This document shows positions 1 to 64,000 of a DNA stretch of 64,000 nucleotides, piece by piece. Source of the DNA: Acidimicrobiia bacterium. GTDB taxonomy: Bacteria > Actinomycetota > Acidimicrobiia > IMCC26256 > PALSA-610. How positions within the stretch are numbered: position 1 is the stretch's first letter; the number at the start of each line of letters is the position of its first letter. The notes under the pieces are model-generated. The model had not been told where the DNA came from. It ran no database searches and saw only the letters and a program-made list of their open reading frames with translations. Position numbers and translations under genes: made by a program. The DNA is taken from the NCBI GenBank assembly GCA_036271555.1, contig DATBAK010000084.1, positions 15,053 to 79,052 of the forward strand, written 5' to 3'.

Positions 1-2
1 AC

Positions 3-500
3 GACGGCTACGCCGACCTGAGTCCGCCCGCGATCCATCGGCGCACCGTTCGGCTCGACCGTGACGCGCGCCGCTTGGAGATCGTCGACGAGATCGACAC
101 GACGGGCGCGCACGCGTTACAGCTCGCGTTCCACCTCGGCTGCGACGTGTCGGTGCGGCCCGCGACCACGGACGCTTCGGTGTTCGCGCTCGCGTGGCCG
201 ACGGCCGCCGGCTGCGCGACGGCGACGTTGGTGCTCGCCGACGCGCTCGAGTGGCGCGTCGTGCGGGGCGGACTCGACCCGGTGCTCGGCTGGTACTCCC
301 CGAGCTTCGGCGTGAAGCAGCCGACGACGACGCTCGTCGGCACCGGCACCAGCGTCGAGACCGCGCGTCGCCTCCACACGGAACTGGCCTTCGAGGACGC
401 CGAAGCACGACCGCACGCGCGCGAAGCGAGCGGCGCCGCCTCGACAGTTCCCGGGCGCGTCGAGGAGGGCGAGCTTGCGAGCCCGACCCCGGAATCATGA
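3..500 (+). CDS. heparinase II/III-like (alginate lyase superfamily) protein, C-terminal part; 5' end outside window
   Basis: Frame is open from the window edge to TGA at 498-500. The translation (...HRRTVRLDRDARRLEIVDEI...LDPVLGWYSPSFGVKQPTTTLVG...) resembles the conserved C-terminal domain of heparinase II/III family proteins found in EPS loci. The stop overlaps the next ATG (ATGA). Confidence 0.6.
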   Translation, partial: DGYADLSPPAIHRRTVRLDRDARRLEIVDEIDTTGAHALQLAFHLGCDVSVRPATTDASVFALAWPTAAGCATATLVLADALEWRVVRGGLDPVLGWYSPSFGVKQPTTTLVGTGTSVETARRLHTELAFEDAEARPHAREASGAASTVPGRVEEGELASPTPES

Positions 501-3103
501 CTGATACGGCGACCCCGACGGTCATCGACCTGCGCGCCGCGCCCGACGACGCCGCGACCGCCGCGCCGCGCGTCGTGATCGCGACGATCCTGCCGCCCGA
601 CGGGTCGACCGGCGTGCAGACCCACGTGCGCGAGGTCCACGCCTACCTCGAGAGCGTCGGGCGCGAGGTGACGATCGTGCACCCGCGATCGCACGAGGCC
701 GCGCTCGCGCTCGCGGTGTTCGCGGCGCGCGTGCCGGTCGCCGCCGCCAGCGAAGAGGCGGGCATCGCCTGGTACCGCGAGTGGCACTGGCGCTTCCTGC
801 GGCGCGCACTCCGGACCGAGCTCGCGCAGGCGAGCAATGTCGTCGTCTACGCGCAGTGCCCGCTCGCGGCGCGCGCCGCGCTCGACGTACGGCGCGGTCC
901 GCACCAGCGCGTCGTGATGGCCGTGCACTTCGACGGGTCGCAGGCCGACGAGTGGGTCGACAAGGGGCTCATCCGCGACGGCGGCCGCGTGTACCGCCGC
1001 ATCCGCGCGCTCGAGCGGCTCACGATCCCGAACGTCGACGGCGTCGTGTTCATGTCGGCGTCGGCGACGCAGTCACTGCGCCGGTACGGGCTGTGCCTCG
1101 ACGCGTCGGCGTGTCAGCTGGTGCCGAACTTCGCGGCGCCGAGCACGCCGCGGATCCCACCGACCGGCGGCGCCGACCTCGTGACCGTGGGCGGACTCGA
1201 GCTCTACAAGAACCACCAGTACCTGCTGCACGTGCTCGCAGCCGCCAAGGATCTCGGCCGGCGGTACACCGTCGACATCATCGGCGACGGCCCGACCCGC
1301 CGGCCCCTGGCGCGACTCGCGCGCGAGCTCGGGATCGAGGACCAGGTGCACCTGCTCGGCTACGTGTCGGGTGCGCGCGACTTCCTGCCCGCGTATCGCG
1401 CCTACGCGCACACCGCGACGCGCGAGGTGCTGCCCTACGCGGTGATCGAGGCGATGGCCGCGGGGCTGCCGGTCGTCGCGGGGCGCATCGGCGGGATCGC
1501 CGAGATGATCAGTGACGGTTCGGAGGGCTACTTCTGGCCGCTCGACGACGCGCCGGCCGCGGCCGAGGTGCTCGTCCGGCTGCTCGACGACGAACCGCAC
1601 CGCGCCGAGCTCGGCGCGCAGGCGCGCGTCCGGTTCGAGGACCGCTACGACGCACGCGTCGTCGGCCCGCTGCTCGTCGACTTCCTCGTGCACGGTCGGC
1701 GCGGTGAGTTGCCGCTCGTGGCCGCCGCACCCGACACGGCGACGCGCGGCGATCGCAACCCACCACCACCGCTTCCACCCGAGCCGAAGATCGTCGAGCC
1801 CGACGACGCGGCCGGGCGCGCGAAGCCGTCGCGCCGCGTCTTCATCACGACGGTCGACCAGGCGTTCTCGTCGGCGTCGAACTTCGCGGTCGGGGTCGTC
1901 GTCGCGCACATCGCCGGCCTCGCAGGTCTGGGTGCCTTCGCGGTCGCGTACACCGCGTGGCTCGCGCTCGGCACCGCGCACCGCGCACTGATCACGGATC
2001 CGATGGCGATCGACAACGACGTGCTGCGCGCCGATGCGAGCGCGCGCATGAGCGCCGGCCTCGCGGCCGAGGTCACGCTCGGTCTCGGCGCGGCCGCGCT
2101 CCTCGCGCTCCTGGCCGCGCCCCTGCTCTTCACCGGCTTGCGGTCCTACGCGATCGCACTGCTCGTCCTCGCGCTCTTCCTACCGGTGCTGCTCGTGCAG
2201 GACTACTGGCGCTGGGTCGGCTTCATGCAGGCGCGGCCCGAGCGGTCACTCGCGAACGACACGCTCTTCAACTGCGTGCAGGCGCTCGGCTTCGTCGTGC
2301 TCATCGGCGCGGGGTTCCGATCGCCGTCGATCGCGATCGTCGCGTGGGGGGTGGGCGCGGCTGCGGGCGCGGTGTACGGCGCGCGGCAGTTCTCGGTGCG
2401 CTTCACCCGGCACGGCGGGCCCGCGATGATCCGCTCGCGTTGGCCGATGAGCAAGTGGCTGTTCGCCGGCGGCCTCGCGAGCTGGGGCAGCGCGCAGGCG
2501 TACCCATTGCTCGCAGGCCCGGGCGTCGGCTCGGTCGGGCTCGGCGGGTTGAAGGCCGCGCAGAACCTCATGAGCGGGCCGACGCTGGTTCTCATCCAGG
2601 CCGGCGGCAGCATCGGCCTGCCCGAGGCCTCGCGGTCGCTCGAACGCGGCGGCTGGCCGAGGCTGCGGCGCGTCGCGCTGTTCGTCACCCTCGCCGGTGT
2701 CGCGAGCGTCGGGCTCGTCGCCGCGGTCGTATTCGCACAGGGCGCGCGTATCCTGCGCGTCGTGTACGGCGGCTCGTCGGCGCACTACGCCACGGCGGCG
2801 CGGATCATCGCGTTCGCGTGGCTCGTGCAGACGCTCGGGCTCGGGCCCATCCTCGTGCTCAAGGCGACGAAGCAGGCGCGCATGCTCTTCAACATCGCGG
2901 TGACCTCGGTCGTCGCCGCGTGCCTGCTCATCCCGGCATGCTCGTTCGCGTGGGGCGTGAACGGCACCGCGTGGGCACTCGTCGCCACCGCGGCGGTCAC
3001 CGCGGTCGTCGAGATCGCGGCGTACTACCGCACGAGCCGTGCGTTCGCGTTGGATCCGCACGCAAAGTTCGAGGACGACGTGGAACGCGCGGTGGTGTCG
3101 TGA
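497..3103 (+). CDS. GT-B/GT4-type glycosyltransferase fused in one ORF to a Wzx/MOP-like polysaccharide flippase
   Basis: ATG at 497 sits in an ATGA overlap with the upstream stop. The N-terminal ~400 aa carry a GT4 EX7E-type motif (REVLPYAVIEAMAAGLPVV). A Pro-rich linker (NPPPPLPPEPK) follows, then a ~420-aa polytopic membrane domain typical of Wzx-like flippases (VDQAFSSASNFAVGVVVAH...). No in-frame stop separates the halves. An in-frame GTG at 1718 could start a separate flippase gene. The ORF-track start at 194 is rejected as an extension overlapping the upstream gene. Confidence 0.7.
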   Translation: MTDTATPTVIDLRAAPDDAATAAPRVVIATILPPDGSTGVQTHVREVHAYLESVGREVTIVHPRSHEAALALAVFAARVPVAAASEEAGIAWYREWHWRFLRRALRTELAQASNVVVYAQCPLAARAALDVRRGPHQRVVMAVHFDGSQADEWVDKGLIRDGGRVYRRIRALERLTIPNVDGVVFMSASATQSLRRYGLCLDASACQLVPNFAAPSTPRIPPTGGADLVTVGGLELYKNHQYLLHVLAAAKDLGRRYTVDIIGDGPTRRPLARLARELGIEDQVHLLGYVSGARDFLPAYRAYAHTATREVLPYAVIEAMAAGLPVVAGRIGGIAEMISDGSEGYFWPLDDAPAAAEVLVRLLDDEPHRAELGAQARVRFEDRYDARVVGPLLVDFLVHGRRGELPLVAAAPDTATRGDRNPPPPLPPEPKIVEPDDAAGRAKPSRRVFITTVDQAFSSASNFAVGVVVAHIAGLAGLGAFAVAYTAWLALGTAHRALITDPMAIDNDVLRADASARMSAGLAAEVTLGLGAAALLALLAAPLLFTGLRSYAIALLVLALFLPVLLVQDYWRWVGFMQARPERSLANDTLFNCVQALGFVVLIGAGFRSPSIAIVAWGVGAAAGAVYGARQFSVRFTRHGGPAMIRSRWPMSKWLFAGGLASWGSAQAYPLLAGPGVGSVGLGGLKAAQNLMSGPTLVLIQAGGSIGLPEASRSLERGGWPRLRRVALFVTLAGVASVGLVAAVVFAQGARILRVVYGGSSAHYATAARIIAFAWLVQTLGLGPILVLKATKQARMLFNIAVTSVVAACLLIPACSFAWGVNGTAWALVATAAVTAVVEIAAYYRTSRAFALDPHAKFEDDVERAVVS

Positions 3104-4641
3104 CCGAGCAACCCCTCGACCTCCGGCGCATGGCGGGCGCGATCTGGCGCCAGCGAATCCGTTTTCTCGCCTGCGCGGTCATCGGTCTCCTGCTGGGGAC
3201 CGCGCTCGCGATCGCGTCTCCACCGCCCTACACGGCGCGCGCGCTCGTGTTGCTGCCCGCATCCGGGCTCGACTCCACCGGCGCGCCGACGCGCGACGTA
3301 CAGACCCAGGTGCGCATCGCGTCGAGCAGCGACGTGCTCGGGCGCGCGAGCCGCGCGCTGCACCCGTCGCCCGGCATCGCCGAGCTGCGCCACCGCGTCC
3401 ACGTGAGCGCGCCGACCCCGGACCTGCTCCAGTTCGCGGTGCACGCACCGTCGAAGCAGGTGGCCGAGACGACGGCGAACCAGGTCGCGGCCTCCTACGT
3501 CCAATGGTCGCAGCAGGGCACTTCGGCGCTGGTGTCGCGTGTCGTCACCACATTGAAAGCCCGCGCGACCACGCTCACCGCCCAGGCGACCAACCTCCAG
3601 AGCCAGATCGACGCAGGACTCGCCGCCCTCGGCCAGCTCGACCCCACCAGCGCCGCGGCCGCGAGCGAGCAGGCGCACCTCGACTCGTTGCGATCGCAGC
3701 AGTCCGACCTCACGTCGCAGCTGCTCAACCTCAACAGCCAGATCTCCGACGTCCAGTCGAACTCCGCGGTCACGAACTCGGGTACGAGCGTGCTCCAGCG
3801 CGCCTCGGGCGCGTCGAGCGCGCTCGCGCTCACCCTGACGCGCGACCTCGGCCTCGGGCTGCTGCTCGGCCTCATCGCGGGCGCGGTCGTCGCACTCGCC
3901 TACGAGCGTCGCGACCGACGACTCCGCCGGCGCGACGACATCGCGCGCGCCGCCGGCGTGCCGACGATCGCCTCGGTATCGACCACTTCGGCGCGCAGCC
4001 CGGAAGAGCGGCTCGAGCTCATGTCGCGCTACGAGCCGACGCTCGACGCGAGCTTCGGCTTGCGCTGGATCCTCCGCCATCTGCTCACCGCGCACGACGA
4101 CGGCCCCGCTCGCGTGCTGGTGCTGCAGCTCCCCGGCGACGACGCCGCCCAGGCGGTGCCGCTGCAGCTGGCCGCGTTCAGCGCGCGCGCCGGCGTCCGC
4201 ACGGTGCTCGTCGATCCGATCGCGCGACCGGCGATCGACCTGACGACGGGCGGCGCCGACCACGACGACGACGACCCGTCGATCCCCGCGCTCCCCAACC
4301 TGTGGCTCGTCGACCCGCGCGCCGACGCGCGCGAGATCGAACGGTGCGACCCGCAGCTCGTGATCGGCGTCCTCGTCGCGAACGGCAGTCCGATCGAGCG
4401 GGGCAACCCCGACCGGTTGACGACGACGCTGCTCGCGGTCTCGTCCGGCTTCGCGACGTCGGAGACGCTGGGCGCGGTGTCGATGGCCGCGTCCGAGTCC
4501 GGTCGCTCGCTCCTGGGCGTGATCGTGGCGAATCCCGAACCGCGCGACGACAGCAGCGGACGCGATGCCGCGGAGCTCGAGGAGCCACGGCCGATCCTGC
4601 CGTTCCCGATCAACCCCACGCACCGCGCGGGATCGCGATGA
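3100..4641 (+). CDS. polysaccharide co-polymerase (Wzz/PCP, chain-length determinant) with degenerate BY-kinase-like C-terminal domain
   Basis: GTG at 3100 sits in a GTGA overlap. The layout is an N-terminal TM segment (FLACAVIGLLLGTALAIA), a long coiled-coil-like Q/S/L-rich periplasmic region, a second TM (LGLGLLLGLIAGAVVALAY), then a P-loop-NTPase-like domain. In that domain the Walker A position reads PGDDAAQ instead of PGxGK[ST]. Confidence 0.7.
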   Translation: MTEQPLDLRRMAGAIWRQRIRFLACAVIGLLLGTALAIASPPPYTARALVLLPASGLDSTGAPTRDVQTQVRIASSSDVLGRASRALHPSPGIAELRHRVHVSAPTPDLLQFAVHAPSKQVAETTANQVAASYVQWSQQGTSALVSRVVTTLKARATTLTAQATNLQSQIDAGLAALGQLDPTSAAAASEQAHLDSLRSQQSDLTSQLLNLNSQISDVQSNSAVTNSGTSVLQRASGASSALALTLTRDLGLGLLLGLIAGAVVALAYERRDRRLRRRDDIARAAGVPTIASVSTTSARSPEERLELMSRYEPTLDASFGLRWILRHLLTAHDDGPARVLVLQLPGDDAAQAVPLQLAAFSARAGVRTVLVDPIARPAIDLTTGGADHDDDDPSIPALPNLWLVDPRADAREIERCDPQLVIGVLVANGSPIERGNPDRLTTTLLAVSSGFATSETLGAVSMAASESGRSLLGVIVANPEPRDDSSGRDAAELEEPRPILPFPINPTHRAGSR

Positions 4642-6095
4642 GCGCGCGCCCGTCCGACCTCCTCGCGGGACCGGCCGACGGTCTCGTCAGCGTGCACACG
4701 GTCCTCGCCGCGTGGCGACGCGCGCGCCGCCTCGTCGCGGCATTCGCGATCGTCGGCGTCGTCGCCGGCCTCGTGTTCGCGTTCGGGGTGTCGCAGCGCC
4801 GCTCGGCGACCACGTCGTTGCTGCTGCAGTATCCGAACGGCGTCGATCCGTCGCAGGCGGTCCAGACCGATCTCAGCCTGCTCGAGACGCGCGCGGTCGC
4901 GCGCGCGGCCGAGAAGTCACTCGGGCTCCACCAGTCTCCGGTGAGCTTCGCCGCGAGCTACCACGGCACGGTCCTCAGCAACTCCGTGTTGGAGATCACC
5001 GCGCGCGCCGGCGACTCGACCGAGGCCGTGCGGCGCGCGAACGCGCTGTCCCGCGCATTCCTCCAGTTCCGCAAGCAGACCTACGACTACCAGCTCACCG
5101 TGGTCGAGAAGGTGCTGCGGCAACGCGAGCAGGCGCTCGAGATCGAGCTCACGGCGACGAACCGTCAGATCACGGCGCTCGGTACCACTCCCGACCAACC
5201 GACCGCGCCCGACGCGCCGACGCTCAGCGATCTCCTGACGCAGCGCGCCGCGCAGACGAGCGGCATCGACCAGATCGAGAGCCAGGTCGAGACGAACGTG
5301 CTCGCGACCACGACCGTCGTCGAGGGCAGTCATGTCATCGACGCGGCCGCGCCGGTCGCGCTCTCGCGCGCCAAGACGCTCCTCGCCGACGTCGGGACGG
5401 GACTCGTCGCCGCGCTCGCGCTCGCGTTGGGTGGCGTGACCCTCGCCGCGGTCGTCTCCACGCGTCCGGTTCGACGCGCCGATGTCGCGGCCGCGCTGTC
5501 GGCGCCGGTGCTCGTGAGCGTCGGCCGGATGCGACGGGTGCCGTGGCGTTTCGCGCGACGCTCGAAGGGCCCCGACGACATGACGCTCGTCGTGCGGCAC
5601 CTCGTCGGGCTCTTGAAGTCCGCCACTACGAAGCCGCCCGCGCTCGTCGTCGTCGCGGTCGGCGACATCGGCGTCGCGAAGGCCGCGGTCGGGGCGCTCG
5701 ATCGCCGGCTCGCAGAAGACGGCTTCGTGGTCACGGTCGTCAACGAGACCGGCGGTGCGCTGGCGTCGCCCGCGGACGACGATGTCGAAGCGGGCGCCGA
5801 CGCGCGGCGCGACGGGGTGGTCGTGCTCGCGGTGCTCGCGCCCGCGCGCGGCGCGGAGCACCTGCGCGAGTGGGCGAGCGACGCGGTCATCGTCGTCACC
5901 GCGGGCCGGGCGAGCACCGCGACGCTCCAGTCGCAGGCGACGATGATCCGCGCCGCGGGGCTGAAGCTGCGGTCGGTCGTGCTCGTCGGGAGTGATCCGC
6001 ACGACGACAGCCTCGGCGCGTTCATGGTGCCCGTGTCCGCCGAGGTCGAGAACGCGCCGGCACACCGCCGCGCGCCGAAGGCGCCGGTGTCGTGA
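4638..6095 (+). CDS. second polysaccharide co-polymerase (Wzz/PCP)-like protein with degenerate kinase-like C-terminus
   Basis: ATG at 4638 sits in an ATGA overlap. The two-TM plus coiled-coil layout matches the preceding gene (AFAIVGVVAGLVFAFGV ... LVAALALALGGVTLAAVV). The C-terminal domain has VGDIGVAKAA at the Walker A position, with no GK[ST]. Confidence 0.7.
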   Translation: MSARPSDLLAGPADGLVSVHTVLAAWRRARRLVAAFAIVGVVAGLVFAFGVSQRRSATTSLLLQYPNGVDPSQAVQTDLSLLETRAVARAAEKSLGLHQSPVSFAASYHGTVLSNSVLEITARAGDSTEAVRRANALSRAFLQFRKQTYDYQLTVVEKVLRQREQALEIELTATNRQITALGTTPDQPTAPDAPTLSDLLTQRAAQTSGIDQIESQVETNVLATTTVVEGSHVIDAAAPVALSRAKTLLADVGTGLVAALALALGGVTLAAVVSTRPVRRADVAAALSAPVLVSVGRMRRVPWRFARRSKGPDDMTLVVRHLVGLLKSATTKPPALVVVAVGDIGVAKAAVGALDRRLAEDGFVVTVVNETGGALASPADDDVEAGADARRDGVVVLAVLAPARGAEHLREWASDAVIVVTAGRASTATLQSQATMIRAAGLKLRSVVLVGSDPHDDSLGAFMVPVSAEVENAPAHRRAPKAPVS

Positions 6096-7330
6096 GCACG
6101 ACGACCGTCGCACCGATCCCGACCGCGCTCGCCGCGACGGAGCCGAAGCCGGCGCGGCGCGACCGCCGGCGCCTCGGCCTCTTCGTGTGGGCGCTGCTGT
6201 TCTTCAACGGGCTCGCGTTCAACCAGATGCCGCTGCTCGTCCCGATCCCGACCTTCGTCGGCAAGCTCCTGACGCAGGGCGCGCTCGCGCTCGCAGTCGT
6301 GCTCGCGCTGTGGCTCAACCGCGATCGCGTCGTCCGGCCGAACTTGTTCCTCACCCTGTTCACGGTCCTGGCGCTCGCGTCGCTCACCGTCAGCATCCAC
6401 GCGGTCTACGGCTTCGGGACGCTCTTTCGCGCCGGGCGCTTCTGCGCGTTCGTCGCCGTGCTGTGGTTGCTGACGCCGCTGTTCGGGCGACCCGATCGCA
6501 CGCTGCTGAAGTGGCACGTGACCTGTCTCCTCGGCGTCCTGTCGACGGTGGTCGTGGGGTTCTTCGTCGCGCCGGGCCGGGCGCGCCAGACCGACGGCCG
6601 GCTCGGCGGGCAGCTGTGGCCGATCCCGCCGACGCAGGTCGGTCACTACGCGGCGGTGCTCGCCGGCATCGTCGTCGTGCTCGGCCTGTGCGGTGTGCTG
6701 CGCGCCCGTGCCGCGATGCTGATCGCGATGCCGGCGGTCGCGGTGCTGCTCCTCTCGCACACCCGCACCGCGCTCATCGCCATGATCGCGGGAGTGATCT
6801 TCGCGATGCTGAGCGTGCTGACGATGCGGCGACGCGTGCGGCAGGCGTTGATCGTCGCGGTGGTGCTCGGCATCCTCGGCGCGACCGTGCTCGCGCCCGC
6901 GCTGCGCACGTGGTTCGCGCGCGGCGAGTCGTCGGAGCTCGTCGGGCAGCTGAACGGCCGCCGCACCGTGTGGAACGAGCTCGTGCAGGCGCCGCGCACA
7001 CGCGTCACCGAGGTGTTCGGCATCGGGCTCACGAACAAGTCGTTCGCAGGCTTGCCGATCGACAACAGCTGGCTCGCCACGTACCAGGACCAGGGTCTGC
7101 TCGGCGACGCGCTGTGCGCCGCGATCCTGCTGTCGTTACTACTGCTCGCGAGCATGCGACCGCGCGGTCCCGGCGTTGCGATCGCGGTGTTCCTCGTCGT
7201 CTACTGCGCGATCGCGTCGTTCACGGAGACCGGGCTCGGCGACGTGTCGCCCTACGTGCTCGACCTCACGGTCGCGGCGTCGTTGCTCGCGCTACCGGGC
7301 GACGGCCTGCGCGCGGTGGTCTCGCGATGA
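6092..7330 (+). CDS. O-antigen ligase/polymerase (Wzy-like) family membrane protein
   Basis: GTG at 6092 sits in a GTGA overlap. The protein is polytopic, about 10-12 hydrophobic segments. It has the HTRTALIAMIAGVIF region typical of the Wzy_C/O-antigen ligase domain and a large loop before the last TMs. Confidence 0.75.
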   Translation: MSTTTVAPIPTALAATEPKPARRDRRRLGLFVWALLFFNGLAFNQMPLLVPIPTFVGKLLTQGALALAVVLALWLNRDRVVRPNLFLTLFTVLALASLTVSIHAVYGFGTLFRAGRFCAFVAVLWLLTPLFGRPDRTLLKWHVTCLLGVLSTVVVGFFVAPGRARQTDGRLGGQLWPIPPTQVGHYAAVLAGIVVVLGLCGVLRARAAMLIAMPAVAVLLLSHTRTALIAMIAGVIFAMLSVLTMRRRVRQALIVAVVLGILGATVLAPALRTWFARGESSELVGQLNGRRTVWNELVQAPRTRVTEVFGIGLTNKSFAGLPIDNSWLATYQDQGLLGDALCAAILLSLLLLASMRPRGPGVAIAVFLVVYCAIASFTETGLGDVSPYVLDLTVAASLLALPGDGLRAVVSR

Positions 7331-9465
7331 GGATCCTCGTCGCACACAACCGCTACCGGTCGACGTCGCCGGGCGGCGAGGACCGCGTGGTCGACCAGGA
7401 GCGCGACGCGTTGCAGGCCGCCGGGCACACCGTCGAGCGGTTCGAGCGCTTCAACGACGACATCCAGAGCTGGTCGCTCGCGCGCCGCTCGGCGATCCCG
7501 GCGCGCGTCGTGTGGAACGACGCGGCTCGCCGCGACCTCACGCGCGCGATCGCCGACTTCCGTCCCGACGTCGTGCACGTGCACAACACGTTCCCGCTCC
7601 TCAGCCCGTCGATCCTGCACGCGTGCCGCGCCACCGACGTGTCGGTCGTCGTCACGCTGCACAACTACCGGCTCGCGTGCGCGAGCGGCGACCTCTTCCG
7701 CGACGGACACGTCTGCCACGACTGCCTCGGCCACCGCGCGCTCGGGCCCGGCGTGCGCCACGGCTGCTACCGCGAGGGGTCGTTGCCGACCGCGCCGATC
7801 GCGCTCTCGTCGTCGCTGCACCTCGGTGCGTGGCGCACGATCCCCGCCGCGTTCCTGATGATCTCCGATCGCCAGCGCCAGATCCTCGAGGGGCTCCAGC
7901 TGCCGCCGGAGCGCGTGTTCGTGAAGCCCAACCTCGTACCGGCCGACATCGTGCCGCCGGTACGTCCCGCCCCGCGCCACGTGGTGGTCTACGCGGGTCG
8001 GCTCGCGCCGGCGAAGGGTGTGCCCCTGCTGATGGAGGCGTGGGACCGCTTCCAAGCGGCCGCCGGCGGCGCGCTCCGGCTCGTCATCGCGGGCGCGGGA
8101 CCATTGGAAGCCGCGGTACGGACCTGGGCCAACGGGCGCCCGTCGGTCGACGTGTGCGGCATGCTCAGCCGCGCCGACTGCGCCGCGCTCGTCGCGAGCG
8201 CGCGGGCCGCGATCGTTCCGTCCGCGTGGGAGGAGGCGTTCGGCCTCGTCGCGGTCGAAGCGATGGCCCTCGGCGTCGCGCCGGTCGCCGCCGCGCACGG
8301 CTCGTTCCCGGAGCTCATCGAGGACCGGCACAGCGGGGTGCTCGTCGCGCCCGGCGACGCCGACGCGCTCGCACGCGTCTTCGCGGAGGTCGATCAGCAT
8401 CCCGAACGCTTCGCGGAGTATGGGGCCACCGCGCGCGCCGAGTACGCGCGCCGCTTCGATCCCGACGCGAACGTCGCGCAACTGCTCGATGCGTACCGCT
8501 TCGCGATCGAACATCCGACCCGCCCGCGGCGCACCGCGAGCCCGACGGCCGGCGCCGCCGAGAACCAGATCTGCGAGTTCTGGGACGCGCATCCGTGCGG
8601 GCAGGAGCAGGACGGCGCGCCCCGCGCGTACGACCACGACGATCCCGGCCGGTTCTTCACCGAGTACGACCGCTTCAAGTACGGGATCGAGGCGCACATC
8701 CCCGAGTGTCTCGACCGGCTCGACCTCGCGGGCCGGCGCGTGCTCGAGATCGGTACCGGTGAGGGCGCGGAGTCCGAGCAGCTCATCCGGCGGGGCGCGC
8801 GTTGGACCGGCGTCGACCTCACGCCGGAGTCGATCCGGCGGGTGCGCGCCCGGCTGGACCTGCACGGCCTCCCCTACGACGACCTGCGGCAGGCGAGCGC
8901 GGTCGAGCTGCCGTTCGCCGACAACTCGTTCGACCTCGTGTTCAGCCACGGGGTGCTGCACCACGTCCCCGACATCCACGCCGCGCAGCGCGAGATCCGG
9001 CGCGTGCTGCGCCCCGACGGCGAGCTCGTCGTGATGATGTACGCGCGCTGGTCGTTGAACTACCTCGTCGCGATCGGGCTCATCCGGCGCGCCGCGCTGC
9101 TCGGCGCCTACCCGCTCGTGCGCGCCGGCGTGACGACACGCAACCCGATGGTCGCCGCGCACGTGCGCAACGCGAAGCGCGAGGGCCTGCTGCACTACCT
9201 CCGCCTCCGGCGCTTCGTGCACAGCAACACCGACGGGCCCGACAACCCGTTCGCGCGGGTCTACGACCGGCGCCGGCTGCGCGACGACTTCCCCGACTTC
9301 GACGTCACCGACACCTATCGGCGGTTCATGCACGCGCCGCCGTTGCCGGTGCACGGCACACGGGGCGAGCGGTTTCTCGGCTGGCACCTGTGGGCGCACC
9401 TGCGCCCGCGGGCCGCGGCGCTCGAGCCCGCACGCGGCGAGCCCGCGCTCAGCGGCGCCGAGTAG
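7327..9465 (+). CDS. GT4 glycosyltransferase fused to a class I SAM-dependent methyltransferase
   Basis: ATG at 7327 sits in an ATGA overlap. The N-terminal ~400 aa are GT4-like (MRILVAHNRY..., EEAFGLVAVEAMALGVAPV EX7E motif). The C-terminal ~290 aa carry methyltransferase motif I (VLEIGTGEGAES) and a post-I/II region (FDLVFSHGVLHHVPD). Confidence 0.8.
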   Translation: MRILVAHNRYRSTSPGGEDRVVDQERDALQAAGHTVERFERFNDDIQSWSLARRSAIPARVVWNDAARRDLTRAIADFRPDVVHVHNTFPLLSPSILHACRATDVSVVVTLHNYRLACASGDLFRDGHVCHDCLGHRALGPGVRHGCYREGSLPTAPIALSSSLHLGAWRTIPAAFLMISDRQRQILEGLQLPPERVFVKPNLVPADIVPPVRPAPRHVVVYAGRLAPAKGVPLLMEAWDRFQAAAGGALRLVIAGAGPLEAAVRTWANGRPSVDVCGMLSRADCAALVASARAAIVPSAWEEAFGLVAVEAMALGVAPVAAAHGSFPELIEDRHSGVLVAPGDADALARVFAEVDQHPERFAEYGATARAEYARRFDPDANVAQLLDAYRFAIEHPTRPRRTASPTAGAAENQICEFWDAHPCGQEQDGAPRAYDHDDPGRFFTEYDRFKYGIEAHIPECLDRLDLAGRRVLEIGTGEGAESEQLIRRGARWTGVDLTPESIRRVRARLDLHGLPYDDLRQASAVELPFADNSFDLVFSHGVLHHVPDIHAAQREIRRVLRPDGELVVMMYARWSLNYLVAIGLIRRAALLGAYPLVRAGVTTRNPMVAAHVRNAKREGLLHYLRLRRFVHSNTDGPDNPFARVYDRRRLRDDFPDFDVTDTYRRFMHAPPLPVHGTRGERFLGWHLWAHLRPRAAALEPARGEPALSGAE

Positions 9466-9483
9466 CTCGACCTCGCGGTCGAG
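9466..9483. terminator. candidate bidirectional terminator hairpin between convergent genes
   Basis: CTCGACC-tcgc-GGTCGAG is a perfect 7-bp stem with a 4-nt loop. It lies directly after the TAG at 9463-9465 and 10 nt before the convergent stop at 9493. There is no U-tract. Confidence 0.35.
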
Positions 9484-9492
9484 GCACCCGCA

Positions 9493-11715
9493 CTACGGAT
9501 TCATCGAGCTGTTGTGATCCTGGTTGTACGGGCTCGCCTGCCACGCGGCGAGCTGGAGCTCGGTTCCCTGGTCGTGCGCCATCATCCGCCACGTGCCCGT
9601 GTAGGTGTTGCTCGAGAACACGTTGTTCTGATGGAACGTGATCGCGTTCTCGATGGCCTGGCCCTGGTACGGCGACCACGACGGGTACGTGCCCCACTGC
9701 GAGAACACGCCGTTGAGTCCGCAGCCCTTGTTGAGCGCGCATCCGGGGACCTTCGTCGGGTCGAGGCCGAACTCGTTGTCGTGCACCGACAGGTTCTGCG
9801 TCTTCCAGCGGCAGTCGCTGAAGTACGGCGCGTGGTCGATCGTCCCCGCGACACACGTCGACAGGCTCGCGTGGCCGCCCTCGGTGCAGTCCCTCGTCGG
9901 GTTCGCCGGTGAGTTGCAGAACCGATCCGCGTTCTCCCAGAGGATCACGCCCGACCAGTTGTTCGACAGCACGTTGCCCGAGATCTCGAACGTCGAGTAC
10001 TTCGAGCTGACGCGCGAGTCGCCGCCGCTCTCGGAGATGTAGATCGCGCCGGTCGGGAAGCCCGGGTTCGTCGGGCCGGCCACCCACGCGTTGTTCGCGA
10101 GCGTGTTGTCGTGGATGAAGCCGTTGTAGCTGGCTTCATACATGATTCCTTCGGCGTCGTTGTTCGAGACGTAGTTGCCGCCGATCTCGATGGCGACGTC
10201 GTTCGTGTCGGCCCACACACCGACGCCCTTGTTGTCGTGCACGTAGTTGTTCGTGATCGACGCGCCGCGCACCGCCCAGAGCTTCAGACCGCCGGTGCAG
10301 CCGCAGCCGGGCTGGCGCTTCTCCCAGTCGCCGGTGTTGTTGTCGGCGATCTCGTTGTGGTCGATCACCAGCGCCGAGATGCCGTTGCCCTGTTGGTAGG
10401 CGTTGATCCCGTACTGCCCGTTCGAATCGATGCAGTTGTCGCGGACGGTCTGGTTCGCCCCCGCCATGAGCGCGGCGCCCTGGTTGTCGGCGATGGTGTT
10501 GTTCGCGATCGTCCAGCCATTGGCCGAGTCGTGGTTCACGACACCCTGATCCTGCGGCGACACGAAGTTCCGGATCGTCAGGTGCTCGATCGTCACGTTC
10601 GCGGCGTGCTGCGTGAACGCGAAGTTGTTCTTGCTCTGACCGTCGATCACCGCGCCGGGCGCGCCGACGAACGTGTCGTTGTCGGCCGGGATGACCTGGT
10701 CGTACTCCCCCGACCCGAGCGTGTGGACGCCCGGCGCGAACCAGTACGTGGTGCGCGCGTTCCAGGTGAGGCCGTGGTTGTCGCCCGCGGGCACGACGAT
10801 CGCGCCGGCGGGCGGGGTCGCCGGCCCGTCGAGCACCGAGTGATCGCCGCAGATCTGCGCGGGCGGGGTCTGCGGCGCACCGCCCGGGCTGCCGGGCGTG
10901 GTCGTGGTGGGCGCGGTCGTCGCCGGTGTGGTCGTCGTGGTGACCGGTTCGTCGGCGAGGTTCAGCACGAGCGCGGTCGTGACCGACGTCGGGCCGCTCC
11001 AGCGGGCGTCCGACTCCGCCGCGGCCTTGCCGGCGGGCGTGTTCGTGGCCTCACGCACGCCGTACGTCCAGCGCTGCGTGGGCATGGCACGCGACTGCGA
11101 CGCGCGATCGATCGCGGTCGCGACCTCGCCGCCGACGCCGTCGTTCGTGATCGCGATCTTGCGCGAGCCGTCGGGCGGCGCGAAGTCGACCCGCCAGTGG
11201 GGGCTGCCCTGCGCGAGCACGACGACGGAGTGATCCGACGGGACGTTCACGCTCGGGCCTTGCAGGCCGGTCGCCCCCGCGGCTCCGGCGACGGGTGTCA
11301 CCAGGTCGACGTGCGAGAACGCCATCGTGACCATCGACGCGTGCCCCGCGGGCTGCAGCGTGACACGCGGACGCTCGGCGTTCACCGTCTCGAGGTGCGT
11401 GCACGCGACGAGGCGCGTCGCCTCGCCGTTCACGACGTCGAGCCGCTTGACCCAGCTCGGCGCGCACGTGACCGTCGAGCTCGGCGACGCCTCGACGTAG
11501 CTGACGAGGAAGTCGCCCTTCGCCGTGCCGTGCGGCAGCGCGGTCGACGGCGACGCCGTCGAGCGTCCCGACGACACCGTCGCGTCGCCGATCAGCTCGA
11601 TCTTCGGCTGCGGAGTCGACGCGAACGCGTGTGCGAGCACGGGCACCGCGACGCCGGTTGCGACGAGTGCGATCACTCCGATTCGCAGGCGCCGGTGTGC
11701 GTGATATGAGCGCAT
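9493..11715 (-). CDS. secreted right-handed parallel beta-helix protein (pectate-lyase-fold; probable polysaccharide lyase/hydrolase/epimerase)
   Basis: Chosen start is ATG at 11715, preceded by GGGGGAG. A signal-peptide-like N-terminus follows (RRLRIGVIALVATGVAVPVLAHAFA). A Thr/Pro linker (TTTTPATTAPTTTTPGSPGG) comes next, then repeated beta-helix turns (NNTIADNQGAAL.., IDHNEIADNNTG.., ITNNYVHDNKGVGVW.., NYVSNNDAEGIM.., HDNTLANNAW). The ORF-track start at 12099 is rejected. Confidence 0.75.
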   Translation of the reverse strand: MRSYHAHRRLRIGVIALVATGVAVPVLAHAFASTPQPKIELIGDATVSSGRSTASPSTALPHGTAKGDFLVSYVEASPSSTVTCAPSWVKRLDVVNGEATRLVACTHLETVNAERPRVTLQPAGHASMVTMAFSHVDLVTPVAGAAGATGLQGPSVNVPSDHSVVVLAQGSPHWRVDFAPPDGSRKIAITNDGVGGEVATAIDRASQSRAMPTQRWTYGVREATNTPAGKAAAESDARWSGPTSVTTALVLNLADEPVTTTTTPATTAPTTTTPGSPGGAPQTPPAQICGDHSVLDGPATPPAGAIVVPAGDNHGLTWNARTTYWFAPGVHTLGSGEYDQVIPADNDTFVGAPGAVIDGQSKNNFAFTQHAANVTIEHLTIRNFVSPQDQGVVNHDSANGWTIANNTIADNQGAALMAGANQTVRDNCIDSNGQYGINAYQQGNGISALVIDHNEIADNNTGDWEKRQPGCGCTGGLKLWAVRGASITNNYVHDNKGVGVWADTNDVAIEIGGNYVSNNDAEGIMYEASYNGFIHDNTLANNAWVAGPTNPGFPTGAIYISESGGDSRVSSKYSTFEISGNVLSNNWSGVILWENADRFCNSPANPTRDCTEGGHASLSTCVAGTIDHAPYFSDCRWKTQNLSVHDNEFGLDPTKVPGCALNKGCGLNGVFSQWGTYPSWSPYQGQAIENAITFHQNNVFSSNTYTGTWRMMAHDQGTELQLAAWQASPYNQDHNSSMNP

Positions 11716-12013
11716 CGTCTCGCTCCCCCGTGGACTGCGCATCCGTGGCAGCCAGTCCGATCTCGGCGTCCCCACCTCGGGCCAGGGATCGACGCCCCAC
11801 CGTATTGGCCTTGAGACTGAATGTGGCCGGCGCACGCGGATACGCCGCCGACCTGCACGTTCGCGAGACACGAAACACCCAAATCGCGCGCGCGTGCGGT
11901 TGATCTCGCCCGCGGGACGTCGGTCTGCCCGCTTCTCTCCGCACGCATTCATGAGCACGACCTCATGAGAGGCCGATGCCGCGTACGCGTCGCGATCGCG
12001 AATACTCCGCGCC

Positions 12014-13525
12014 GTGCAACGCGACGACGCGGTCGGTTCTCGTCGGTATCTGGTCGACGGCGCGGTGCTCGCCGGCCTCACCGCGCTCGCGATCTTCACG
12101 CGCGACCGGCCGCTCGCGCCGCACAGCCTCTTCCTCGACGACGCGTGGGTATCGGTCGGCTACCGAAGCCATGGGCTCGCGCAACTCGCGCGCACCACGT
12201 TCACGGCCCCGTTGTTCTCGTTCGCGACCGATCTCTGGCTCAAGGCCGTCGGTCTCACGTCGTTGCACGCGCAGATGCTCGCGTTCGTCGCGGGCGTCGT
12301 CGGTCCCGCGGCCGTGTACCTCGTCGCGCGTTCGATGCGGATGAACCGCGCGGCCGCGCTGGTCGCGGGAGCGCTGCTGCTGTTCGCGCCCTTACACATG
12401 GAGTACTCGTCGCGCGTGAAGGAGTACACGCTCGACGCGCTGCTCACCGCCGCGGTGCTCGTCGTCGCGTGGCGCACGCTCGAGTCGCCGACGCGCCGGA
12501 GGGTGATCGTGCTCACCGCGACCGCGATCGTGGCGAGCGTCGCCTCGTTGACGGTGGCGCCGGTTGTCGCGGGCGCGTTCGCGGCGCTCACAATCCGTGC
12601 CGTCCGCACCCGCACCCACCGCGTCGTCGCCGCGATCGCGACCGGGAGTTACGCGCTCGCGGCGGGCAGCTGGTGGGCCCTCGTCATCCGGCCCGCGTCG
12701 AACTCGCCGCTGCACCGCTACTGGCAGATCGAAGACGGCTTCTGGACCGACGACCACCTGCGGGTGCGCAGCGAGCTCGGCCTCACGCTGGCGCACGTCG
12801 CGCGCGGCTTCTCCGCGCTCCCGCCCGCGCTGACGCTCGCACTCCTCGCGCTCGCGACGATCGTCGCGTTCGCACACGGCATCGAGCGCGCGCTGCTACT
12901 CGTCGTGCCGGGCGCGACCGCACTGCTGCTCTCGGCCGCGAACGTCGCACCGATCGGCGGCCGCGTCGACATCTACCTGTATCCGACGTTCGCGCTGCTG
13001 CTCGCCTTCGCGGTGGAACCGCTGCTCCGGCGGCGCGGCTGGCTCGTGATCGCGCCGATCGCGCTCGTCGCGGTGCTGCTGTCGGTCACACCGCTGCCCC
13101 GCTACTACCCGAACGAGAACCTCGAGCCGCTGGTCGCGTCGCTCGAGGCACGAGCCGCGCCGCGCGACCCGATCGTGATCTACCGGATGAGCGTGTGGGG
13201 GTTCGCGCTGTACACCCGCTGGCCGGTCCGCTTCGTGCGCAGCGCGACGGGCGCGGTCCCGTTCACCGCCGACGTGGCGCGACCCGACATCTACGAGGTC
13301 GCGGGCGGACGACCCGCGAACGTCGTCGACCCGATCGAGGATCGCCGGCGCGTCGACCGGATCTGGTTCCTCGGTTCGCACGCGCGCCTCGTGACCGACG
13401 ACGCGGAGACTCGCACCTTCGAGACCGACGGGTTCCGGCTCGTCTCGCACCTCGGCAACCACAGCGCCTGGCTCGACGAGTTCGTGCGCGCGCCGCGGCA
13501 CGCGCACGCGACCACGACCGCCTAG
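12014..13525 (+). CDS. GT-C fold membrane glycosyltransferase (GT39/ArnT/PMT-like)
   Basis: Polytopic N-terminal two-thirds, with an acidic DD motif in the first loop (LFLDDAWVSVGY), followed by a soluble C-terminal domain. This layout is typical of GT39-like enzymes. The GTG start is not verified. Confidence 0.55.
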   Translation: MQRDDAVGSRRYLVDGAVLAGLTALAIFTRDRPLAPHSLFLDDAWVSVGYRSHGLAQLARTTFTAPLFSFATDLWLKAVGLTSLHAQMLAFVAGVVGPAAVYLVARSMRMNRAAALVAGALLLFAPLHMEYSSRVKEYTLDALLTAAVLVVAWRTLESPTRRRVIVLTATAIVASVASLTVAPVVAGAFAALTIRAVRTRTHRVVAAIATGSYALAAGSWWALVIRPASNSPLHRYWQIEDGFWTDDHLRVRSELGLTLAHVARGFSALPPALTLALLALATIVAFAHGIERALLLVVPGATALLLSAANVAPIGGRVDIYLYPTFALLLAFAVEPLLRRRGWLVIAPIALVAVLLSVTPLPRYYPNENLEPLVASLEARAAPRDPIVIYRMSVWGFALYTRWPVRFVRSATGAVPFTADVARPDIYEVAGGRPANVVDPIEDRRRVDRIWFLGSHARLVTDDAETRTFETDGFRLVSHLGNHSAWLDEFVRAPRHAHATTTA

Positions 13526-13526
13526 C

Positions 13527-14318
13527 TCAATCGCCGCGGAACCGGTCGAAGCCCGGGGTGGAGCACGCGTCACCCGCGTCGGTGATCGCGAAGGCCTCGA
13601 CGCGCGGCTGCGTCGACAGCCACTCCATCCCTTCGACTCCGAGTGCGAGCGCCGCAGTCGCGTGGCCGTCGGCGGTCGCGAGGTCGGGCCCGACGACGCT
13701 GACCGATGCGAGCCCGCGCGCGATGCGACCCGTCCGCGCGTCGAAGACGTGCTCGCCTCGCTCGTACGCACCCGACGTCGCGACCGCGCCATCGGTGAGC
13801 GTGACCATTCCTCTGATCGCATCCGGGCGCGTCGGGTCCTGCAGGCCGATGCGCCACGCGGTCGCGCGCGACGGCGCGCGGACCACGATGTCGCCCCCGG
13901 CGTTGATCGAGAAGTGCGACGAGCCGCGCGCGTGGATGCGCGCCGCGGCCCGGTCGACGGCCCAACCCTTCACGTAGCCGGTCGGGTCGAGCGGACCACG
14001 CCCGCACGTGGGCGTCGGCGGCTCCCCGGCCGCGAACGCGACGTCGAACGCACCATCGCTCGCGCGGCGAAGCTCCTCGCAGCGCTCGAGCACGAGCGCG
14101 ACATCGGGGTCGGCGGCGGTCACCGACAGCTCACCGCGCGCGATCCGAGCGATGTCGCTGTCGACGCGCCACGTGCTGAACACGCGATCGACCCGGTCGA
14201 ACCACGACCACACGTCGTCGAGGGCACGCGGGTCGAGCGCGTCACGCACTTCGATCCGCACGACGGTGCCCCAGACGGGCCGGGTGACGATCAACGGCGC
14301 GTCGGCGGTGGACCTCAC
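13527..14318 (-). CDS. apbE: FAD:protein FMN transferase (ApbE family)
   Basis: The translation has ApbE hallmarks (DVFSTWRVDSDIARI, GYVKGWAVDRAA, INAGGDI, AVATSGAYERG). The GTG start at 14318 overlaps the upstream stop (GTGA). Confidence 0.85.
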   Translation of the reverse strand: MRSTADAPLIVTRPVWGTVVRIEVRDALDPRALDDVWSWFDRVDRVFSTWRVDSDIARIARGELSVTAADPDVALVLERCEELRRASDGAFDVAFAAGEPPTPTCGRGPLDPTGYVKGWAVDRAAARIHARGSSHFSINAGGDIVVRAPSRATAWRIGLQDPTRPDAIRGMVTLTDGAVATSGAYERGEHVFDARTGRIARGLASVSVVGPDLATADGHATAALALGVEGMEWLSTQPRVEAFAITDAGDACSTPGFDRFRGD

Positions 14319-14812
14319 GAGCGGAGCTGATCCAGCGCCGACTGCAGGGACTGCACGTAGGCGTCGCTCGTGTACGTCGCTCCGGAGATGAGGTCGATCT
14401 GCGCGCTCTGCGCCTGGAGCGCCTCGTCGCGCAACATCGGCGCGACCTGGTCGCTGATCTCGGCCGAGCGCGAATGGTCGAACGGCAGCTCGACCGCCTG
14501 AACGTCGGTGATGCGACCGTTGGCGACCGTCACCGCGACTTCCACGTCGCCGTACTGCGTGCCGACCACGGATCCGTCGACGTGGCGCGTGGCCGAGGGC
14601 GCGGGAGTCGTGGTCGTCGCGGTGCTCTTCGGTGAGGTCGCGCGCGTCGCGGGCGTACCCGTCGGCGGCGGCGACGCACCGGCAACGGTCGTCGACGTCG
14701 TCGAGCTCGTCGGCGCGGCGAGCGCGCCCGGCTTGGTGCTGCCGGTATGGAAGTTGGCGAGCAGCGCGAGTCCCCCGACCGTCGCGATGACCGCCGGTAC
14801 GGCGCGTCTCAT
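14315..14812 (-). CDS. secreted/membrane-anchored FMN-binding domain protein (flavinylation substrate)
   Basis: N-terminal hydrophobic anchor, Thr/Ser/Pro-rich linker, then an FMN_bind-type domain ending in the flavinylation motif DLISGATYTS (SGAT). ATG at 14812 is preceded by GGAGGA. Confidence 0.8.
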   Translation of the reverse strand: MRRAVPAVIATVGGLALLANFHTGSTKPGALAAPTSSTTSTTVAGASPPPTGTPATRATSPKSTATTTTPAPSATRHVDGSVVGTQYGDVEVAVTVANGRITDVQAVELPFDHSRSAEISDQVAPMLRDEALQAQSAQIDLISGATYTSDAYVQSLQSALDQLRS

Positions 14813-14828
14813 GGAAGTGCTGTCCTCC

Positions 14829-16229
14829 TCAGAACTCGAAGCGCTCGAAGTGAACCGACGAGTCGGGAACGCCGAGCGCGTGCAGGCGCCGGCGCACCGC
14901 GGCGATCATCGCCGGGGGCCCGCACACGAAGCAGTCACGATTGCGGATGTCGGGCACGAGCCGGCGCAGCATCGGGATGCCAAGCCGGTCGGTCTGGTCG
15001 TCACCGATCTCGAAACCGGTGAGGCAGATCACCTCGATCCCCTTCGCGTCCGCGATCTCGCGCAGCTCGCGCGCGAACACGATGTCGTCGTCCGCGTTCA
15101 CTCGGTAGAGCAGCGTGCAGGCCGTCCCGCGAGGCATCTCGTCGAGCAGCGCTCGCAGCGGCGTGATCCCGATGCCGCCCGCGATCAGCAGGAGCGCGCG
15201 GCCCGAACGTCGGCGCGCGGTGAACGTTCCGAACGGGCCCTCGGCGAAGACACGCGTCCCGGGGCGCACGCGCTGCAGCCGGTGCGTCGTGTCACCGAGG
15301 TCCTTCACCGTGATGCGCAACAGGTTCTTGGTCGGCGCCGCGGAGAGCGAGAGCGGGTGCGCCTTCCACCAGCCCTCGGGTGTGAGGAATCGCCACAGGA
15401 AGAACTGACCCGCGCGTGCGCTCATCCGGTCGAGCTCGTGACCGCTGATGATGATGCTCACGACATCCGGTGCCTCGCGGACAACGTTGCGCACACGCAA
15501 CCGGTGCCGCGCGTTGAACGCCAGCGGCGACGCGACGCGCGACGCGATCACGATGACCGCCGCCGCGACGAACAGACCGACCCAGTAGACGCGCGCGAGC
15601 CGGTCGGTGACGAAGTCGTTGCCGACGGCGAGCTGGTGCGCGAAACCGAGCACCACGGCGAGGTACGCGTACAGGTGGACGAAGTACCACGTCTCGCGTT
15701 GCAACCGACGGCGCGCGGCTCGCACCGACGTGACCGCGAGCGCGACGAGCAGCGCGAGCGCAACGAACGCCATGAGCACGTCGGCGTAGTTGCGCACGAA
15801 GTCCGACGTCTGCGACCACAGCGATACGTGCGCGCTCTGCGCATATCCAATGGTGATCAGTACCGTGTGCCCGACGAGGAGCGAGACCGCGGTGAACCCG
15901 GTCCAGCGGTGCCAGATCGCCAACCGGTCGAGCCCGACGGCGCGCTCCAGCCACGACAGCCGGGTCATGAGCAGCAGCTCGAGCAGCACGACGTACGTGC
16001 CGAGGAGGCCGGTGAGCTGGCCGGTGCCGGTTGCGACACCGCCGGGCGTTCCGAGGGTCGAGACACCGCCGTGCCGCACCCACATGCCGACGATCACGAC
16101 CGCGTTGACCACGGCCAGCATCTCGACGATCCAGGCGCGATCCGCGGCGGCGGCGCGCTCTCGATGGAGCGCACGGAGCGGAGCCGACGGTTGCGCGCGC
16201 GCCGAGGACAACGTCATGACCTCGGACAT
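14829..16229 (-). CDS. ferric reductase-like transmembrane protein with FAD-binding and NAD(P)H-binding (FNR-type) domains
   Basis: N-terminal 6-TM domain with paired His residues (HRWTGF..LLVGHTVL; FVHLYAYLAVVLGFAHQL). The C-terminal FNR-like module carries RxYS-like HPLSLS and GGIGITP nucleotide-binding motifs. Confidence 0.8.
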   Translation of the reverse strand: MSEVMTLSSARAQPSAPLRALHRERAAAADRAWIVEMLAVVNAVVIVGMWVRHGGVSTLGTPGGVATGTGQLTGLLGTYVVLLELLLMTRLSWLERAVGLDRLAIWHRWTGFTAVSLLVGHTVLITIGYAQSAHVSLWSQTSDFVRNYADVLMAFVALALLVALAVTSVRAARRRLQRETWYFVHLYAYLAVVLGFAHQLAVGNDFVTDRLARVYWVGLFVAAAVIVIASRVASPLAFNARHRLRVRNVVREAPDVVSIIISGHELDRMSARAGQFFLWRFLTPEGWWKAHPLSLSAAPTKNLLRITVKDLGDTTHRLQRVRPGTRVFAEGPFGTFTARRRSGRALLLIAGGIGITPLRALLDEMPRGTACTLLYRVNADDDIVFARELREIADAKGIEVICLTGFEIGDDQTDRLGIPMLRRLVPDIRNRDCFVCGPPAMIAAVRRRLHALGVPDSSVHFERFEF

Positions 16230-16310
16230 TGTGACGATTCAGTCTGGGAATCGTCTGAGAACGGTTCGGCCGTTCGGTGAGCGAGCCGCGAGGCCGGCGG
16301 GCTCGCGGGC

Positions 16311-16757
16311 TCAGCCCTTGCGCTTCGCGACGAACAGCGGGATCTGGCGGGTCGTGCGCTCCTGGTACTCCGCGTACGGCGGGTACGCGGCGACGGCCCG
16401 CTTCCACCACTGCGCCTTCTCGTCGCCGTCGACCTCGCGCACGGAGACGGGGAACGGCTCGGGCCCGTCCTGGATCGCGACGTCGTCGGGGTGCGCGACG
16501 AGGTTGTAGTACCAGACCGGGTGCTTCGGCGCGCCGCCCATCGACGCGACGAGTGCGTACTCGCCGTCGTGCTCGACGCGCATGAGCGCGACCTTGCGGA
16601 GGTTGCCGGACTTGTTGCCGCGCATCGTGACGATCACGACCGGCATGCCCGTGTCGAGCAGCGTGTTCGCTTCTTGCCCGCCGGACCCCTCGTACTGCGC
16701 GACCTGGTCGCGCACCCACTGGGCCGGGCTGGGGACGTACTCGTCGTGGTTGCTCAT
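16311..16757 (-). CDS. deazaflavin (F420)-dependent nitroreductase family (DDN-like) oxidoreductase
   Basis: MSNHDEYVPSP...VVIVTMRGNKSGNLRKVALMRVEHDGEYALVASMGGAPKHPVWYYNL...QIPLFV is the characteristic DDN/PNPOx-like pattern. Start set at ATG 16757. Confidence 0.8.
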   Translation of the reverse strand: MSNHDEYVPSPAQWVRDQVAQYEGSGGQEANTLLDTGMPVVIVTMRGNKSGNLRKVALMRVEHDGEYALVASMGGAPKHPVWYYNLVAHPDDVAIQDGPEPFPVSVREVDGDEKAQWWKRAVAAYPPYAEYQERTTRQIPLFVAKRKG

Positions 16758-16767
16758 GGCGCGAACG

Positions 16768-17784
16768 CTATCGACGCTCGACGGTCCCGTCCGCATGGCG
16801 GGCGAAACGGCCCTCGTCGCGCGGCTGCACCGGGCCGTCGGCGGGCCAGGGCCAGCCGCCGAAACCGGTCTCGCGGTAGTCGGCGAACGCCTGCTCGATG
16901 CCGGCCTCGTCGTTCATCACGAACGGCCCGTACTGCGCGACCGGCTCGCCGATCGGACGGCCCTGCAGCACGAGGGCCTCGGCACCGGCGTCGCCCGCGA
17001 CGAGCTCGACGGTCGCGCCGGCGGCCAGCGCCGCGCCGGTCGGCCCGGCGAGATCGTGGGCACCGATCTGTAGTGCGCCTTCGAACACGTACAGCGTGCG
17101 CAGCGTGTCGGATCCGCCCGCGGCACGGGGCAGCGACCAGCGCGCGCCGGGCTCCGCGACGATGTGCCAGATCGCGACGTCGGCGTCGGCGCGTGACGCC
17201 CACGAGCTCGGCGGCGGCGCGGGTGGCGCGGCGTCGTCGAGCGTGCCCGCGATCACGGTGATGCGCGTCGTGCGGCCGTCGTCGTCCTTCGCGACGACGC
17301 GCGGGATGTCTTCGTCCCACAGCATCGTGAAGTACGGATCGACGAGCTTGTCGGCCGCGGGCAGGTTGAGCCAGATCTGGAACAGCTCGCACGGGTTCGG
17401 GCCGTCGCGGTCGAGCAGCGGGAACATCTCGCTGTGCACGATGCCCTCACCGGCGGTGAGCCACTGCACGTCGCCGCGGCCGAAGCGGGCGGTCGCGCCG
17501 AGCGAGTCGGAGTGGTCGATGAGACCCTGGCGCACGAACGTCACGGTCTCGAAGCCGCGGTGCGGATGCTGCGGGAAGCCGGGCACGACGGTGCCGTGGT
17601 ACATGCGCCACCCGTCGACGCCGCTGAAATCCGAGCCGAGATCGCGTCCCGCGAGCGACGCGTCGGGACCGAGCTGCGCGTTCGCCTTCGGGTACCGGTC
17701 GAGATGGTGGACGCAGAAGAGAAACGGATCCACCGCGGGCCACTGGAAGCCGAGCGGCACGGTCTGGAGCACGGGGTCGGTCAC
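16768..17784 (-). CDS. pirin family protein
   Basis: Bicupin with the pirin metal-site motif (FPQHPHRGFETVTFV...HSDS...VQWLTAGEGIVHSE). Confidence 0.85.
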   Translation of the reverse strand: MTDPVLQTVPLGFQWPAVDPFLFCVHHLDRYPKANAQLGPDASLAGRDLGSDFSGVDGWRMYHGTVVPGFPQHPHRGFETVTFVRQGLIDHSDSLGATARFGRGDVQWLTAGEGIVHSEMFPLLDRDGPNPCELFQIWLNLPAADKLVDPYFTMLWDEDIPRVVAKDDDGRTTRITVIAGTLDDAAPPAPPPSSWASRADADVAIWHIVAEPGARWSLPRAAGGSDTLRTLYVFEGALQIGAHDLAGPTGAALAAGATVELVAGDAGAEALVLQGRPIGEPVAQYGPFVMNDEAGIEQAFADYRETGFGGWPWPADGPVQPRDEGRFARHADGTVERR

Positions 17785-17858
17785 ACGTCGAGGATACGAG
17801 CCGTACGAACCCGCACTGACACCGGCGGCGCGCCGACGTCCGATACGTTCGAGACCCG

Positions 17859-18701
17859 GTGCGCATCCTGGCCACGAACGACGACGGCATCGAAGCCGAA
17901 GGCCTCCACGCGCTCGCGCGCGCCGTCGTCGACGCGGGTCACGACGTCGTCGTTGCCGCGCCCGATACCGACGCGAGCGGCAGTGGCGCGGCCATCGGGA
18001 TCTTCCACTCCGACTCGCGCATCGACGTGAAGCAGGTGCGCCTGCCGTCGTGCGACGCGCCCGCGTGGGCGGTCGGCGGACCGCCGGGCTTGTGCGCGCT
18101 CGCGGCGCGTCTCGGCGCGTTCGGCGACCCGCCCGACATCGTCGTGTCGGGCATCAACGCAGGCCTCAACACCGGCCGCGCCATCCTGCACTCGGGCACC
18201 GTCGGCGCCGCGCTCACGGCTCAGAACTTCGGCGCGAAGGGCCTCGCGGTGAGCGTCGCCGCGGGCGACGAGTGGCGCTGGGACACCGCCGCGACGATCG
18301 CGGTCGAGGTGCTCGACGTGCTCATCGACGCGCCGCCCCGCTCGGTGCTCAACCTGAACGTGCCCGCACTCGCGCGCGGCGACGTCAAGGGTGTGCGCTG
18401 GGCGCGGCTCGCCGCGTTCGGAGCGGTGCGCGCCGCGATCGCGACTGCGGAGTCGGATGGCCAGCTCCAGATCGAGTTGCGCGCGGTCGACGAGCAGCTC
18501 CCGCCGGACACCGACACCGCGCTCGCCGACGCGGGGTACGCGACGCTCACCACCATCTGCGGCATCGCGGAGGCGTGGCCGCCCGAGGGCGCGAGCCCGG
18601 CGGTCGACGAACGCCCGGTACCCGGCGCGTCGTTCGACACCGTGCACACGGTGCCCGACGCGAGCGAGAGCCGGAACCTGCACAGCCGGGAGCGCGCCTG
18701 A
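17859..18701 (+). CDS. surE: 5'/3'-nucleotidase SurE
   Basis: N-terminus MRILATNDDGIEAEGL plus SGINAGLNTG match SurE signatures. GTG start. Confidence 0.85.
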   Translation: MRILATNDDGIEAEGLHALARAVVDAGHDVVVAAPDTDASGSGAAIGIFHSDSRIDVKQVRLPSCDAPAWAVGGPPGLCALAARLGAFGDPPDIVVSGINAGLNTGRAILHSGTVGAALTAQNFGAKGLAVSVAAGDEWRWDTAATIAVEVLDVLIDAPPRSVLNLNVPALARGDVKGVRWARLAAFGAVRAAIATAESDGQLQIELRAVDEQLPPDTDTALADAGYATLTTICGIAEAWPPEGASPAVDERPVPGASFDTVHTVPDASESRNLHSRERA

Positions 18702-19603
18702 TGCATCGAAGGTCACCCGGGTTGTGGGCCGTCGTCGCGGCGTGCGCGATCGTCGCCGGCGCGTGCAGCTCGTCGTCGTCGTCGGGCGCGGGGTCGACGG
18801 GTGCGTCGTCGTCGACCAAGGCGCGCACGACGGCTGCGGTCACCACCACGACGACCGCGCCCCGTCCGACGACGAACGACGCCGACGCCGCGATGCTCGC
18901 GTGGGTGCACTCGCGCCAGGGCACGACCGACGTCTCGATCGGCGACGTCGCGACCGGCAACGTCACCGACGTCACGCCGCTCCCCCAGACCCAGATGCGC
19001 ATCGCGTCGGTCGTGAAGGTGTCGATCGCGATCGCGATCCTGCGCCAGCTGCACGCGCAGGGTCAGCCGGTGAGCTCGACGATCATGAACGACCTCACGG
19101 TCATGATCGAGCAGAGCGACAACGACGCGGCGCAACGACTCTGGACGTTCGAGGGCGGTCCCGACGCGCTGCTCGTGACCGAGCGCACCGCCGGACTCAC
19201 GCAGACCGCGTACCAGGTCGGCCACGGCTGGGGCTTCTCGCTCACGACCGCGCACGACCAGGCGCGGCTGGAGGCGATGCTCGCGGGCAACCGCATGCTC
19301 GACCCGCAGAGCACGCAGCTCGAGCTCAACCTCATGCACCACGTGGTGAGCAGCGAGCAGTGGGGCTTCGCCGATGTGGTCGCGCCCGACATCGCGCCGG
19401 CGATCAAGAACGGTTGGTACGAGGACACCGACGCGCCGGTCTGGCGCGTGCACTGCACCGCGATCTTCGACAGCCCGCTGCTCGCGCACCCGTTCTCGAT
19501 CGCGGTGTTCAACCGCTACCCCGCGACGCTCGGGATGGGCTACGGCGAGGACACCTGCCGCGGCATCGCCCGTCGACTCGGCGCGTACCTCGAGCGCAAG
19601 TAA
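18701..19603 (+). CDS. lipoprotein with class A beta-lactamase-like serine hydrolase domain
   Basis: Lipobox (IVAGAC) followed by a Ser/Thr-rich linker. Has S-x-x-K (SVVK) and SDN (EQSDNDAA). The third motif reads KNG instead of KTG. ATG at 18701 overlaps the surE stop by 1 nt. Confidence 0.65.
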   Translation: MHRRSPGLWAVVAACAIVAGACSSSSSSGAGSTGASSSTKARTTAAVTTTTTAPRPTTNDADAAMLAWVHSRQGTTDVSIGDVATGNVTDVTPLPQTQMRIASVVKVSIAIAILRQLHAQGQPVSSTIMNDLTVMIEQSDNDAAQRLWTFEGGPDALLVTERTAGLTQTAYQVGHGWGFSLTTAHDQARLEAMLAGNRMLDPQSTQLELNLMHHVVSSEQWGFADVVAPDIAPAIKNGWYEDTDAPVWRVHCTAIFDSPLLAHPFSIAVFNRYPATLGMGYGEDTCRGIARRLGAYLERK

Positions 19604-19621
19604 CCCGCCGACCCGCCGGCG

Positions 19622-19706
19622 CCCCGCCCGGTTCGTGCTCGCTGCGCTCGCCGCTCCTGACGCCCCAGCCCCCAAGTCGGGCGGGCCGCGACGCGACCCG
19701 CCCGAT
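19622..19706 (-). repeat. dispersed intergenic repeat family A, copy A1 (inverted orientation)
   Basis: Reverse complement reads GGGCGGGTCGCGTCGCGGCCCGCCCGACTT...GCGTCAGGAGCGGCGAGCGCAGCGAGCACGAAC. It shares the core GGAGCGGCGAGCGCAGCGAG with copies A2-A6 and contains a 9-bp GC hairpin. It lies between convergent genes. Confidence 0.6.
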
Positions 19707-19717
19707 CTGGTGGACGA

Positions 19718-20872
19718 TTACGCGGCCAGCGGGTTGCGCAGGCGGCGGAGCAGCTTGCCGAGGGCGGCGAGGCCGAAGCCCGCACCCGCGAAGCCACCCG
19801 CCGACATCGGCGAGAACGGCGACGATGACGACGACGACGCGCCGACGTTCGCGACGCACGAGCCGTTCAGCTGCGCCGGCGTCGTGCCCGCACCCGTCAC
19901 CGCGGTCGCACCGCCGTCGTGGCGGGCCTTGACGGTGGCGTGGGCGTGGGCCGCCGGAGTCGACGCGCCGTTGCTGCTGCACAGGCCGGTGTCGACGTTG
20001 ATCACCGCTGCGAGCCCGAGGCACACCGTCTTCGCGTTGACCGGGCTGCCCGCGGTCGTACCGACCGGGACGCTCGGCGCTGCCGCACTGTTGCTGCACG
20101 ACAGCAACGAGTCGAGCCCGAGCTGACCGACGAGGTCGCACAGACCGCTCGTCGAGAGGGCCTTCGTCACCGTGGTCGGGTCGAGGGCTGCGCCGCTCGG
20201 CAACGACCCGAGGTTCGACACGTCACCGAGACTGCCGGTCGGGAGCGAACCCGTCGGCAGCAACCCGGTCGGGAGCGAACCCGTCGGGAGCGAACCCGTC
20301 GGCAGCGAACCCGTCGGCAGCGAACCCGTCGGCAGGGAGCCGGTCGGGATCGACGCCGTGCAGGTGTCGATCGGCGCGCCGGCGGCCTGCCGGACCTCGA
20401 CACACCCGCCGACGTCGGCGAGGGCGCGCGGCAGGGTGCCGGCGTCCTGGAGTGCCGACACCTGACCCACGATCGGGTTCGCTCCGTCGATCGCGCCGGG
20501 GCACGACTGCGGGTCGTCACCGCTGAGGATCGTCGCCGCGATGCACGCGTCGACCTTCACGTGCGTGTCGCCCAGACGGACGAGCTGCGAGGTCTGACCC
20601 GTCGGGTCCGAGACCGGGACGCTCGACGCGTTCGGGTGCAGGTGCACGTCGACGTGTGCGGGAACCAACGCGTCGGTTCCGGGCACGGGCGGCGTAGTGG
20701 GTGAGCCGGTTCCGATCGTCACGATCGGGTGGCTCGCGCCACTGCCGTCGAGCAGACCGGGAACCGACACCGACAGCGTCGTCGCACCGGCGACTCCGCC
20801 AAATCCGATGAGCGTCACGCCGGCGACCGCTGCGGCCGCGAATGCGCGCGCGAGAGCATGAATGCGAATCAC
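19718..20872 (-). CDS. secreted Cys-loop / PTGSL-repeat protein of unknown function with C-terminal hydrophobic-basic tail
   Basis: GTG at 20872 is preceded by GAAGGGAAG. The signal peptide is IRIHALARAFAAAAVAGVTLIGFGGVAGA. Four C-x13-C segments and eight tandem PTGSL/PTGLL units are present. The C-terminus reads GGFAGAGFGLAALGKLLRRLRNPLAA. The ORF-track start at 21208 is rejected. Confidence 0.6.
   Translation of the reverse strand: MIRIHALARAFAAAAVAGVTLIGFGGVAGATTLSVSVPGLLDGSGASHPIVTIGTGSPTTPPVPGTDALVPAHVDVHLHPNASSVPVSDPTGQTSQLVRLGDTHVKVDACIAATILSGDDPQSCPGAIDGANPIVGQVSALQDAGTLPRALADVGGCVEVRQAAGAPIDTCTASIPTGSLPTGSLPTGSLPTGSLPTGSLPTGLLPTGSLPTGSLGDVSNLGSLPSGAALDPTTVTKALSTSGLCDLVGQLGLDSLLSCSNSAAAPSVPVGTTAGSPVNAKTVCLGLAAVINVDTGLCSSNGASTPAAHAHATVKARHDGGATAVTGAGTTPAQLNGSCVANVGASSSSSSPFSPMSAGGFAGAGFGLAALGKLLRRLRNPLAA
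20228..20347 (-). repeat. in-frame tandem repeat, 8 x 15 bp, encoding (PTGSL)8
   Basis: Plus-strand units are GAGCGAACCCGTCGG / CAGCGAACCCGTCGG and variants, repeated head-to-tail eight times. All six frames are open here. Confidence 0.9.
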
Positions 20873-20963
20873 AACACTTCCCTTCGTTCGGCGCGCCGGG
20901 CGGCGCGCGCGGAGTGCACGAGACGTCCACTCGTCGACGAGCGGACGCGTGAGGGAGGTGTTG

Positions 20964-21629
20964 CTAACCGGGGCGGGCGATGTCGCGAAGGACGACCGTC
21001 TCCGGTTCGCGCGCCGTATCGATCGGCGCGTGCGACCAGCCGTCGGGTTGACGGCAGCCATCGCGCGTCGTGACTGCGAACGGAACACCGAGGCCCGTCG
21101 ACGGGGAGCCGAACGGACCGTCGTCGACACCGAGCGGGAAGCGATCCGCGCGCCGGTGCCGCACCGCGTGCGCGGGCACGCGTGCCGGAGAAGAAGTGGT
21201 GCGCGCACGCGTCGCGCGCGGCGCCGTGCCGTTGACCTGACGCAGATGCCGAGTCACCGCGTGGTGCGGGTGGGTCGCGACCGTGCGTGCCGCGAGCGGC
21301 GCGACGACGGGGGTCCGCGCGCTCGGCGCGTGTCCGATCGGAGCGATCGACACGACCGGCGCGACCGACTCCCGCACGCGCGTGATCGTGTGCTGCACGA
21401 TCGGATGGACGATCTTCACGACGGGTCGGACCGCCGGCGGCACCGCGGGCTTCGGGAGCGGCGGCCGCGCGCCGTGCCCCGGGTGGGGCAACGCGCCGCC
21501 GAGCGCGCCCGGGATGCTCGGAGTATCGAGCGTCCGCGGTGCGCTCGCGTACGCGGTGCCCGACCAGAGCACGAACGCGAAGGCCGCACCTCCGAAACCG
21601 GCGAGGAGCAGCAGCAGGCGGCGGGACAT
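20964..21629 (-). CDS. secreted Pro/His/Arg-rich hypothetical protein
   Basis: N-terminal signal peptide (RRLLLLLAGFGGAAFAFVLWSGTAYASA). The rest is low-complexity P/V/H/R-rich sequence and I recognise no family. It lies directly upstream, on the same strand, of the Cys-loop protein gene. Confidence 0.45.
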   Translation of the reverse strand: MSRRLLLLLAGFGGAAFAFVLWSGTAYASAPRTLDTPSIPGALGGALPHPGHGARPPLPKPAVPPAVRPVVKIVHPIVQHTITRVRESVAPVVSIAPIGHAPSARTPVVAPLAARTVATHPHHAVTRHLRQVNGTAPRATRARTTSSPARVPAHAVRHRRADRFPLGVDDGPFGSPSTGLGVPFAVTTRDGCRQPDGWSHAPIDTAREPETVVLRDIARPG

Positions 21630-21685
21630 ACAGAAGCAGTCCTACCACTCTGCGTGGTCGTACAAACGCGCTTCGAGGACACCCT

Positions 21686-22669
21686 CTACCAGGACGTTCG
21701 CGCCGCGATCGCGCGCAATTCGGCCCGGGTGGCGTCGTCGCACCGCGCACCCTCGATGCCGGCCCGGAAGGCCGCCTCCGCGGTGCACCCGAGCTGGGCC
21801 GCCGCTTCGTACTCACGGCCGAGGTCGGTGTCGAACATCGCGGGGTCGTCGGTGCTGATCGAGCAGGGCACGTCGGCGGCGAGGAGCGCCGGCAGCGGGT
21901 GCGCGGCGAGCGTGTCGACGACGCGCGTGCGCACGTTCGACACCGGGCACACGTCGCACACGACACGGCGGTCGGCGAGCTCACGCAGCAGCGCGGGATC
22001 CTCGACCGCGCGCACACCGTGCCGCAGCCGGTCGGCGTGGAGCAGGTCGAGCGCGGCGCGAATCGACTCGACCCCCGCGGCCTCACCCGCGTGCGGCACC
22101 GACCCGAGCCCGCCACCCTTCGCGAGGTCGAACGCGGGCGCGTACTTCTCCGGCGGCCCTTGTGCCTCGAGGCCGCCGAGCCCGAGCGCGACGATGCCGC
22201 GGTCCCGGTACTTGAGCGAGTACCGCGCGGTCTCCATCGCGGCTTCGAGGTCGAACGTGCGCGGGATGTCGGGGGTCAGGCGCACCTCGACACCGTGCCG
22301 TTCCCTCGCCTCGGCCGCGCCGTCGCAGAAGCCGGTGAAGACCTCGTCCCACGACGCGCCCCCGAGCACGCGCTCCGCCGGGGAGAAGATGCCTTCGAGG
22401 TAGACCGCGCCGTAGGACGCGGCTTCGGCCGCGTAGCTCACGACGACCTCGCGGAAGTCGAGCTCCGTGCGGATCACGTGGGTCGTCATGACCCAGAGCT
22501 TGATGAAGTGGTCGAAGTCGGTGAACTCGTAGAGCGCGGCGAGGTCTTCGACGGAGTCGACCGGCAGGCCGACGCGGTTGCGGCGCGCGATGTGCAACAG
22601 CTCGGGCGCGCGCACGGTGCCCTCGAGGTGGACGTGCAGCTCGATCTTCGGACTCGGAACGGTGGTCAT
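21686..22669 (-). CDS. add: adenosine deaminase
   Basis: Metal-site motifs ELHVHLEGT, PHAGE and SISTDDPAMF. Length 327 aa. Confidence 0.9.
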   Translation of the reverse strand: MTTVPSPKIELHVHLEGTVRAPELLHIARRNRVGLPVDSVEDLAALYEFTDFDHFIKLWVMTTHVIRTELDFREVVVSYAAEAASYGAVYLEGIFSPAERVLGGASWDEVFTGFCDGAAEARERHGVEVRLTPDIPRTFDLEAAMETARYSLKYRDRGIVALGLGGLEAQGPPEKYAPAFDLAKGGGLGSVPHAGEAAGVESIRAALDLLHADRLRHGVRAVEDPALLRELADRRVVCDVCPVSNVRTRVVDTLAAHPLPALLAADVPCSISTDDPAMFDTDLGREYEAAAQLGCTAEAAFRAGIEGARCDDATRAELRAIAARTSW

Positions 22670-22725
22670 GACACAACTCCCGGACGCGCGGTGACGGACG
22701 TCTGGACCGCGTCGTCCCGCCGCAA

Positions 22726-22800
22726 CGGGCGGGTCGCTGTGCGGCTCGTCCGATCCGTCGGCTGCGGCGTCAGGAGCGGCGAGCGAAAGCGGGCGCGACC
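22726..22800 (+). repeat. repeat family A, copy A2
   Basis: ACGGGCGGGTCGCTGTGCGGC...GCGTCAGGAGCGGCGAGCGAAAGCGGGCGCGACC, in the add / NUDIX divergent spacer. Confidence 0.55.
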
Positions 22801-22887
22801 AGCAAAATCCGAACCGGGGTCGTCAGACCCTGCCCCTCTGGTCGGCTCGAGACGCGTCGACGATACCTCGCGTTAGCGTCGACAGGC

Positions 22888-23373
22888 TTGGACACCGTCG
22901 AACGTCGCGCCGCGCGCGTGCTGCTCATCGCCGACGGCGCGGTGTTGCTGATCCAGGGTCACGATCCCTCGCAGCCGGAGCTCGGCCCGTGGTGGCACAC
23001 GCCCGGTGGCGGCATCGAGGAGGGTGAGGCACTCGAGACCGCCGCGGCGCGCGAGGTCGAGGAGGAGACCGGCCTGCACGTCGATGTCGAGTCGCTCGGC
23101 CCGTGCATCGCGACGCGGCGCACGACGTTCGCGTTCGACGGCCGCAGCTACGAGCAGGACGAGTGGTTCTTCGCCCTACGCGTCGATCGCTTCGAGCCAC
23201 ACGGTCGCGGCTGGATCGAGATCGAGCAGCGCTCGCTGCTGCGGTACGGATGGTGGACACCCGACGAGCTCGACGCGACGAGCGAGATCGTGTACCCCGC
23301 CGAGCTCGGCACGGTGGTACGGGCGCTGCTCGCGGGCCCGATCGTCGAACCGCGCCGGCTGTCGGGCGACTAG
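22888..23373 (+). CDS. NUDIX hydrolase
   Basis: Nudix box GGGIEEGEALETAAAREVEEETG. TTG start as given in the ORF track. Confidence 0.8.
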   Translation: MDTVERRAARVLLIADGAVLLIQGHDPSQPELGPWWHTPGGGIEEGEALETAAAREVEEETGLHVDVESLGPCIATRRTTFAFDGRSYEQDEWFFALRVDRFEPHGRGWIEIEQRSLLRYGWWTPDELDATSEIVYPAELGTVVRALLAGPIVEPRRLSGD

Positions 23374-23381
23374 CCGGGGCA

Positions 23382-23963
23382 CTAGGTGGAGGGACGCGGA
23401 TCCGCGAGCTGAATCGTGCGGATCAGCGCGTCGCCGATCGGCAGCGGCGCGCAGCCGTGATCGTGCTCGCACACGAAGTCGAACTTCGACTTCGCGGCCG
23501 AGTGGCACGCCGCGCAGTTACCGCCGAATCGGTTCACGACGTTCTGCACGCCGCGCGTCAGGATCTTGGTTCCCGAGTTCGACACGTCGAGCGAGAAGAA
23601 CTCCCAGTCGTCGGTCGCGGGATTCCAACCGGGGCGGTGCTTCACCATCGCCTCTTGCGGCACGAGCTGGAGCACGGTGCCGACCGGGTACGTGCCGCCG
23701 GCGGCGGAGTGCGCGACCGCGAGCGTGCCCTTCGAGTTGCCGAGCAGGTTGGCGACGAAGAAGCCGCGCACCGGCGTCATCGTCTTCAAGCTCGTGAAGC
23801 TCGTCGCCGTCACGTGCACGTCGGCGACGGTGCTCGTGGGCCCGCGGCTCGACGCCGGATGCGCACCGCGTGACGCGGTGCTCGAGCAGCCGAAGGCGAC
23901 GAGACCGACGACGAGCGGCGCCGGCCACGCGGCCGCGAGGGAACGAAGGCGGATCCGGAGCAC
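23382..23963 (-). CDS. lipoprotein with single heme-c site, cytochrome P460-like
   Basis: Lipobox (LVAFGCSS) and one CXXCH motif (NCAACH) near the C-terminus. The preceding WEFFSLD region resembles the cytochrome P460 family. Confidence 0.6.
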   Translation of the reverse strand: MLRIRLRSLAAAWPAPLVVGLVAFGCSSTASRGAHPASSRGPTSTVADVHVTATSFTSLKTMTPVRGFFVANLLGNSKGTLAVAHSAAGGTYPVGTVLQLVPQEAMVKHRPGWNPATDDWEFFSLDVSNSGTKILTRGVQNVVNRFGGNCAACHSAAKSKFDFVCEHDHGCAPLPIGDALIRTIQLADPRPST

Positions 23964-24017
23964 GCCCCCGGTACGGACCGCAGGCCGCCGCGGTTCAATC
24001 CGCGGCGTGCGTTGTGC

Positions 24018-24677
24018 TCAGACGGTTGCGGCGCCCGACGATGACGATGACGACGGCGACGGCGCCGCCGCGATCCCGTCGAGCACGTCCAGGTCCGCGA
24101 GCGCGCTCGCGATCGCGTCGCCGACATCGGGAGGCGGCTGGTTGCCGTCAATGGTCACGACGATGCCGAGACCCGAGAACCATTCGATCGCAGGCCGGGT
24201 CTGCGACTCGTAGAGCGCGAGCCGCAGCCGGATCGCGCTGACGTCGTCATCGGAGCGCGCCCGCTCCGCGAGCCGCTCGAACGAGACGCGCGTCGGCACC
24301 GACAGCTCGACCACGCGCCGCACGACGTGGTGCGTCGACCGTTCGATCAGCGCGTGCGCCTGCGGGAGCGTGCGCGGGAAGCCGTCGAGGAGCACGAGCT
24401 CGTAGGCCATCTCATCGAGCGCGCGCAGCACGATCTCGACGGTGAGGTCGTCGGGGACGAGGCCGCCGGCATCGACGAGGGACTGGAGCTTCAGACCGAG
24501 CGGCGTGCGCCGCGCGATGAGATCGCGGAAGTGCTCGCCGCTCGAGAGGTGGCCCCAGCCGTGCTGCTCCGCGAGCCGCGCACACTGGGTGCCCTTGCCC
24601 GAGCCGGGCGGGCCGGCGACGAGCACGATCCCGACGGACGACTCGGCGCGAGGACGTTCGCTCGTGACCAAGATCAC
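24018..24677 (-). CDS. adk: adenylate kinase family protein (stand-alone paralog, short LID)
   Basis: P-loop GPPGSGKGTQ, LLDGFPRT, and a short LID region without a Cys4 zinc motif. It has a Ser-rich C-terminal tail. The true start may be an internal GTG nearer the P-loop. Confidence 0.7.
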   Translation of the reverse strand: MILVTSERPRAESSVGIVLVAGPPGSGKGTQCARLAEQHGWGHLSSGEHFRDLIARRTPLGLKLQSLVDAGGLVPDDLTVEIVLRALDEMAYELVLLDGFPRTLPQAHALIERSTHHVVRRVVELSVPTRVSFERLAERARSDDDVSAIRLRLALYESQTRPAIEWFSGLGIVVTIDGNQPPPDVGDAIASALADLDVLDGIAAAPSPSSSSSSGAATV

Positions 24678-24839
24678 ATTTTAGAGCGGCTCGGAGGCCT
24701 CGGCTCCAGCCCGATCGCGCCTCGCGCGCGGATGAAATCACGCGCTTCATCACAGGAGCCGACCCGGCCCATCGGAGCTGCTCACCCGCAACGGCGGGCG
24801 CCGCAGACCGTTAGCCTCCGGCCGGCAGGGAGGACCCAC

Positions 24840-25742
24840 ATGCGCATCGGAATGTTCGGTGGCGACACCGCGAACCGCACGATCGACGACGTGATCGCCG
24901 CGGCGCGGGAGACCGAGGCCGCGGGCTTCGCGTCGTTCTGGCTGCCGCAGATCTTCGGCATGGACGCGATCAGCCTCCTCGCGGTGGTCGGTCGCGAGGT
25001 GCCGCGCATCGAGCTCGGCACCGCGGTCGTGCCGACCTACCCGCGCCACCCGATGATGCTGGCGCAGCAGACGCTCACGACCCAGGCCGCGACCGGCGGC
25101 CGTTTCATCCTCGGCATCGGGCTCTCGCACCAGATCGTGATCGAGGGCATGTTCGGCCTGTCGTTCGACAAGCCGGCGCGCCACATGCGCGAGTACCTCT
25201 CGATTCTCGTGCCGCTCGTGCACGGCGAGGACGCGCAGTTCGCAGGCGAGACGTTGAGCGCGCACGGATCCGTGAACGTTGCCGACGCGCCGCCGTGCCC
25301 GATCCTCATCGCCGCGCTCGCGCCGCGCATGCTCCAGCTCGCGGGCGCGGTCGCCGACGGCACGATCACGTGGATGACGGGTCCCGCGACGCTCGCCGAG
25401 CACACGATCCCGTCGATCACGAAAGCCGCACGCGACGCCGGCCGGCCCGCGCCGCGCGTCTGCGCGTCGCTGCCCGTGTGTGTCACCGACGACACGGATG
25501 CGGCGCGTGCACGCGCCGCGCAAGAGTTCTCGGTCTACGGCATGCTGCCGTCGTACCGGGCGATGCTCGACCGCGAAGGCGCGGCCGGCCCCGCCGATGT
25601 CGCGATCGTCGGCGACGCAGCGACGGTACGCGACGCGGTGAACCAACTCGGCGACATCGGCGTCACCGACTTCGCTCCCGCGCTCTTCGGGTCGCCCGAC
25701 GAGGCCCGCGCAACACGCGACCTGCTCGCGAGCCTGTTGTAG
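24840..25742 (+). CDS. LLM-class (luciferase-like) F420-dependent oxidoreductase
   Basis: ATG at 24840 follows GGGAGGA. The TIM-barrel LLM pattern is present (FWLPQIFGMDA..., GRFILGIGLSHQ..., ITWMTGP). Confidence 0.8.
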   Translation: MRIGMFGGDTANRTIDDVIAAARETEAAGFASFWLPQIFGMDAISLLAVVGREVPRIELGTAVVPTYPRHPMMLAQQTLTTQAATGGRFILGIGLSHQIVIEGMFGLSFDKPARHMREYLSILVPLVHGEDAQFAGETLSAHGSVNVADAPPCPILIAALAPRMLQLAGAVADGTITWMTGPATLAEHTIPSITKAARDAGRPAPRVCASLPVCVTDDTDAARARAAQEFSVYGMLPSYRAMLDREGAAGPADVAIVGDAATVRDAVNQLGDIGVTDFAPALFGSPDEARATRDLLASLL

Positions 25743-25869
25743 CCCCCGACCCTCGCGTGTCGAGGTTGTGTGAAGGCGCGTTGCGACATCATCCCGCTCG
25801 ATTCGCGCTTCGAATAACCCCCGATTGCACGGCCCGGAGCCGTGCACCGAACAGGGGGCAAGAAAACCC

Positions 25870-26265
25870 ATGTCGATCGTTCGACTTCTCCCGGCGTGGC
25901 TGCACGCCATCGCAGACTACGCGGTCGGCGGTTTGCTCGTCATCGTCGCCCTTGCCGTCGGCGGCAGCAACGGTGCCGTCGCAACCGGCGTCGTCGTCGG
26001 TGCCGTCGTGCTCCTCGTGAGCATGCTGACGAAGTACCCACTCGGTGTCGTGAAGGTGCTGCCGTTCACCGTGCACTCGGCCGGCGACTACCTCGCCGTC
26101 GCGCTGCTCGTGATCGCGCCGTTCGCGCTGAACTTCCACCGTGGCGACGCGGGGCTGACCGCCTTCTACATCGTGGCCGGCATCGCGGTGCTCGCGGTGA
26201 GCCTCGTCACGAACTACCAGTACCGCGACAAGCGCGAGTGGGCACCGAGCCCCGCCGCGGCCTAG
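25870..26265 (+). CDS. small 4-TM membrane protein with internal duplication
   Basis: Two similar halves (HAIADYAVGGLLVIVALAV / HSAGDYLAVALLVIAPFAL), each followed by a second hydrophobic helix. I recognise no family. Confidence 0.5.
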   Translation: MSIVRLLPAWLHAIADYAVGGLLVIVALAVGGSNGAVATGVVVGAVVLLVSMLTKYPLGVVKVLPFTVHSAGDYLAVALLVIAPFALNFHRGDAGLTAFYIVAGIAVLAVSLVTNYQYRDKREWAPSPAAA

Positions 26266-26325
26266 TCACCGACCACGGCAGCAATCTCACACGCGGGAAG
26301 GGAGCGCGCCGTCGTTTCCACCAGC

Positions 26326-26399
26326 ACGGGCGGGTCGCTTTGCGGCCCGCCCGCCTCGTCGCGTGAGGCGTCAGGAGGGCGAAGCTTGCGAGCCCGACC
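26326..26399 (+). repeat. repeat family A, copy A3 (divergent)
   Basis: CGGGCGGGTCGCTTTGCGGCCCGCCCG hairpin followed by GCGTCAGGAGGGCGAAGCTTGCGAGCCCGACC, between convergent genes. Confidence 0.5.
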
Positions 26400-26427
26400 G
26401 AAGGCGCTGCGCTCCCGTCGTCGCGTC

Positions 26428-26751
26428 TCAATCCTTCAATTCGACGAGGATCTCGCGATATCTCTGGGTTCCGGTGTTGACCGCGGTCTCGACGCCGCCG
26501 CGCGCGACGAACGTCGCCTTGCCGATGGGTACCGGGAAGTCACCGGAGTCGCGATACGCACCCGCGGTGTCGGGCTCGACCTCCACGCCGATGCGATCAC
26601 CGGCGAGCGGCACGAGCAGGTAGTCGAGCGTGTGCTCGTGCACGTCGGAGCGCGCGCCGGGCTCCAGCACCATCTCCCAGATCCGGACGCGGTCGTTCTC
26701 CCACACGAGGCGGGTCCCCACGGCTCCGAGCACGCGGTCGTCGGGCGTCAT
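26428..26751 (-). CDS. cupin domain protein
   Basis: 107 aa, single cupin barrel with VHEHTLDYLLVPLAG. Confidence 0.6.
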   Translation of the reverse strand: MTPDDRVLGAVGTRLVWENDRVRIWEMVLEPGARSDVHEHTLDYLLVPLAGDRIGVEVEPDTAGAYRDSGDFPVPIGKATFVARGGVETAVNTGTQRYREILVELKD

Positions 26752-26780
26752 CGTCGTCCCCCTGACGTAGCGTCCCCATC

Positions 26781-27485
26781 ATGACCGATGCGACCGGCGC
26801 GTCCCCGTCGAGCGAAGGCCGGGCCCGGTCGCCACTCATGCTGCTCGAGCCGCTCGCGGTGACCGAGGTCGAGATCACGCCGTGGTTGCATCACGTCGAG
26901 GTGTACACGCTGCGCGGATTGCTCACACTGTTGTGGCACGGACCGCGCGACACCGATCGCGTCGTCATCACCGTCGGCGGCGGGATGGGCAGCCTGCTCG
27001 GTCCCGCGGGCGGGATCTACCACTACCTCGGCGAGACGTTCGCGGCCGACGGCATCGCGACGATCCGCGTCGGCTACCGCAAGCCGAACCATCTTCCCGA
27101 TTGCGTGCACGACGCCGCCGCCGCGGCCGACCTCGCGGTACAAGGCGGCGCGAAGGGTGTCGTCACCGTCGGCCACAGCTTCGGCGGCGCGGTCGCGGTC
27201 CAGGCCGCGATCGCGTTCGGCGCGCTCGCGCGCGGTGTCGTCACGCTCGCGACGCAGTCCGCGGGCTGCGAGGACGCCGAGCAGCTCGGCAACACTCCCC
27301 TGCTGCTGTGCCACGGCGATCGCGACGAGATCCTGCCGGCGCAGACGAGCGAGGTCGTGCGCATGCTCGCGGGTCACGGCGAGCTTCGCTTCTACGCGGG
27401 CGCGGGCCATCTGCTCGAAGAGGCTCGCGACGAGCTGCGCGCGCTGCTCACCGAATGGATTCCCGCGCGGCTCGGTGCGTCCTGA
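26781..27485 (+). CDS. alpha/beta hydrolase (dienelactone hydrolase-like)
   Basis: Nucleophile elbow GHSFGG, followed by GDRDEI and GAGH elements. Confidence 0.7.
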   Translation: MTDATGASPSSEGRARSPLMLLEPLAVTEVEITPWLHHVEVYTLRGLLTLLWHGPRDTDRVVITVGGGMGSLLGPAGGIYHYLGETFAADGIATIRVGYRKPNHLPDCVHDAAAAADLAVQGGAKGVVTVGHSFGGAVAVQAAIAFGALARGVVTLATQSAGCEDAEQLGNTPLLLCHGDRDEILPAQTSEVVRMLAGHGELRFYAGAGHLLEEARDELRALLTEWIPARLGAS

Positions 27486-27495
27486 AGGAGCGCGT

Positions 27496-28164
27496 ATGGC
27501 GACGTTCGTGATGGTGCCCGGCGCGGGTGGTTCGGGCTGGTACTGGAACCTCGTCGCGTCGCGACTCGAGCGCGCCGGTCATCGCGCGACCGCGGTCGAC
27601 CTTCCCGGCGCCGACGAGCACGCGGCGCTCCCCGAGTACACGCGTCTCGTCGTCGACGCGATCGGCGACGCGTCCGACGTCGTCCTCGCCGCGCAATCGC
27701 TCGGCGGCTTCACCGCGGCGATGGTGTGCGCGACGACACCGGTGCGCGCGCTGGTACTCCTCAACGCGATGATCCCGGTACCGGGTGAGACACCCGGAGC
27801 GTGGTGGGGCAACGTCGGCGCGGTCGAGGCGCGCGAGGCGGCCGCGGCCACGGGTGGCTACGGCGACTTCGACGAGGTCACCTATTTCCTCCACGACGTG
27901 CCGGCCGCGGTCGTCGCCGAGAGCGGCCAGCACCAAGGCGCGGAAGCCGACGCGGTGTTCGCGTCGCCGTGCGAGTTCGACGCGTGGCCCGCGATCCCGA
28001 TCCGCGTGGCCGCGGGTGCCGATGACCGCTTCTTCCCGCTCGACTTCCAGCGCCGCGTCGCGCGCGAGCGATTGGGGCTCGCCGTCGACTCCGTTCCCGG
28101 CGGCCACCTCGCTGCGCTCTCGCACCCCGACGCGGTCGCCGCATACCTCGAAGGCGCGATCTGA
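27496..28164 (+). CDS. alpha/beta hydrolase (esterase, SABP2/methylesterase-like)
   Basis: ATG at 27496 follows GAAGGAG. Starts MATFVMVPGAGGSGWYW, has elbow AQSLGG, and ends with GGHLAALSHP. Confidence 0.75.
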   Translation: MATFVMVPGAGGSGWYWNLVASRLERAGHRATAVDLPGADEHAALPEYTRLVVDAIGDASDVVLAAQSLGGFTAAMVCATTPVRALVLLNAMIPVPGETPGAWWGNVGAVEAREAAAATGGYGDFDEVTYFLHDVPAAVVAESGQHQGAEADAVFASPCEFDAWPAIPIRVAAGADDRFFPLDFQRRVARERLGLAVDSVPGGHLAALSHPDAVAAYLEGAI

Positions 28165-28204
28165 CGGGTCGGGATCGCGCGTGGTCGAGCCGCGCGCTCG
28201 CGCG

Positions 28205-29137
28205 CTATGTGCCCGCGAGCGCGGCGACGACGGGCGCGAAGTCCTCGAAGTTGTCGCCCCCGACGACGACGTTGCTGACGCCCCACTCGTCGCGCCGCTT
28301 CTGCAGCTCGTCGATCATCTCCGGGATCGTGCCGATGAGCGCGGCGCCCGAGCCGAGGACCTCTTCGGGCGTCGTGTCGAAGCCGGGTGCGACCGCGGCC
28401 GCGAACGAGGGCGCGTCGTCGGTGATCGCGAGGACGAAGTAGCGGATCTGTAGCTCGATCGCGTCGAAGCGATCGCCCGCGCCTTCGCGGATCCAGCCGA
28501 TCTTCTTCGCCGTCTCTTCGCGACTCGCGCTCTTCGCGGCGTCGGTCGTCACCGCGCCGGCGCGCAGGTTCGGGTTGATGCCGACGATGTTCGCCTCGCG
28601 CCCCGCGAGCCGGAGCACCTTCGGTGCGCCACCGCCGATGAGGATCGGCGGGCCCGGCTGCTGCACCGGCTTCGGGATCGCGTCGTAATCGGTGATCGTG
28701 TAGTGCTTGCCCTGGAACGAGAACGCGCCGTCGGCCCAGCAGCCCTTGATCACCTGGAGCGCTTCGTCGAGCCGCGCGATGCGCGTCCCCGCGGAGTCGT
28801 ACGGGAGGCCGAGCGCGTCGTAGTCGGACTTCATCCAGCCCGCGCCGATGCCGAGCTCGCAGCGACCGCCGGAGATCTCGTCGATCGTCGCCATCTCCTT
28901 GGCGAGGATCGCGGGGTGCTTGTAGTCGTTGTCGAACACGAGCGCGGCGACGCGCAACGTCGTCGTGTACGCGGCGGCCATCGCGAGCGCGGGCATCGGC
29001 GCGAGCCGCGTGTCGATGAAGTGGTCGGGCATGTAGAGCGTCGAGTAGCCGAGGTCCTCGACCTGACCCGCGAAGCCGCGCCAGTCCGCGTTCTCGATGC
29101 CGCTCGCCTGCACGCCGAACCGGAACGGATGGCTCAT
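28205..29137 (-). CDS. LLM-class F420-dependent oxidoreductase
   Basis: FRFGVQ...GYSTLYMPDHF...LGIGAGW...PPILIGGGAPKVLRLAG. It is a paralog of the next gene. Confidence 0.85.
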   Translation of the reverse strand: MSHPFRFGVQASGIENADWRGFAGQVEDLGYSTLYMPDHFIDTRLAPMPALAMAAAYTTTLRVAALVFDNDYKHPAILAKEMATIDEISGGRCELGIGAGWMKSDYDALGLPYDSAGTRIARLDEALQVIKGCWADGAFSFQGKHYTITDYDAIPKPVQQPGPPILIGGGAPKVLRLAGREANIVGINPNLRAGAVTTDAAKSASREETAKKIGWIREGAGDRFDAIELQIRYFVLAITDDAPSFAAAVAPGFDTTPEEVLGSGAALIGTIPEMIDELQKRRDEWGVSNVVVGGDNFEDFAPVVAALAGT

Positions 29138-29149
29138 CGTCGCACTCCT

Positions 29150-30091
29150 CTACTGGCCGGCGAGCTTCGCCACGACCGGCGCGAACTGGGTTATCGCCTC
29201 GTGCGGGATCACGGTGTAGCTCATGTGCCACCGCTCGCGCCGGGCTTCGAGCAACTCCACGATCTCCGACTCGGAGCCGACGAGCGTCACCGGCGCCATC
29301 ACCGCGTCGTCGGCGGGCACACCGAAGCTGCCCGCCATCGCCTCGACGATGCCCGTGCGATCGTCGGTGAAGTGCACGAAGCCGACGAGCGTCTGGATCT
29401 CGAGGTCGTCGAAGTGCGCGCCCGCGGCGTCGCGCAGCCACTGGATCTTCTCGTCGGTGCGCGCGCTCGTGAGCGAGCTCGCGGCGTCGCTCGAGTTGCC
29501 GTCGCCCGAACGGAGATTCGCGTTCACGCCGACGATCTGCGCCTCGCGCGCCGCGAGCGCGAGCACCTTCGGACCGCCGCCCCCGATCACGAACGGCGGA
29601 TGCGGCTTCTGCACCGGCTTCGGCTCACCGTCGAGCTCGGTGACCGTGTAGTGCTCGCCGTGGAACGAGAACGGTCCGTCGGCGAACAGACCCTTGAGGA
29701 TCGTGATCGACTCCGCGAGGCGCGCGATGCGCACGCCGGCACGATCGAGCGGCATCCCCGCCTTCTCGTAGTCGACCGTCATCCACCCCGCGCCGATGCC
29801 CATCTCGAGCCGGCCGTCGGAGAGGAGGTCGATCGTCGCGGCCTCGCGTGCGAGCACGACCGGATGCTTGTAGTCGTTGCCGAGCACGAGCGGACCGACG
29901 CGCAGCGTCGTGGTGACCGCGGCCGCGGTCGCGAGCGCAGGGATCGGCGCAAGGGGGTGCTCGACGAAGTGGTCGGGCACGTACAGCGTCGAGTAGCCGA
30001 GCGCCTCGGCCTGGCGCGCGGTCTCCGCGAACTCCTGCGCCGAGCCCGTCTTCGGAACGATCACCCCGAAGCGGAACCGCCTCTCCACCAC
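29150..30091 (-). CDS. LLM-class F420-dependent oxidoreductase (paralog)
   Basis: FRFGVI...GYSTLYVPDHF...MGIGAGW...PPFVIGGGGPKVLALAA. Tandem with 28205-29137. Confidence 0.85.
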   Translation of the reverse strand: MVERRFRFGVIVPKTGSAQEFAETARQAEALGYSTLYVPDHFVEHPLAPIPALATAAAVTTTLRVGPLVLGNDYKHPVVLAREAATIDLLSDGRLEMGIGAGWMTVDYEKAGMPLDRAGVRIARLAESITILKGLFADGPFSFHGEHYTVTELDGEPKPVQKPHPPFVIGGGGPKVLALAAREAQIVGVNANLRSGDGNSSDAASSLTSARTDEKIQWLRDAAGAHFDDLEIQTLVGFVHFTDDRTGIVEAMAGSFGVPADDAVMAPVTLVGSESEIVELLEARRERWHMSYTVIPHEAITQFAPVVAKLAGQ

Positions 30092-30143
30092 GCCCCCTGT
30101 CGCCGCCGGTCGTTGCCGGCCGCACGCTAGAGGGTGGCGCGCC

Positions 30144-30626
30144 TCAGGTGCCCGTCGAGCCGAACCCGCCGAGGCCGCGGTCGGAGTCGTCGAGCGATTC
30201 GACCGCGCGCCACTCGACGGCGGCGACGCGTTGGATCACGAGCTGCGCGATGCGGTCGCCGCGCGTCACCGTGAACGACTCGTGCGGGTCGAGGTTCACG
30301 AGCAGCACCTTCAGCTCGTCGCGGTAGCCCGCGTCGACGAGCCCGGGCGTGTTGAGCACCGTGACGCCGTGGCGCAGCGCGAGCCCCGAGCGCGGCTGCA
30401 CGAATCCCGCGTAGCCGGGCGGGATCGCGATCGCGACACCGGTCGGCACGAGCGCGCGCCCGCCGCCCGGAGCGAGCACCGCGTCGCCGCGCGCGACGAG
30501 GTCGTAGCCGGCGTCGTGCGAGTGCTGGCGTGTGGGTAGCGACAGGCCGGGATCGAGTTGCCGGATCGCGATCGCGAGCGGTTCGACGCGCTGCGCCGCC
30601 GCGAGGTCGATCGTGGGCTCAGCCAC
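30144..30626 (-). CDS. dut: dUTP diphosphatase
   Basis: AGYDL, PRSGLA, GLVDAGYRDE and GGFGSTG motifs. Its start overlaps the end of the DUF3501 gene by 8 nt. Confidence 0.9.
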   Translation of the reverse strand: MAEPTIDLAAAQRVEPLAIAIRQLDPGLSLPTRQHSHDAGYDLVARGDAVLAPGGGRALVPTGVAIAIPPGYAGFVQPRSGLALRHGVTVLNTPGLVDAGYRDELKVLLVNLDPHESFTVTRGDRIAQLVIQRVAAVEWRAVESLDDSDRGLGGFGSTGT

Positions 30627-31197
30627 GGAGGTCGCGCACGAGCTCGGCGTGCTGCGCGTCGTCGAGCCGCGTCTCGACCGAGTAATCAGGGTGTGTGACG
30701 ACGAGCTTCACCGGACCCGACGCGAGCCGATCCGCCGCCGCGCCGACGCGGAAGCGCAGGAAGTGCACGGCTGCGGTGATCTCCTCGCGCGTCAGCCGCT
30801 CCTCGTCGCGCGGCTCGCCGGGGATCGTCGTGCCGTCGTCGAGCACGAGCGCGACACATCGGTCGATACCGACGAACTTCGGCAACCATTCGCGCAGCTC
30901 CGCTTCGGTGCGCAGCTCCAGGAACAGCGTGGCCGACAGCTCGCCGTCGTCGGGCACGAGCTCGTTGTACGTCGCGACCTCGTGCTCGATCTGCTCGTCG
31001 CGCAACATGCGCTCGGCACGCGCCATCTCCATCACCTGCCAGCGCATCGTCTCGGTGTTCTCGAAGACGACGCTGACGTAGTCGCCGAGCGCGACGCGCC
31101 GGCGCTTCTTCAGCGCGATGACCGACGCGCGGATCTCGGCACGCTCGCGCTCGTAAGCGCGGCCGTCGAGGATGTCGTCGACCGTGAGCTTGCGCAT
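30619..31197 (-). CDS. DUF3501 family protein
   Basis: 192 aa starting [35 protein letters not shown], typical of DUF3501 proteins, which are often linked to rubrerythrin. Confidence 0.7.
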
Positions 31198-31240
31198 GCC
31201 GCCCTCCTCCGTTGAGAACGCGGACGGCCCCGGACACTGC

Positions 31241-31308
31241 CGGGGCCGTCGGTGGTGCCCGCCTCTCCGACTGGGGAGTCAGGAGCGGCGAGCGCAGCGA
31301 GTGCGACC
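31241..31308 (+). repeat. repeat family A, copy A4
   Basis: Contains the 27-mer GGAGCGGCGAGCGCAGCGAGTGCGACC (31282-31308), identical to 39951-39977. It lies between the rubrerythrin stop and the DUF3501 start. Confidence 0.65.
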
Positions 31309-31315
31309 AATCAAC

Positions 31316-31735
<420 letters not shown>

Positions 31736-31781
31736 CGTTGCTCCTTCTTGGCTGACTGGATCGATTCGAATCGGTTCGGAT

Positions 31782-32216
31782 CTATTGCGGATCGGGCGCG
31801 CTCGCGCACGTGTCGCACGAGCCGCGGAAGATCACGTCGACGGCGTCGACGCGAAAGCCGGCGCGGTGGCGGCGCGGCAGCGTCAGGTCGGGGAAGTCGA
31901 CCGGGACATCGCGCACGCGCCCGCACGAGTTGCACACGACGTGGTGGTGCCGGTGCTCGACGTTCGGGTCGACGCGCACCTGACCGGTACCGACGTCGAG
32001 GAGTCGCACCTCGCCGAGCGCTTCGAGATCGTGCACGGTCTGGTACACGGTCTTCAGCGAGATCGCGGGCATCGCGACGCGCGCGGCGTCGAACAACGAC
32101 TCGACGGTCGGGTGCTCGGTGTTGCCGGCGAGCTGCGTGACGATCGCCATGCGCTGGGGCGTGACCCGCAGGCCCTGCTCGCGCATCGCGCTCATCAACT
32201 CGGCGGCGTTCCTCAC
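31782..32216 (-). CDS. Fur family transcriptional regulator (PerR/Fur-like)
   Basis: GLRVTPQR winged helix, HHHVVC and two CxxC pairs (CNSCG, CDTC). The GTG at 32216 lies 7 nt downstream of a TAAGTT -10-like hexamer, which suggests a leaderless mRNA. Confidence 0.85.
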
Positions 32217-32223
32217 GCCGTCG

Positions 32224-32253
32224 AACTTACTGACAATGATTGTCAGGAAGCAA
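32224..32253 (-). promoter_or_regulatory. candidate leaderless promoter with embedded Fur-type 7-1-7 operator
   Basis: Read on the minus strand: TTGCTT (-35), an 18-nt spacer containing TGACAAT-C-ATTGTCA (plus-strand coordinates 32231-32245), TAAGTT (-10), then 7 nt to the GTG. The box differs from the classical Fur box TGATAAT-n-ATTATCA at one position per half-site. Confidence 0.5.
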
Positions 32254-32273
32254 GCTGTGGCGCGCAGCCGCGC

Positions 32274-32744
32274 TCAGGCGCTGACGCGCTCCCGCTCGTC
32301 GTGACCGGGGCGCTCGTCGCCCCACCGCAGCAGCACCGCGACGCCGCTCTCGGGAACGATGATGCGTACCGGGTCGATGCCGTGACTGCTCAGCTCCACG
32401 AGGTGCGTGCGCTCGGCACCACCCAGCAGCCCGGTCAGCCGGCGGTTGTTCGGTCCGAGCACCGCCACGCGCGCGGGCAGCTTCGCGTCGAACGCGATCG
32501 GCTCGGCGGGGCTGTCGGGCTCGCGGAGGACGAGCCGGCCGCGATCCGTGAACACCGCGTTCACGAGGGCGCCGCGCTCGCGCACGCCGAACGCGCGTGC
32601 GAGCTCGCCCTCGATCTCTTCGTCCTCGTAGTAGGCGACGAACGACTCCGACGCCGACTCACCGGGGGCGAGACCGAGCGCGCGCTCCCACGCACTGTGC
32701 CCGCGCTGGTCGCGCGTCGGCTTCTTCCGTACTCGCTTGGGCAT
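32274..32744 (-). CDS. hypothetical protein
   Basis: ATG at 32744 is preceded by GGGGGAG. The 156-aa product (MPKRVRKKPTRDQ...) shows no family I recognise. Codon bias is consistent with coding. Confidence 0.4.
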   Translation of the reverse strand: MPKRVRKKPTRDQRGHSAWERALGLAPGESASESFVAYYEDEEIEGELARAFGVRERGALVNAVFTDRGRLVLREPDSPAEPIAFDAKLPARVAVLGPNNRRLTGLLGGAERTHLVELSSHGIDPVRIIVPESGVAVLLRWGDERPGHDERERVSA

Positions 32745-32881
32745 TCGCTCCCCCGGCTCACGGGTCCCCACCGACCCGTCCTCATCGACCGGGAGCCGGA
32801 CCTCCTTGAGGCGATGAGTGCGGTTGCGCCGCATTTGTCCGAGTCGAGGCGCCACGGCGGGCGCTGTGGGACGATCGGCGG

Positions 32882-34696
32882 GTGAGCGACGCGGACCTGG
32901 TGGTGCGGGGCGCCACCGTCGTCGACGGCCGCGGCGGGCCCCCGTTCGCGGCCGACGTCGGCGTGACCGGCGGCGTGATCACGGCGATCGGGACGGTCGG
33001 CCCCGGGGGCGGCGCCGAGGAGCTCGACGGCCGCGGCCTCGTGCTCGCACCCGGCTTCATCGACGCGCACACGCACCTCGACGCCAACCTCTTCTGGGAT
33101 CCCGACCTCACGCCGTCGTCGAGCTTCGGCGTCACCACCGTCGTCACCGGGAACTGCGGCTACGCGCTCGCACCGCTCGGCACCGGTGCCTCGCGGGACT
33201 ACGTCGTCGAGACGCTCAGCGAGGTCGAGCAGATCCCGATCGAGGCGATCCGTGCCGGCGTGCCGCTCGACTGGTCGACGCTCGACGACTACTTCGCGCG
33301 CCTCGACTCGACGCCCGCGCTCCTGAACTTCGCGACCCACGCGGGGCACGTGCCGATCCGCACCGCGGTGATGGGTCCCGACGCGGTGCACGACCGCACC
33401 GCGACACCGGACGAGATCGAGCGCATGAGCGCGCTGCTGCGCCACGCGCTCGAGCTCGGCGCGCTCGGCGTCACGACCGATCAGGTCGTCGGCAACGTCG
33501 GTCCGCGCGGCACGCAGCTTCCCGGTCAGGTGTGCAGCGACGACGAGCTGCTCGCGTTCGCGCGCGTGCTCGCGTCGGCTTCCGGACCGGGGTGGCTCGC
33601 GATGGCGCCGCGCGCGCTGCTGCTCGACCGCGCGGCACGCGAGGACGACCTGCGCTTCCACGAACGCCTCGCGGCGGCGAGCGCCAAACCGGTCGTGATC
33701 GGGCCGTGCTTCGACCACTTCGAACAGCCCGGGGTGGGCTTCGACCTGATCGAGGCGACCGCGCGCTCGCGTCGGCCCGGCGTGACCGTGGTGCCGCAGG
33801 TCTCGGTGTTCGTATTCGAGCTGTGGCAGCGACTCGACGACAACCCGCTGCTCGTGCGCGTGCTGCCGACGCTGCGGCGCGCCGTGCGCGACGACGGTGT
33901 CGACGGGCTGCGGCGCGTCGCCGCGGATCCGGCGGCGCGCTCGCGATTGCGCGACGAAGCCCGCGCGATCACGCCGTTTCCCGTGTTCTCCGGCCGTTGG
34001 GACCACGTGTTCGTGCGCCAGGTCGTCGATGGCGCCCGGTTCGGCGCGCTCGTCGACCGCGACCTGGCGACGCTCGCGCGCGAGCAGGGCGTCGAGCCGG
34101 TCGACGTGCTGCTCGACACCGCGATCGCCGAAGACTTCGCCACGCAGTTCTCGACGCTCATGCGCAACACCGACGACGACGAGATCGGACGCATGCTCGC
34201 GCATCCCCTCGCGCGCATCGGCGCGTCCGACGCGGGCGCGCACGTGCTGTCGAACACGGACTCCGCGTACGCAGTGTGGACGCTCCAGCACTGGTGCCGC
34301 GAGCGCGGGGTGCTCACGCTCGAGCGCGCGGTGCAGATGCTCACCGCCGACCAGGCCGACCTGCTCGGCATGCCGGAGCGCGGCCGCATCGCGGTCGGGC
34401 AGGTCGCCGACCTCGTGCTCTTCGACCCCGATCGCATCGCGCGTACCGGCGTCCGCTTCGTCGCGGACCAACCCGCAGGCGGACGACGCCTCGTGTCGGA
34501 AGCCACCGGCGTCGCGGCGTCGGTCGTGAACGGTGTGGTCGCGACGCGCGATGGTCACTCGACCGGCGCGCGATCGGGCCGCTTCCTGCGGGCGACCTCG
34601 CGTGAGTGGCCGAGCCCGCGAGCACAGCGAGCAGGGCGACCCGACTCACTCCCACCTCGCGTCGCGGAGCGGCGAGCGAAGCGAGCGCGACCATGA
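32882..34696 (+). CDS. N-acyl-D-amino-acid deacylase (D-aminoacylase) family amidohydrolase with repeat-encoded C-terminal extension
   Basis: DLVVRGATVVDG, GFIDAHTHLD and VTGNCG motifs. The family-typical C-terminus (..GARSGRFLR) is followed by about 30 extra residues read through repeat copy A5. The stop overlaps the next ATG (ATGA). Confidence 0.8.
   Translation: MSDADLVVRGATVVDGRGGPPFAADVGVTGGVITAIGTVGPGGGAEELDGRGLVLAPGFIDAHTHLDANLFWDPDLTPSSSFGVTTVVTGNCGYALAPLGTGASRDYVVETLSEVEQIPIEAIRAGVPLDWSTLDDYFARLDSTPALLNFATHAGHVPIRTAVMGPDAVHDRTATPDEIERMSALLRHALELGALGVTTDQVVGNVGPRGTQLPGQVCSDDELLAFARVLASASGPGWLAMAPRALLLDRAAREDDLRFHERLAAASAKPVVIGPCFDHFEQPGVGFDLIEATARSRRPGVTVVPQVSVFVFELWQRLDDNPLLVRVLPTLRRAVRDDGVDGLRRVAADPAARSRLRDEARAITPFPVFSGRWDHVFVRQVVDGARFGALVDRDLATLAREQGVEPVDVLLDTAIAEDFATQFSTLMRNTDDDEIGRMLAHPLARIGASDAGAHVLSNTDSAYAVWTLQHWCRERGVLTLERAVQMLTADQADLLGMPERGRIAVGQVADLVLFDPDRIARTGVRFVADQPAGGRRLVSEATGVAASVVNGVVATRDGHSTGARSGRFLRATSREWPSPRAQRAGRPDSLPPRVAERRAKRARP
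34603..34692 (+). repeat. repeat family A, copy A5 (two half-units)
   Basis: GAGCACAGCGAGCAGGGCGACCCGACTCACTCCCACCTCGCGTCGCGGAGCGGCGAGCGAAGCGAGCGCGACC. It ends 1 nt before the ATG at 34693. Confidence 0.6.
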
Positions 34697-36165
34697 AGAT
34701 GGTCGCTCCGCTCGTCGTCGGCGCGATCCTCGACAACGCGGCGCGGGTCGCACCGCGTTCGGTCGCCGCGACCCTCGGCGACGGCGCGCTGACCTTCGGC
34801 GAAGTCGACTCGCGAGCGAACCAGGTCGCGCGCGTCCTCCTCGACGCGGGCGTCGCGCGCGGCGATCGCGTCGCGTGGTGGGGTGAGACGTCGCTCGACG
34901 CGATCCCGATCTTCTTCGCGCTTGCGCGGCTCGGTGTGGTGTTCGCGCCCGTGAACGCGCGCATCGGCTTGGAGGAGGCGCATCCCGTCGTCGAGCTGGT
35001 GCGACCGCGGCTCGTGTTGACGGATCGCGTGCACGATGCCGACGGGGAGGCGCTCGCGGCGCGACTCGGCGTTCCGCACGTCGACGACAACGCGCTCGGG
35101 CCCGCCGCCGCCGCTTCGACCGCGCCGCTCACCGTCGACGGTCCCGACGAGCTCGACCCGCACGTCATCTTCTTCACGAGCGGCAGCACCGGACGACCAA
35201 AGGGAGTCGTGCTCTCGCACCGCACGAACTGGCTGCGCTCGTTTCCCGGCGCGACGACTGAGCCCGGCGGCGCCGGCGTCGTCTGCATGTTCCCGCTGTT
35301 CCACATGGCGGGTTGGACGATCGCGCTGGGCGCGTGGCAGGCCCGGCGCCCGGTGCACTTCGCCCCCGCCGACCCCGCGACGCTGCTCGAGACCGCGCAG
35401 CGCCACCGCGCCGGTCGCCTGTACGCGATCCCTGCGGTGTGGGCGCGCATCCTCGACCACGGTGTCGACGGCTACGACCTGTCGTCGCTGCACGAAGCCG
35501 ACACCGGCACGTCGGCGACGCCGCCCGAGCTCATCGCCGCGATCCGAGACGCGTTGCCGCACACGGTCACGCGCATCTTCTACGGCTCGACCGAGGCCGG
35601 GCCGGCGACGATCCTCGGCACCGACGATCTCGCGTCGCATCCGGGCGCGGTCGGGCGCGCACAGCCGACCTGCGAGGTGCGGCTCGGCGCGCGCGGTGAG
35701 GTGTGCGTGCGCAACCCTTTCCTCATGGACGGCTACTTCGACAACCCCGACGCGACCGCCGAGGCACTGGCGGACGGCTGGTACCACACGGGTGATCTGG
35801 GCGCGTTCGACGACGACGGCTACCTCTCGATCGTCGGTCGGGCGCGCGATGTCATCCGCAGCGGCGGCGAGACGATCGCGCCGGTCGAGATCGAGCAGGT
35901 GCTCGCGGCTCATCCCGCGTTCGCAGAGGTCGCGGTCGTCGGTGTGCCGGACGCGCAGTGGGGCGAGATCGTGACCGCGTGCGTGGTGATCGCAACGGAC
36001 GCGGCCGAAGTGCCCGACGTCGATGCGCTACGGGCCTGGTGCGGCGACCGGCTCGCGTCGTTCAAGCATCCCCGCCGCATCGTCGTGGTCGACGCGCTGC
36101 CCCGCACCCCCGCGACCGGCCAGGTCCAGCGCACCCTCATCGTCGAGCGCATCGTCGCTTCCTGA
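34693..36165 (+). CDS. acyl-CoA synthetase / AMP-dependent ligase
   Basis: AMP-binding motif FFTSGSTGRPKGV, YGSTE, GDLG..DDDGYL and the C-terminal lysine region. The alternative start ATG at 34699 is also possible. Confidence 0.8.
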   Translation: MKMVAPLVVGAILDNAARVAPRSVAATLGDGALTFGEVDSRANQVARVLLDAGVARGDRVAWWGETSLDAIPIFFALARLGVVFAPVNARIGLEEAHPVVELVRPRLVLTDRVHDADGEALAARLGVPHVDDNALGPAAAASTAPLTVDGPDELDPHVIFFTSGSTGRPKGVVLSHRTNWLRSFPGATTEPGGAGVVCMFPLFHMAGWTIALGAWQARRPVHFAPADPATLLETAQRHRAGRLYAIPAVWARILDHGVDGYDLSSLHEADTGTSATPPELIAAIRDALPHTVTRIFYGSTEAGPATILGTDDLASHPGAVGRAQPTCEVRLGARGEVCVRNPFLMDGYFDNPDATAEALADGWYHTGDLGAFDDDGYLSIVGRARDVIRSGGETIAPVEIEQVLAAHPAFAEVAVVGVPDAQWGEIVTACVVIATDAAEVPDVDALRAWCGDRLASFKHPRRIVVVDALPRTPATGQVQRTLIVERIVAS

Positions 36166-36181
36166 GCCCGCCGCCCTCCAG

Positions 36182-36225
36182 GTGGTACTGCGTTCTTCGG
36201 CCATACGCCGATAACGCAGTACCAC
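36182..36225. promoter_or_regulatory. perfect 13-bp inverted repeat (terminator hairpin or operator)
   Basis: GTGGTACTGCGTT-(18 nt)-AACGCAGTACCAC. It sits 17 nt after the ligase stop and about 110 nt upstream of the TetR gene, and is locally AT-richer than the surroundings. Confidence 0.35.
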
Positions 36226-36332
36226 GGGACCCGGGCGGACGCCCAGTGAGCGCGGACGCCGGCGGGCGGGTGGGGTCCAGCGATCCGGGAGCCGGTGGCC
36301 GCGCTGAACCGCGCGGGGCCGCTCGCGAGAAT

Positions 36333-36995
36333 ATGATTCCGGCGATGCAGAACGCAGTTCCGAGCCTGGAGCACGAGCTGGCGGGGCGGGCGGTCGCCGG
36401 CCGGCTCGAGGGCTACGCCGGCGAGGTGCGGCGGCTGCTCGACGCGACGTATGCGGTGATGGCCCGCAGCGGCGACATCGACCCGCGCGTCGGCGACATC
36501 GTCAAGGAAGCCGGCCTGTCGAACCAGGCCTTCTACCGCCACTTCGCGGGCAAGGACGCGCTGCTCGTCGCGGTCCTCGACGAGGGCCAGCGCCGGCTGG
36601 TCGCAACCCTCGAACGGCGCATGCAGAAGGTCGAGCCCGGCGCGCCGCGCGTGCGCGCGTGGATCGAGGGCGTGCTCGAGCAGGCGCGCAACAAGGACGC
36701 CGCCGAGAACACGCGACCGTTCGCGATCAACGCGGTGCGGCTGCGTGACCGCTTCCCCACCGAGACCGCGGCGAGCTTCGACCGGCTGCTCGCACCGCTG
36801 CGGGCCGCGGTCGTCGACGCGGGCGGCGACGCCGAGCGCGACACCGAGGCCGTCCGCGAGCTCGCGATGGGCACGATGCACCGCTTCCTCGTCGAGCGGC
36901 GGCCCCCCACTCGCGCCGACGTCGAGCATGTCGTGCAGTTCGCGCTCGCCGGCATCCGCGCATCCGCAACCAAGGGGGCACCGCATGGAACGTGA
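36333..36995 (+). CDS. TetR/AcrR family transcriptional regulator
   Basis: HTH region VGDIVKEAGLSNQAFYRHFAGKDALL. An alternative start is ATG at 36345, lying 7 nt after a TATGAT -10-like hexamer (leaderless option). The 3' end overlaps the next gene by 11 nt. Confidence 0.8.
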   Translation: MIPAMQNAVPSLEHELAGRAVAGRLEGYAGEVRRLLDATYAVMARSGDIDPRVGDIVKEAGLSNQAFYRHFAGKDALLVAVLDEGQRRLVATLERRMQKVEPGAPRVRAWIEGVLEQARNKDAAENTRPFAINAVRLRDRFPTETAASFDRLLAPLRAAVVDAGGDAERDTEAVRELAMGTMHRFLVERRPPTRADVEHVVQFALAGIRASATKGAPHGT

Positions 36996-37566
36996 GCTGC
37001 TCATCACCGGCATCGGCGGGCAGGGCGTCCAGCTCGCGGGCCAGGTGCTCGCGCGCGCGGCGACGCTCGAAGATCGCTACGTGATGCTGTTCGGCCTCTA
37101 CGGCGGCATGATGCGAGGCGGCAACACCGACGGCACGGTCGTGATCGGCGACGCGCCGTTGCTCACGCCGCCGCTCGTGTCGCGCTCGTGGTCGGCGATC
37201 GGCATGCACGACGAGTTCTGGGAGCCGATCGAAGCGAGGCTGCGGCCCGACGCGCTCGTGCTCGTGAACGATTCGACGTTCGCGAGCGACGTCGCGGTGC
37301 CGTGTGTGCTGCACCGCATCGACGCGACGGGGATCGCGACCGAGCTCGGCCACGCGCTCGGCGGGTCGATGGTGATGACCGGCGCCTACGCGGCCATCAC
37401 CGGCATCGTCTCCGTCGACGCGCTCGTCGCCGCGATGACCGACTCGATCCCGTCGTACCGCACGCAGCACATCACCGCGAACGAGCGCGCGCTACGCGCC
37501 GGGTTCGATGCGGTGGAACCCAACACCTGTCCGGCGTGGTCGCCCGCGACCGTCGCCGCGAGCTGA
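36985..37566 (+). CDS. 2-oxoacid:ferredoxin oxidoreductase, gamma subunit
   Basis: ATG at 36985 follows AAGGGGG. ITGIGGQGVQLAGQVLA is typical of the POR/KOR gamma domain. Confidence 0.8.
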   Translation: MERELLITGIGGQGVQLAGQVLARAATLEDRYVMLFGLYGGMMRGGNTDGTVVIGDAPLLTPPLVSRSWSAIGMHDEFWEPIEARLRPDALVLVNDSTFASDVAVPCVLHRIDATGIATELGHALGGSMVMTGAYAAITGIVSVDALVAAMTDSIPSYRTQHITANERALRAGFDAVEPNTCPAWSPATVAAS

Positions 37567-37576
37567 GGAGGCCGGC

Positions 37577-37834
37577 GTGTCGATCACTGTGAAATCGCGC
37601 GGCACCGTCACGATCGACGTGGAGACGTGCAAGGGCTGCGAGCTCTGCATCCCCGCGTGCCCGCCCGCGGTGCTCACGATGTCGGAAGCCGTCAACCGCA
37701 TGGGCTATCGCTGGCCCGAGCTGCACGCCGGCTGCACCGGCTGCGCCGCGTGCCTGCTCGTCTGCCCCGACTTCGTGTTCGAGGTGTTCCGATTCTCCGA
37801 GCCGGTGCTGCACGAGATCGAGGAGGCGTCGTGA
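37577..37834 (+). CDS. 2-oxoacid:ferredoxin oxidoreductase, delta subunit (2x[4Fe-4S] ferredoxin)
   Basis: GTG at 37577 follows GAGGAGG. Two cluster motifs are present: CKGCELCIPACP and CTGCAACLLVCP. Confidence 0.8.
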   Translation: MSITVKSRGTVTIDVETCKGCELCIPACPPAVLTMSEAVNRMGYRWPELHAGCTGCAACLLVCPDFVFEVFRFSEPVLHEIEEAS

Positions 37835-39000
37835 CCGCGACCACGACCGCAGGGCCGCGCGCCGAGCGCACCCTGATGGAAGGCTCCGAAGCCCTCGTGC
37901 GGGCCGCGATCGCGGCCGACTGCAAGTTCTTCGCGGGTTACCCGATGACGCCGTTCACCGAGGTGCTCGAACACTTCGCACGATTGCTGCCCGACGTCGG
38001 CGGCGCGTGCGTGAACGCGGAGTCGGAGCTCGAAGCCGTCGGCATGGCGTGGGGTGCGCTCGCGACCGGCGCGCGCGCCGCGACCGGCTCGACGGGCCAG
38101 GGCCTGTCGCTCATGCAGGAGTCGTTCTCCGAGATCACGCTCGCCGAGCTGCCGCTCGTGATCTTCAACATGGCGCGCGGCCAGCAGGACTATTACCAGG
38201 CGACGCGCGGCGGCGGCCACGGCGACTACCGGCACATCGTGCTCGCGCCGCACGACATCACCGAAGGCGTCCAACTCGTGCAGCTCGCGTTCCACCTCGC
38301 CGACAAGTGGCGCAATCCGGTGTTGATCTACGGCGACTATCTGCTCGCGCACACGCAGGAGGCGGTCGCCGTCGAGCCGATCCCCTATCCCTCGCTCCCG
38401 GCGAAGGACTGGGCGGTCGACGGCACCGCGAGCGGATCGGGCCACTCGCGCGGCGTCACACCGCTCGGCGTCGCCAAGCACGGCCAGCGCGCGTTCGGAC
38501 AGGAAGGGCGCGCGCAGTACGCCGCGAGCAAGATCCCGTTCATGGAGCGCGAGGTGCGCGTCGAGACCGCGTACCTCGACGACGCCGAGACCGTGATCGT
38601 CGCGTTCGGCACCCCGTCGAAGTTCGTGCGCTACGCGATCGGACGGCTGCGCGAAGCCGGTCACAAGATCGGCATGGTCCGTCCGATCACGCTGTGGCCG
38701 TTCCCTTACGAGGTGGTTCGAGACGCGGCACGAGGCGCGAACGTCGTCGGCTCGTTCGAGCTCTGCGCGGGGCAGATGATCGACGACGTCCGCATCGGCG
38801 TTGCGGGGCAGGCCCCGGTCGAGTTCCTCGGCGGCGTGTCGACCGACGGCTCGGGCTTCGGCGTCGGGCGGCTGCTCGACGTCGACGTCATCGAGGAGCG
38901 CATCCTCGCCGTGCACACCGGCAAGCCGCTCGGCATCATCCCCGGCACCGACGCCTTCCACTACGAGCTCGCAGCCCATCAGCAGGAGGCGACACCGTGA
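37831..39000 (+). CDS. 2-oxoacid:ferredoxin oxidoreductase, alpha subunit
   Basis: GTGA overlap at 37831. Contains MEGSEALVRAAIAADCKFFAGYPMTPFTE and ESELEAVGMAWGA. Confidence 0.85.
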   Translation: MTATTTAGPRAERTLMEGSEALVRAAIAADCKFFAGYPMTPFTEVLEHFARLLPDVGGACVNAESELEAVGMAWGALATGARAATGSTGQGLSLMQESFSEITLAELPLVIFNMARGQQDYYQATRGGGHGDYRHIVLAPHDITEGVQLVQLAFHLADKWRNPVLIYGDYLLAHTQEAVAVEPIPYPSLPAKDWAVDGTASGSGHSRGVTPLGVAKHGQRAFGQEGRAQYAASKIPFMEREVRVETAYLDDAETVIVAFGTPSKFVRYAIGRLREAGHKIGMVRPITLWPFPYEVVRDAARGANVVGSFELCAGQMIDDVRIGVAGQAPVEFLGGVSTDGSGFGVGRLLDVDVIEERILAVHTGKPLGIIPGTDAFHYELAAHQQEATP

Positions 39001-39884
39001 CGACCTCGCACACTCTCGGCCCGGTGCTCGACACCACGCGCGCACCCGAGCGCGCCCGCGTCGTCGAACCACTGTTGCCCGACCTGTTGCTCACGCAGCA
39101 GCACCACATGTGTCCCGGCTGCGGCGAGCCGATCGCCGTGCGCGGATTCCTCGAGGCGCTCACCGAGCTCGGAGTCGCGCCGCGCTCGATCGGAGTTGCG
39201 GGTATCGGCTGCTACACGAGCTTCAGCAGCACGATGGACGTCGACCTCGTGCAGGCGCTGCACGGACGCGCGCCGTCGCTTGCGACGGGCGTGAAGCGCA
39301 TGCGTCCCGACGCGGTCGTGTTCACGCTCCAGGGCGACGGCGACATGGTGAACGAAGGTCTGCAGGAGGTGATCCACACCGCGGCGCGCGGTGAGAAGGT
39401 CACGTGCATCCTGCTGAACAACGGTGTGTTCGGCGAGACCGGCGGGCACATGACCGCGACGAGCGTGATCGGGCAGCGCACGAAGAGCTCGCTCGACGGA
39501 CGCGACGCCGAATACCACGGCTACCCGATCCTCATCGGCGATCTCATCGCGCGGCTCGAAGGCGCGGCGTACGTCGCGCGCGGGTCGGTGCACAACGCGG
39601 GCGCGGTCGCGCGCACGAAGAAGATGTTCCGGCGCGCGTTCGAGAGTCAGATTCGCGGCGAGGGGTTCTCGTTCGTCGAGGTGCTCACGATGTGCCCGAC
39701 GGGCTGGTTCATCCCGACCGGTGAGGGCCCCGGCTACATGACCGAGACCCTCGGTGAGGTCCACGTCATGGGCGAGCTGAAGGTCGACGGGCACGTCCGC
39801 ACGACCGAAGAGCTGCACGCCGAGAACGTCGCGCGTCAGGCCGAGGTCGAGGCGCAACTCGCCGCCGGCGGCGTGCGCGAGTAG
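38997..39884 (+). CDS. 2-oxoacid:ferredoxin oxidoreductase, beta subunit (TPP-binding)
   Basis: GTGA overlap at 38997. Contains CPGCGE and the TPP motif GDGDMVNEGLQ...NNGVFG. Confidence 0.85.
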   Translation: MTTSHTLGPVLDTTRAPERARVVEPLLPDLLLTQQHHMCPGCGEPIAVRGFLEALTELGVAPRSIGVAGIGCYTSFSSTMDVDLVQALHGRAPSLATGVKRMRPDAVVFTLQGDGDMVNEGLQEVIHTAARGEKVTCILLNNGVFGETGGHMTATSVIGQRTKSSLDGRDAEYHGYPILIGDLIARLEGAAYVARGSVHNAGAVARTKKMFRRAFESQIRGEGFSFVEVLTMCPTGWFIPTGEGPGYMTETLGEVHVMGELKVDGHVRTTEELHAENVARQAEVEAQLAAGGVRE

Positions 39885-39896
39885 ACACCTGACCGG

Positions 39897-39977
39897 CACA
39901 GCAGCGAGCGGAGCGAGCATGCGACCCGACTCCATCCCATCCCGCGTCACGGAGCGGCGAGCGCAGCGAGTGCGACC
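39897..39977 (+). repeat. repeat family A, copy A6 (two half-units)
   Basis: GCACAGCAGCGAGCGGAGCGAGCATGCGACCCGACTCCATCCCATCCCGCGTCACGGAGCGGCGAGCGCAGCGAGTGCGACC. It ends 6 nt before the ATG at 39984. Confidence 0.65.
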
Positions 39978-39983
39978 ATAAGT

Positions 39984-41147
39984 ATGAACTTCAACTACTC
40001 GCCGGAAGCGGAAGCGTTCCGGAAAAAGTTCCGCGCCTGGCTCGACGCCAACCTCACCGACGACGTGCGCGCGGGCGCGAGCTGGTCGATGGACCTCGAG
40101 GGTGAGCGCCTCGAAGGGCTGCGCGCGTGGAACCGCACGCTCGCCGACGCGCGCTACGCCGCGATCGCGTGGCCCGACGAGTGGGGTGGGCGCGGCGCGG
40201 GACTCATGGAGCAGGTGGTGTTCGCCGAGGAGATGCACCGCGCCGGCGCGCCGGGCACGCTCAACCCGCTCGGCCTGTCGAACATCGCACCCGCGATCAT
40301 CGAGCACGGCACCGACGAGCAGAAGCGCACGCTCCTTCCCCGCATGCTGCGCGGTGACGACATCTGGTGCCAGGGATTCTCGGAACCGAACGCGGGCTCC
40401 GACCTCGCGTCGTTGCAATGCCGCGCGGTGCGCGACGGCGACGTCTGGATCGTGAACGGGCAGAAGACGTGGAACACGCTCGGGCACCTCGCGAACTGGT
40501 GCGAGCTGCTCGTCCGTACCGACACCGACGCGCCCAAGCACAAGGGCATCACGTGCCTCCTCGTCGACATGACGCTGCCGGGCGTCGAGGTCCGGCCGCT
40601 CGTCACGATCACCGGCGAGGTCGAGTTCAACGAGATCTTCTTCACCGACGTGCGCGTGCCGGTGAGCCAGACGCTCGGGCCGGTGAACGAAGGCTGGCGC
40701 GTCGCGATGACGACGCTCGCGTACGAGCGGGGCACCGTCGCGAAGCTCCACATGGGCTTGCGGTCGAAGGTGCAGCGGCTGCTGACGCTGGCGCGTGAGA
40801 CGCCCGGTCGCGACGGCGCGCCGGTCTCCGAGGATCCGGTCCTGCGGCAGAAGCTCGCGCGCGTCTACCTCGAGGCCGAGCTGCTGAAGCTCATCTCCGA
40901 GCGCGCGATCTCGGCGGAGCTGCACGGGCGCGCGATGGGTCCCGAGGGCAGCATCGCCAAGCTCGTGTGGAGCGAGACCGAGCAGCACCTCACCGAGGTC
41001 GCGTCCGACGTGCTCGGTCCCGACGCATTGTCGGGCGCGTGGGCGCGCGATCGCGTCTACTCGCGGGCGCTCACCATCGCGGGCGGCACGACCCAGGTGA
41101 ACAAGAACATCCTCGCCCAGCGCATCCTCGGTATGCCGCGTTCCTGA
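39984..41147 (+). CDS. acyl-CoA dehydrogenase
   Basis: 387 aa with WCQGFSEPNAGSDLA, a GQKTW-type motif, and C-terminal IAGGTTQVNKNILA. Confidence 0.9.
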   Translation: MNFNYSPEAEAFRKKFRAWLDANLTDDVRAGASWSMDLEGERLEGLRAWNRTLADARYAAIAWPDEWGGRGAGLMEQVVFAEEMHRAGAPGTLNPLGLSNIAPAIIEHGTDEQKRTLLPRMLRGDDIWCQGFSEPNAGSDLASLQCRAVRDGDVWIVNGQKTWNTLGHLANWCELLVRTDTDAPKHKGITCLLVDMTLPGVEVRPLVTITGEVEFNEIFFTDVRVPVSQTLGPVNEGWRVAMTTLAYERGTVAKLHMGLRSKVQRLLTLARETPGRDGAPVSEDPVLRQKLARVYLEAELLKLISERAISAELHGRAMGPEGSIAKLVWSETEQHLTEVASDVLGPDALSGAWARDRVYSRALTIAGGTTQVNKNILAQRILGMPRS

Positions 41148-41193
41148 TGGTCGGCGCGGCGGTTCCGCGGAGTCGCTGCTCCCGCCCGGATCG

Positions 41194-42777
41194 CTACCGA
41201 TCGTCGACCGGGGGCGCAGCGAGCGCGACCGGGGAGCTCGGTCGGATCGCATTTCCGAGCGCCGCGAGCGCAGCGGCGGTGACGAGCGCGACCAGCAGCG
41301 GCGCGGCGACGGCCTGGGGCGCGTGCGCGGCGAACGGGAGCTGACTCGCGATCTCGCGGCTCCACGTCTGCGTCGCCGCGGGCCCGACGCCGAGCAACCC
41401 GGCGATGATCTCCGCCGCGAGCACGCGCCCCGCGGCGACGAACACGGTGGCGAGCGTGGCGCGCACGACGCCGAACGACACGTGTGAGCCGAAGCTCCGC
41501 ACCCACGCGCCGGTCGCGAGATCCGGGTCCGACTCCTGCACCGCGGCGAGCGTGCGCTGCTGCGCGCCCCGTGCGATCGCGGGCGCGGCGACGAACGCGA
41601 GCGCGACCGCGGCGCGCGCACCGCTGCGGCCGTTGAACGTGAGGAGCACGAGCGCGACGAGCTCGCCTGGGAACGCGGCCCACCCCTTCAACGCCGCAAC
41701 CCCGATGCGTTCGAGCGGTCCGCCCGCGAAGCCGATCACCACGCCGATGACCGAGCCCACGACCGTGGCGATCACGACCGCGGCGACGACGAGCAGCAGC
41801 GAGCCGCGCCCGGTCGCGAGCACGCGCGCGAGCACGTCGCGACCGACCGCGTCCGTGCCGAACGGATGCGCGCCCGAGCTACCGCTCGGACCGTCGGCGC
41901 CGATGCGCGCGGCCGCCGGCAGTCCGAGGTGGAGACGCGCCGCGATCGCGACGACCACAGCCGCGACCCACGCGGTTGCGACGACCCCGCGCGCCGCGCG
42001 CCCACCGAGCGAGCCCGTATTCGTCTCACCCCGCTCGACACCCGGCAGCACGACGAGCGCGAGCAGGACGGCGACCGCGATCGCGAAGAACACACCGCGC
42101 GTCGTCATCGGATCGAGGCCTGCGGTCGACTGCGCGAACGTCGACCCGAGGCCGGGCAGCGCGAAGACGGCCTCGGTGACGATCGTCCCGAGCGCGACCG
42201 CGGCGACGACTTCGCGCGTCGACCGTCGCCCGATGGCCATCCACGCCGCGAGGCCGGCACCGAGCGCGAGCGCGGGCAACAGACTCGCGCCGGCGCGCGA
42301 CACGAGCGCCGCGTGCGGTGCCGAGAACGGCATGGCCCCGAAACGGGCGCCGACGACCAGCGCCGCGAGCACCGGCAGCGCGACGACCACGCCGGGAACC
42401 GCGCCCGTCGCGCGCCTTCGCGAGCGAGTGCGCCGCCACCGCCGCAGGCTCCACGCGACCGCGAGCGCGACGGCCGCGAACAGAAGGCTCTCGACGGTGC
42501 GCTCGCCCACCACCGCGCCGACATCCGCGCCGATCACGGGCGAGTGACCGAGGTCGCCGCCCGCGACGTCGCCGACGAAGTCGACGAAACGCAGTGGGAG
42601 CGCGCGACTCGCGTGCATGTCGGCCCGCAACGAGAGGCGCGCGATCGGGTCGTTGCGCTGACCGCCGAGGAACGAGTCCTCGGCACCGCCGGGCAGGCGC
42701 GTCGGCAACGCGAACAGCACCACGAGGATGACGAGCAGACCCGCGACGAGGCACCCGAGGCGGGCGCCGACCCGCAC
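41194..42777 (-). CDS. fused, divergent OppB-like/OppC-like ABC permease
   Basis: GTG at 42777 lies 17 nt after the upstream ATPase stop. The first half resembles OppB (..DVAGGDLGHSP.., VTEAVFALPGLGSTF). The second half resembles OppC (HPFGTDAVGRDVLARVL..). The coupling (EAA) loops are poorly conserved by eye. The ORF-track start at 43404 is rejected because it overlaps the ATPase gene. Confidence 0.55.
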   Translation of the reverse strand: MRVGARLGCLVAGLLVILVVLFALPTRLPGGAEDSFLGGQRNDPIARLSLRADMHASRALPLRFVDFVGDVAGGDLGHSPVIGADVGAVVGERTVESLLFAAVALAVAWSLRRWRRTRSRRRATGAVPGVVVALPVLAALVVGARFGAMPFSAPHAALVSRAGASLLPALALGAGLAAWMAIGRRSTREVVAAVALGTIVTEAVFALPGLGSTFAQSTAGLDPMTTRGVFFAIAVAVLLALVVLPGVERGETNTGSLGGRAARGVVATAWVAAVVVAIAARLHLGLPAAARIGADGPSGSSGAHPFGTDAVGRDVLARVLATGRGSLLLVVAAVVIATVVGSVIGVVIGFAGGPLERIGVAALKGWAAFPGELVALVLLTFNGRSGARAAVALAFVAAPAIARGAQQRTLAAVQESDPDLATGAWVRSFGSHVSFGVVRATLATVFVAAGRVLAAEIIAGLLGVGPAATQTWSREIASQLPFAAHAPQAVAAPLLVALVTAAALAALGNAIRPSSPVALAAPPVDDR

Positions 42778-42794
42778 GCGCGGCGTCCGTGCGC

Positions 42795-43844
42795 TCAGGC
42801 GGCGGGCACGGAGCCGTTGCTGCCGGGCGCGAGCGGCAGCACTTCGCCCGGGTTCAGCGGGAAGTGACACGCGACATATTGACCCGTCGCGATCTCCCGG
42901 ATCTCCGGTTCCTGCTGCGCGCACACGTCCTGCGCACGCGGGCAGCGGGTGCGGAAGCGGCAGCCGCTCGGCGGCGCGACCGGCGAGGGGATCTCCCCGC
43001 CGAGCGCGGGGCGGTCGGCGGGCCGGATCGCGGGGTCCGGCACCGGGATCGCGGCCAGCAGCGCGGCGGTGTACGGGTGCGCGGGGCGCTCGTAGATCTG
43101 GTCGGGCGGCCCGACTTCGCAGACCTTGCCGAGGTACATCACGACGACGCGGTCGCTCACGTTCTTCACCACCGCGAGGTCGTGCGCGATGAACACGAGC
43201 GTGAGCCCGTAGCGCTCCTTCATCTCCTCGAGGAGGTTGAGGATCTGCGCCTGGACGGACACGTCGAGCGCGGAGACCGGCTCGTCGCAGATGACGAGCT
43301 TCGGTTCCGTGACGAGCGCCCGCGCGATCGAGATGCGCTGGCACTGACCACCCGAGAATTGGTGCGGGCGCCGGCCGCGCGCCATCGCGGGATCGAGGCC
43401 ACACGCGTCGAGCACTTCGTCGACCTTCGCGGTCTGCGACTTGTCGTCACCGATGTTCCAGATGCGCATGCCCTCCGCGACGATGTCCTCGACCTTGCGC
43501 CGCGGGTTCAGCGACGAGATCGGGTCCTGGAAGATCATCTGGATGCGCGTGCGCATGCGGCGCATGCTCTCGCCGTGCAGCGTCGTGAGGTCGGTGCCGT
43601 CGAAGTCGACCATCCCCGCCGTCGGTGGCGGCAACTGCATGATCGCCTTGCCGGTCGTCGACTTCCCGCAGCCGGACTCGCCGACGAGACCGAGCGTCTC
43701 GCCGGGCATGATGTCGAGGCTCACGTCGGAGACCGCGTACACCTTGAGGCCCGTGCGCCCGATCGGGAACTCGACGACGAGGTGCTCGACGCGCAGCAGG
43801 ACCTCGTCCGCCGGGCGCAGGTGCGCGGTGCCGCTCCCCGCCAT
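42795..43844 (-). CDS. oligopeptide/dipeptide ABC transporter ATP-binding protein (OppF/DppF-like)
   Basis: ATG at 43844 sits in an ATGA overlap. Has Walker A GESGCGKST, signature FSGGQCQR, Walker B LVICDEP, and a C-terminal oligopeptide-type Cys motif region. Confidence 0.9.
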   Translation of the reverse strand: MAGSGTAHLRPADEVLLRVEHLVVEFPIGRTGLKVYAVSDVSLDIMPGETLGLVGESGCGKSTTGKAIMQLPPPTAGMVDFDGTDLTTLHGESMRRMRTRIQMIFQDPISSLNPRRKVEDIVAEGMRIWNIGDDKSQTAKVDEVLDACGLDPAMARGRRPHQFSGGQCQRISIARALVTEPKLVICDEPVSALDVSVQAQILNLLEEMKERYGLTLVFIAHDLAVVKNVSDRVVVMYLGKVCEVGPPDQIYERPAHPYTAALLAAIPVPDPAIRPADRPALGGEIPSPVAPPSGCRFRTRCPRAQDVCAQQEPEIREIATGQYVACHFPLNPGEVLPLAPGSNGSVPAA

Positions 43845-44959
43845 CAGGCGCTCCCCGCCGCGGGCGTCGCCGCAGTGTCGCCGCTCGTGTCGGCGGCGGC
43901 CGGCGACTGGTTGTGCGCGAGCGCGTCGGCTCCCTCGGGGGTGCCGACCGGGTAGAAGCACGCGAACTCGTGACCGGGCGTGCCGCGCGACTCGAGCGGT
44001 GGCTCCTCTTCGTGGCAGCGCGCCTGCGCGTACGGGCAGCGCGGCGCGAAGTTGCAGCCCTTGGGCGGGTGCACGAGATCGGGCGGACGCCCCGCGATCG
44101 AGTCGAGGCGCGAGTGGCTCGGAAGCGCGAGCTTCGGGATCGATTTCATCAGCGCTTCGGTGTACGGGTGGCGCATCTGGCTGAAGAGCGTGCGCGCCGG
44201 CGCCTTCTCGACGATCTTGCCGGCGTACATCACCGCGATGTCGTCGGCGCGTCCCGCCACGACGCCGAGGTCGTGCGTCACGAGGATCATCGCCATGAAC
44301 CGCTCGCGCTGCTGCGTCTGGAGCAGGTCGAGGATCTGCGCCTGCACGGTCACGTCGAGCGCGGTCGTCGGCTCGTCGGCGAACAGCATCTTCGGGCCGC
44401 ACGCGAGCGCGATCGCGAGCATCACGCGCTGCCGCATGCCTCCTGAGAGCTGGAACGAGTACTCGCGCAGTCGCCGCTGCGGCTCGGGAATGCCCACCGA
44501 TTCGAGCAGCGTGAGCGCGGTCTCTTGCGCGTAGTCGCGCGACACGTCGAGGTGGTACCGCAGCGATTCGGTGATCTGCTTGCCCACGCGCATGACCGGG
44601 TTCAGCGCGGTCATCGGGTCTTGGAACACCATCGACATCTCGGTGCCCCAGTAGTGCTGCATCTCCCTCGGGGTCGCGGCGCCGATCTCCCGACCCTCGA
44701 ACTTGATGCTCCCGCCGCGCACGACGTTCCGCTTCGGCAGCAGCCCCATGATCGACTTCGACAGGACCGACTTGCCGCTCCCCGACTCACCGACAATGCC
44801 GAGCGTCTTGCCGCGCTCGAGCGAGAACGACACGCCGTCGACCGCGCGCACGACGCCACGGCCCGTCTTGAAATGGGTGATGACGTTGTGGACCTCGAGC
44901 AGCGGACCGTCGAGCGGTGCGTCGGAGAAGCGCTCGCCCACCTTGCGCTTCGGGCTCAT
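43844..44959 (-). CDS. oligopeptide/dipeptide ABC transporter ATP-binding protein (OppD/DppD-like)
   Basis: Walker A GESGSGKS, signature LSGGMRQR, Walker B LFADEPTTALD. Confidence 0.9.
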   Translation of the reverse strand: MSPKRKVGERFSDAPLDGPLLEVHNVITHFKTGRGVVRAVDGVSFSLERGKTLGIVGESGSGKSVLSKSIMGLLPKRNVVRGGSIKFEGREIGAATPREMQHYWGTEMSMVFQDPMTALNPVMRVGKQITESLRYHLDVSRDYAQETALTLLESVGIPEPQRRLREYSFQLSGGMRQRVMLAIALACGPKMLFADEPTTALDVTVQAQILDLLQTQQRERFMAMILVTHDLGVVAGRADDIAVMYAGKIVEKAPARTLFSQMRHPYTEALMKSIPKLALPSHSRLDSIAGRPPDLVHPPKGCNFAPRCPYAQARCHEEEPPLESRGTPGHEFACFYPVGTPEGADALAHNQSPAAADTSGDTAATPAAGSA

Positions 44960-45894
44960 ACCGCCGACTCCCGCACGTTGAAGCGCGCCTGCACGACGTC
45001 GCCGAGGAAGTTGAGCGACAGCACCGTGAGGAACAACGCGACGATCGGGCCGAACACGAGCCAGGGTTCAGTGTTGAGAACCGACGCCGAGCTCGCGATC
45101 AGATTGCCCCACGACGGCTTGACGGTCGGATCGACGCCGACGCCGAGGAAGCTCAAGCCGCCTTCGGCGACGATCACCACGCCGATCGCGAGCAGCGCGA
45201 TCGACAGCATCGCGGGAATCACGTTCGGTAACACCTCGCGCACCATGATGCGGGCGTTCTTCGCGCCTTGCGCGCGCGCGGCCATCACGAACTCGCGCTG
45301 CGACCACGTGAGCGTGCTCGCGCGCGTGATGCGCCCGAGCACCGGTGTCGACACGGTTCCGAGCGCGATGATCAGCACGATCTCGGCGGGCAGGTGGGAT
45401 TTCGTCGGATCGCCCCTGAGGAACGCCGTGAGCGCAAGGGCGAGGATCAGCGCCGGCACCGCGAGCAGCACGTCGAACACGGTGCTGATGATGAGGTCGA
45501 TCGTGCCTCTGAAGTAGCCGGCGATCAGGCCGAGCGTCCCACCGATCAGGATGCCGGCGAGCACCGAGCCGAGCCCGATCTCGAGCGACGTGCGCGCACC
45601 CAGGACGAGGTTCGAGAACTCGTCGTGGCCGACGTCGTCGACGCCGAGCAGGTGGCCGTGGGTGAACGGCTTCGTGCTCGTGTCGTCGAGAAAGACGGTG
45701 CGGTAGCCGTGGATGCCCGGGAGCAAGGTCCCGAGCACTGCGCCGATCAGCACGAGCGCGAGCCAGATGATCGCGAACCAACCGCCGAAGCCGAGCCGAC
45801 GGTTCGGCGCGACCTCGACCCGGGCGGCCGCGTCGGGCGACCCCTCGGGTTCGGTCAGCAGTTCGGGCGACGCCTCGAAACCGATGGTGCTCAT
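44956..45894 (-). CDS. ABC transporter permease (OppC/DppC-like)
   Basis: HLLGVDDVGHDEFSNLV followed by the EAA-type loop REFVMAARAQGAKNARIMVREVLPN. Confidence 0.9.
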   Translation of the reverse strand: MSTIGFEASPELLTEPEGSPDAAARVEVAPNRRLGFGGWFAIIWLALVLIGAVLGTLLPGIHGYRTVFLDDTSTKPFTHGHLLGVDDVGHDEFSNLVLGARTSLEIGLGSVLAGILIGGTLGLIAGYFRGTIDLIISTVFDVLLAVPALILALALTAFLRGDPTKSHLPAEIVLIIALGTVSTPVLGRITRASTLTWSQREFVMAARAQGAKNARIMVREVLPNVIPAMLSIALLAIGVVIVAEGGLSFLGVGVDPTVKPSWGNLIASSASVLNTEPWLVFGPIVALFLTVLSLNFLGDVVQARFNVRESAV

Positions 45895-45918
45895 GCGGCT
45901 TGTCCGTCCACGTCCTGG

Positions 45919-46875
45919 CTACCGGAGCGCGGCCATGCTGCGCACTCTGGGATCGAGCTTCATGTAGAGCAGGTCGATGAGCGTGTTCACCACGACGTAG
46001 CCGATCGCCAAGATCGCGACGATGCTCTGCACCGCGATGAACTGCTGCGCGCGGATGTTCGATGCGAGCAACAGGCCCATGCCCGGGAGCTGGAAGACGA
46101 CCTCGATCACGACTGCACCGCCGATGAGCGCGCCGACGTTGAGCCCCGCGACGGTGAGCACCGTGAGGCTCGAGGGACGGAGCGCGTGCCGCCAGAGGAT
46201 GTGCCGAGACGGCATCCCTTTGGCCTTCGCCATTGTGATGAAGTCTTCCTGCAGCGTCGCGATCATGTCGGTCCGCAACAGTCGCATGTAGCCCGCGATC
46301 TGTCCGGTCGCGAGGCTGATCGCCGGGAGCGCCATGCTCCTGAAGTGTTTGACCAGACCCTGCGACGGGTGCGCGTACTGACCCGGCGGTAACCATCTCA
46401 GCTTCACGCCCACGACGTAGGCGAGCACGAGTCCGAGGGCGAAGTCGGGGAACGCGATCGCGCCGAACGCGGTCGCGTTCACTAATCGGTCGAACCAGGT
46501 GCCTTCCCAGAACGCGCTGAACACCCCTAACGGGATCGCGATCAGCACCGTGAGGATCAGCGAGTACAGCATCAGCTGCAGCGACACCGGCAGCGAGCTG
46601 CTGACATCGGGCGCGACCTTGTCGACGCCCGACGAGCGGTAGTAGTTGCCGAGGTTGCCGTGCGAGAAGTTCGACAGCCAATGCCAGTACTGCTCGTAGA
46701 CCGGCTCGTCGAGATGCGCGTCGTGCTTCAGCTTGTCGCGAACGCTCGCGGGTGCGAACGCGGCGATCGTCGTGACCGGATCACCCGGAAGGAGGTCGAG
46801 CAGCAGGTACGAGAAGAACGACACGCAGATCAGCACGACCACGAGGCGACCGAGTCGCCGCAGCCAGAAGCCCAC
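45919..46875 (-). CDS. ABC transporter permease (OppB/DppB-like)
   Basis: FFSYLLLDLLPGDP, followed by EDFITMAKAKGMPSRHILWRHALRP. Confidence 0.9.
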   Translation of the reverse strand: MGFWLRRLGRLVVVLICVSFFSYLLLDLLPGDPVTTIAAFAPASVRDKLKHDAHLDEPVYEQYWHWLSNFSHGNLGNYYRSSGVDKVAPDVSSSLPVSLQLMLYSLILTVLIAIPLGVFSAFWEGTWFDRLVNATAFGAIAFPDFALGLVLAYVVGVKLRWLPPGQYAHPSQGLVKHFRSMALPAISLATGQIAGYMRLLRTDMIATLQEDFITMAKAKGMPSRHILWRHALRPSSLTVLTVAGLNVGALIGGAVVIEVVFQLPGMGLLLASNIRAQQFIAVQSIVAILAIGYVVVNTLIDLLYMKLDPRVRSMAALR

Positions 46876-46933
46876 GTGCCGTTCCCTCCGTTCCTACTGC
46901 TCGAACCGTTCCTCCGTGCGACCGGTCACGCGG

Positions 46934-48646
46934 TCACTTCGACAGCCAGACGCCGGCCGGGTCGATGCCGCTCGTGAAGCCCGGGAACGGCTGGTCGCCG
47001 TTGGGAAGCGGCAGGTTGCCGATGCCGTGGACGTTGTTCTGCGCGGGAACGGTCCAGTCGGAGTACCAACCCCACGCGTCGTAGACCTGCTTCGCGAACT
47101 CGCGGTTGACGTCCTCGTAGTCCTTCGTCCGCTGCGCGACGTCCGTCGCGCTGCGGCCGTCCTCGAGCGCCTTGTTGATCACCGCGTCGTTGAACCCGTT
47201 GAAGTTCACGAGGTTGTCGCACGGCTGTCCGGCGGGCGAGTCGCAGTGCCACCACACCCACTCGGTGTCGGGGTCGAACCCGGCGTGGTTGCGCCACGCC
47301 GTCGCCTGGAACTGCTTGCCGATGACGTCGTTGATGCCCTGCGACTCGTCGACCGACTGCACACCCATCTTGATCCCGACCTGCGAGAGGTAGGTCTTGA
47401 TGAGGTCGATCGTCTTCAAGCCTTCGGGGTCGGTGCCCGGGGACAGGTACGTGAAGGAGAGGTCCTTGCCCGTCTGCTGCTTGTACATGGCGACGTATTG
47501 CTTCGCCTTCGTCGGGTTGTACTGCGGCAGGCCCGAGTCCTTGAGGTAGCCCATCACACCCGGACCGAACGGACCCTGCGCGAGCGGGCTCACATCCTTG
47601 TTCCGGAGCTTGTTCTCCTGCGGCGCGTTCACCGCGTACGCGAACGCGAGCCGCGCGTTGATGTTGTCGAACGGTGGCTTCGTCACGTTGAACAACGTGT
47701 ACGCGAGCTCCGGGTACTTCTGCGACTCGGTGAGCTGGATCTTGTGCGATGCGGCCAGCGAGCGGTACTGCACGATGTTGATCGCGCCGTCGTCCAGAGC
47801 AAGGCTGATGTTGCCCGACTGGATCCCGTTCAGCATCGTCGAGCTGTCGACGATCGGCTTGAACGTGATCTGGTCGAGGTACGGCAGCTGCACGCCGTTC
47901 GCGTCCTTGCGCCAGTAGTTCGGGTTGCGCGTCGCGATGAACGCGTCGTTCACCTTCCAGCTCTTCTCGATGAACGGCCCGGTGCCGACGAGGTGCTTGG
48001 CACAGTTGTTCTTGTCGTCGAGCTGCGCCTGTCCCATCATGCCGACGCGAGCCGCGCCGTAGAGGTATGCGGGGAACGCGGTCCACGGCACCGTGTCGAC
48101 CTGCACGGTCATCGGGTCGACGACCGTCGTGCTCTTGACGTAGGCGCCGAACACGAACTTGAAGAGCAACGGTGCCCGGTTCGGGTACGCGCCGCGGTAG
48201 GCGTCGAGGTTGTTCTTCACGACGGTCGCGTCGAGCGCGGTGCCGTCGGAGAACTTGATGTTCGGACGCAGCTTGATCGTCCACTGCGTGTTCGTCGCGT
48301 TCGGCGTGACCGACTCCGCGAGCATGCCGACGTACTCGTCCTTCGAGTTCGGCACCGTCAGCGTGTCGTAGATGGCGCGGGCCACCTGCTCACCGGAGAT
48401 CGCGAGCTGCGCCTCGGCCAGGCAGTAGCCGGCGCTCGTCTCGGCAGGGAGCGCCCAGACGACCGAGCCGCCTTTGACCGCCGTGCCCGACGTGGTCGGC
48501 GTCGTCGCCGGGTTGTTGCCGTTGGTGCCGTTGGCGCTGCTGCCGCTGCTGGAACACGCGGATGCGACGAGCGCGAGCGCGACGACGAGCGCGGCGCCGC
48601 CGATCCCGATCGTCGAGCGTCGGCGCGCGCGAAGCGATGTGGCCAC
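46934..48646 (-). CDS. ABC transporter substrate-binding lipoprotein, family 5 (peptide/nickel type)
   Basis: GTG at 48646 follows GGGGGGAAC. Has a lipobox (LVASAC) and a family-5 SBP pattern (GGSVVWAL.., TFKLRPNIKFSDGT, DPDTEW). The ORF-track start at 48721 is rejected. Confidence 0.85.
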   Translation of the reverse strand: MATSLRARRRSTIGIGGAALVVALALVASACSSSGSSANGTNGNNPATTPTTSGTAVKGGSVVWALPAETSAGYCLAEAQLAISGEQVARAIYDTLTVPNSKDEYVGMLAESVTPNATNTQWTIKLRPNIKFSDGTALDATVVKNNLDAYRGAYPNRAPLLFKFVFGAYVKSTTVVDPMTVQVDTVPWTAFPAYLYGAARVGMMGQAQLDDKNNCAKHLVGTGPFIEKSWKVNDAFIATRNPNYWRKDANGVQLPYLDQITFKPIVDSSTMLNGIQSGNISLALDDGAINIVQYRSLAASHKIQLTESQKYPELAYTLFNVTKPPFDNINARLAFAYAVNAPQENKLRNKDVSPLAQGPFGPGVMGYLKDSGLPQYNPTKAKQYVAMYKQQTGKDLSFTYLSPGTDPEGLKTIDLIKTYLSQVGIKMGVQSVDESQGINDVIGKQFQATAWRNHAGFDPDTEWVWWHCDSPAGQPCDNLVNFNGFNDAVINKALEDGRSATDVAQRTKDYEDVNREFAKQVYDAWGWYSDWTVPAQNNVHGIGNLPLPNGDQPFPGFTSGIDPAGVWLSK

Positions 48647-48820
48647 GTTCCCCCCTGCTGTCCGAATGCCGTCCGTACCGGTTTGCACCGGGACCCGAGT
48701 GCCTCCGTCTCGTTGTCGCACCGGTCCTCAGCCGGTGTGACGGGAGTCACATTGTGAGTGTATCGGCGCAAGTTAAGGACGCCACGTCGGCCTGTCAATC
48801 GAACCCGCGTTTCTCCCGGC

Positions 48821-49004
48821 TCGGGATCTGGCTCGGGATCTGATCGAGTTCGGTGACGCGTCGCGTCGCCTGAACCGATCAGTTCGCCGGAGCTCTCGGC
48901 CGCCGGTGACGCCGGGTCGATGATCTGATCGAGCTCGGCGACGCGTCGGGTCGATGATCTGATCGAGCCCGGCGACGCGTCGCGTCACCTGAACCGATCA
49001 GTTC
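48821..49004. repeat. cluster of palindromic repeat family B (two full copies 48837-48885 and 48956-49004, one half copy 48922-48950)
   Basis: Units read GATCTGATCGAG-n4-G(T/C)GACGCGTCGCGTC(G/A)C-CTGAACCGATCAGTTC. Each can fold as a long hairpin. Both full copies share a conserved tail, GCnGnAGCnCTCGGC. Confidence 0.7.
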
Positions 49005-49055
49005 GCAGCAGCCCTCGGCTGCCCTGTGGACGGCCCTGTTGGTGCGTGTTCGGCG

Positions 49056-50588
49056 TCAGCGCGCGAGCGTCGCGAGGTTGCGGTGACCGGGCCCGGTCGG
49101 CAGATCGAGCGCCGTCGACTCGAGCTGGACCCGTTGTCCGACGAGCTCCTCGGACTCCGCGCACGCCATCAACTCGGCATCGCTCGACCGCGCGTAGGTG
49201 CGGCACGAACCGTCGGATTCGACGTCACACACGAGCAGCGCCCACTCGGGCCCGCCGTCACGCCCGTGCACGACGGAATACGCGGCGACGGTCGCGTCGC
49301 CGTCCCACGTGTCCGCGATGACCGCTTGATCCACCTCGTCGAGCGCCGCTTGCACGCTCATCTGATCGGGGGGCGTCACGGCCGCAGGAGTCGTCGAGTA
49401 CACGCCGAAGACGTGCTTCGTCATCGTCATGCCGACGCCGCTGACCATGCCCAACGCACCCGGATCACCGCGCAACACGCGCGCCATCTGCGCGATCGAG
49501 TGGGTCATGTACCCGCTGCCCGGACCGCCGTGATACGGCAGCCCGCCGGTGACGCTCAGAGGTCGCGCGTCGTCGGGCTCGAGTCCGAGAGCGTCGCGAG
49601 CAAAGTTCAGGCTGCTGCCGAAGCAGCTGTAGAGATCGAAGTGCGCGAGATCGTCGATCGCGACGTTCGCCTGTTGCGCGGCCGCGCTCGCAGCCGCCGC
49701 CATCGCCGGCGATCGCCACATCTCGCGATGCTCGGCGACGTAGACGGGATCGGTCGCGTAGCACCATCCCCGCAGGTAGACCCGTAGGTCGGCGGGGACA
49801 CCGAGCGCGTCGGCGCGCTCGTGACTCGTCACGATCAACGCGGCCGCCATGTCGATGTCCATGATCGCGACCATGTACTTCGTGTACGGGTAGCCGACCA
49901 TGCGGTTGCCGGCCGACGGCGTGACGAGCTCGTCGGCGGTCCGCTCGATCGGAAACCACGCGTCCGGATTGCGCGCCGCGATCTCCGTCAGCGGCGCCAT
50001 CATCTCGCCGATCTCACGTCGGTAGAGGTCGAGTGGTTCTGCGCGGTGGGCGCGGCGCGCGTTGTCGAACACGGCGAACGTGAGCCAGGCCTGGAACACC
50101 TCGTGCGCGATCTCGGCCGGGTGCATCGGCGCTTCCCACGGATACGGCCGCTTCTCGGCGGGCCGGAACGAATAGGCGATGCGCTCGCCCTTCTGCTTCG
50201 CCTTGCGTTGCGTGGCGAGCGCTTCCGCGCTCGCGATGAGGACGACGTCGCGCTCGTTCTTCAGGATCGCTTCGGCCGCCGTCGACACGAGCTGCTGTGT
50301 CGTGGTGCCACCGATCCCCGAGTAATACCGGTGGCGGGGCGAGATGCCGAGCGTCTCGGCAAGGCGCGCGGGCGGGTCGTCGTACTGCGTGGTCTGGCAG
50401 TAGACGACGTTGACACTGTCGACCGCGTTCAGGACGTCGCGGCCTCGCGAATCGGTTGCGGCCGCGCGCGCGACGTCGACCCACATGGCGAGCGGCTCGG
50501 GTGCACCGGCTTCGCCAACGTCGTCCGGGTGCCAGGTGCGACTGCCGACGCCGATGATGCAGGGTGTGCGCGGATCGACCGCGTTCAT
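49056..50588 (-). CDS. thiolase-like protein (acetyl-CoA acetyltransferase family) with C-terminal OB-fold-like extension
   Basis: ATG at 50588 sits in an ATGA overlap with the hydratase stop. The thiolase-fold pattern is present (CIIGVGSRTW.., GGLPYHGGPGSGY, GVGMTMTKH), plus a ~110-aa extra C-terminal domain. The ORF-track start at 51392 is rejected. Confidence 0.7.
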   Translation of the reverse strand: MNAVDPRTPCIIGVGSRTWHPDDVGEAGAPEPLAMWVDVARAAATDSRGRDVLNAVDSVNVVYCQTTQYDDPPARLAETLGISPRHRYYSGIGGTTTQQLVSTAAEAILKNERDVVLIASAEALATQRKAKQKGERIAYSFRPAEKRPYPWEAPMHPAEIAHEVFQAWLTFAVFDNARRAHRAEPLDLYRREIGEMMAPLTEIAARNPDAWFPIERTADELVTPSAGNRMVGYPYTKYMVAIMDIDMAAALIVTSHERADALGVPADLRVYLRGWCYATDPVYVAEHREMWRSPAMAAAASAAAQQANVAIDDLAHFDLYSCFGSSLNFARDALGLEPDDARPLSVTGGLPYHGGPGSGYMTHSIAQMARVLRGDPGALGMVSGVGMTMTKHVFGVYSTTPAAVTPPDQMSVQAALDEVDQAVIADTWDGDATVAAYSVVHGRDGGPEWALLVCDVESDGSCRTYARSSDAELMACAESEELVGQRVQLESTALDLPTGPGHRNLATLAR

Positions 50589-51532
50589 CGACCCTGCCAG
50601 TTGGGCTTTCGTTTCTCGGCGAACGCCTTGGGCCCTTCCCGCGCGTCCTCCGTCTGGAAGATCGCGCTCGAGAGCCGGCTCTCCTTCTCGAATGCGGTGC
50701 GCAGCTCCTTGCCGAGCGACTCGAGGATGACCGCGCTGTTCGCGATCGCGGTCGTCGCCGTCTCGGCGTTGCCAGGCTCGATCGTCAGCAGCGCTTCCCG
50801 CAGCTTGCGCACCGCGCCACGCAGTTGCTTCGTCGTGTCCTCGTCGTGGTACAGGCCCTGCAGCGCGCTCTGCTTCGTCGCCTTCACCGCGAGCGGCGCG
50901 TTCGCGGTCATGCGGTTCGCGAACTCGTACGCCTTGTCGAGCAGCTGCTCTCTCGGGACGATCGCGTTCAGGAGGCCCATGTCGTAGGCGCGTTGCGCGT
51001 CGACGAGATCCGCACAGAGCAGGAACTCCATCGCCTGCGCCCACGGCACTTGGCGCGGCAGTCGGACCGTCGTTCCGCCGCCCGCGAACAAGCCGCGCTT
51101 CGGTTCCATGACCGCGAACTTCGCTTCGGGGCACGCGACCCGGATGTCGACACCGCCGAGCATCTCCATGCCGCCGGCGGTGCAGAAGCCGTTGACCGCA
51201 GCGACGACGGGCTTGTAGAGCGGCCAGTTGCGGAGCACGGCGCGAGTGCCGTCGTCGAGGCGATAGCCGTTGATCTCGGTCAGGCCTTCTTCCGCGATCT
51301 GCTTCTGGAGCTTCGTGATCTCGGGGACGTACTTCTTGAGGTCCGCGCCGGTGAAGAACGCGTCGTCGACGCCCGTGATGATCGCAACCCACGCGTCGTC
51401 GTCCTGATCGAATCGCTCCCAGGCTTCGCGCAGGAGCTTGAAGTGCTCCATGTCGCAGGAGTTGCGTGCTTCGGGCCGGTCGATCGTGATGAGCACGACA
51501 TGCGAGTCGTTGCGCTCGTAGTGAATCGCCAT
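50585..51532 (-). CDS. enoyl-CoA hydratase/isomerase (crotonase) family protein
   Basis: VVLITIDRPEARNS, FFTGADLK, AAVNGFCTAGGMEM and EPKRGLFAGGG. Confidence 0.85.
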   Translation of the reverse strand: MAIHYERNDSHVVLITIDRPEARNSCDMEHFKLLREAWERFDQDDDAWVAIITGVDDAFFTGADLKKYVPEITKLQKQIAEEGLTEINGYRLDDGTRAVLRNWPLYKPVVAAVNGFCTAGGMEMLGGVDIRVACPEAKFAVMEPKRGLFAGGGTTVRLPRQVPWAQAMEFLLCADLVDAQRAYDMGLLNAIVPREQLLDKAYEFANRMTANAPLAVKATKQSALQGLYHDEDTTKQLRGAVRKLREALLTIEPGNAETATTAIANSAVILESLGKELRTAFEKESRLSSAIFQTEDAREGPKAFAEKRKPNWQGR

Positions 51533-51556
51533 ACGCGTGGCACGTTAGGGGGTGCC

Positions 51557-51612
51557 GGGGATCTGATCGAGTTTGACGACGCTCGCGCGTCGCCTGGCTC
51601 GATCAGATCCCC
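51557..51612. repeat. palindromic repeat family B, copy B2
   Basis: GGGGATCTGATCGAG-tttgacgacgctcgcgcgtcgcctgg-CTCGATCAGATCCCC, with perfect 15-bp arms. Confidence 0.7.
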
Positions 51613-51725
51613 CGTACCCCCGCTTCCCCGTCGCACCCGCGTGCGATCCTGCGCGCGGTTGTCGTCGAATCGACGCGACCCGGCTTCCCCCGTCGATGGT
51701 CTTCGAGCAGAACCGGGAAGCCTCC

Positions 51726-52664
51726 ATGAAGCGACGAATGGCCGACGGCGCGATCGCACGCGTCGCCGCACTGCAACACGGCCTCTTCACGCGCGCCGAC
51801 GCCCACTCGGTGGGCCTCACTGACCGGCAGCTTCGACTGCGCGTCGCGCAGGGTCGGATCGAGCGACTCTCACGGCACGCGTTTCGGATCGCCGGACACC
51901 CGACCACCTGGCGACAGCGGCTACTCGCCGCCTGTCTCGCCGCCGGCCCCGGCGCGGCCGCTTCCCATCGAAGCGCCGCCGCACTCCACCGCTTCGACGA
52001 CTTCGCGCCGGGCGTCGTCGAGATCACCGTGCCGCAAGGTCGACGCGACTTCCGCATGGACGGTGTCATCGTGCACAGCTCCGCGTACTGGGGCGATATC
52101 GACGTGTGCGAGGTCGACGGCATCCCCGTTTCGACTCCGGAACGCACGCTCTGCACGCTCGCGGCGGTGACCGACGAGGCGCGCGTCGAACACGCGCTCG
52201 ACGGTGCGGAACGCGACGGCACCGTCAGGCGAGAGGACGTCGCCGAAGCGCATGCCGACGTTCGCGAGCGGGGCCGCAATGGCGTCGCTGCGCTCGGACG
52301 ATTGCTCGAGAAGCGCGCCGACCTGTTGGCAACGCCGCACAGCGTGCTCGAACGACGGTTCCTGCGCGTGCTCGAGGAGCACAACCTTCCGCGGCCCGAG
52401 TGCCAGGTTCCGGTGCGACGGCCCGACGGCCGGATGGCGTATCTCGACTCCGGCTATCCCGATCTGCGTCTCTTCTTCGAGCTCGACGGCAACGTCGCGC
52501 ACGCGACGCCGGCACAGCGATCCGCCGACAACGTGCGCGCCAACGCGCTCGGCTTGCGCGACATTCGCATCGTGCGGTTCACGTATGAGCAGGTCGTCCA
52601 CCAGCCCGAGATGGTCGCGACAACGGTGCGCGCACACCTTCGCGAGCGGCGACGGGCGGCGTGA
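51726..52664 (+). CDS. AbiEi-like N-terminal domain / DUF559 (Vsr-like endonuclease fold) protein
   Basis: GLFTRADAHSVGLTDRQLRLRVAQGRIERL is the AbiEi_4-type wHTH. The C-terminal ...LERRFLRVLEEHNLPRPECQV...DGNVAH...D..R.N.L...G..IVRFTYEQV is the DUF559 pattern. ATG at 51726 follows GGGAAG. Earlier in-frame starts are possible. Confidence 0.7.
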   Translation: MKRRMADGAIARVAALQHGLFTRADAHSVGLTDRQLRLRVAQGRIERLSRHAFRIAGHPTTWRQRLLAACLAAGPGAAASHRSAAALHRFDDFAPGVVEITVPQGRRDFRMDGVIVHSSAYWGDIDVCEVDGIPVSTPERTLCTLAAVTDEARVEHALDGAERDGTVRREDVAEAHADVRERGRNGVAALGRLLEKRADLLATPHSVLERRFLRVLEEHNLPRPECQVPVRRPDGRMAYLDSGYPDLRLFFELDGNVAHATPAQRSADNVRANALGLRDIRIVRFTYEQVVHQPEMVATTVRAHLRERRRAA

Positions 52665-52676
52665 CGCGGCGCCGGC

Positions 52677-52725
52677 GAACTGATCGAGCGAGGTGACGCG
52701 GACGGTCGCTCAACTCGATCAGATC
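52677..52725. repeat. palindromic repeat family B, copy B3
   Basis: GAACTGATCGAG-cgaGGTGACGCGgacggtcgctcaa-CTCGATCAGATC. Confidence 0.65.
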
Positions 52726-52778
52726 CAGGTGGCCTCCCGAAACTGACGGGCGTGTCATGTGCGTGGCAGGATGCGGAC

Positions 52779-53756
52779 GTGACCGATCGACCGAAAGCGC
52801 TGGTGACGGCGCCGTTCCGCGGCGAAGGACTCGACACGCTTCAGGGTCTCGCCGACGTCGTGCTCGATCCTTGGATCGACCAGCCGACGCTCCGTTTGTA
52901 CAAAGCCGAGCAGCTCGCGGAACGGGTGCGGCAGGAGGGCGCGACGATCCTGATCGTCGAGTCCGACTCCGTGAAGGGACCCGTCTTCGACTGCGACCTC
53001 ACGGTCATCGGCTCCTGCCGCGGCGACCCGAACAACGTCGACATCGAAGGCGCGACGAAGGCCGGGATCCCCGTCCTGCGCGCGCCCGGACGCAACGCCG
53101 ACGCCGTCGCGGAGATGACCGTCGCACTCCTCTTCGCGACCAACCGCTTCATCGTCGCCGCGGACCGCGACGTCAGAGCCGAGCAGGTGTACGCGGGCGG
53201 CAAGATCCCCTACCAGCGCTTCCGCGCCTGGCAACTCGCCGGGCGCACCGCCGGCGTCGTCGGACTCGGCGCGGTCGGGCGCGCGACGAAGTGGCGCCTC
53301 GAAGGCCTCGGCATGAAGGTCATCGCCTACGACCCGTACAACTCCGAAGCGACGCACTCGCTCGACGACCTGCTCGCGGAGTCGGACGTGGTGTCGATGC
53401 ACGCGATGGTGACGCCCGAGACGACGGGTCTGATCGGCGCCGCGCAGTTCGCGAAGATGAAGCCCGGCTCGATCTACGTCAACTCGGCGCGCGCCGCGCT
53501 GCACGACACCGACGCGCTCGTCGCGTCGTTGCAGTCGGGTCATCTCGGCGGCGCCGGTCTCGACCACTTCGTCGGGGAGCACCTGCCGAAGGATCACCCG
53601 CTCTGCTCGATGGACAACGTCGTGCTGACACCGCACATCGGCGGCGCGACCTACGACACCGAGGCGAACCACTCGAAGCTCATCGCCGACGACGTGCGAC
53701 GCATCCTCGCCGGCGAGAAGCCCGTCAACTGCGTCAACCCGGAGGTGCTCGCCTGA
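52779..53756 (+). CDS. D-isomer-specific 2-hydroxyacid dehydrogenase (PGDH-like)
   Basis: NAD motif GVVGLGAVGRA and the catalytic region SMHAMVTPET...NSARAAL...TPHIGGAT. The start is uncertain: GTG at 52779 was chosen, and GTG at 52752 is also in frame. Confidence 0.8.
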   Translation: MTDRPKALVTAPFRGEGLDTLQGLADVVLDPWIDQPTLRLYKAEQLAERVRQEGATILIVESDSVKGPVFDCDLTVIGSCRGDPNNVDIEGATKAGIPVLRAPGRNADAVAEMTVALLFATNRFIVAADRDVRAEQVYAGGKIPYQRFRAWQLAGRTAGVVGLGAVGRATKWRLEGLGMKVIAYDPYNSEATHSLDDLLAESDVVSMHAMVTPETTGLIGAAQFAKMKPGSIYVNSARAALHDTDALVASLQSGHLGGAGLDHFVGEHLPKDHPLCSMDNVVLTPHIGGATYDTEANHSKLIADDVRRILAGEKPVNCVNPEVLA

Positions 53757-54412
53757 TGGCGACGAAGCTCACGGCCCAGGAGACGAAGGAAATGCTCCTG
53801 GCGACCGCGAAGGAGATGATCGCCAAGGGTCTCGTGGAGGGCACGGCCGGCAATTTGTCGGCACGTTTGCCCGACGGAAACGCAGTACTCACGCCGTCGT
53901 CGCTCGCGTACGAGACGATGACGCTCGACGACCTCGTCGTGTGCGACCTCGACGGCAACGTCCTCGAAGGCACGCGCAACCCGACGACCGAGAAGGCGTT
54001 GCATCTCGGGTGCCTGCGGAAGCACGAGGACATCAACGCCGTCATTCATTCGCACGCGATGCACTGCACGATGTTCGCGGTCACGCACCAACCGATCCCG
54101 TGTGTGATCGAGGAGTTCGACGTGTACGTCGGCGGTGACGTGCCGGTCGCGAACTACAAGGTCACCGGCTCGGACGACCTCGGTGAAGAGGTCTCGAACT
54201 GGGTCGCCGACCGCGCCGCGGTGTTGATGGCGAACCACGGGCTTCTGACCGTCGGCAAGGACCCGCAGGACGCGCTGAAGATCGCGATGCTGGTCGAGCG
54301 CACGGCGCGGATCATCTGGGGAGCCAAGTTCATCGGCGAGCTCGTGCCGTTGCCGGATTCGACGATGAAGAAGTTCGCACCGATCTACAAGTTCCTCCGC
54401 TCCCAGGGCTGA
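53756..54412 (+). CDS. class II aldolase/adducin family protein
   Basis: GTAGNLSAR, HSHAMHCT and ANHGLLTVG. The ATG overlaps the upstream TGA by 1 nt. Confidence 0.85.
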   Translation: MATKLTAQETKEMLLATAKEMIAKGLVEGTAGNLSARLPDGNAVLTPSSLAYETMTLDDLVVCDLDGNVLEGTRNPTTEKALHLGCLRKHEDINAVIHSHAMHCTMFAVTHQPIPCVIEEFDVYVGGDVPVANYKVTGSDDLGEEVSNWVADRAAVLMANHGLLTVGKDPQDALKIAMLVERTARIIWGAKFIGELVPLPDSTMKKFAPIYKFLRSQG

Positions 54413-54474
54413 GCCGCACCGCCGCGGCTCCGTCGGCCGCACGACCGGTCGCGCCGCCGACCAGGGCTTTCTCG

Positions 54475-54524
54475 GATCTGATCGAGAAAAGTGACGCCCG
54501 CGCGTCACCCAACTCGATCAGTTC
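54475..54524. repeat. palindromic repeat family B, copy B4
   Basis: GATCTGATCGAG-aaaaGTGACGCccgCGCGTCACccaa-CTCGATCAGTTC. The right arm overlaps the last codons and the stop of the convergent O-methyltransferase gene. Confidence 0.7.
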
Positions 54525-55183
54525 GCAGACCGCTTGCGGAGGAGGGTGAGGCCGTCGGAGACGGGGAGCATGACGGCGTCGACGCGGGGATCGCTCGCGA
54601 CCAGATCGTTGAACGCGCGGATCGCGACCGCGTTGTCGCTCTGATCCGAGTCGTCGACGACGCGCCCGCTCCACAACACGTTGTCGACCATCAACAACCC
54701 GTTCGGCCGCAGCCTCCGAACCAGCTGTTCGAAGTAGGCCGGGTAGTTCGGCTTGTCGGCGTCGATGAACGCGATGTCGATCGTCTCCTCTTCCGGCAAC
54801 TTCGACAACGTGTCGACCGCGGGCGCGATCACGAGATCGATCCGGTCCGCGACACCCGCGCGTTCCCAATGCGCGCGCCCGATCGACGTCCACTCCTCGC
54901 TCACGTCGCAACACAACAACCGGCCGCCCCGGACCAACCCGCGCGCGATGCACAGCGCGGAGTAGCCGGTGAACGTCCCGACCTCGACGGCCGAACGCGC
55001 CCCCACCAACTGCGTGAGCATCGTCATGAACGCGCCCTGCTCGGGCGCGATCTGCATCCCCGACACCGCTCCCAACGACGCGGTCGCCTCGATCAGCGAC
55101 TGCTGAATCGTGTCTGGCCGTTGCCCGTGATCGAGCAGGTACTCGTGGATCTCGGGCGATAGGAAGAACGACTTCGGGCTCAT
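54518..55183 (-). CDS. class I SAM-dependent O-methyltransferase (caffeoyl-CoA OMT-like, family 3)
   Basis: ATG at 55183. Contains VEVGTFTGYSALC, FIDADKPNY and DNVLWSG. The ORF-track start at 55378 is rejected. Confidence 0.85.
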   Translation of the reverse strand: MSPKSFFLSPEIHEYLLDHGQRPDTIQQSLIEATASLGAVSGMQIAPEQGAFMTMLTQLVGARSAVEVGTFTGYSALCIARGLVRGGRLLCCDVSEEWTSIGRAHWERAGVADRIDLVIAPAVDTLSKLPEEETIDIAFIDADKPNYPAYFEQLVRRLRPNGLLMVDNVLWSGRVVDDSDQSDNAVAIRAFNDLVASDPRVDAVMLPVSDGLTLLRKRSAN

Positions 55184-55397
55184 TTCCGCACCGTACACAG
55201 GAACGCAGGAGTCGACGCGTGCACGTCGCACGCACCTCACGCCGGCCTCGAGGCAGTTGTGGTGCGCGCTGCCCACTCTTCCTGGCGGGACCTCGCAGGT
55301 TGCGGTCCGCGACGAGAAACGACTTCGGAGGTCGCGTCGCAGGCACGCTCGGAAGCCGAAGCCGGCGTCACCACGCAACGCAAACCTCTCTGCGTAG

Positions 55398-55427
55398 CTG
55401 ACACGAACGTCAGTCAGCGTTTACCAT
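55398..55427 (+). promoter_or_regulatory. candidate promoter (-35 CTGACA, -10 TACCAT) overlapping a shared operator-like box CTGACACGAACGTCAG
   Basis: The box lies at 55398-55413. TACCAT at 55422-55427 sits 18 nt after CTGACA and about 47 nt upstream of the GTG at 55474. The same 15-mer recurs at 62326-62340. Confidence 0.35.
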
Positions 55428-55473
55428 CCCGACACCCGCAGGCCCGGGGGGCCGCCTGCAATCCGGAGACCGC

Positions 55474-57693
55474 GTGACCGATCTGCAATCAGCCGGCCAG
55501 CCCGAGGGCAGCGCCGCTTCGCTCGCCGCCACCGTGCTCGACGAGGAGGCCGCCCGCCAGGCGGCCCAGGCTCGCGCCAAGGAACAGATCATCTTCCCGG
55601 ACGACCTGCTTCCCGGCGTCAATTCCGAGCCGATCGATTTCAAGGACGCGTTCGCCAAGGGCGGCGTCTTCATGTTCGTGGTGCTGGGCCTGCTGATCTC
55701 CCTCGACCAGCTCACCCTGAACGCGGTCCAGACGCTCGAGCCCGAGCTGCGCTCGACGTTCCACATCAGCAGCGGCTCGGTCGTGTTCATCACGTCGGCG
55801 TCGAGCCTCTTCTACGCGCTGGGCGCGGTCCCGATGGGTTGGCTCGCCGACCGGATGAAGCGGGTGCCGATCGTCGCGTGCGCGAGCCTGGTGGCGGCGC
55901 TCTGCACGTTCCTCTCCGGACTGGCCGGCAGCGCGTTCGTCTTCTTCTGGATCGTCTGCGCCACCGGCATCGCGAAGGCGGACGGCATCGCGGTACACCA
56001 GCCGCTCCTGGCCGACAACTATCCGATCGGCATCCGGGCTCGGATGTCGGCCGCCCTGAACATCGGCCAGCAGGTGCTCGGGAACATCAGCCCGGTACTC
56101 GTCGGCGCGATCGCAACCTGGGTCGGAGGCAAGGAAGGCTGGCGCTGGGCGTTCTTCGTGCTCGGCATTCCGGGCGGCATCGTCGCGATCGCAGCGTTCT
56201 TCATGCGTGAGCCCCCGCGCGGACAGTACGAGAAGGACGACGTCCTCGGCGAGGTCATCGAGGACGAGAACCCGATGCAGCCGTCGATGGAGGCCGCGTT
56301 CGCGAGGCTGAAGAAGATCGCCACGGTGCGCACGTCGATCGCCGCGTTCGCGGCGCTCGGTTTCGGAATCTTCGCGCTCGGCAGCCTGCAGGTGCTCTAC
56401 CTGAACGACACGCTGCACGTCACCAACACGTTGCACCGCGGATTCATCCTCAGTCTGGCCGGCTGGTCCGCGGTCCCGTTCCTCTATCCGGTCGGCCGCT
56501 ACTTCGACCGCACCTACCGGAAGAATCCGGCGAAGGCGCTCACGCTCGTCGGGCTGCTCATCCTGCCGTCCGCGCTGTTCACGCCGTTGCAGGTGTCGAC
56601 GCACAGCACGACGATGTTCGTCATCTGGGGCATCCCGCAGGCGGTGCTCACGGCGTGCGCGTTCGCGATGGTCACGCCGGTGCTGCAGGCCGTGTGCCCG
56701 TACCGGCTCCGCGGGCTCGGGATCGCGATGGGCGTGATGTACATCGTGTTCATCGGCGGATTCGGCGGCGCGATCCTCGCCGACTTCTTCACCAACTCTT
56801 TCGGTGTGCGCACGACCGTGTTCATCCTCCTGGTGCCGACCAGCATCATCGGCAGCCTCCTCCTGATGAACGGCGCCCGGTTCATCCGCCACGACCTCTC
56901 GCTCGTCGTCGAGGAACTCCTCGAAGAACAAGAGGAGCAACGCAAGCGCTCGGTCGAAGGCGCCAGCACTCCGGTGCTGCAAATGGTCAACACCGACTTC
57001 TCCTACGGTCCCGTACAGGTCCTGTTCGACGTCAACTTCGAGATCCATCGCGGTGAATGCGTCGCCCTGCTCGGCACGAACGGCGCGGGCAAGTCGACGA
57101 TTCTGCGCTGCATCAGCGGGCTCGAGGTGCCCGAGCGTGGAGTCCTGCGACTCCACGGTCGCAACATCACGTTCGTCGCCCCGGAGCAACGCGTGAAGCA
57201 CGGGATCGTGCAGCTTCCCGGCGGGAAGGGCGTGTTCCCCAGCCTCACGGTCATGCAGAACCTCACCGTCGCGGCGCGGCTACGCGGCGGCACGAGTGAC
57301 GAGCTCGAGGCCCGCATCGCGAACGTGCTCGAACTGTTCCCCGAGCTCGCCGAACGGCCCAAGCAGCAGGCGCGGAGTCTCTCCGGCGGCCAGCAGCAGA
57401 TGCTCGCACTCAGCCGGGCGCTGATGCAGGAGCCCGAGATCCTCTTGATCGACGAGCTCTCGCTCGGCCTCGCGCCCGTCATCGTCCAGCGGCTGCTCGA
57501 GCTCGTCGACCAGCTCCGCGCCCGCGGCCAGACCATGATCATCGTCGAACAGTCGTTGAACGTCGCCCTCGCGATCTCCGACCGGGCCATCTTCCTGGAA
57601 AAGGGTCAGGTCAAGTTCGAAGGTGACGCACAGGAGCTCATGGAGCGCGACGACCTCGCCCGCGCGGTCTTCTTCGGCACCGAAGGCGGCTGA
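55474..57693 (+). CDS. chimeric MFS-transporter domain fused to LivF-type ABC ATPase
   Basis: Residues ~60-470 contain about 12 hydrophobic helices and MFS motif A (GWLADRMKRVP). An acidic linker follows (EELLEEQEEQRKR). The C-terminal NBD has Walker A GTNGAGKST, signature LSGGQQQM and Walker B LLIDELSLGLAP (LivF-like). Confidence 0.8.
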   Translation: MTDLQSAGQPEGSAASLAATVLDEEAARQAAQARAKEQIIFPDDLLPGVNSEPIDFKDAFAKGGVFMFVVLGLLISLDQLTLNAVQTLEPELRSTFHISSGSVVFITSASSLFYALGAVPMGWLADRMKRVPIVACASLVAALCTFLSGLAGSAFVFFWIVCATGIAKADGIAVHQPLLADNYPIGIRARMSAALNIGQQVLGNISPVLVGAIATWVGGKEGWRWAFFVLGIPGGIVAIAAFFMREPPRGQYEKDDVLGEVIEDENPMQPSMEAAFARLKKIATVRTSIAAFAALGFGIFALGSLQVLYLNDTLHVTNTLHRGFILSLAGWSAVPFLYPVGRYFDRTYRKNPAKALTLVGLLILPSALFTPLQVSTHSTTMFVIWGIPQAVLTACAFAMVTPVLQAVCPYRLRGLGIAMGVMYIVFIGGFGGAILADFFTNSFGVRTTVFILLVPTSIIGSLLLMNGARFIRHDLSLVVEELLEEQEEQRKRSVEGASTPVLQMVNTDFSYGPVQVLFDVNFEIHRGECVALLGTNGAGKSTILRCISGLEVPERGVLRLHGRNITFVAPEQRVKHGIVQLPGGKGVFPSLTVMQNLTVAARLRGGTSDELEARIANVLELFPELAERPKQQARSLSGGQQQMLALSRALMQEPEILLIDELSLGLAPVIVQRLLELVDQLRARGQTMIIVEQSLNVALAISDRAIFLEKGQVKFEGDAQELMERDDLARAVFFGTEGG

Positions 57694-60600
57694 TGCTCGC
57701 CTCGTTCTTCCAGCCTCAGATCACGACTGCAAACCTGCTGTTCATCGGCGTGGTGCAGGGGTTGATCATCTCGGTGCTCGCAATGGCAATCGTGCTGATC
57801 TACCGGTCGACGCGCATCATCAACTTTGCAGTCGCCGACATCGGCCTCCCCGCGGCCGCGCTCCTCGCGGTCATGGTCGTCAATTCGCACTTCCCGTATT
57901 GGCTCGCCTTCACGCTCGCGCTGCTCACCACCACGGCCGCCGGCGCCGTGATCGAGATGGTGGTCATCCGGCGGCTCGCGAAGGCGCCCCGCGTCATCGT
58001 GCTCGTTGCAACCATCGGCGTCGCCGAACTCATGCAGGCGGTCGTGCGCACGCTGCCCGAATACCAGGCCGGAAGGTTCCAGACGACCTTCCCGACGCCC
58101 ATGAGCTCGCAATGGACGATCTCGTCGCTCTTCCATCTCAGCGTCGCCGGCGTCCACCTGCAGATGACGAACATCGTGGTCACCGGTCCGCAGGTCCTCG
58201 CGCTGATCGTCGTACCGATCGTGACGGTCGGGCTGTGGTGGCTCCTCGGCCACACCGTCTTCGGTGAATCGGTCCGTGCCTCGGCGACCAATCCCGACCT
58301 CGCGCGTCTCACGGGCATCAGCCCGAAGCTGATGTCGACCGCGATCTGGACGATCGGGGGACTGCTGTCGGGCGTCGCGCTCGTGCTCTACGCGACACAG
58401 AGCGGCACGACCGACCTCGTGCAAGTCGGTCCGGAGACGTTGTTGCTCGCGCTGACGGCGGCGTTGATCGGCGGCATGACGTCGTTCCCGCGCACCGTTG
58501 CCGGCGCGGTCGGCGTCGGCCTGCTCTATCAAGTGCTGCTGTACAACTTCCCGAACACACCGGGCCTGGTCGAGTTCGTGCTGTTCATCCTCGTGCTGGC
58601 TCTCGTCGCCCGCATCAGCCGAGCCGACGCGACGACCACCGACACCTTCTCCTTCGCGCCACGCGTGCCTCCCGTGCCCGAACACCTCCGCGAGCTGTGG
58701 TGGGTACGGCGCATGCCCAACCTCGTGGCATGGATCGCGCTCGCCGTCGCGATCGTCGTTCCGCTCGTCACCACGTCGTCGGCGCACCATCAGGCGTACG
58801 CCTTGATCCTGGCGACCGCGATCATCACGGTCTCGGTCACCGTGCTCACCGGCTGGGCCGGTCAGCTCTCGCTCGGGCAGGCCGCGTTCGCCGGCGTGGG
58901 CGCGCTGATCGCGGGCACGCTCGTGCGCGGTGCGACGCTCAACATCGGCTTCCGCTCACACCGGCTCGCCGCCGGCGCGGTGCGTCCGTTTCCGATGGCC
59001 GCCGGCTTGCTCCTCGTCGTGCTCGCGGCGGTCGCGATCAGCACCACCGTGGCGCGGCGCCGCAGCAGGCGAGTCCGCGCGATCGCGGCCTCGGCGGCGG
59101 TGCTCTGCATCGCGGTCGGCGCGGTCGTGTTCCCGGCCGCCATCGACCGATCCGGCACCGTGCACCGCGTGCCGTTCGTCCTCGCGTTGTTCCTCGGCGG
59201 CGCGGTCAGCAGCATCTTTGCCGCCGCGGTCGGCATCGGCGCGCTCCGTGTGCGCGGGCTCCTGCTCGCGATCAGCACGATGGCCTTCGCGATCGCAGCC
59301 GAGGTGTACATCTTCCCCCGCCCGCTCTTCGTCGGCCTGGAAGGCTCGACGAGCGGCGAGCTCGACCGGGGCAAGCTGGGACCGGTCGACCTGACGTTCC
59401 ACAACCGCGCGTACTACTACTTCGCGCTCGGCGTCCTGGTGCTCGTGCTCCTACTGGTCGGGCACCTGCGGCGAACGGGCATCGGCCGCGCGATCGTCGG
59501 CGTCCGCGAGAACGAGGCGGGAGCGGCTGCGTTCACCGTGTCGCCGACGCGAGCGAAGCTCACGTCGTTCGCGGTCGCCGGCTTCGTCGCGGGACTCGGC
59601 GGCGGTGTCCTCGCGGGAGCAGTCCAGAACTTCGACTACACGAACGCGTTCTTTCGCGTCGAAGACTCCCTCTCCCTCGTCGCCATCGCCGTGATCGGCG
59701 GCCTGGGCAGCCTGGCCGGCGCGGTGACGGGCGCGTTGTGGGTCGTCGGCCTTCCGCTGTTCTGGCCGAAGAACGACACGGTGGAGTTGCTCACCTCGAG
59801 CATCGGACTGCTCATCGTGTTGCTCTACGTCCCGGGTGGCTTCACCCAGCTCGGGTACGCCGCGCGCGGCCACATCCTGCGCTGGGTCGAGCAGCGATTG
59901 CCCGAGCGGCCGGCGAAGACCGTCACGGCCCCACCGGTCTCGCTCTCGGTGCGCGCGACCACCCCCCCGCCGACGAACGGTGACGGCAGCGCGCTGCGCA
60001 CGATCGGGCTCGACGTCGAGTTCGACGGCATCGTCGCGGTGAACAATGTCGACTTCCACGCCATGCCGGGAGAGGTGATCGGCCTCATCGGCACGAACGG
60101 CGCGGGCAAGTCCACGCTCTTGAACGCGATCGGCGGCTACGTGCCGAGTCGGGGCAAGGTCGAACTGCTCGGCGGCGACGTCTCGGGACACGCGGCGTAC
60201 CTCCGTGCCCGGGCCGGGCTCGGCCGCACGTTCCAGGCCGCGACGTTGTTCCCCGAGCTGACGGTCCGCGAGACCGTGCAACTGGCGCTCGAAGCGCGCG
60301 GGCGCACATCGTTCTGGGGCTCGTTGCTGTTCTATCCCGGGTCGATCGCCAAGGAGCGCACGCGGCGCGCCGAGGCCTCCGAGCTCATCGACTTCCTCGG
60401 GCTCGGCCGCTACGCCGACCGGTTCATCGTCGAGCTCTCGACGGGCACTCGTCGCATCGTCGAGCTGACGTCGATGCTCGCGGTGCGTCCCCGCGTCATC
60501 TGCCTCGACGAGCCGACGGCCGGTGTTGCGCAGCGCGAGGCCGAGGCGTTCGGACCGCTCATCAAGCGGATCCAGAACGAGCTCGAGGCGACGCTCATCG

Positions 60601-60791
60601 TCGTCGAGCACGACCTGCCGCTCATCATGTCGATCAGTGACCGCATCTACTGCCTGGAGGCAGGCGGCGTGATCGCGCACGGCGAGCCCGAGACGGTTCG
60701 TTCGAACCCCCTCGTCGTCGCGTCGTACCTCGGTACCGACGACCGCGCGATCCAGCGCTCGAACGCCGACGCGAACCCGGCGACCGTGTAG
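57693..60791 (+). CDS. triple fusion LivH-like permease / LivM-like permease / LivG-like ABC ATPase
   Basis: The ATG overlaps the upstream TGA (TGATG). The first ~300 aa are LivH-like (GVVQGLIISVLAMAIVLIY). The middle ~400 aa are LivM-like (TGWAGQLSLGQAAFAGVGA). The C-terminal NBD has Walker A GTNGAGKST, an atypical signature LSTGT, and Walker B VICLDEPTAGV. Confidence 0.85.
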   Translation: MLASFFQPQITTANLLFIGVVQGLIISVLAMAIVLIYRSTRIINFAVADIGLPAAALLAVMVVNSHFPYWLAFTLALLTTTAAGAVIEMVVIRRLAKAPRVIVLVATIGVAELMQAVVRTLPEYQAGRFQTTFPTPMSSQWTISSLFHLSVAGVHLQMTNIVVTGPQVLALIVVPIVTVGLWWLLGHTVFGESVRASATNPDLARLTGISPKLMSTAIWTIGGLLSGVALVLYATQSGTTDLVQVGPETLLLALTAALIGGMTSFPRTVAGAVGVGLLYQVLLYNFPNTPGLVEFVLFILVLALVARISRADATTTDTFSFAPRVPPVPEHLRELWWVRRMPNLVAWIALAVAIVVPLVTTSSAHHQAYALILATAIITVSVTVLTGWAGQLSLGQAAFAGVGALIAGTLVRGATLNIGFRSHRLAAGAVRPFPMAAGLLLVVLAAVAISTTVARRRSRRVRAIAASAAVLCIAVGAVVFPAAIDRSGTVHRVPFVLALFLGGAVSSIFAAAVGIGALRVRGLLLAISTMAFAIAAEVYIFPRPLFVGLEGSTSGELDRGKLGPVDLTFHNRAYYYFALGVLVLVLLLVGHLRRTGIGRAIVGVRENEAGAAAFTVSPTRAKLTSFAVAGFVAGLGGGVLAGAVQNFDYTNAFFRVEDSLSLVAIAVIGGLGSLAGAVTGALWVVGLPLFWPKNDTVELLTSSIGLLIVLLYVPGGFTQLGYAARGHILRWVEQRLPERPAKTVTAPPVSLSVRATTPPPTNGDGSALRTIGLDVEFDGIVAVNNVDFHAMPGEVIGLIGTNGAGKSTLLNAIGGYVPSRGKVELLGGDVSGHAAYLRARAGLGRTFQAATLFPELTVRETVQLALEARGRTSFWGSLLFYPGSIAKERTRRAEASELIDFLGLGRYADRFIVELSTGTRRIVELTSMLAVRPRVICLDEPTAGVAQREAEAFGPLIKRIQNELEATLIVVEHDLPLIMSISDRIYCLEAGGVIAHGEPETVRSNPLVVASYLGTDDRAIQRSNADANPATV

Positions 60792-60827
60792 GTCGGGCGC
60801 CGGGTTCCGTTCGTACGAGGACGTGTC

Positions 60828-62285
60828 CTACTTGGACAGGTTCTCGTACGGGGTCAGCGGCTTCCAGTTGCCGTTCGGCGGCAGCGCCGAGTCGAACTGC
60901 TGCAGCTGGAAGGTGTCGTCGTCGTCGTACTTGCCCTGCGACAACGACGCGTACGGGCCGCCGCCGCGGTTGACGATCGGGCCGAACGAATTGACGGCGG
61001 CAACCCAGTTGGGCACGTTCACGTACTGGCCCGTCTTGGCGACGATCTCGGCGAACGTCGAGATCATCTGACACGCGTCGTTGATGGTGTTGTAGGTCTC
61101 GTCGGTGTACTCCTTGCCGCCGACCTTGACCTTGCGAACGGTCAGGGGTCCGGGCGGGGTCCTGCCGGTCGCGGCCTTGTAGATCCCGGAGCAGTACTTC
61201 CAGTTGTCGCTCTTCGCGTAGTCCGCGGCCGCAAAGCCCCCGGCGATATACATGTCCTGGTACGGGTTCGGGTCCATGCCGGCCTTGGTCTCGTCCTGCC
61301 CCTGCGCCAGCGCGTCGCCCGTGTCGGTCATCAGCATCACGCCCGGCAGCTGCTTCGTCACCTTCTCGACGAACTGCTTCGTCACGGTGTTCTCGCCCGT
61401 GACGAAGATCGCATTGACCCCTTCGGACTTCCACCGCTGGATGAAGCTGTCGAGCTGCGACTGCGCCGCGGTCGTGTCGGCACCGTTGATCGTGAGGTAC
61501 GCGGTGGTTCCCGTCGCGACGCCGGTCTTCTTGATCGCCGGCAGCACGGCCGCCTTCACCGACACCTGGGAGGTCTGGTCCGCCAGCACCGCGAGCTTCT
61601 TCCCCTTGAGGAGGTGCTGCTTCTGCAACAGCTCGAACAGCACGCCCGACGATCGCTCCGGTGTCGTGCCCGGGAAGATCAACATCGCCGGTGGAACCTG
61701 ACCGATCATCGCCTGAGTCACGTCGAACGTGATGAGGGGAGTGTTCTTCTTCTTCGCGATGCACGTGTGGATCGCATCGTCCTGGGCCGCGTCACTCAGG
61801 TTGCCGAGGACCGCGAAGACCTTGTCGTCGTCGGTGAAGTGGGTGCAGATCTGCACGAGGAGGTCGCTCGTCGAGGTGAGCGGGCATTCGGTGTTGAAGT
61901 CGGCGACCAGCTTGCGGCCGTTGATGCCGCCGCCCTTGTTCACCGCGTCGACGAAGTCCTGATAGATCGCTTGCTGGTTCGGACGCGTGAAGTCGATGAA
62001 CTGCTGGATGCACTTGAAGTCGATCAGCGAGATGCCGATCTTGATCGAGTCTGCGGTCACGCCCGAACCGAGCGTCTTCGACGTGACGCTCGGCGAGTTC
62101 GTTCCGGGCTTGGCGCCCGTCCCGGCCTTCGAGCCACTGCTCCCGCACGCGGCGAGGATCATCGCCGCGATGACGACGACCAGGACGCCTCGGCTCCAAC
62201 GGGTCTGACGCGGGAACTCACGTTGACCAGCGTCGCCCGGCACCCGACGACCGCGTCCCTGACCACGTCGCTGTGCTTCACGCAT
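60828..62285 (-). CDS. ABC transporter substrate-binding lipoprotein (LivJ / Peripla_BP_6-like)
   Basis: ATG at 62285 follows GGGGGG. Has a lipobox (ILAACGSS) and a type I periplasmic-binding fold pattern (IKIGISL..., VFAVLGN..., KLAVLADQ...). It is convergent with the permease gene. Confidence 0.8.
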   Translation of the reverse strand: MREAQRRGQGRGRRVPGDAGQREFPRQTRWSRGVLVVVIAAMILAACGSSGSKAGTGAKPGTNSPSVTSKTLGSGVTADSIKIGISLIDFKCIQQFIDFTRPNQQAIYQDFVDAVNKGGGINGRKLVADFNTECPLTSTSDLLVQICTHFTDDDKVFAVLGNLSDAAQDDAIHTCIAKKKNTPLITFDVTQAMIGQVPPAMLIFPGTTPERSSGVLFELLQKQHLLKGKKLAVLADQTSQVSVKAAVLPAIKKTGVATGTTAYLTINGADTTAAQSQLDSFIQRWKSEGVNAIFVTGENTVTKQFVEKVTKQLPGVMLMTDTGDALAQGQDETKAGMDPNPYQDMYIAGGFAAADYAKSDNWKYCSGIYKAATGRTPPGPLTVRKVKVGGKEYTDETYNTINDACQMISTFAEIVAKTGQYVNVPNWVAAVNSFGPIVNRGGGPYASLSQGKYDDDDTFQLQQFDSALPPNGNWKPLTPYENLSK

Positions 62286-62319
62286 CTCAGAACCCCCCGG
62301 TTCGGCGCCCTCGCCGCGC

Positions 62320-62349
62320 ACTCTATGACACGAACGTCAGCAAAGTCAC
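62320..62349 (-). promoter_or_regulatory. candidate promoter (-35 GTGACT, -10 TAGAGT) with the shared box in its spacer
   Basis: Minus strand reads GTGACT-TTGCTGACGTTCGTGTCA-TAGAGT. The plus-strand 15-mer TGACACGAACGTCAG (62326-62340) is identical to 55399-55413. It lies about 35 nt upstream of the ATG at 62285. Confidence 0.35.
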
Positions 62350-62389
62350 CACCCTCTCGCTCGCTCGCTCGCGCTGGCGTGCGCTTCCC

Positions 62390-63988
62390 TCAAGCCAGTG
62401 CGACCAGGTCCAAGAGATCGTCGGACCAGTAGTCGAGGGTGCCGTCGGGCATGAGCAGGACCCGCTGGGGCGCGAGCTCGGCGACGAACTCGGTGTCGTG
62501 GCTCACGAACACCATCGCCCCCTTCCAGCCCCGCAGCGCGGCGCCGACCGCCAGGCGCGACGGCGGGTCGAGGTTGTTCGTGGGCTCGTCGAGCAGCAGC
62601 AGGTTGTGGCGGCCCGCGACGAGCATCGCGAGCGCGAGCTTCGTCTTCTCGCCGCCCGAGAGCGTCGCGACGTCCTGGAACGCCATCTCGCCCGAGAGCC
62701 CGAACATGCCGAGCAGCGCGCGCATCTGCTGGTCGGAGAGGCCCATCGCGGCCGCGGTCTCGCGCATGTGGTCGAGCATCGAGCGGCCCGGTACGAGCAG
62801 CTCGTGCTCCTGCGCGTAGTAGCCCATCGAGACGCCGTGACCGAGATGGTGCTCGCCGAGGTCGGTTTCGAGCTGACCGACGAGCAGCCGCAACAACGTG
62901 GTCTTGCCCGCACCGTTGAGACCGAGGATGAGCAGCCGCTCCCCTCGCCCGACGCTGAACGACACGTCCTCGAACACGGTGTTCGCGCCGAACGACTTGG
63001 CGAGATCCGACGCTTCGAGCACCGTCGCGCCGGAGCGCGGCGGGTCGGGCAGCCGCACCGCGAGCTTCCGCTCCTTCTTCGCGGCCGTGACCTTCGTGGT
63101 CTCGAGCCGCTCGACGCGGTGGTCGAGCACCTTCGCGAGCCGCGCCCGCTTCGCGGTCTGGCCCCGCATCGAGTCGGCGAGCGCGCTGAGCCGATGGATC
63201 TCGGCCTCCTGCCGGCCCGCGAGCTTCGTCCGCCGCTCCTCGTCGGCCGCGCGCGCGGTCCGGTACTGCGAGTAGGTGCCGCGGTACTCGATGAGCTCAC
63301 CCTCGTCGAGGTGCAGGACGCGCGTGATCGCCTGGTCGAGCAGCACGAGGTCGTGGCTCACCACGAGCAGCGCGCCGCGATACGAGCGCAGGAAGCCCAT
63401 GAGCCACTGCTTGGCGTCGACGTCGAGGTGGTTCGTCGGCTCGTCGAGCATCAGCAGGTCGCTGCCCGCGAACAGGATGCGCGCGAGCTCGACGCGCCGA
63501 CGCTCACCGCCCGAGAGGGAGTGGATCGCCATGTCGAGACGGTCGCTGCGCAGGCCCAGGCCGGCGGCGATGCGCCGCACCTCCGACTCGGCCGAGTACC
63601 CGCCGAGGCGCTCGAACTCCTCCTGCGCGTCGGCGAAGCGGCGGAGGTTGCGCTCCGACGGGTTCTCGTCGACCTCGGCGTGGCGCTTCTCGAGCCGCTG
63701 CGCGATCACGTCGAGCCCGCGGCCCGAGAGCACGTGCGAGACGCCGGTCGAGTCGACGCCCGCGCCATGCGGTTTCGGGTCCTGCGGCAGGTAGCCGATG
63801 CGATCGCCCCGCGACACGACGCCGGCCGCGGCGGGCGCCTCCCCGCCGAGCACTCTGAGCAGCGAGGTCTTCCCGGCGCCGTTGCGCCCGACGAGACCCG
63901 CCTTGTCGCCCGGCCGCAAGGTGAACGAGCCGCCGACGAGCGTGAGGCGGCCGCCGACTTCGACGGCGAGATCGCGGACCTGGAGCAC
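62390..63988 (-). CDS. ABC-F family ATPase (two NBDs, no TMD)
   Basis: Two Walker A sites (GRNGAGKTS, GLNGAGKTT) and two signatures (LSGGERRR, LSGGEKTK), separated by a charged linker (RTARAADEERRTKLAGRQEAE). GTG start at 63988. Confidence 0.9.
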   Translation of the reverse strand: MLQVRDLAVEVGGRLTLVGGSFTLRPGDKAGLVGRNGAGKTSLLRVLGGEAPAAAGVVSRGDRIGYLPQDPKPHGAGVDSTGVSHVLSGRGLDVIAQRLEKRHAEVDENPSERNLRRFADAQEEFERLGGYSAESEVRRIAAGLGLRSDRLDMAIHSLSGGERRRVELARILFAGSDLLMLDEPTNHLDVDAKQWLMGFLRSYRGALLVVSHDLVLLDQAITRVLHLDEGELIEYRGTYSQYRTARAADEERRTKLAGRQEAEIHRLSALADSMRGQTAKRARLAKVLDHRVERLETTKVTAAKKERKLAVRLPDPPRSGATVLEASDLAKSFGANTVFEDVSFSVGRGERLLILGLNGAGKTTLLRLLVGQLETDLGEHHLGHGVSMGYYAQEHELLVPGRSMLDHMRETAAAMGLSDQQMRALLGMFGLSGEMAFQDVATLSGGEKTKLALAMLVAGRHNLLLLDEPTNNLDPPSRLAVGAALRGWKGAMVFVSHDTEFVAELAPQRVLLMPDGTLDYWSDDLLDLVALA

Positions 63989-64000
63989 GCCCCATCGTCG

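Follow-up and report, generated by a model that had tools for sequence, protein, structure and literature searches.

A covarying three-way-junction RNA predicted to mask a ribosome-binding site between two orphan genes of an uncultured Acidimicrobiia bacterium

Two co-oriented genes in the genome of an uncultured Acidimicrobiia bacterium, a member of a poorly studied class, encode proteins with apparent export signals and no recognised family. The analysed stretch of 64,000 nucleotides is referred to here as the window; coordinates are positions in it, and all features described are on the minus strand. The upstream gene, B (20964–21629, NCBI locus tag VH914_19140), is followed by gene A (19718–20872, VH914_19135), and the two form a B–A unit that is rare. 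An initial annotation of the locus had paired A with its upstream co-oriented neighbour, and B indeed precedes A wherever an A locus comes with upstream DNA. The A family comprises about 12 clusters among 1.8–5.8 billion proteins, and no relatives of A were found in GTDB representative genomes. As a check, A, B and every member of the family were compared with Pfam, NCBIfam and PDB sequences, which returned no relative, in agreement with the earlier statement that neither protein belongs to a recognised family. Judged from their sequences, both are orphan families with export signals; whether they also constitute a lineage-restricted, translationally coupled pair is an evenly balanced matter. 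A simple scan of positions 19400–22000 detected neither a sigma-70 promoter nor an intrinsic terminator.

The spacer between B and A measures 91 nt (97 nt counting the B stop and A start codons) and is predicted to fold, from the B stop to the A start, into an intercistronic three-way junction (20870–20966). In its closing helix, P1, the A Shine–Dalgarno sequence (SD) GAAGGGA is paired with UCCCUUC near the B stop. The 5′ strand of P1 (20952–20964), composed of an extension and the anti-SD (GCAACAC-C-UCCCU), begins with the last base of the B stop codon, and the 3′ strand (20871–20885), composed of the A SD GAAGGGAAG and the extension GUGUUGU, extends as far as the second base of the GUG start. 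The two further helices are the hairpins P2 (20924–20947; CGUCCGCUCG-UCGA-CGAGUGGACG) and P3 (20889–20911; CG-C-GCGCGCC-GCCC-GGCGCGC-CG). Minimum-free-energy folding gave the same P1/P2/P3 junction in 10 of 10 independent B–A spacers, a small sample that is mostly of one lineage, with ΔG values of −37.5 to −56.6 kcal/mol and z-scores of −2.8 to −8.2; for nine of the ten, none of 200 shuffled sequences folded as well. The geometry is likewise constant, with the anti-SD core beginning 3–7 nt past the B stop and the A SD ending 5–8 nt ahead of the A start in all ten.

All three helices of the predicted junction covary. In a gap-free alignment anchored on the conserved cores, 82.9% of P1 cells are paired, against 72.7 ± 2.1% in shuffled controls, none of which reached the observed value in 500 trials, and 7 of the 14 P1 pairs show compensatory changes. 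For the whole structure, counted over seven sequences in an alignment fitted to the model, pairing is 94.7% against 78.9 ± 2.0% (36–51% in slid controls), with compensatory changes in 14 of 26 pairs; RNAalifold recovered the same three helices. Core-anchored and model-based alignments were used because MAFFT on its own misaligns the anti-SD of the spacer (alignments A7 and A9). A covariance model trained without the junctions of the window and of loci L003, L008 and L002 found exactly these four (E = 6e-6 to 5e-7), with no other match below E = 0.1 in 123 kb. Of two scans of metagenomes, one gave no match and the other gave only L010, a duplicate of the L004 junction. The initial annotation overlooked both this conserved SD-sequestering RNA and the concentration of conservation at the ends of B, and together these change the meaning of the A/B pairing.

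Gene B encodes a very basic, Pro-rich protein of 221 residues (207–234 among loci) whose richness in Pro, Arg and His had been described (13.6%, 10.9% and 5.4%), with a mature pI of about 11.8. Three parts of it are well conserved: the signal peptide, a small internal patch and the last 12–15 residues. The putative signal peptide, MSRRLLLLLAGFGGAAFAFVLWSGTAYA/S (21543–21629), is the best-conserved part, with a mean column conservation of 0.78, and the pattern M.RRLLL.LAGLG.AA.A..LWSG.A.A was recognised by eye, rather than by a predictor, in 10 of 10 sequences. A Tat signal was considered for the RR-LLL arrangement and rejected, one member having HR instead and a disordered Pro-rich protein being an unlikely Tat substrate. 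Conservation falls to 0.38–0.50 in the middle and rises to 0.66 over the last 15 residues, the two ends being separated by a poorly conserved spacer of about 170–200 residues that contains the patch PLGD...PFAV, 35–55 residues from the end. The C-terminus, LRDIARPG followed directly by the stop (20964–20990), reads ARPG-stop at seven loci, GRPG-stop at two and SPPG-stop at one; R-P-G-stop is listed as invariant in alignment A5. Synonymous variation is seen in the codons for Arg, Pro and Gly and in the stop codon, which places the constraint on the peptide, and an RNA-level cause of the conservation was ruled out on the same ground.

The anatomy of the locus, its conservation, the covarying fold and the geometry suggest a mechanism in which a very stable junction fills the whole B–A spacer and its closing helix encloses the ribosome-binding site of A. 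Because the fold hides this site, A is probably made only after translation of B has finished. A ribosome on the B stop codon would have to melt P1, since the 5′ strand of the helix starts there, and would expose the A SD; P2 and P3 may meanwhile hold the B stop and the A start near each other in space. On comparative and thermodynamic evidence, coupling by ribosome unmasking of the A SD is probable. Translational coupling through ribosome-dependent unmasking of a downstream ribosome-binding site operates in phage MS2 coat–replicase and in rpmI–rplT, where, as in B–A, the downstream SD is paired with a stretch that the upstream ribosome must cross. In B–A, unlike in those systems, stop and start are 91 nt apart with two conserved hairpins between them, and the C-terminus of the upstream protein is itself strongly selected. 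One locus, L001, keeps A intact though its B is frameshifted, an observation that speaks against the mechanism.

With regard to the part played by B itself, the protein may act as a leader or monitor rather than as an enzyme, a long dwell of the ribosome at its stop codon setting the output of A. Pull by Sec on the B signal peptide may shorten this dwell, in the manner of SecM, VemP and the NSP-stop class. In SecM, MifM and VemP, a stalled ribosome opens an SD-sequestering stem-loop (PMC10987492). The upstream ORFs of SecM–secA, VemP–secDF2 and MifM–yidC2 resemble B in having an export signal, a variable spacer and a conserved C-terminal motif, and the operons resemble B–A in that the downstream SD is masked by an intergenic structure which a ribosome held where the upstream ORF ends can reach. 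They differ from B–A in that the downstream gene here encodes an orphan surface protein rather than SecA, SecDF or YidC, the RNA is a three-way junction of about 95 nt rather than a single hairpin, and B is longer, with a conserved motif that is R-P-G and abuts the stop; arrest in B is a proposal.

A second group of arrest peptides is closer to B at the terminus. In NSP-stop, NAP-stop and DGMK-stop peptides, the stalled ribosome has the stop codon in its A site (PMC10987492), and the actinobacterial ApcA stalls on RAP/G (Sakiyama et al. 2021, PMC7897499). As in B, the motif of the NSP-stop class and of ApcA (RAPG) lies at the extreme C-terminus with the stop next to it and contains Pro; the R-A-P-G of ApcA shares Arg, Pro and Gly with B, and both hosts belong to the Actinomycetota. 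Residue order and spacing differ, however (A-R-P-G-stop in B against R-A-P/G or N-S-P-stop), and B–A is not upstream of sec or yidC. ApcA and ApdA showed no SD-sequestering hairpin (PMC7897499), whereas in B–A this is the strongest feature. Release of a peptide that ends in Pro or Gly is slow (Pierson 2016, as cited in PMC7246954). Gly-ending peptides are among those on which release factors act most slowly. With respect to the features by which Fujiwara et al. 2024 (PMC10987492) recognise such peptides, B has an N-terminal secretion signal (10 of 10, by eye) and a conserved C-terminus with a divergent middle (0.66 against 0.38–0.50; R-P-G-stop), and the spacer RNA masks the downstream SD near the position of a stalled ribosome, but the gene that follows B is neither sec nor yidC, and the neighbourhood contains no Sec or YidC domain. 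By analogy with these systems, programmed arrest or secretion sensing by B is a tentative proposal, and it is more doubtful still that B represents a new termination-type, secretion-monitoring class of arrest peptide ('RPG-stop') controlling a surface protein through a three-way-junction SD mask. Against arrest, A is not the Sec or YidC component that forms part of the definition of a monitoring substrate, R-P-G-stop lies outside the tested arrest motifs (RAPP, RAPG, RAGP, NSP-stop and others), and B, at 207–234 residues, exceeds known monitors in length.

The geometry and covariation of the fold would be explained equally by plain translational coupling, in which B is a true secreted or membrane partner of A, the SD mask enforces ordered and roughly proportional synthesis, and the C-terminus of B serves the mature protein rather than the ribosome. 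The charges of the two proteins are complementary (A ectodomain pI 4.7, mature B pI 10–12), A is not a secretion factor, and the conserved PLGD...PFAV patch suggests that B may serve its own function. B, however, changes much faster than A in evolution (identities of 55% against 80%, 28% against 42% and 24% against 35% in the same genome pairs), its conservation is concentrated at the two ends, and a strictly terminal R-P-G-stop with synonymous codons is the pattern that was used to find arrest peptides (PMC10987492); simple partnership of this kind seems possible and on the unlikely side. Alternatively, the junction could regulate A in response to a ligand, a protein or temperature, independently of B translation: in many riboswitch expression platforms, as here, a conserved multi-helix junction masks an SD, and several loci share a CACUC element between P2 and P3. 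Yet only the SD and anti-SD cores are invariant, and the loops and the strands of the junction differ from locus to locus in both length and sequence, which is the opposite of the pattern in riboswitch aptamers. In addition, Rfam contains no family for the spacer (best overlap Scr5676, 16.6 bits against 56, E = 4.9), and the 5′ strand always lies directly against the B stop codon. At −37 to −57 kcal/mol the fold is far too stable for an RNA thermometer, which was rejected for this reason, and regulation of A in isolation from B is quite improbable.

It is also conceivable that B is not a real protein and that the region is a long structured 5′ untranslated region of A. Its Arg/Pro/His-rich composition is usual for spurious ORFs in DNA of 70% GC, its GC3 of 0.84 is below that of neighbouring genes, and it is broken by frameshifts in L001. 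Such an artefact would hardly leave an ORF of 207–234 codons open in nine divergent loci despite many indels, nor hold a signal peptide and R-P-G-stop in one frame; moreover, GC1 exceeds GC2 and GC3 is high, as suits the B frame, and the gene is called alike by the PGAP, JGI and ENA gene callers. An unreal B is accordingly very improbable. The preferred account as a whole, with a coupled pair, an RNA lock, B as leader and A as a membrane-anchored protein, draws on evidence that is comparative and thermodynamic throughout, and we regard its chances as evenly poised.

To our knowledge, the bacterial monitoring substrates known so far were all found by searching upstream of sec and yidC genes, and such searches are blind to other targets because only those regions were examined. 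The B–A locus presents the full computational signature ahead of an unrelated, lineage-specific surface protein: B has an export signal and is conserved at its very C-terminus, and the SD mask covaries and has the right geometry. Should the proposed coupling or arrest be true, a conserved X-stop uORF beside an anti-SD would serve as a simple recipe for detecting such switches across genomes, a new RNA motif would be added, and there would be a handle on the regulation of A, an otherwise uncharacterisable orphan envelope protein. If the R-P-G-stop were in addition an arrest motif, force-sensing regulation by nascent chains would extend past the protein-localisation machinery, and B–A would be the first actinobacterial case with a clear SD-sequestering RNA.

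The product of gene A would be an exported, acidic cell-envelope protein of 384 residues, translated from a GTG start 6 nt downstream of GAAGGGAAG. The NCBI entry begins at an internal Met (366 residues); the longer reading is favoured because residues 1–18 are conserved in homologues and because of the SD spacing. The N-terminus, MIRIHALARAFAAAAVAGVTLIGFGGVAGA followed by TT, is signal-peptide-like by eye rather than by a predictor (residues 1–30, 20783–20872, cleavage-like site AGA/TT) and is conserved in alignments A1 and A3, as expected from the signal peptide first noted. The family sample consists of 14 aligned sequences, 12 of them full-length; a profile search gave 65 matches, most of which reflected the low complexity of the PTGSL repeat and were left out. 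Cysteines 1–8 of nine form four pairs, each exactly 13 residues apart: C110/C124 (loop 1, 20501–20545), C157/C171 (loop 2, 20360–20404), C245/C259 (loop 3, 20096–20140) and C284/C298 (loop 4, 19979–20023, columns invariant in 14 of 14 sequences). The four loops had been quoted correctly, and for loops 1, 2 and 4 every one of the 12 full-length members keeps the spacing, as do ten of the 12 for loop 3, a regularity that, on the family alignment, is not due to chance. The nine-cysteine pattern, together with the same C-terminal tail, occurs in all 12 full-length members.

Each loop is probably closed by its Cys-x13-Cys disulfide, the pairing being read from spacing alone because structure prediction was of low confidence: AlphaFold2 models of A have a mean pLDDT of 31 with a 7-sequence alignment and 43 with a 14-sequence alignment, and only loops 1, 3 and 4 reach 60–77 locally (loop 1 about 76, with a helix beginning at its first Cys). 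Internal homology of the four loops is weakly suggested by hhalign, with a score of 21.5 for loops 1 and 4 against 4.1 ± 2.6 for shuffles and 16.7 for loops 1 and 2 against a shuffle maximum of 15.7; loop 3 is not significant. The ninth, unpaired cysteine, C339 in the motif NGSC (19856–19858), is invariant in the family and had been overlooked. The poly-Ser stretch noted earlier is a run of six. A loose resemblance of the loops to chaplins, also proposed at the time, found no sequence support, the Pfam chaplin model (PF03777) having no match in the A family. Chaplins and other small actinobacterial surface proteins with disulfides are, like A, exported and have short hydrophobic segments bracketed by Cys, but chaplins share no sequence similarity with A and differ in Cys spacing, size and architecture. 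Pentapeptide_2 (PF01469) matched a single family member at 13.1 bits, against a gathering threshold of 26.4. A defines a small new protein family, characterised by four conserved Cys-x13-Cys loops, a ninth Cys, a hypervariable linker and an unusually conserved tail.

The tail (19721–19819) comprises a P-F-S motif, a Gly/Ala-rich hydrophobic segment of about 15 residues and the basic end RRLRNPLAA, the C-terminus of A being SAGGFAGAGFGLAALGKLLRRLRNPLAA. This layout of a hydrophobic segment and a basic tail, already recognised in the window, is conserved across the family, with a stretch S-x-P-[FLIV]-[STG]-x-x-x-A-G-G ahead of the segment, 3 to 7 basic and zero acidic residues after it, and a nearly invariant RRxRRP at the C-terminus. 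The initial annotation had likened the tail to a sorting signal while allowing that it might simply be a transmembrane anchor. In the former case, a dedicated enzyme akin to sortase, exosortase or rhombosortase would cleave the C-terminus and B would be just a second secreted protein. The tripartite layout in all members, the near-invariance of RRxRRP and the invariant unpaired Cys about 19 residues upstream are in keeping with this, and the hydrophobic segment falls short of a comfortable transmembrane helix in both length and strength (mean Kyte–Doolittle hydropathy across the family of 1.4–1.9 in the best 15-residue window and 1.1–1.5 in the best 19-residue window). A recognition signal is conceivable because of this weak segment and because RRxRRP is over-conserved for stop-transfer. 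Signals of LPXTG/LAXTG sortases and the CTERM signals of Haft (PEP-CTERM, GlyGly-CTERM, MYXO-CTERM) likewise combine a motif, a short hydrophobic segment and a basic cluster, and most A members have Gly-Gly ahead of the hydrophobic stretch.

In contrast to those signals, the A tail has no signature peptide, model match, cognate enzyme seen or other tail-bearing protein found. LPXTG, whose absence had been noted, is missing from all 14 members, as are LAXTG and PEP motifs. NCBIfam CTERM models run on eight A-family tails (E ≤ 10) gave noise scores (PVV_CTERM, 13.3 bits against a cut-off of 27; CoaP_CTERM, 12.5 against 35; MYXO-CTERM, 8.7 against 20), with no match for GlyGly-CTERM or PEP-CTERM. 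As further checks, no sortase, rhomboid or exosortase domain was detected among the scanned ORFs of the 64-kb window and no second ORF of at least 100 residues with an A-type tail in 126 kb, whereas true sorting signals are common to several unrelated proteins per genome. Searching 5.8 billion proteins with a profile of the tail alone gave only a 49-residue fragment and a PEP-CTERM fragment (E = 7), and because the known A members were not recovered, this search is uninformative; a literature search found no paper on sortase in Acidimicrobiia. A cleaved sorting signal is unlikely. We lean towards a plain membrane anchor, in which A would be held as a type I protein by the short hydrophobic segment and the basic RRxRRP stop-transfer tail; this remains the simpler reading.

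Most sequence features of the initial annotation hold; besides the sorting signal and the chaplin likeness, the exception is the repeat, given as an exact 8 x 15-bp tract encoding (PTGSL)8. The tract (20228–20347) is imperfect, with five different versions of the 15-bp unit encoding PTGSL x5, PTGLL (unit 6) and PTGSL x2, that is, seven PTGSL and one PTGLL; TRF reports 7.3 copies with 89% matches. It forms a hypervariable linker between loops 2 and 3 that would divide the four short loops of the ectodomain into two and two. A check of copy number agrees with the length variation that had been predicted, homologues having 8, 6, 6 and 3 PTGSL-type units, and distant homologues carry unrelated repeats in the same place.

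The RNA between genes B and A is a more interesting feature of this locus than the anatomy of the A protein. Gene B (20964–21629, minus strand; locus tag VH914_19140) encodes a Pro/Arg/His-rich protein of 221 residues with its own signal peptide. It lies upstream of gene A (19718–20872, minus strand; locus tag VH914_19135) on the same strand, with 84–94 nt between the two, in the window and in seven other loci (L003, L004, L005, L006, L008, L009 and L011). In the further locus L001, B is also present upstream of A, with frameshifts.

Side-by-side comparison of the junctions reveals that UCCCUUC, directly past the B stop, is complementary to GAAGGGA, directly before the A start. The stretch between the two elements contains two GC-rich hairpins that stay self-complementary although their sequences change from locus to locus. 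Ten spacers folded singly give one common three-way junction, with a closing helix (P1) composed of the anti-SD:SD pairing and a variable extension, and with the two hairpins as inner helices (P2 and P3). The folding energies range from -37.5 to -56.6 kcal/mol (z of -2.8 to -8.2), and for nine of the ten spacers no shuffle folds equally well. The anti-SD core begins 3–7 nt past the B stop and the SD ends 5–8 nt ahead of the A start; in the window, P1 begins at the final base of UAG and ends on the second base of GUG.

In a gap-free alignment on the conserved cores, P1 is 82.9% paired (shuffled, 72.7 ± 2.1; 0 of 500 shuffles reach this value), with seven of 14 pairs compensatory (slid controls, 44–58%). 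A covariance model seeded with three loci recovered the others, giving a seven-sequence alignment of the whole structure in which, the alignment being fitted to the model, 94.7% of cells are paired (versus 78.9 ± 2.0) and both-sided changes occur in 14 of 26 pairs across all three helices (slid controls, 36–51%). RNAalifold predicted the same helices. A second covariance model, built with the window, L003, L008 and L002 left out, finds exactly those four junctions (E = 5.8e-6, 4.5e-7, 1.5e-6 and 4.7e-6, respectively) and nothing else below 0.1 in 123 kb. No Rfam family matches the spacer. Its loops and junction strands differ in length and sequence between loci, which argues against an aptamer. 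The spacer is a conserved, covarying three-way-junction RNA that is predicted to mask the A ribosome-binding site.

B has diverged more quickly than A, with identities, for matched genome pairs, of 55% versus 80%, 38% versus 53%, 28% versus 42% and 24% versus 35%. Its conservation is concentrated at both ends, with scores of 0.78 for the signal peptide, 0.38–0.50 for the middle and 0.66 for the last 15 residues. The last three residues, R-P-G, are invariant in the alignment of B proteins (A5); where the frame is intact (ten loci), B ends in ARPG-stop in seven cases, GRPG-stop in two and SPPG-stop in one. Since the codons vary synonymously (Arg CGC/CGT/CGA/CGG, Pro CCC/CCG, Gly GGT/GGC/GGA, stop TAG/TAA), the constraint here is on the peptide rather than on the RNA.

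A ribosome with a stop codon in its A site covers about ten further nucleotides. At the B stop, this would include the P1 extension in full and the greater part of the anti-SD, leaving the A SD free; with no ribosome there, a fold of about -50 kcal/mol would keep the SD locked. P1 would also bring the B stop codon beside the A start codon, and re-initiation could be favoured. The same logic governs SecM–secA, VemP–secDF2 and MifM–yidC2, where arrest of the ribosome close to the end of a leader carrying a signal opens a stem-loop that sequesters the SD (PMC10987492). Set beside the monitoring-substrate criteria of that work, B combines an export signal with a conserved C-terminus and more than 30 residues of spacer (criteria ii–iv); it departs from criterion (i), since the gene downstream, A, is neither sec nor yidC. 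Apart from this target gene, the B–A layout matches that of secretion monitors. Arrest peptides of the termination type are known whose motifs directly adjoin the stop codon (NSP-stop, NAP-stop and DGMK-stop; PMC10987492), in the actinobacterial ApcA the stall occurs at R-A-P while Gly occupies the A site (PMC7897499), and peptide release is described as intrinsically slow after Gly or Pro (Pierson 2016, as cited in PMC7246954).

From the spacer geometry, the SecM/VemP/MifM-type logic and the arrest precedents, we propose ribosome-dependent unmasking of the A SD as the probable working mechanism. The spacer RNA would then, with similar likelihood, couple translation of the surface protein A to ribosomes finishing the signal-bearing leader B. 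A programmed, possibly secretion-sensitive pause at RPG-stop, suggested by the arrest-peptide and slow-release precedents, is a speculative and rather doubtful refinement. Against both stand the sample of only about ten lineages and the possibility that B, whose mature form is very basic (pI 10–12), may have a function of its own. The broken B beside an intact A in L001, a 176-kb ENA contig, also counts against them; it may reflect an assembly error or a genuine pseudogene. In that contig (9200–10000), the B coding sequence is spread across two or more frames and runs on into A; one extra base in a GC-rich run shortly before the B stop would give a C-terminus ...SRAPG-stop.

In the region 21686–23373 of the window, an adenosine deaminase gene lies immediately upstream of B on the same strand, 56 nt apart, and it also adjoins B in L001, L003, L006, L009 and L012. 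Farther upstream, L001, L006 and L009 retain a NUDIX gene; as a rule, both genes precede the B–A pair. Transcription of B and A may start at the deaminase promoter.

In the window, which has a GC content of 70% and is placed by identical proteins in an NCBI metagenome-assembled 'Acidimicrobiia bacterium', gene A starts at a GTG with GAAGGGAAG 6 nt before it and encodes 384 residues. PGAP predicts a shorter product of 366 residues; the longer start fits better, with residues 1–18 kept in homologues and a suitable SD spacing. The initial annotation described the anatomy essentially correctly: a signal-peptide-like N-terminus, four Cys pairs that each enclose exactly 13 residues, a tract of pentapeptides, six consecutive Ser and the C-terminal tail SAGGFAGAGFGLAALGKLLRRLRNPLAA are all present. 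The nine Cys lie at residues 110, 124, 157, 171, 245, 259, 284, 298 and 339, and the first eight make up the pairs. The initial annotation overlooked the ninth, and the repeat it called exact comprises eight 15-bp units in five versions, unit 6 encoding PTGLL (TRF: 7.3 copies, 89% matches). The ectodomain is acidic (pI 4.7).

In a set of 5.8 billion clustered proteins, A has just six relatives (50–100% identity). Searching 1.84 billion representatives with a profile brought in a further six full-length members, more distant, together with two fragments and one frameshift-fused form; the remaining matches, aligning only to the low-complexity repeat, were set aside. One library protein, P0010 (504 residues), matches A over its N-terminal 190 residues before unrelated Arg-rich sequence and is probably a frameshifted gene call. 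All 12 full-length members have 325–399 residues and exactly nine Cys, and the C-x13-C spacing is held in 12 of 12 for loops 1, 2 and 4 and in 10 of 12 for loop 3. Loops 2 and 3 are joined by a hypervariable linker, with 8, 6, 6 and 3 PTGSL-type units in close homologues, GSLPTGD(V/L) or unrelated SGI(D/G)DGSAT and LG(S/T)DA(T/V)RNA repeats in distant members, and almost no linker in the family member P0007; because unit counts and repeat types differ, the suspected length variation holds between lineages. AlphaFold2 gave mean pLDDT values of 31 and 43 in two runs, with only loops 1, 3 and 4 reaching 60–77, each as a short helix beginning at the first Cys; hhalign weakly suggests that loops 1, 2 and 4 are diverged copies of one motif. 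No relative of any A member was found in Pfam, NCBIfam or PDB sequences, and B, with six database relatives, has no family assignment. A represents a new small family, and both proteins are, as first thought, genuinely unclassified.

The A tail resembles sorting signals in overall layout. Across the family it comprises an invariant Cys in N-G/A-S-C, S-x-P-[FLIV]-[STG] about 12 residues later, a Gly/Ala-rich segment of about 15 residues and a terminal [RK]R-x-[RK]-[RAN]-[PAS], most commonly RRxRRP, followed by three more residues. The hydrophobic segment is weak (mean KD 1.4–1.9 over 15 residues, 1.1–1.5 over 19); beyond it come 3 to 7 basic residues and none that are acidic. The suggestion of a sorting signal found no positive support: A tails contain no LPXTG, LAXTG or PEP motif and score 8–13 bits against curated CTERM models (cut-offs 20–35), Pfam scans of candidate ORFs across 64 kb revealed housekeeping genes, F420-linked oxidoreductases, ABC transporters and a polysaccharide cluster and no sortase, rhomboid or exosortase, and no other ORF in the 126 kb scanned has such a tail. 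A tail-only database search missed its own positive control. As every runnable test was negative or uninformative, the tail is by default assigned as a putative type I membrane anchor. A dedicated recognition signal, to which the near-invariant RRxRRP and the unpaired Cys would point, is a minority possibility. That Cys, C339 (19856–19858), is invariant, lies about 19 residues before the tail and makes the Cys count odd in every member; it might be used for an intermolecular disulfide or as a point of attachment.

Elsewhere in the window, a cell-envelope polysaccharide cluster (65–12159) encodes two GT4/GT1 glycosyltransferases, a Wzz chain-length determinant, a Wzy/O-antigen-ligase-like protein, a glycosyltransferase + methyltransferase reading frame and an 888-residue right-handed β-helix (NosD-like) protein. 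A 750-residue ORF (41194–43446, minus strand) with a coding-like GC pattern and no Pfam family adjoins an oligopeptide ABC transporter operon. A 193-residue protein (23382–23963, minus strand) has a lipoprotein-like N-terminus, a CAACH haem-binding motif and a below-threshold cytochrome P460 match (21.9 bits versus 27). An AbiEi antitoxin-like regulator with AbiEi_4 and AbiEi_1 domains is encoded at 51567–52664 (plus strand), and F420-linked genes, one F420H2-dependent quinone reductase and three luciferase-like monooxygenases, are concentrated at 16311–16913, 24051–25742 and 28205–30235.

What the first reader, a model, noticed from the sequence alone, without database searches (positions are those of the whole stretch)
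48821..54524. Palindromic repeat family B (GATCTGATCGAG ... GTGACGCG/CGCGTCAC ... CTCGATCAGATC) in every intergenic gap of a 5.7-kb stretch
Seen: there are five full copies and one half copy. A triple cluster lies at 48821-49004, and single copies lie at 51557-51612, 52677-52725 and 54475-54524. Each is a ~50-bp nested hairpin, with an outer 12-15 bp arm containing GATC and an inner GTGACGC/GCGTCAC stem. Copy B4 overlaps the stop and last codons of the O-methyltransferase gene. I spotted no copies by eye elsewhere in the window, so the family is locally clustered. It is distinct from family A. Inference: these are MITE/REP-like elements, possibly recognition sites for a DNA-binding or nicking protein, or transcript-end stabilisers.
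Basis: seen in the sequence. Interest (0 to 1): 0.55.

Follow-up and report, generated by a model that had tools for sequence, protein, structure and literature searches.

The report
Palindromes flanking an AbiEi–nuclease gene
The repeated 50-bp palindromes are real, and they appear to be the DNA sites of a small DNA-binding nuclease gene that sits between two of them, an arrangement that recurs in eight actinobacterial lineages and that I could not find described.

Summary
The window has five full copies and one half copy of a ~50-bp nested palindrome, at four intergenic sites within 5.7 kb and nowhere else. The consensus is (G/C)ATCTGATCGAG-N4-GGYGACGCG-N2-3-CGCGTCACC-N3-4-CTCGATCAGTTCG.

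The organism is an uncultured Acidimicrobiia (Actinomycetota). Relatives carry the element at the same gaps, and metagenome contigs carry it beside unrelated housekeeping genes, so it is a dispersed, apparently low-copy family.

The main result concerns the gene between copies B4 and B5 (51696-52664). It encodes an AbiEi-type DNA-binding module fused to a Vsr/DUF559-like nuclease.
- More distant relatives that lack this gene also lack B copies in the 21 kb examined.
- Homologues at 27-51% identity lie in unrelated gene contexts, including cultured Tsukamurella tyrosinosolvens. Each has its own lineage-specific 40-53-bp nested palindrome upstream, and five lineages out of eight have one on both sides.
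- Solo copies elsewhere were seen in three lineages.
- The element has the geometry of the characterised AbiEi operator (two 23-bp inverted repeats 3 bp apart).

Best reading: B elements are this protein's cognate sites, in a compact, probably selfish palindrome-gene-palindrome unit comparable to REP/RAYT. Binding, cleavage and mobility are inferred, not shown.

The parts
48837..48885 (+). B1, a full copy of the nested palindrome, downstream of the thiolase-like gene and upstream of the SBP gene
   Evidence: covariance model 66.2 bits
48886..48904 (+). Small GC hairpin that was duplicated together with B1. Its counterpart lies at 49005-49023.
   Evidence: 68-nt repeat unit at 88% identity between 48837-48904 and 48956-49023 (D1)
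48922..48950 (+). Half copy (left outer arm plus left inner arm), produced by a 34-bp tandem duplication spanning 48915-48982
   Evidence: (spacing 34)
48956..49004 (+). B3, a full copy and a local duplicate of B1
   Evidence: covariance model 62.9 bits
51560..51609 (.). B4, a full copy with both ends GATC. The palindrome extends to 51548-51621. It lies in the divergent gap between the ECH start (51532) and the G3 start, and forms the left end of the B-G3-B unit.
   Evidence: 35-nt arms; DNA fold -32.8 kcal/mol, z -8.3
51696..52664 (+). G3, 322 aa: an AbiEi-like winged-helix DNA-binding module plus AbiEi C-terminal domain, fused to a Vsr/DUF559 (PD-(D/E)XK, EDxHD-like) nuclease. This is the candidate cognate protein.
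   Evidence: Pfam; PADLOC AbiEi E 6e-34; AF2 pLDDT 88.8; Foldseek 6y8q, 1zel, 3r3p, 3hrl; 100% identical protein P0121 fixes the start
52677..52725 (-). B5, a full copy 12 nt after the G3 stop codon, forming the right end of the B-G3-B unit
   Evidence: covariance model 64.0 bits on the minus strand
54475..54524 (+). B6, a full copy in the convergent gap aldolase|O-methyltransferase. It overlaps the OMT stop codon and last codon.
51560..52725 (+). The whole palindrome-gene-palindrome unit (1166 bp). It is absent from relatives at 78% identity of the neighbouring 2-Hacid_dh protein (G4).
   Evidence: L156 has 13 nt where the window has 1210 nt between the ECH ATG and the CTGACG motif

Best explanation
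Family B is the set of cognate DNA sites of the protein encoded at 51696-52664 (G3). G3 is an AbiEi-type winged-helix DNA binder fused to a Vsr/DUF559-like nuclease.

Each B element consists of two ~23-bp inverted arms (outer block CTGATCGAG, 4 variable bases, inner block GGYGACGC) separated by 2-4 bp. This is the layout of the characterised AbiEi operator, where one monomer binds each arm.

B4-G3-B5 is a compact ~1.2-kb unit that entered, or was lost from, the gap between two conserved housekeeping genes.
- The upstream copy most likely serves autoregulation.
- The downstream copy and the solo copies (B1/B3, B6 and copies beside other genes in relatives) are further sites for the same protein.
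- Nuclease-induced nicks or breaks at these sites, repaired from other copies, would explain three things: copies within a genome stay alike, the gene is bracketed by two complete copies, and solo copies exist as vacated or target sites.

Shown: the repeats, their dispersal, the protein's domain make-up and conserved catalytic residues, the repeated gene-palindrome association across lineages, and co-absence in outgroups.

Inferred: binding, cleavage, and any mobility or homing.
For: 1. Flanking. B copies lie on both sides of G3 in the four related genomes whose sequence covers both flanks: the window, L121, L122 and L146. L137, where only the G3 start is on the contig, has the upstream copy.

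2. Co-absence. L156 and L157 are relatives at 78% identity of the neighbouring 2-Hacid_dh protein (G4). L156 has ECH directly next to 2-Hacid_dh. Neither locus has G3, and neither has any B copy in its ~21 kb.

3. Generality across eight lineages.
- L158/159, L160, L161/162 and L164 (40-51% protein identity) and Tsukamurella tyrosinosolvens EL451_RS09515 (27.5% to P0234) each have a lineage-specific 39-53-bp nested palindrome on both sides of the gene.
- L163 has one upstream copy plus a solo copy 7.5 kb away.
- L165/166 has two tandem copies upstream.

4. Gene-blind check. A repeat search that ignores genes ranks the flanking pair first in L158, L160 and L161: 51-66 nt, 73-94% identity, spacing 1013-1119 nt. 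The arm motifs occur nowhere else in those four loci.

5. Solo copies. They lie beside unrelated housekeeping genes in this clade. In Tsukamurella they lie on other chromosome fragments, one in a convergent gap and one in a divergent gap.

6. The protein.
- PADLOC AbiEi E 6e-34.
- The model matches AbiEi 6y8q and Rv2827c 1zel in the N-terminal part, and the I-Bth0305I homing-endonuclease catalytic domain 3r3p (TMt 0.79) and DUF559 3hrl in the C-terminal part.
- E219, D251, E262, H269, D278 and R281 are invariant in 19 homologues down to 37% identity.

7. Operator geometry. AbiEi binds two 23-bp inverted repeats 3 bp apart. Rv2827c binds repeats 13 bp apart (PMC7319586).

8. Concerted evolution.
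- Identity at the variable positions is 0.694 within a source and 0.597 between sources, with 0 of 5000 permutations reaching that difference. Positional orthologues reach only 0.576.
- All four L122 copies carry A/T where four of the five window copies carry G/C at pair 29-37. The fifth (B5) is the exception on the left arm only.
Against: - No experiment. Binding and cleavage are inferred from homology and position.
- Copy number looks low: four sites in 64 kb, all near G3, and about four sites detected in Tsukamurella. This fits a small regulon as well as a mobile family.
- Two of eight lineages lack a downstream copy, so the one invariant feature is an upstream palindrome. Plain autoregulation would explain that.
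- No target-site duplication was found, and there is no polymorphism between close strains, so mobility is undemonstrated.
- The co-absence in outgroups is phylogenetically confounded (one clade against two outgroups).
- These genomes carry other palindromic repeat families too (L165).
- Treating a metagenome sample as one genome in the concerted-evolution test is an assumption.
- Lineages were examined by looking near the gene, and only three loci were re-checked gene-blind.
Confidence: 0.55

Rival explanations
1. Pure regulation. B elements are operators of a small regulon controlled by G3 acting only as a transcription factor (autoregulation plus a few other promoters). There is no nuclease-driven spread, and the unit is not selfish.
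For: - An upstream palindrome within 20-100 nt of the start is the one feature present in all eight lineages.
- The AbiEi family is known for autoregulation through inverted repeats.
- Copy number is low.
- Most solo copies face at least one gene start, and five of nine fully resolved sites are divergent promoter gaps.
Against: - B6 and its L122 orthologue, and one Tsukamurella solo copy, lie between convergent gene ends where there is no promoter.
- A full copy immediately after the stop codon in five lineages has no regulatory rationale.
- The nuclease catalytic residues are invariant.
- The gene sits in different housekeeping contexts in every lineage and is absent from the same site in L156.
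- The variable spacer positions are also homogenised within genomes.
Confidence: 0.2
2. Generic REP/MITE-like selfish palindromes mobilised by some other enzyme encoded elsewhere in the genome. The link to G3 is incidental, for example because mobile genes land in repeat-rich gaps.
For: - The elements are intergenic, palindromic and dispersed, with local tandem duplications.
- Other palindromic families exist in related genomes.
Against: - Eight lineages each have a different palindrome, and in each it is next to the homologous gene.
- No other copies occur in 12-19 kb around four of them.
- No target-site duplication.
- No transposase or integrase among about 19 predicted genes (one further ORF, 42789-43955, is probably spurious) scanned between 34.6 and 64 kb.
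- No GTAG head.
Confidence: 0.12
3. Factor-independent terminators or RNA 3'-end stabilising hairpins that look alike only because they share ancestry.
For: - Strong predicted hairpins for three of five copies: DNA fold z -4.4 to -8.3.
- Several copies lie just after stop codons.
Against: - No T-run follows any copy, and the terminator scan does not pick any of them.
- B4 and several metagenome copies lie between divergent gene starts.
- Two copies (B3, B5) fold no better than shuffles.
- The arm sequence CTGATCGA is invariant in 25 copies, while the internal pairs are complementary in only about half. This points to sequence recognition rather than stem stability.
Confidence: 0.05
4. An integron-like cassette array lacking its integrase, with B elements acting as attC-type recombination sites.
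For: - A palindrome lies in each gap of a short array.
- The form is stem, internal loop, stem, with GAAC...GTTC near the ends.
- Direct repeats flank G3 in three lineages.
Against: - The flanked genes are conserved syntenic housekeeping genes that keep the same order in the B-free relative L156.
- Gene orientations are mixed.
- GTTCGCC does not fit the R' consensus GTTRRRY (from knowledge).
- No integrase was found among the genes scanned.
Confidence: 0.03

Closest known systems
REP/REPIN elements with their RAYT (Y1 HUH transposase) gene
   Same: - Short extragenic imperfect palindromes with polarity.
- A single-copy gene for a site-specific DNA enzyme bracketed by the very repeats that are dispersed elsewhere.
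- The repeat sequence co-varies with the protein lineage.
- Copies within a genome are homogenised.
   Different: - The enzyme is an AbiEi-type winged-helix module fused to a Vsr/DUF559 PD-(D/E)XK nuclease, not an HUH Y1 transposase.
- There is no GTAG head.
- Copy number appears to be a handful, not hundreds.
- Flanking copies are direct in three lineages rather than inverted doublets.
- The host is Actinomycetota.
AbiEi antitoxin operators (S. agalactiae AbiEi; M. tuberculosis Rv2827c)
   Same: - The N-terminal ~200 residues of G3 match AbiEi by sequence and fold.
- The element has two ~23-bp inverted arms a few bp apart, upstream of the gene. This is the operator layout shown experimentally for AbiEi (PMC7319586).
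   Different: - There is no AbiEii/DUF1814 toxin partner. A nuclease domain is fused instead.
- A second copy follows the stop codon, and solo copies lie beside unrelated genes.
- The unit behaves as an insertion among housekeeping genes.
Free-standing homing endonuclease genes, in particular the EDxHD/Vsr-like enzyme I-Bth0305I
   Same: - The C-terminal domain matches the I-Bth0305I catalytic domain (TMt 0.79).
- It is a small single-gene unit inserted between conserved genes, with presence/absence between relatives.
   Different: - It is not in an intron or intein.
- The presumed recognition sites remain intact on both sides of the gene instead of being split by it.
- The sites are multi-copy in the host chromosome.
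MITEs (non-autonomous derivatives of IS elements)
   Same: Short, intergenic, made almost entirely of inverted arms, with a longer gene-carrying version sharing the same ends.
   Different: No target-site duplication, no DDE transposase, and conservation at orthologous positions across genomes whose flanking intergenic DNA no longer aligns.

Membership tests
REP/REPIN-RAYT | Short imperfect extragenic palindromes repeated in the genome | tested here: met
   Five full copies in the window, orthologous copies in four relatives, and 11 copies on 10 metagenome contigs in other gene contexts. Copy number appears low, however.
REP/REPIN-RAYT | Conserved GT(A/G)G tetranucleotide head at the 5' end of the palindrome | tested here: not met
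   The alignment of 25 copies shows (G/C)A(T/A)CTGATCGAG at the ends and no GTAG.
REP/REPIN-RAYT | Associated gene is a Y1 (HUH) transposase flanked by the repeats | tested here: not met
   The flanked gene has AbiEi_4, AbiEi_1 and DUF559/MTES_1575 domains only. Its fold matches AbiEi and Vsr-like nucleases.
MITE | Target-site duplication flanking each copy | tested here: not met
   No boundary and length combination gives matching flanks in more than 28% of 25 copies, and that best case is for only 2 nt.
MITE | Parent IS with a transposase sharing the terminal inverted repeats | tested here: inconclusive
   No transposase among the genes scanned from 34.6 to 64 kb. The rest of the genome is unavailable. 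The only longer element with the same ends carries G3.
AbiEi-type operator | Two ~23-bp inverted repeats separated by 3-13 bp | tested here: met
   B is 2 x 23-24 bp plus 2-4 bp. The reference geometry comes from PMC7319586.
AbiEi-type operator | Located upstream of an abiEi-family gene | tested here: met
   The palindrome lies 21-101 nt upstream of the start in seven lineages measured. In Tsukamurella it ends about 60 nt before the annotated start.
AbiEi-type operator | Bound by the cognate AbiEi protein with negative autoregulation | not testable with these tools
   Needs gel-shift and reporter assays.
AbiE type IV toxin-antitoxin system | Bicistronic operon with an AbiEii (DUF1814 nucleotidyltransferase) toxin | tested here: not met
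   The gene downstream of G3 is a 2-hydroxyacid dehydrogenase. No called neighbour of the fetched Acidimicrobiia homologues has a DUF1814 hit on record (gene tables), and none is annotated beside the Tsukamurella gene.
Homing endonuclease (EDxHD / Vsr-like) | Vsr-like catalytic fold with conserved acidic and His residues | tested here: met
   3r3p TMt 0.79, 3hrl TMt 0.72. 3hrl E 1.2e-5 by profile. Invariant E, D, E, H, D, R.
Homing endonuclease (EDxHD / Vsr-like) | Cleaves the gene-less allele at the insertion site, with the site disrupted by the insertion | not testable with these tools
   Only a distant empty site is available (L156), and its flanks are too diverged to define a target. The palindromes are intact on both sides, which does not fit the classical scheme.
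Integron attC / cassette array | Mobile promoterless cassettes, each ending in an attC site, in one orientation | tested here: not met
   The flanked genes have mixed orientation and keep the same order in a relative without any B copy.
Intrinsic terminator | GC-rich hairpin followed by a T-run, at gene ends | tested here: not met
   No B copy is picked by the terminator scan. B4 lies between two gene starts.
Any Rfam RNA family | Match to a curated covariance model | tested here: not met
   No match at E <= 1 in 44000-58000.

The most novel reading that the evidence does not exclude
AbiEi-DUF559 fusion proteins form a very large, mostly actinobacterial family: 10,993 clusters at 50% identity match at E <= 1e-30. 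The novel reading is that they are the enzymes of an undescribed class of selfish or domesticated elements. In this class a ~1.0-1.2-kb palindrome-gene-palindrome unit carries a nuclease that recognises its own ~40-50-bp nested palindrome and spreads and homogenises solo copies in intergenic DNA. This would be a functional analogue of REP/RAYT built on a winged-helix plus Vsr-like nuclease instead of an HUH transposase.
Probability: 0.35. Interest if true: 0.85.

Novelty: new variant of a known kind. Interest (0 to 1): 0.68.

Why it matters
If the association is functional, it assigns a role and a DNA target to a very large family currently annotated only as 'DUF559 domain-containing' or 'AbiEi family antitoxin domain-containing' proteins. 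It would also add a second, mechanistically different example of a host-resident nuclease gene that maintains its own family of palindromic repeats, which is so far known mainly from REP/RAYT in Proteobacteria.

It would explain conserved intergenic palindromes in Actinomycetota, including cultivable Mycobacteriales. It would also yield sequence-specific DNA-binding nuclease and ~50-bp site pairs that differ between lineages, which is of possible use as tools.

A cultured strain (Tsukamurella tyrosinosolvens NCTC13231) carries a complete example, so the question can be tested directly.

Tried and rejected
- **Genome-contig scan, wasted.** The pattern GATCTGATCGAG-N22-34-CGATCAG was too loose. 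This used the only genome-collection scan, and no whole-genome census was possible.
- **Exact look-up of the aldolase protein.** Found nothing.
- **Rfam.** No match.
- **Terminator and promoter scan.** Nothing at the copies.
- **Target-site duplications.** None.
- **Hairpin covariation.** Only modest. 81% of cells are paired against 79% in shuffles, and the spacer pairs are complementary in about half of the copies. I therefore do not claim an RNA or ssDNA structure. Symmetric changes are equally explained by a two-monomer protein contact.
- **Viral-contig search with the G3 profile.** No relatives.
- **tblastn against plasmids.** G3 gave no match. The Tsukamurella protein found only itself full-length.
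- **NCBIfam.** No family.
- **Resemblances considered from memory and dropped:**
  - matS (GTGAC-RNY-GTCAC): the spacing here is 7-9 nt, and MatP is not an actinobacterial protein.
  - LexA/Cheo box (GAAC-N4-GTTC): the GAAC and GTTC here are about 40 bp apart.
  - Dam methylation at GATC: not testable, and not needed to explain the motif.
  - Integron attC: see the membership test.
- **Literature searches.** DUF559 with palindromes or repeats, DUF559 with AbiEi, MTES_1575, and REP/RAYT in Actinobacteria found nothing describing this arrangement. The library lacks most subscription journals.


Full report
**1. The observation**

- B1 48837-48885
- a half copy 48922-48950
- B3 48956-49004
- B4 51560-51609
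- B5 52677-52725 (opposite orientation)
- B6 54475-54524

The outer 12-mer with at most one mismatch occurs 11 times against 0.62 expected, and no shuffle out of 100 reaches that number. A covariance model built later from 25 family members scores the five full copies at 62.6-66.2 bits on their better strand. Nothing else in the 64 kb scores above 14.8 bits. The family is therefore real and confined to this 5.7-kb stretch of the window.

Three of five copies fold far better than shuffled sequence as single strands (z -4.4, -4.7 and -8.3). B3 and B5 do not.

**2. Gene context**

Frame-specific GC3 and Pfam give the following genes:

| Gene | Coordinates | Strand | Identity |
|---|---|---|---|
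| G0 | 46934-48721 | - | SBP_bac_5 |
| G1 | 49056 to about 50585 | - | thiolase-like |
| G2 | 50585-51532 | - | enoyl-CoA hydratase (ECH) |
| G3 | 51696-52664 | + | AbiEi_4 + AbiEi_1 + DUF559 protein |
| G4 | 52752-53756 | + | 2-hydroxyacid dehydrogenase |
| G5 | 53756-54412 | + | class II aldolase |
| G6 | 54518-55174 | - | O-methyltransferase |

The four real gaps each hold a copy. Their settings differ:
- one is downstream of one gene and upstream of the next (B1-B3);
- one lies between divergent gene starts (B4);
- one lies between tandem genes (B5);
- one lies between convergent gene ends (B6, overlapping the OMT stop codon).

No T-run follows any copy, and nothing matches Rfam. The 'triple cluster' arose from local duplications: a 119-bp unit that includes a small extra hairpin, and a 34-bp tandem repeat.

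**3. Relatives**

The dehydrogenase G4 has relatives named Acidimicrobiia or Actinomycetota in metagenomes.

Loci L121 and L122 (89% and 88% identical in G4) keep the gene order and carry B-like elements in the orthologous gaps: two in L121 and four in L122.

A strict-pattern scan of metagenome contigs returned 12 contigs with true members.
- Two of them (L137, L146) are the same locus.
- Ten lie beside unrelated housekeeping genes, among them acyl-CoA synthetase, TetR, TrpB, GH15 and a NuoF-like protein.
- The pattern fixed GNGAC on one arm only, yet the other arm carries GTCAC or GTCGC in every true member.

The oriented consensus of 25 copies is (G/C)ATCTGATCGAG-N4-GGYGACGCG-N2-3-CGCGTCACC-N3-4-CTCGATCAGTTCG. 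CTGATCGA and its complement are invariant.

Pairing statistics are only modestly above controls, and the 4-nt spacer is complementary in about half of the copies. There is no consistent target-site duplication.

**4. The gene between B4 and B5**

L156 and L157 are relatives at 78% G4 identity, on contigs of 4.0 and 4.7 Mb. L156 has ECH directly next to the dehydrogenase, with no G3. L157 has other genes upstream of the dehydrogenase, and also no G3. Neither has a B copy in its ~21 kb.

In L156, 13 nt separate the ECH start codon from a conserved CTGAC-N6-GTCAG motif. In the window 1210 nt do, of which B4 to B5 occupy 1166. So B4-G3-B5 behaves as one inserted or deleted unit with B elements at its two ends.

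**5. Generality**

G3 homologues are numerous. The profile finds 10,993 clusters at 50% identity with E <= 1e-30. Those that carry source names are Actinomycetota.

I fetched every homologue I could. Identities are to window G3, except Tsukamurella.

| Lineage | Identity | Gene context | Palindrome arrangement |
|---|---|---|---|
| L158/159 | 51% | between a NUDIX gene and a hypothetical gene | both flanks |
| L160 | 50% | beside a lactamase_B gene | both flanks |
| L161/162 | 44% | between acyl-CoA dehydrogenase and thiolase | both flanks |
| L164 | 40% | between birA and an aminotransferase | both flanks |
| L163 | 37% | after ilvC | one upstream, plus a solo copy 7.5 kb away with identical 14-bp outer arms and a different but self-complementary inner stem |
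| L165/166 | 40% | before gatC | two tandem copies upstream |
| Tsukamurella tyrosinosolvens NCTC13231, EL451_RS09515 | 27.5% to P0234 | on a chromosome fragment filed as a plasmid | both flanks (39-41 bp), plus solo copies on two other fragments |

The four 'both flanks' Acidimicrobiia lineages each carry their own 42-53-bp nested palindrome on both sides of the gene.

In Tsukamurella, one solo copy lies in a convergent gap and the other in a divergent gap.

A gene-blind repeat search ranks the flanking pair first in L158, L160 and L161: 51-66 nt, 73-94% identity, spacing 1013-1119 nt. This compares with 1117 nt from B4 to B5. The arm motifs occur nowhere else in those loci.

The outer arms differ completely between lineages, while the architecture and the unit length are constant.

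**6. The protein**

- PADLOC AbiEi models match residues about 12-207 at E down to 6e-34.
- Pfam finds AbiEi_4 in 19 of 19 aligned homologues, MTES_1575 in 16 and DUF559 in 15.
- The AlphaFold model (pLDDT 88.8) matches AbiEi antitoxin 6y8q and Rv2827c 1zel in the N-terminal part.
- The C-terminal part matches the catalytic domain of the homing endonuclease I-Bth0305I (3r3p, TMt 0.79), DUF559 3hrl and PvuRts1I.
- E219, D251, E262, H269, D278 and R281 are invariant, which argues for an active nuclease.
- No AbiEii-type toxin gene was seen beside G3 or any fetched homologue.

**7. How it probably works**

AbiEi binds two 23-bp inverted repeats 3 bp apart in its own promoter. Rv2827c binds 23-bp repeats 13 bp apart (PMC7319586).

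B has exactly this layout: two arms of 23-24 bp, each with two conserved blocks, separated by 2-4 bp. I therefore infer that G3 binds one monomer per arm.

The upstream copy would give autoregulation. The nuclease domain would nick or cut at these sites. Repair from other copies would then keep the family homogeneous.

Copies are indeed more alike within a genome or sample than between genomes: 0.694 against 0.597, with 0 of 5000 permutations reaching that difference. They are also more alike than positional orthologues (0.576). In addition, all four L122 copies share a two-sided change (A/T for G/C) relative to four of the five window copies.

A break in a solo copy repaired from the palindrome-gene-palindrome locus would copy the gene in and leave complete palindromes on both sides. 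Recombination between the two flanking copies would leave a solo copy. This homing-like cycle is speculation that fits the anatomy, and none of it has been shown.

The conserved T.T (GATC against GTTC) and C.A positions would be mismatches if the element were extruded. That is suggestive for a Vsr-like enzyme, but it is again untested.

**8. Comparison with known systems, and novelty**

The closest analogue in logic is REP/RAYT, but its defining features are absent: there is no GTAG head and no Y1 transposase. The closest in parts are the AbiEi operator, and Vsr-like/EDxHD homing endonucleases. MITE, attC and terminator readings each fail tested features (see the membership table).

Full-text searches found no description of DUF559/AbiEi fusion genes bracketed by cognate palindromes. 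The library is incomplete, so prior description cannot be excluded.

I rate the finding as a new variant of a known kind.

**9. Limits**

- The one genome-collection scan was wasted on a loose pattern, so copy number per genome is unknown.
- Lineages were sampled as the tools allowed: eight, of which three were re-checked gene-blind.
- Metagenome samples were treated as single genomes in the concerted-evolution test.
- Binding, cleavage and mobility are inferences.

Noticed in passing
window 48738-48753; also L121 about 6114-6129, L122 about 5825-5840, L156 about 7303-7318: A CRP/GlxR-type palindrome TGTGA-N6-TCACA lies upstream of the SBP_bac_5 (peptide ABC transporter) gene. It is conserved in all relatives while the surrounding intergenic DNA is not, so it is probably a cAMP-receptor-type operator.
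   Followed up: no
window 52743-52758 (degenerate); L121, L122, L156, L157 upstream of 2-Hacid_dh; second copy next to the ECH start in L122, L146, L137: A CTGAC-N6-GTCAG palindrome is present once in the ECH|2-Hacid_dh gap of the G3-less relative L156. It is present on both sides of the B-G3-B insertion in the genomes that carry G3. This is either a duplicated operator or a long diverged target duplication.
   Followed up: partly
window 48818-48842, 48915-48982, 48837-49023: Three nested local duplications at the B1-B3 cluster, with 13-nt, 34-nt and 119-nt units. This suggests slippage or repair activity at this site.
   Followed up: partly
window 55474-57693 and 57693-60791: Two unusually fused transporter ORFs: MFS + ABC ATPase (739 aa), and branched-chain permease + ABC ATPase (1032 aa). 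The same fusions appear in L121 and L156.
   Followed up: no
window about 44000-64000: G+C drops from about 0.72 to 0.64-0.71 (mostly 0.66-0.68) in the last 20 kb, the part that contains the B cluster.
   Followed up: no
L165 1481-1528 and 19346-19401: A different palindromic repeat family (TTCTGGTCCGGGAATCCGGGGC...) occurs 18 kb apart in a related Acidimicrobiia contig and is not next to the G3 homologue. These genomes hold several palindrome families.
   Followed up: no
L165 9840-9854 and L167 (Tsukamurella) 4895-4908: The inner core GCCCGCTGAGCGG(G)C is shared by the palindromes of two very distant lineages whose outer arms are unrelated.
   Followed up: no
L128 (Ga0137405_1333300) 226-552 and 4055-4378, B copies at 431-474 and 3944-3988: The contig ends are an inverted duplication carrying a MarR-like ORF and a B copy. 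This is either a real inverted repeat or an assembly artefact.
   Followed up: no
PLSDB records NZ_LR134451.1, NZ_LR134454.1, NZ_LR134464.1: The 'plasmids' of Tsukamurella tyrosinosolvens NCTC13231 carry pks13, PTS and ligD/Ku genes. They are evidently chromosome fragments mislabelled as plasmids.
   Followed up: partly

Follow-up and report, generated by a model that had tools for sequence, protein, structure and literature searches.

Importers of the HAAT/Liv type, among them E. coli LivJ/K-HMGF and the urea transporters UrtABCDE, are normally assembled from five separate proteins. No transporter superfamilies are larger than MFS and ABC, and the two are the textbook cases of different energy coupling. 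Among ABC importers, a regulatory domain is carried on the ATPase in MalK, MetN (C2), ModC, NrtC (a C-terminal NrtA-like domain) and OpuA (CBS), and these extra domains can gate NBD dimerisation upon a ligand or physical signal. MFS domains fused to functionally linked partners also occur, LplT-Aas being one example.

Analysis of a 64,000-nucleotide stretch of Acidimicrobiia DNA (the window) revealed a locus of three genes whose domain composition identifies it as a HAAT-type (Liv/Urt; TC 3.A.1.4) ABC importer dependent on a binding protein. The genes encode a lipoprotein substrate-binding protein (SBP), a polypeptide joining LivH, LivM and LivG, and an ATPase of the LivF type (Table 1). The coordinates, lengths and strands of ORF1 and ORF2 in the first-pass annotation were reproduced exactly in an ORF check. 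Like MalK, MetN, ModC, NrtC (which was also met among the matches in this analysis) and OpuA, the locus has an extra domain placed covalently on one NBD of an SBP-dependent importer; however, their extra domains are soluble and C-terminal to the NBD, whereas that of ORF1 is N-terminal and has the full fold of a polytopic membrane transporter.

Table 1. Positions in the window of the importer genes, their domains and associated signals
Feature	Coordinates	Strand	Evidence
Promoter-like site CTGACA-18-TACCAT, in the 95-nt gap 5' of ORF1	55398..55427	+	weak evidence
Shine-Dalgarno GGAG, 5 nt ahead of the ORF1 GTG start	55465..55468	+	sequence
ORF1, MFS-LivF fusion protein, 739 aa	55474..57693	+	Pfam, NCBIfam, homologue clusters, AF2 model
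Cytoplasmic N-terminal tail, ORF1 residues 1-59; predicted helix 13-37	55474..55650	+	conservation, AF2, omega
12-TM MFS domain, ORF1 residues 60-470	55651..56883	+	Pfam MFS_1, AF2, Foldseek, conservation map
Motif A GWLADRMKRVP, ORF1 residues 122-132, loop TM2-3	55837-55869	+	motif search, conservation
Connector, ORF1 residues 471-500	56884..56973	+	alignment, AF2
LivF/UrtE-type NBD, ORF1 residues 501-739	56974..57693	+	Pfam, NCBIfam, motifs, structure match
ORF2, LivH-LivM-LivG fusion, 1032 aa	57693..60791	+	Pfam and NCBIfam; TGATG translational coupling to ORF1
LivH/UrtB-like membrane domain, ORF2 ~residues 1-310	57693..58622	+	BPD_transp_2 at residues 16-303; UrtB, LivH models
LivM/UrtC-like membrane domain, ORF2 ~residues 335-755	58695..59957	+	second BPD_transp_2 stretch; LivM, UrtC models
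LivG/UrtD-like NBD with BCA_ABC_TP_C tail, ORF2 ~residues 765-1032	59985..60791	+	Pfam, NCBIfam, motifs
Signature LSTGT in ORF2 NBD	60435-60449	+	motif search
Lipoprotein SBP, divergent Peripla_BP_6 member, convergent	60828..62321	-	Pfam, lipobox

Membership of the HAAT family can be read from features shared with the Liv and Urt systems: two BPD_transp_2 permease domains comparable in size to LivH and LivM (PF02653, E=4.6e-52, two stretches in ORF2), a LivG/UrtD-type NBD with a BCA_ABC_TP_C tail (PF12399, 30.2 bits vs cutoff 25.5, alongside an ABC_tran match), a LivF/UrtE-type NBD with Gln in its H-loop, a non-canonical signature in the LivG-type subunit and a Peripla_BP_6 binding protein. 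The best NCBIfam models were UrtE (1.4e-55) and LivF (4.5e-52) for the ORF1 NBD, and LivG (E=2.3e-55) and UrtD for that of ORF2. All scores nevertheless lay far under the cutoffs of the LivFGHM/UrtBCDE equivalogs, both for ORF1 (LivF 176.9 vs 441, UrtE 188.3 vs 285.8) and for ORF2 (LivG 187.6 vs 362, UrtD 171.4 vs 304.1, LivH 43.1 vs 379, UrtB 66.9 vs 250.3, LivM 60 vs 366). In contrast to E. coli LivJ/K-HMGF, LivH, LivM and LivG stand in one chain here, and ORF1 adds to LivF an N-terminal 12-TM MFS domain, an N-terminal tail and an acidic stalk. The translational coupling of the LivH-, LivM- and LivG-like parts to ORF1 was confirmed by the junction GGC TGA TG CTC, in which one base is common to the stop and start codons.

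The first-pass annotation had also placed a LivJ-like lipoprotein gene convergent with ORF2, and this gene was found to encode a Peripla_BP_6 protein (PF13458, 39.3 bits vs cutoff 31.7) with the lipobox ILAAC. The listed ORF is 497 aa long, and its true start probably lies closer to the signal peptide ending in ILAAC. Unlike E. coli LivJ and LivK, it is a lipoprotein without BLAST-level similarity to them, no BLAST match to either having been found, and a search for a PDB match was likewise negative. All related loci that extend far enough have an adjacent SBP, and the SBPs of different systems are only 21-40% identical. The description of a Liv importer collapsed into two polypeptides holds for this locus and fails as a constant trait: LivG is a separate gene in one of the loci compared (L025), and the MFS-LivF fusion is the sole constant fusion among them.

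ATPase motifs were located in both NBDs. In ORF1 (ABC_tran, E=2.7e-29, residues 518-661; nearest structure 1ji0, TMt 0.92) these are the Walker A GTNGAGKST, a canonical LSGGQ (LSGGQQQM) and a Walker B with its catalytic Glu, E661 (LLIDE), and the H-loop His is replaced by Gln (VEQS), which aligns with VEQN of E. coli LivF. The ORF2 NBD, 35% identical to E. coli LivG, has Walker A, Q-loop, Walker B Glu, D-loop and H-loop His intact, and its signature LSTGT retains the Ser and Gly. The ORF1 Gln and the ORF2 LSTGT fall in one composite ATP site. The site formed by the ORF1 Walker A and H-loop Gln with LSTGT would be non-consensus and the other canonical, likewise in E. coli LivFG, where the LivG signature is LAYGD. 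As judged from these motifs, the asymmetry is an ancestral trait of the whole HAAT family, and since E. coli combines LAYGD with VEQN, it says nothing particular to the MFS-LivF system. The earlier proposal that one degenerate signature suggests an asymmetric pair of ATP sites stands as regards the non-LSGGQ motif and the deviations of the site; it does not stand as something specific to this system. LSTGT as a decayed signature was rejected, the motif being invariant in 15 of the 15 orthologues examined. Heterodimers of type IV ABC exporters likewise pair one consensus with one deviant ATP site.

The assignment of about 12 MFS helices with motif A to the N-terminal part of ORF1 was borne out by a Pfam MFS_1 match well above the gathering score (E=4.8e-36, 124.8 bits vs cutoff 33.4, residues 77-370) and by AF2 models with 12 TM helices in a 6+6 MFS fold. 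Foldseek aligned the domain to DgoT, Spns2, FLVCR1, G6PT1 and GlpT with TMt 0.74-0.82 over 410-455 columns. The full 12-TM 6+6 fold is common to DgoT, sialin/SLC17, GlpT/G6PT, Spinster/Spns2, FLVCR and ORF1, although the identity of ORF1 to them is only 13-19%. Motif A in loops 2-3 and 8-9 is shared with the MFS anion:cation symporter and related families, and an acidic TM1 residue with DgoT; in contrast to DgoT and related MFS proteins, the ORF1 domain is preceded by a conserved tail and followed by a stalk into an ABC ATPase. The model of the anion:cation symporter family (TIGR00893, DgoT) matched end to end at 72.6 bits, below its cutoff of 395, and the domain is best described as an orphan MFS lineage.

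Conservation in ORF1 peaks at motif A, its second copy, loops 4-5 and 10-11, the residues D78, Q306 and Q389, and the stalk. Within motif A (consensus G-x3-D-R/K-x-G-R-R/K), D126, R127 and R130 are invariant and Lys occupies the internal Gly position; in the second copy, conservation of D345, R346 and R349 is 92% or higher. The motif-A gating network on the cytoplasmic side is retained in the two halves of the domain. D78, Q306 and Q389 are invariant polar residues on the cavity-lining TM1, TM7 and TM10. The cytoplasmic face of the domain is conserved and basic, the stalk is acidic, and the periplasmic loops are short and unconserved. Omega was 0.10-0.19 for the MFS domain against 0.075-0.15 for the NBD, and the MFS domain is maintained by purifying selection. 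Between clades, identity amounted to 32-37% for the MFS domain vs 57-66% for the NBD, the MFS domain diverging at a rate near that of the ORF2 LivH membrane domain (37-43%).

Two further segments of ORF1 are tightly constrained. In the N-terminal tail (omega 0.11-0.33) the motif D43-x-x-L-P-G-V49 is invariant and lies 21 residues from TM1 in 39/39 sequences. The acidic linker described earlier was recovered within the connector, of which residues 472-488 (RHDLSLVVEELLEEQEE), including EELLEEQEEQ, are almost invariant, and residues 472-489 carry a net charge of -6. In all of the same 39 sequences, TM12 is separated from R472 by 27 residues and the acidic, amphipathic helix measures 17 residues. 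TM12 is predicted by AF2 to run on as a helix to residue 495-498 with moderate confidence (pLDDT ~60-68). The hinge of 12-13 residues between the acidic helix and the NBD varies in sequence, which makes some flexibility possible.

The first-pass annotation had asked that a frameshift or sequencing error between the MFS and NBD parts be excluded. The fusion was found in at least 240 independent protein clusters with MFS identity down to 28-35%; 120 of these are 74-95% identical and another 120 form a second clade, all ~730-750 aa long with both domains. Nineteen genomic loci with the fusion were identified. The fusion gene always occurs in a three-gene module with an SBP and LivHM(G). It is present across many Actinomycetota, in Acidimicrobiia and in two cultured species, Jiangella alba (WP_069109893.1) and Ilumatobacter fluminis (WP_166657336.1), where the three genes form a compact operon. 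Six orthologues of 739 codons each have the GTG start and the VTDLQ N-terminus in common and show no indels. Outside the NBD, no segment of the protein is better conserved than the junction region. No support emerged for two separate genes joined by a frameshift or misassembly: three long-read MAG loci (L014, L015 and L017) are frameshifted, but elsewhere. With isolate genomes also carrying the fusion, that reading can be considered refuted for practical purposes, and a secondary-transporter fold is indeed covalently tied to one ATPase of a Liv-type importer.

A search with the MFS domain gave only 161 representative clusters at E<=1e-30, and the matches that reach its C-terminal end are all ~700-750 aa long. 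Over the 1.8 billion representatives covered, neither a split nor a stand-alone relative turned up in intact form. Short relatives that seemed to stand alone were rejected as frameshifted. This distribution points to a fusion that is obligate and ancient. Published characterisation of the MFS-LivF fusion was not found in the literature, nor was a solved structure. In public databases the protein is labelled only "ATP-binding protein" or "MFS transporter".

The first-pass annotation had suggested that the MFS domain might serve as a second substrate pathway, a product exchanger or a transceptor-like sensor gating ATPase activity. Without deciding between the two, the data favour an MFS module that is integrated into the HAAT importer and conformationally coupled to it over an independent transporter on a loose tether; a probability of about 0.45 is assigned to the former. 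The MFS domain would be an integral third membrane module that is conformationally active, and not a passive anchor or a merely co-localised transporter. Its rocker-switch state would be coupled allosterically to the LivF/LivG ATPase dimer as this closes and opens, by way of the fixed-length stalk and the conserved basic cytoplasmic face. Its ligand or the proton-motive force would then gate or modulate ATP-driven import. Indirectly, very divergent SBPs beside fixed MFS cavity residues suggest that the ligand of the domain is most likely one that all members have in common, such as a proton bound through D78, an ion or a co-substrate they share, and not the variable imported solute. A competing possibility that deserves serious consideration is that of two mechanistically independent transporters, joined as a Rosetta-stone fusion for co-localisation and fixed stoichiometry only, in which the ABC part imports by ATP and the MFS part uses the proton-motive force, e.g. 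for product export, exchange or low-affinity high-capacity uptake. A fully equipped MFS domain (12 TM helices, both motif-A copies, an intramembrane TM1 Asp and polar cavity-helix residues) under purifying selection is compatible with it, as are the variable residues ahead of the NBD and the known fusions such as LplT-Aas; conservation of motif A and the cavity residues is equally expected of a tethered, independent proton-coupled transporter. However, that no intact free-standing or split relative was found in the search is unusual for a self-sufficient domain; the connector, unlike passive tethers, has kept its sequence and length while the proteins overall diverged by 28-47%; the N-tail motif, a second conserved cytoplasmic element, would have nothing to do in an ordinary MFS protein; and the cavity residues stayed fixed as the SBPs, and presumably the imported substrates, strongly diverged. 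The fixed linker length could stem from packing constraints and not from force transmission.

Beyond the coupled module, a true primary/secondary hybrid, in which the ABC ATPase cycle mechanically drives or obligatorily gates the MFS rocker-switch through the fixed-length TM12 stalk, seems unlikely. Slightly more doubtful still is a primary-active MFS pathway, in which NBD dimer closure by ATP would power MFS alternating access via that stalk, the ATP-powered route being possibly the real one for SBP-delivered solute, or a counter-flux. The obligate fusion, the conserved basic face opposite an acidic stalk and the length-invariant helical link from the last TM helix to NBD strand beta-1 speak for it, the link recalling the TM6-NBD continuity of type IV ABC exporters (TM287/288, ABCB1), whose last TM helix likewise continues as a cytoplasmic helix into the NBD. 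These are exporters, however, with a membrane fold unrelated to the MFS fold, and the whole-chain Foldseek matches of ORF1 to them (rmsd above 20 A) come from the NBD alone. A complete LivH/LivM permease pair of normal sizes and motifs is kept, which leaves a conventional ABC pathway in place; the MFS part bears a single NBD, on its C-domain only; the short, unconserved periplasmic loops argue against SBP docking there; and we know of no precedent for an ATP-powered MFS pathway. That the MFS domain is an inert anchor or scaffold, holding an otherwise soluble LivF at the membrane beside the LivHMG polypeptide, is improbable. LivF is the sole subunit otherwise unfused in the two-polypeptide design and, from clade to clade, the NBD has changed more slowly than the MFS domain, but an anchor has no need of 12 helices, two intact motif-A networks and invariant polar cavity-helix residues, and the omega of the domain is close to that of the NBD, with a divergence comparable to that of the LivH membrane domain.

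Such an obligate, ancient and tightly constrained union of MFS and ABC in one SBP-dependent importer poses a question outside current transport classifications, namely the role of a rocker-switch domain bolted to an ABC ATPase. Should MFS and ATPase prove conformationally coupled, a new regulatory or energetic principle would be at hand, be it dual energisation, gating by proton-motive force or ligand, or ATP-driven MFS transport. The hybrid, if true, would give either the first MFS pathway powered by ATP or the converse, an ABC importer whose ATPase the proton-motive force gates through the MFS domain. The system is testable, being present in cultured Jiangella alba and Ilumatobacter fluminis. 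No solved structure of any HAAT membrane domain was detectable by sequence, and a stable two-polypeptide complex would suit a first one.

Upstream of ORF1, the promoter-like pattern was seen once vs 0.5 sites expected by chance. The three-gene module is conserved and its flanks vary between genomes: OMT, aldolase and dehydrogenase genes in this window, amidase, hydantoinase and amine oxidase in Jiangella, and TetR, sulfatase and rhamnosidase in Ilumatobacter. The fusion-bearing system is abundant in soil and freshwater Acidimicrobiia.

The system is classified as an ABC importer of the HAAT (Liv/Urt-type) family with an obligate MFS module, encoded by ORF1 (the MFS-LivF fusion), ORF2 (the LivH-LivM-LivG fusion, LivHMG) and a lipoprotein substrate-binding protein (SBP) gene. 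Positions proposed for both ORFs in the first-pass annotation coincide exactly with the reading frames, and every motif quoted there was found. The ORF1/ORF2 junction reads GGC-TGA-TG-CTC, with one base common to the stop and start codons. ORF1 matches Pfam MFS_1 over residues 77-370 (124.8 bits; cutoff 33.4), which bears out the earlier reading of its N-terminal domain as MFS, and ABC_tran over residues 518-661. ORF2 contains two stretches of BPD_transp_2, ABC_tran and the LivG-specific tail BCA_ABC_TP_C. The top NCBIfam models were UrtE and LivF for the ABC ATPase domain (NBD) of ORF1, LivG and UrtD for that of ORF2, and UrtB/LivH for one membrane half of ORF2 and LivM/UrtC for the other, every score lying far under the equivalog cutoff. 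The signal peptide of the SBP has the lipobox ILAAC at its end. No MFS, LivHM or SBP paralogue was found elsewhere in the window, and the riboswitch and leader RNA search around the module gave only a chance match below threshold. Owing to the high GC content, many overlapping spurious ORFs are present on both strands of the region.

Coordinates of the transporter genes and surrounding features in the window
Feature	Position	Strand	Remarks
ABC ATPase domain pair (other)	43083-44983	-	~11 kb upstream; 26-29% identical to Liv-type NBDs
ORF of 363 aa	51573-52664	+	Upstream of dehydrogenase gene
Dehydrogenase/aldolase/O-methyltransferase genes	52752-55378		D-2-hydroxyacid-dehydrogenase-like, class II aldolase/adducin-like, divergent Methyltransf_3
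Sigma-70-like site	55398-55427	+	Candidate; single and weak
GGAG Shine-Dalgarno	5 nt 5' of ORF1 GTG	+	From sequence
ORF1	55474-57693	+	GTG start, 739 aa
ORF2	57693-60791	+	ATG start, 1032 aa
SBP	60828-62321	-	Convergent; Peripla_BP_6 (Pfam), 39.3 bits vs 31.7
ABC-F	62390-63988	-	ABC_tran x2 + ABC_tran_Xtn; directly downstream of SBP

The fusion is real, old and obligate. Searching with ORF1 retrieved at least 120 clusters at 74-95% identity, all of about 739 aa and with both Pfam domains, and a second query, the orthologue from related locus L016 (46% identical to ORF1), retrieved at least 120 further fused clusters from Acidimicrobiales and Acidimicrobiaceae. The GTDB species scan yielded 19 loci with the fused gene, at identities from 93% down to 43%, the gene in one of them being interrupted by a contig end. 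The GTG start is common to six close orthologues, each 739 codons long with zero indels. The sequencing error that the first-pass annotation had envisaged as a source of the fusion, like any frameshift or misassembly, is ruled out by the same architecture in at least 240 clusters and by these six indel-free orthologues, and the probability of an artefact is negligible. When the MFS part alone was searched exhaustively against 1.84 billion representatives, 161 clusters were obtained at E<=1e-30, indicative of a small family, and all matches extending to the C-terminal end of the domain measured about 700-750 aa. No intact stand-alone or split member of the lineage was present among the representative matches inspected; the candidates P0176, P0240, P0143, P0135, P0158, P0183 and P0171 were rejected as frameshifted or truncated reads, and in the apparently stand-alone P0176 the reading continues into the first NBD strand. 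Cluster look-ups placed the fusion in the cultured Jiangella alba, J. muralis and Jiangella sp. DSM 45060 (class Actinomycetes) and in the cultured Ilumatobacter fluminis (Acidimicrobiia), where the source annotation is only "ATP-binding protein" or "MFS transporter".

Orthologues of both ORFs also occur, with unchanged synteny, in two MAGs labelled Burkholderiales (L013, L020), at 72-79% identity to the Acidimicrobiia proteins; mis-binning or contamination, not horizontal transfer, is the most likely cause. In the long-read-derived MAGs L014, L015 and L017, tblastn matches to ORF1, ORF2 and their neighbours are split across several frames; these frameshifts look like assembly errors, and the records should not be taken as pseudogenes.

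The SBP, MFS-LivF and LivHM(G) genes constitute a conserved unit. They remain adjacent in L024, L025, Jiangella alba and Ilumatobacter fluminis, where the flanks are unrelated, and in the latter two species the module is a same-strand operon of overlapping genes. Two paralogous MFS-LivF systems lie in tandem on one 4.2-Mb Acidimicrobiia contig (L025:29-14203). In the first, LivHM (670 aa) and LivG (255 aa) are encoded separately and accompanied by an SBP; the second has a LivHMG fusion and a divergent SBP. This pair offers a natural experiment for telling essential fusions from dispensable ones; since LivG is separate in one system, the MFS-LivF fusion is the constant feature and the LivG fusion optional.

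Within the closest clade the gene order is dehydrogenase, aldolase, O-methyltransferase (-), MFS-LivF, LivHMG, one to three SBPs (-) and ABC-F (-). Synteny of the three enzyme genes with the transporter is confined to the close clade, and in L012 these genes stand on its opposite side in reversed orientation. ABC-F likewise keeps its synteny with the module in close-clade loci (L002, L003, L005, L008, L010, L014, L015, L017), not in distant clades, and is probably a translation factor unrelated to it. The attempt to deduce a substrate from neighbouring genes failed: conservation of the flanks does not extend beyond the closest clade, and Jiangella, Ilumatobacter and L024/L025 have unrelated genes there.

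Whole-chain Foldseek comparison with the PDB was dominated by the NBD and uninformative on the MFS, and residues 1-499 were modelled separately (pLDDT 74.5, pTM 0.72; full-length ORF1 model: pLDDT 75, pTM 0.63). In the AF2 prediction 12 TM helices are arranged as 6+6, and the MFS-only model overlays DgoT, Spns2, FLVCR1, G6PT1, GlpT and sialin end to end (TM-score 0.74-0.82, sequence identity 13-19%). At the sequence level the subfamily profiles of DgoT and PgtP match over their full length, yet the score is 72.6 bits where the cutoff is 395. The domain is a complete MFS and belongs to an orphan lineage. Its dN/dS against the six orthologues is 0.10-0.19 (NBD: 0.075-0.15), and its identity between clades is 32-37% vs 57-66% for the NBD, about that of the LivH membrane domain of ORF2. 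With residue conservation mapped over 39 sequences from two clades, invariant residues cluster at the cytoplasmic gating network, including the intracellular helices: D126, R127 and R130 of motif A, D345, R346 and R349 of its repeat, D181, Y183, P184, R188 and R190 in loops 4-5, and P409, Y410, R411 and R413 in loops 10-11. The polar D78 (TM1), Q306 (TM7) and Q389 (TM10) on cavity-lining helices are invariant or nearly so, and the periplasmic loops are short and without conservation. The MFS domain thus looks like a working module, and its being an inert anchor is highly improbable.

Passive tethers usually drift in length and sequence. Unlike these, the acidic connector and N-terminal tail are under constraint: residues 472-488 (RHDLSLVVEELLEEQEE) are near-invariant even where overall identity is 43%, and in 39 of 39 sequences R472 follows the start of TM12 at a spacing of 27 residues, the acidic helix measures 17 residues, and an invariant D-x-x-L-P-G-V in the cytoplasmic tail stands exactly 21 residues before TM1. 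The variable hinge spans 12-13 residues across the same 39 sequences. In both AF2 models TM12 runs on as a helix to residue 495-498 and NBD strand 1 begins at 502; because pLDDT there is about 60-68, this extension is a moderate-confidence prediction.

Of the ORF2 NBD motifs, the Walker A, the Q-loop, the Glu of Walker B, the D-loop and the His of the H-loop are all intact, and the signature LSTGTRRIVEL is invariant in 15 orthologues. ORF1 has a canonical LSGGQ and a Gln in place of the H-loop His (VEQS). This Gln and the ORF2 LSTGT fall in one composite site (ORF1 Walker A with ORF2 signature), the other site being canonical. An asymmetric pair of ATP sites had been proposed from the degenerate signature, and the asymmetry appears to be real, but on direct alignment E. 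coli K-12 LivG has LAYGD against LSTGT in ORF2, and LivF has MSGGE and VEQN against LSGGQ and VEQS in ORF1. It would be shared across the HAAT family rather than particular to this locus, and the degenerate signature was dropped as a special feature.

The binding proteins of the compared systems are all lipoproteins with low-complexity tethers, and identity from one system to another is just 21-40%. They show no similarity to E. coli LivJ/LivK at the BLAST level, and a PDB sequence search with the SBP of the window gave no match. Downstream of ORF2, L002, L003, L005, L010 and L017 have two to three SBP paralogues in tandem, which share about 40% identity with one another, and the window has one. 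This suggests that in the relatives several binding proteins serve one translocator.

The architecture and identity of the complex are demonstrated. In one tentative reading, to which a probability of about 0.45 is given, the MFS domain would be an integrated, conformationally active third membrane module; allosteric coupling would link its state to the ATPase dimer, and it would most likely sense or carry something common to all members, for example a proton (through D78), an ion or a co-substrate that they share. This reading is favored because the fusion is obligate and the stalk and N-tail are invariant, because a conserved basic cytoplasmic face lies opposite the acidic stalk, and because the SBPs diverge but the residues of the MFS cavity stay fixed. 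Its main rival, an autonomous proton-coupled transporter tethered for co-localisation only, predicts identical intrinsic MFS features and is a serious, if doubtful, alternative. A pathway in which transport through the MFS domain is driven by ATP is improbable.

The full-text literature searched, mostly outside subscription journals, yielded no account of a fusion of the MFS-LivF or MFS-ABC kind; a brief database note is possible, and PMC3924187 proved irrelevant. The fusion proteins are already in public databases under automatic dual-COG names. A PDB sequence search with the LivHM-type membrane part gave no match to a solved structure. The system brings the two major paradigms of transport together in a single constrained machine and, with Jiangella and Ilumatobacter in culture, is directly testable. 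In Jiangella alba (L026:1-18241) the module lies within a same-strand cluster with amidase, alpha/beta-hydrolase, SDR, PLP-dependent decarboxylase or aminotransferase and hydantoinase A/B genes, and copper amine oxidase, aldehyde dehydrogenase and AsnC regulator genes are found upstream, which hints at a role of this member in amide/amine nitrogen catabolism.
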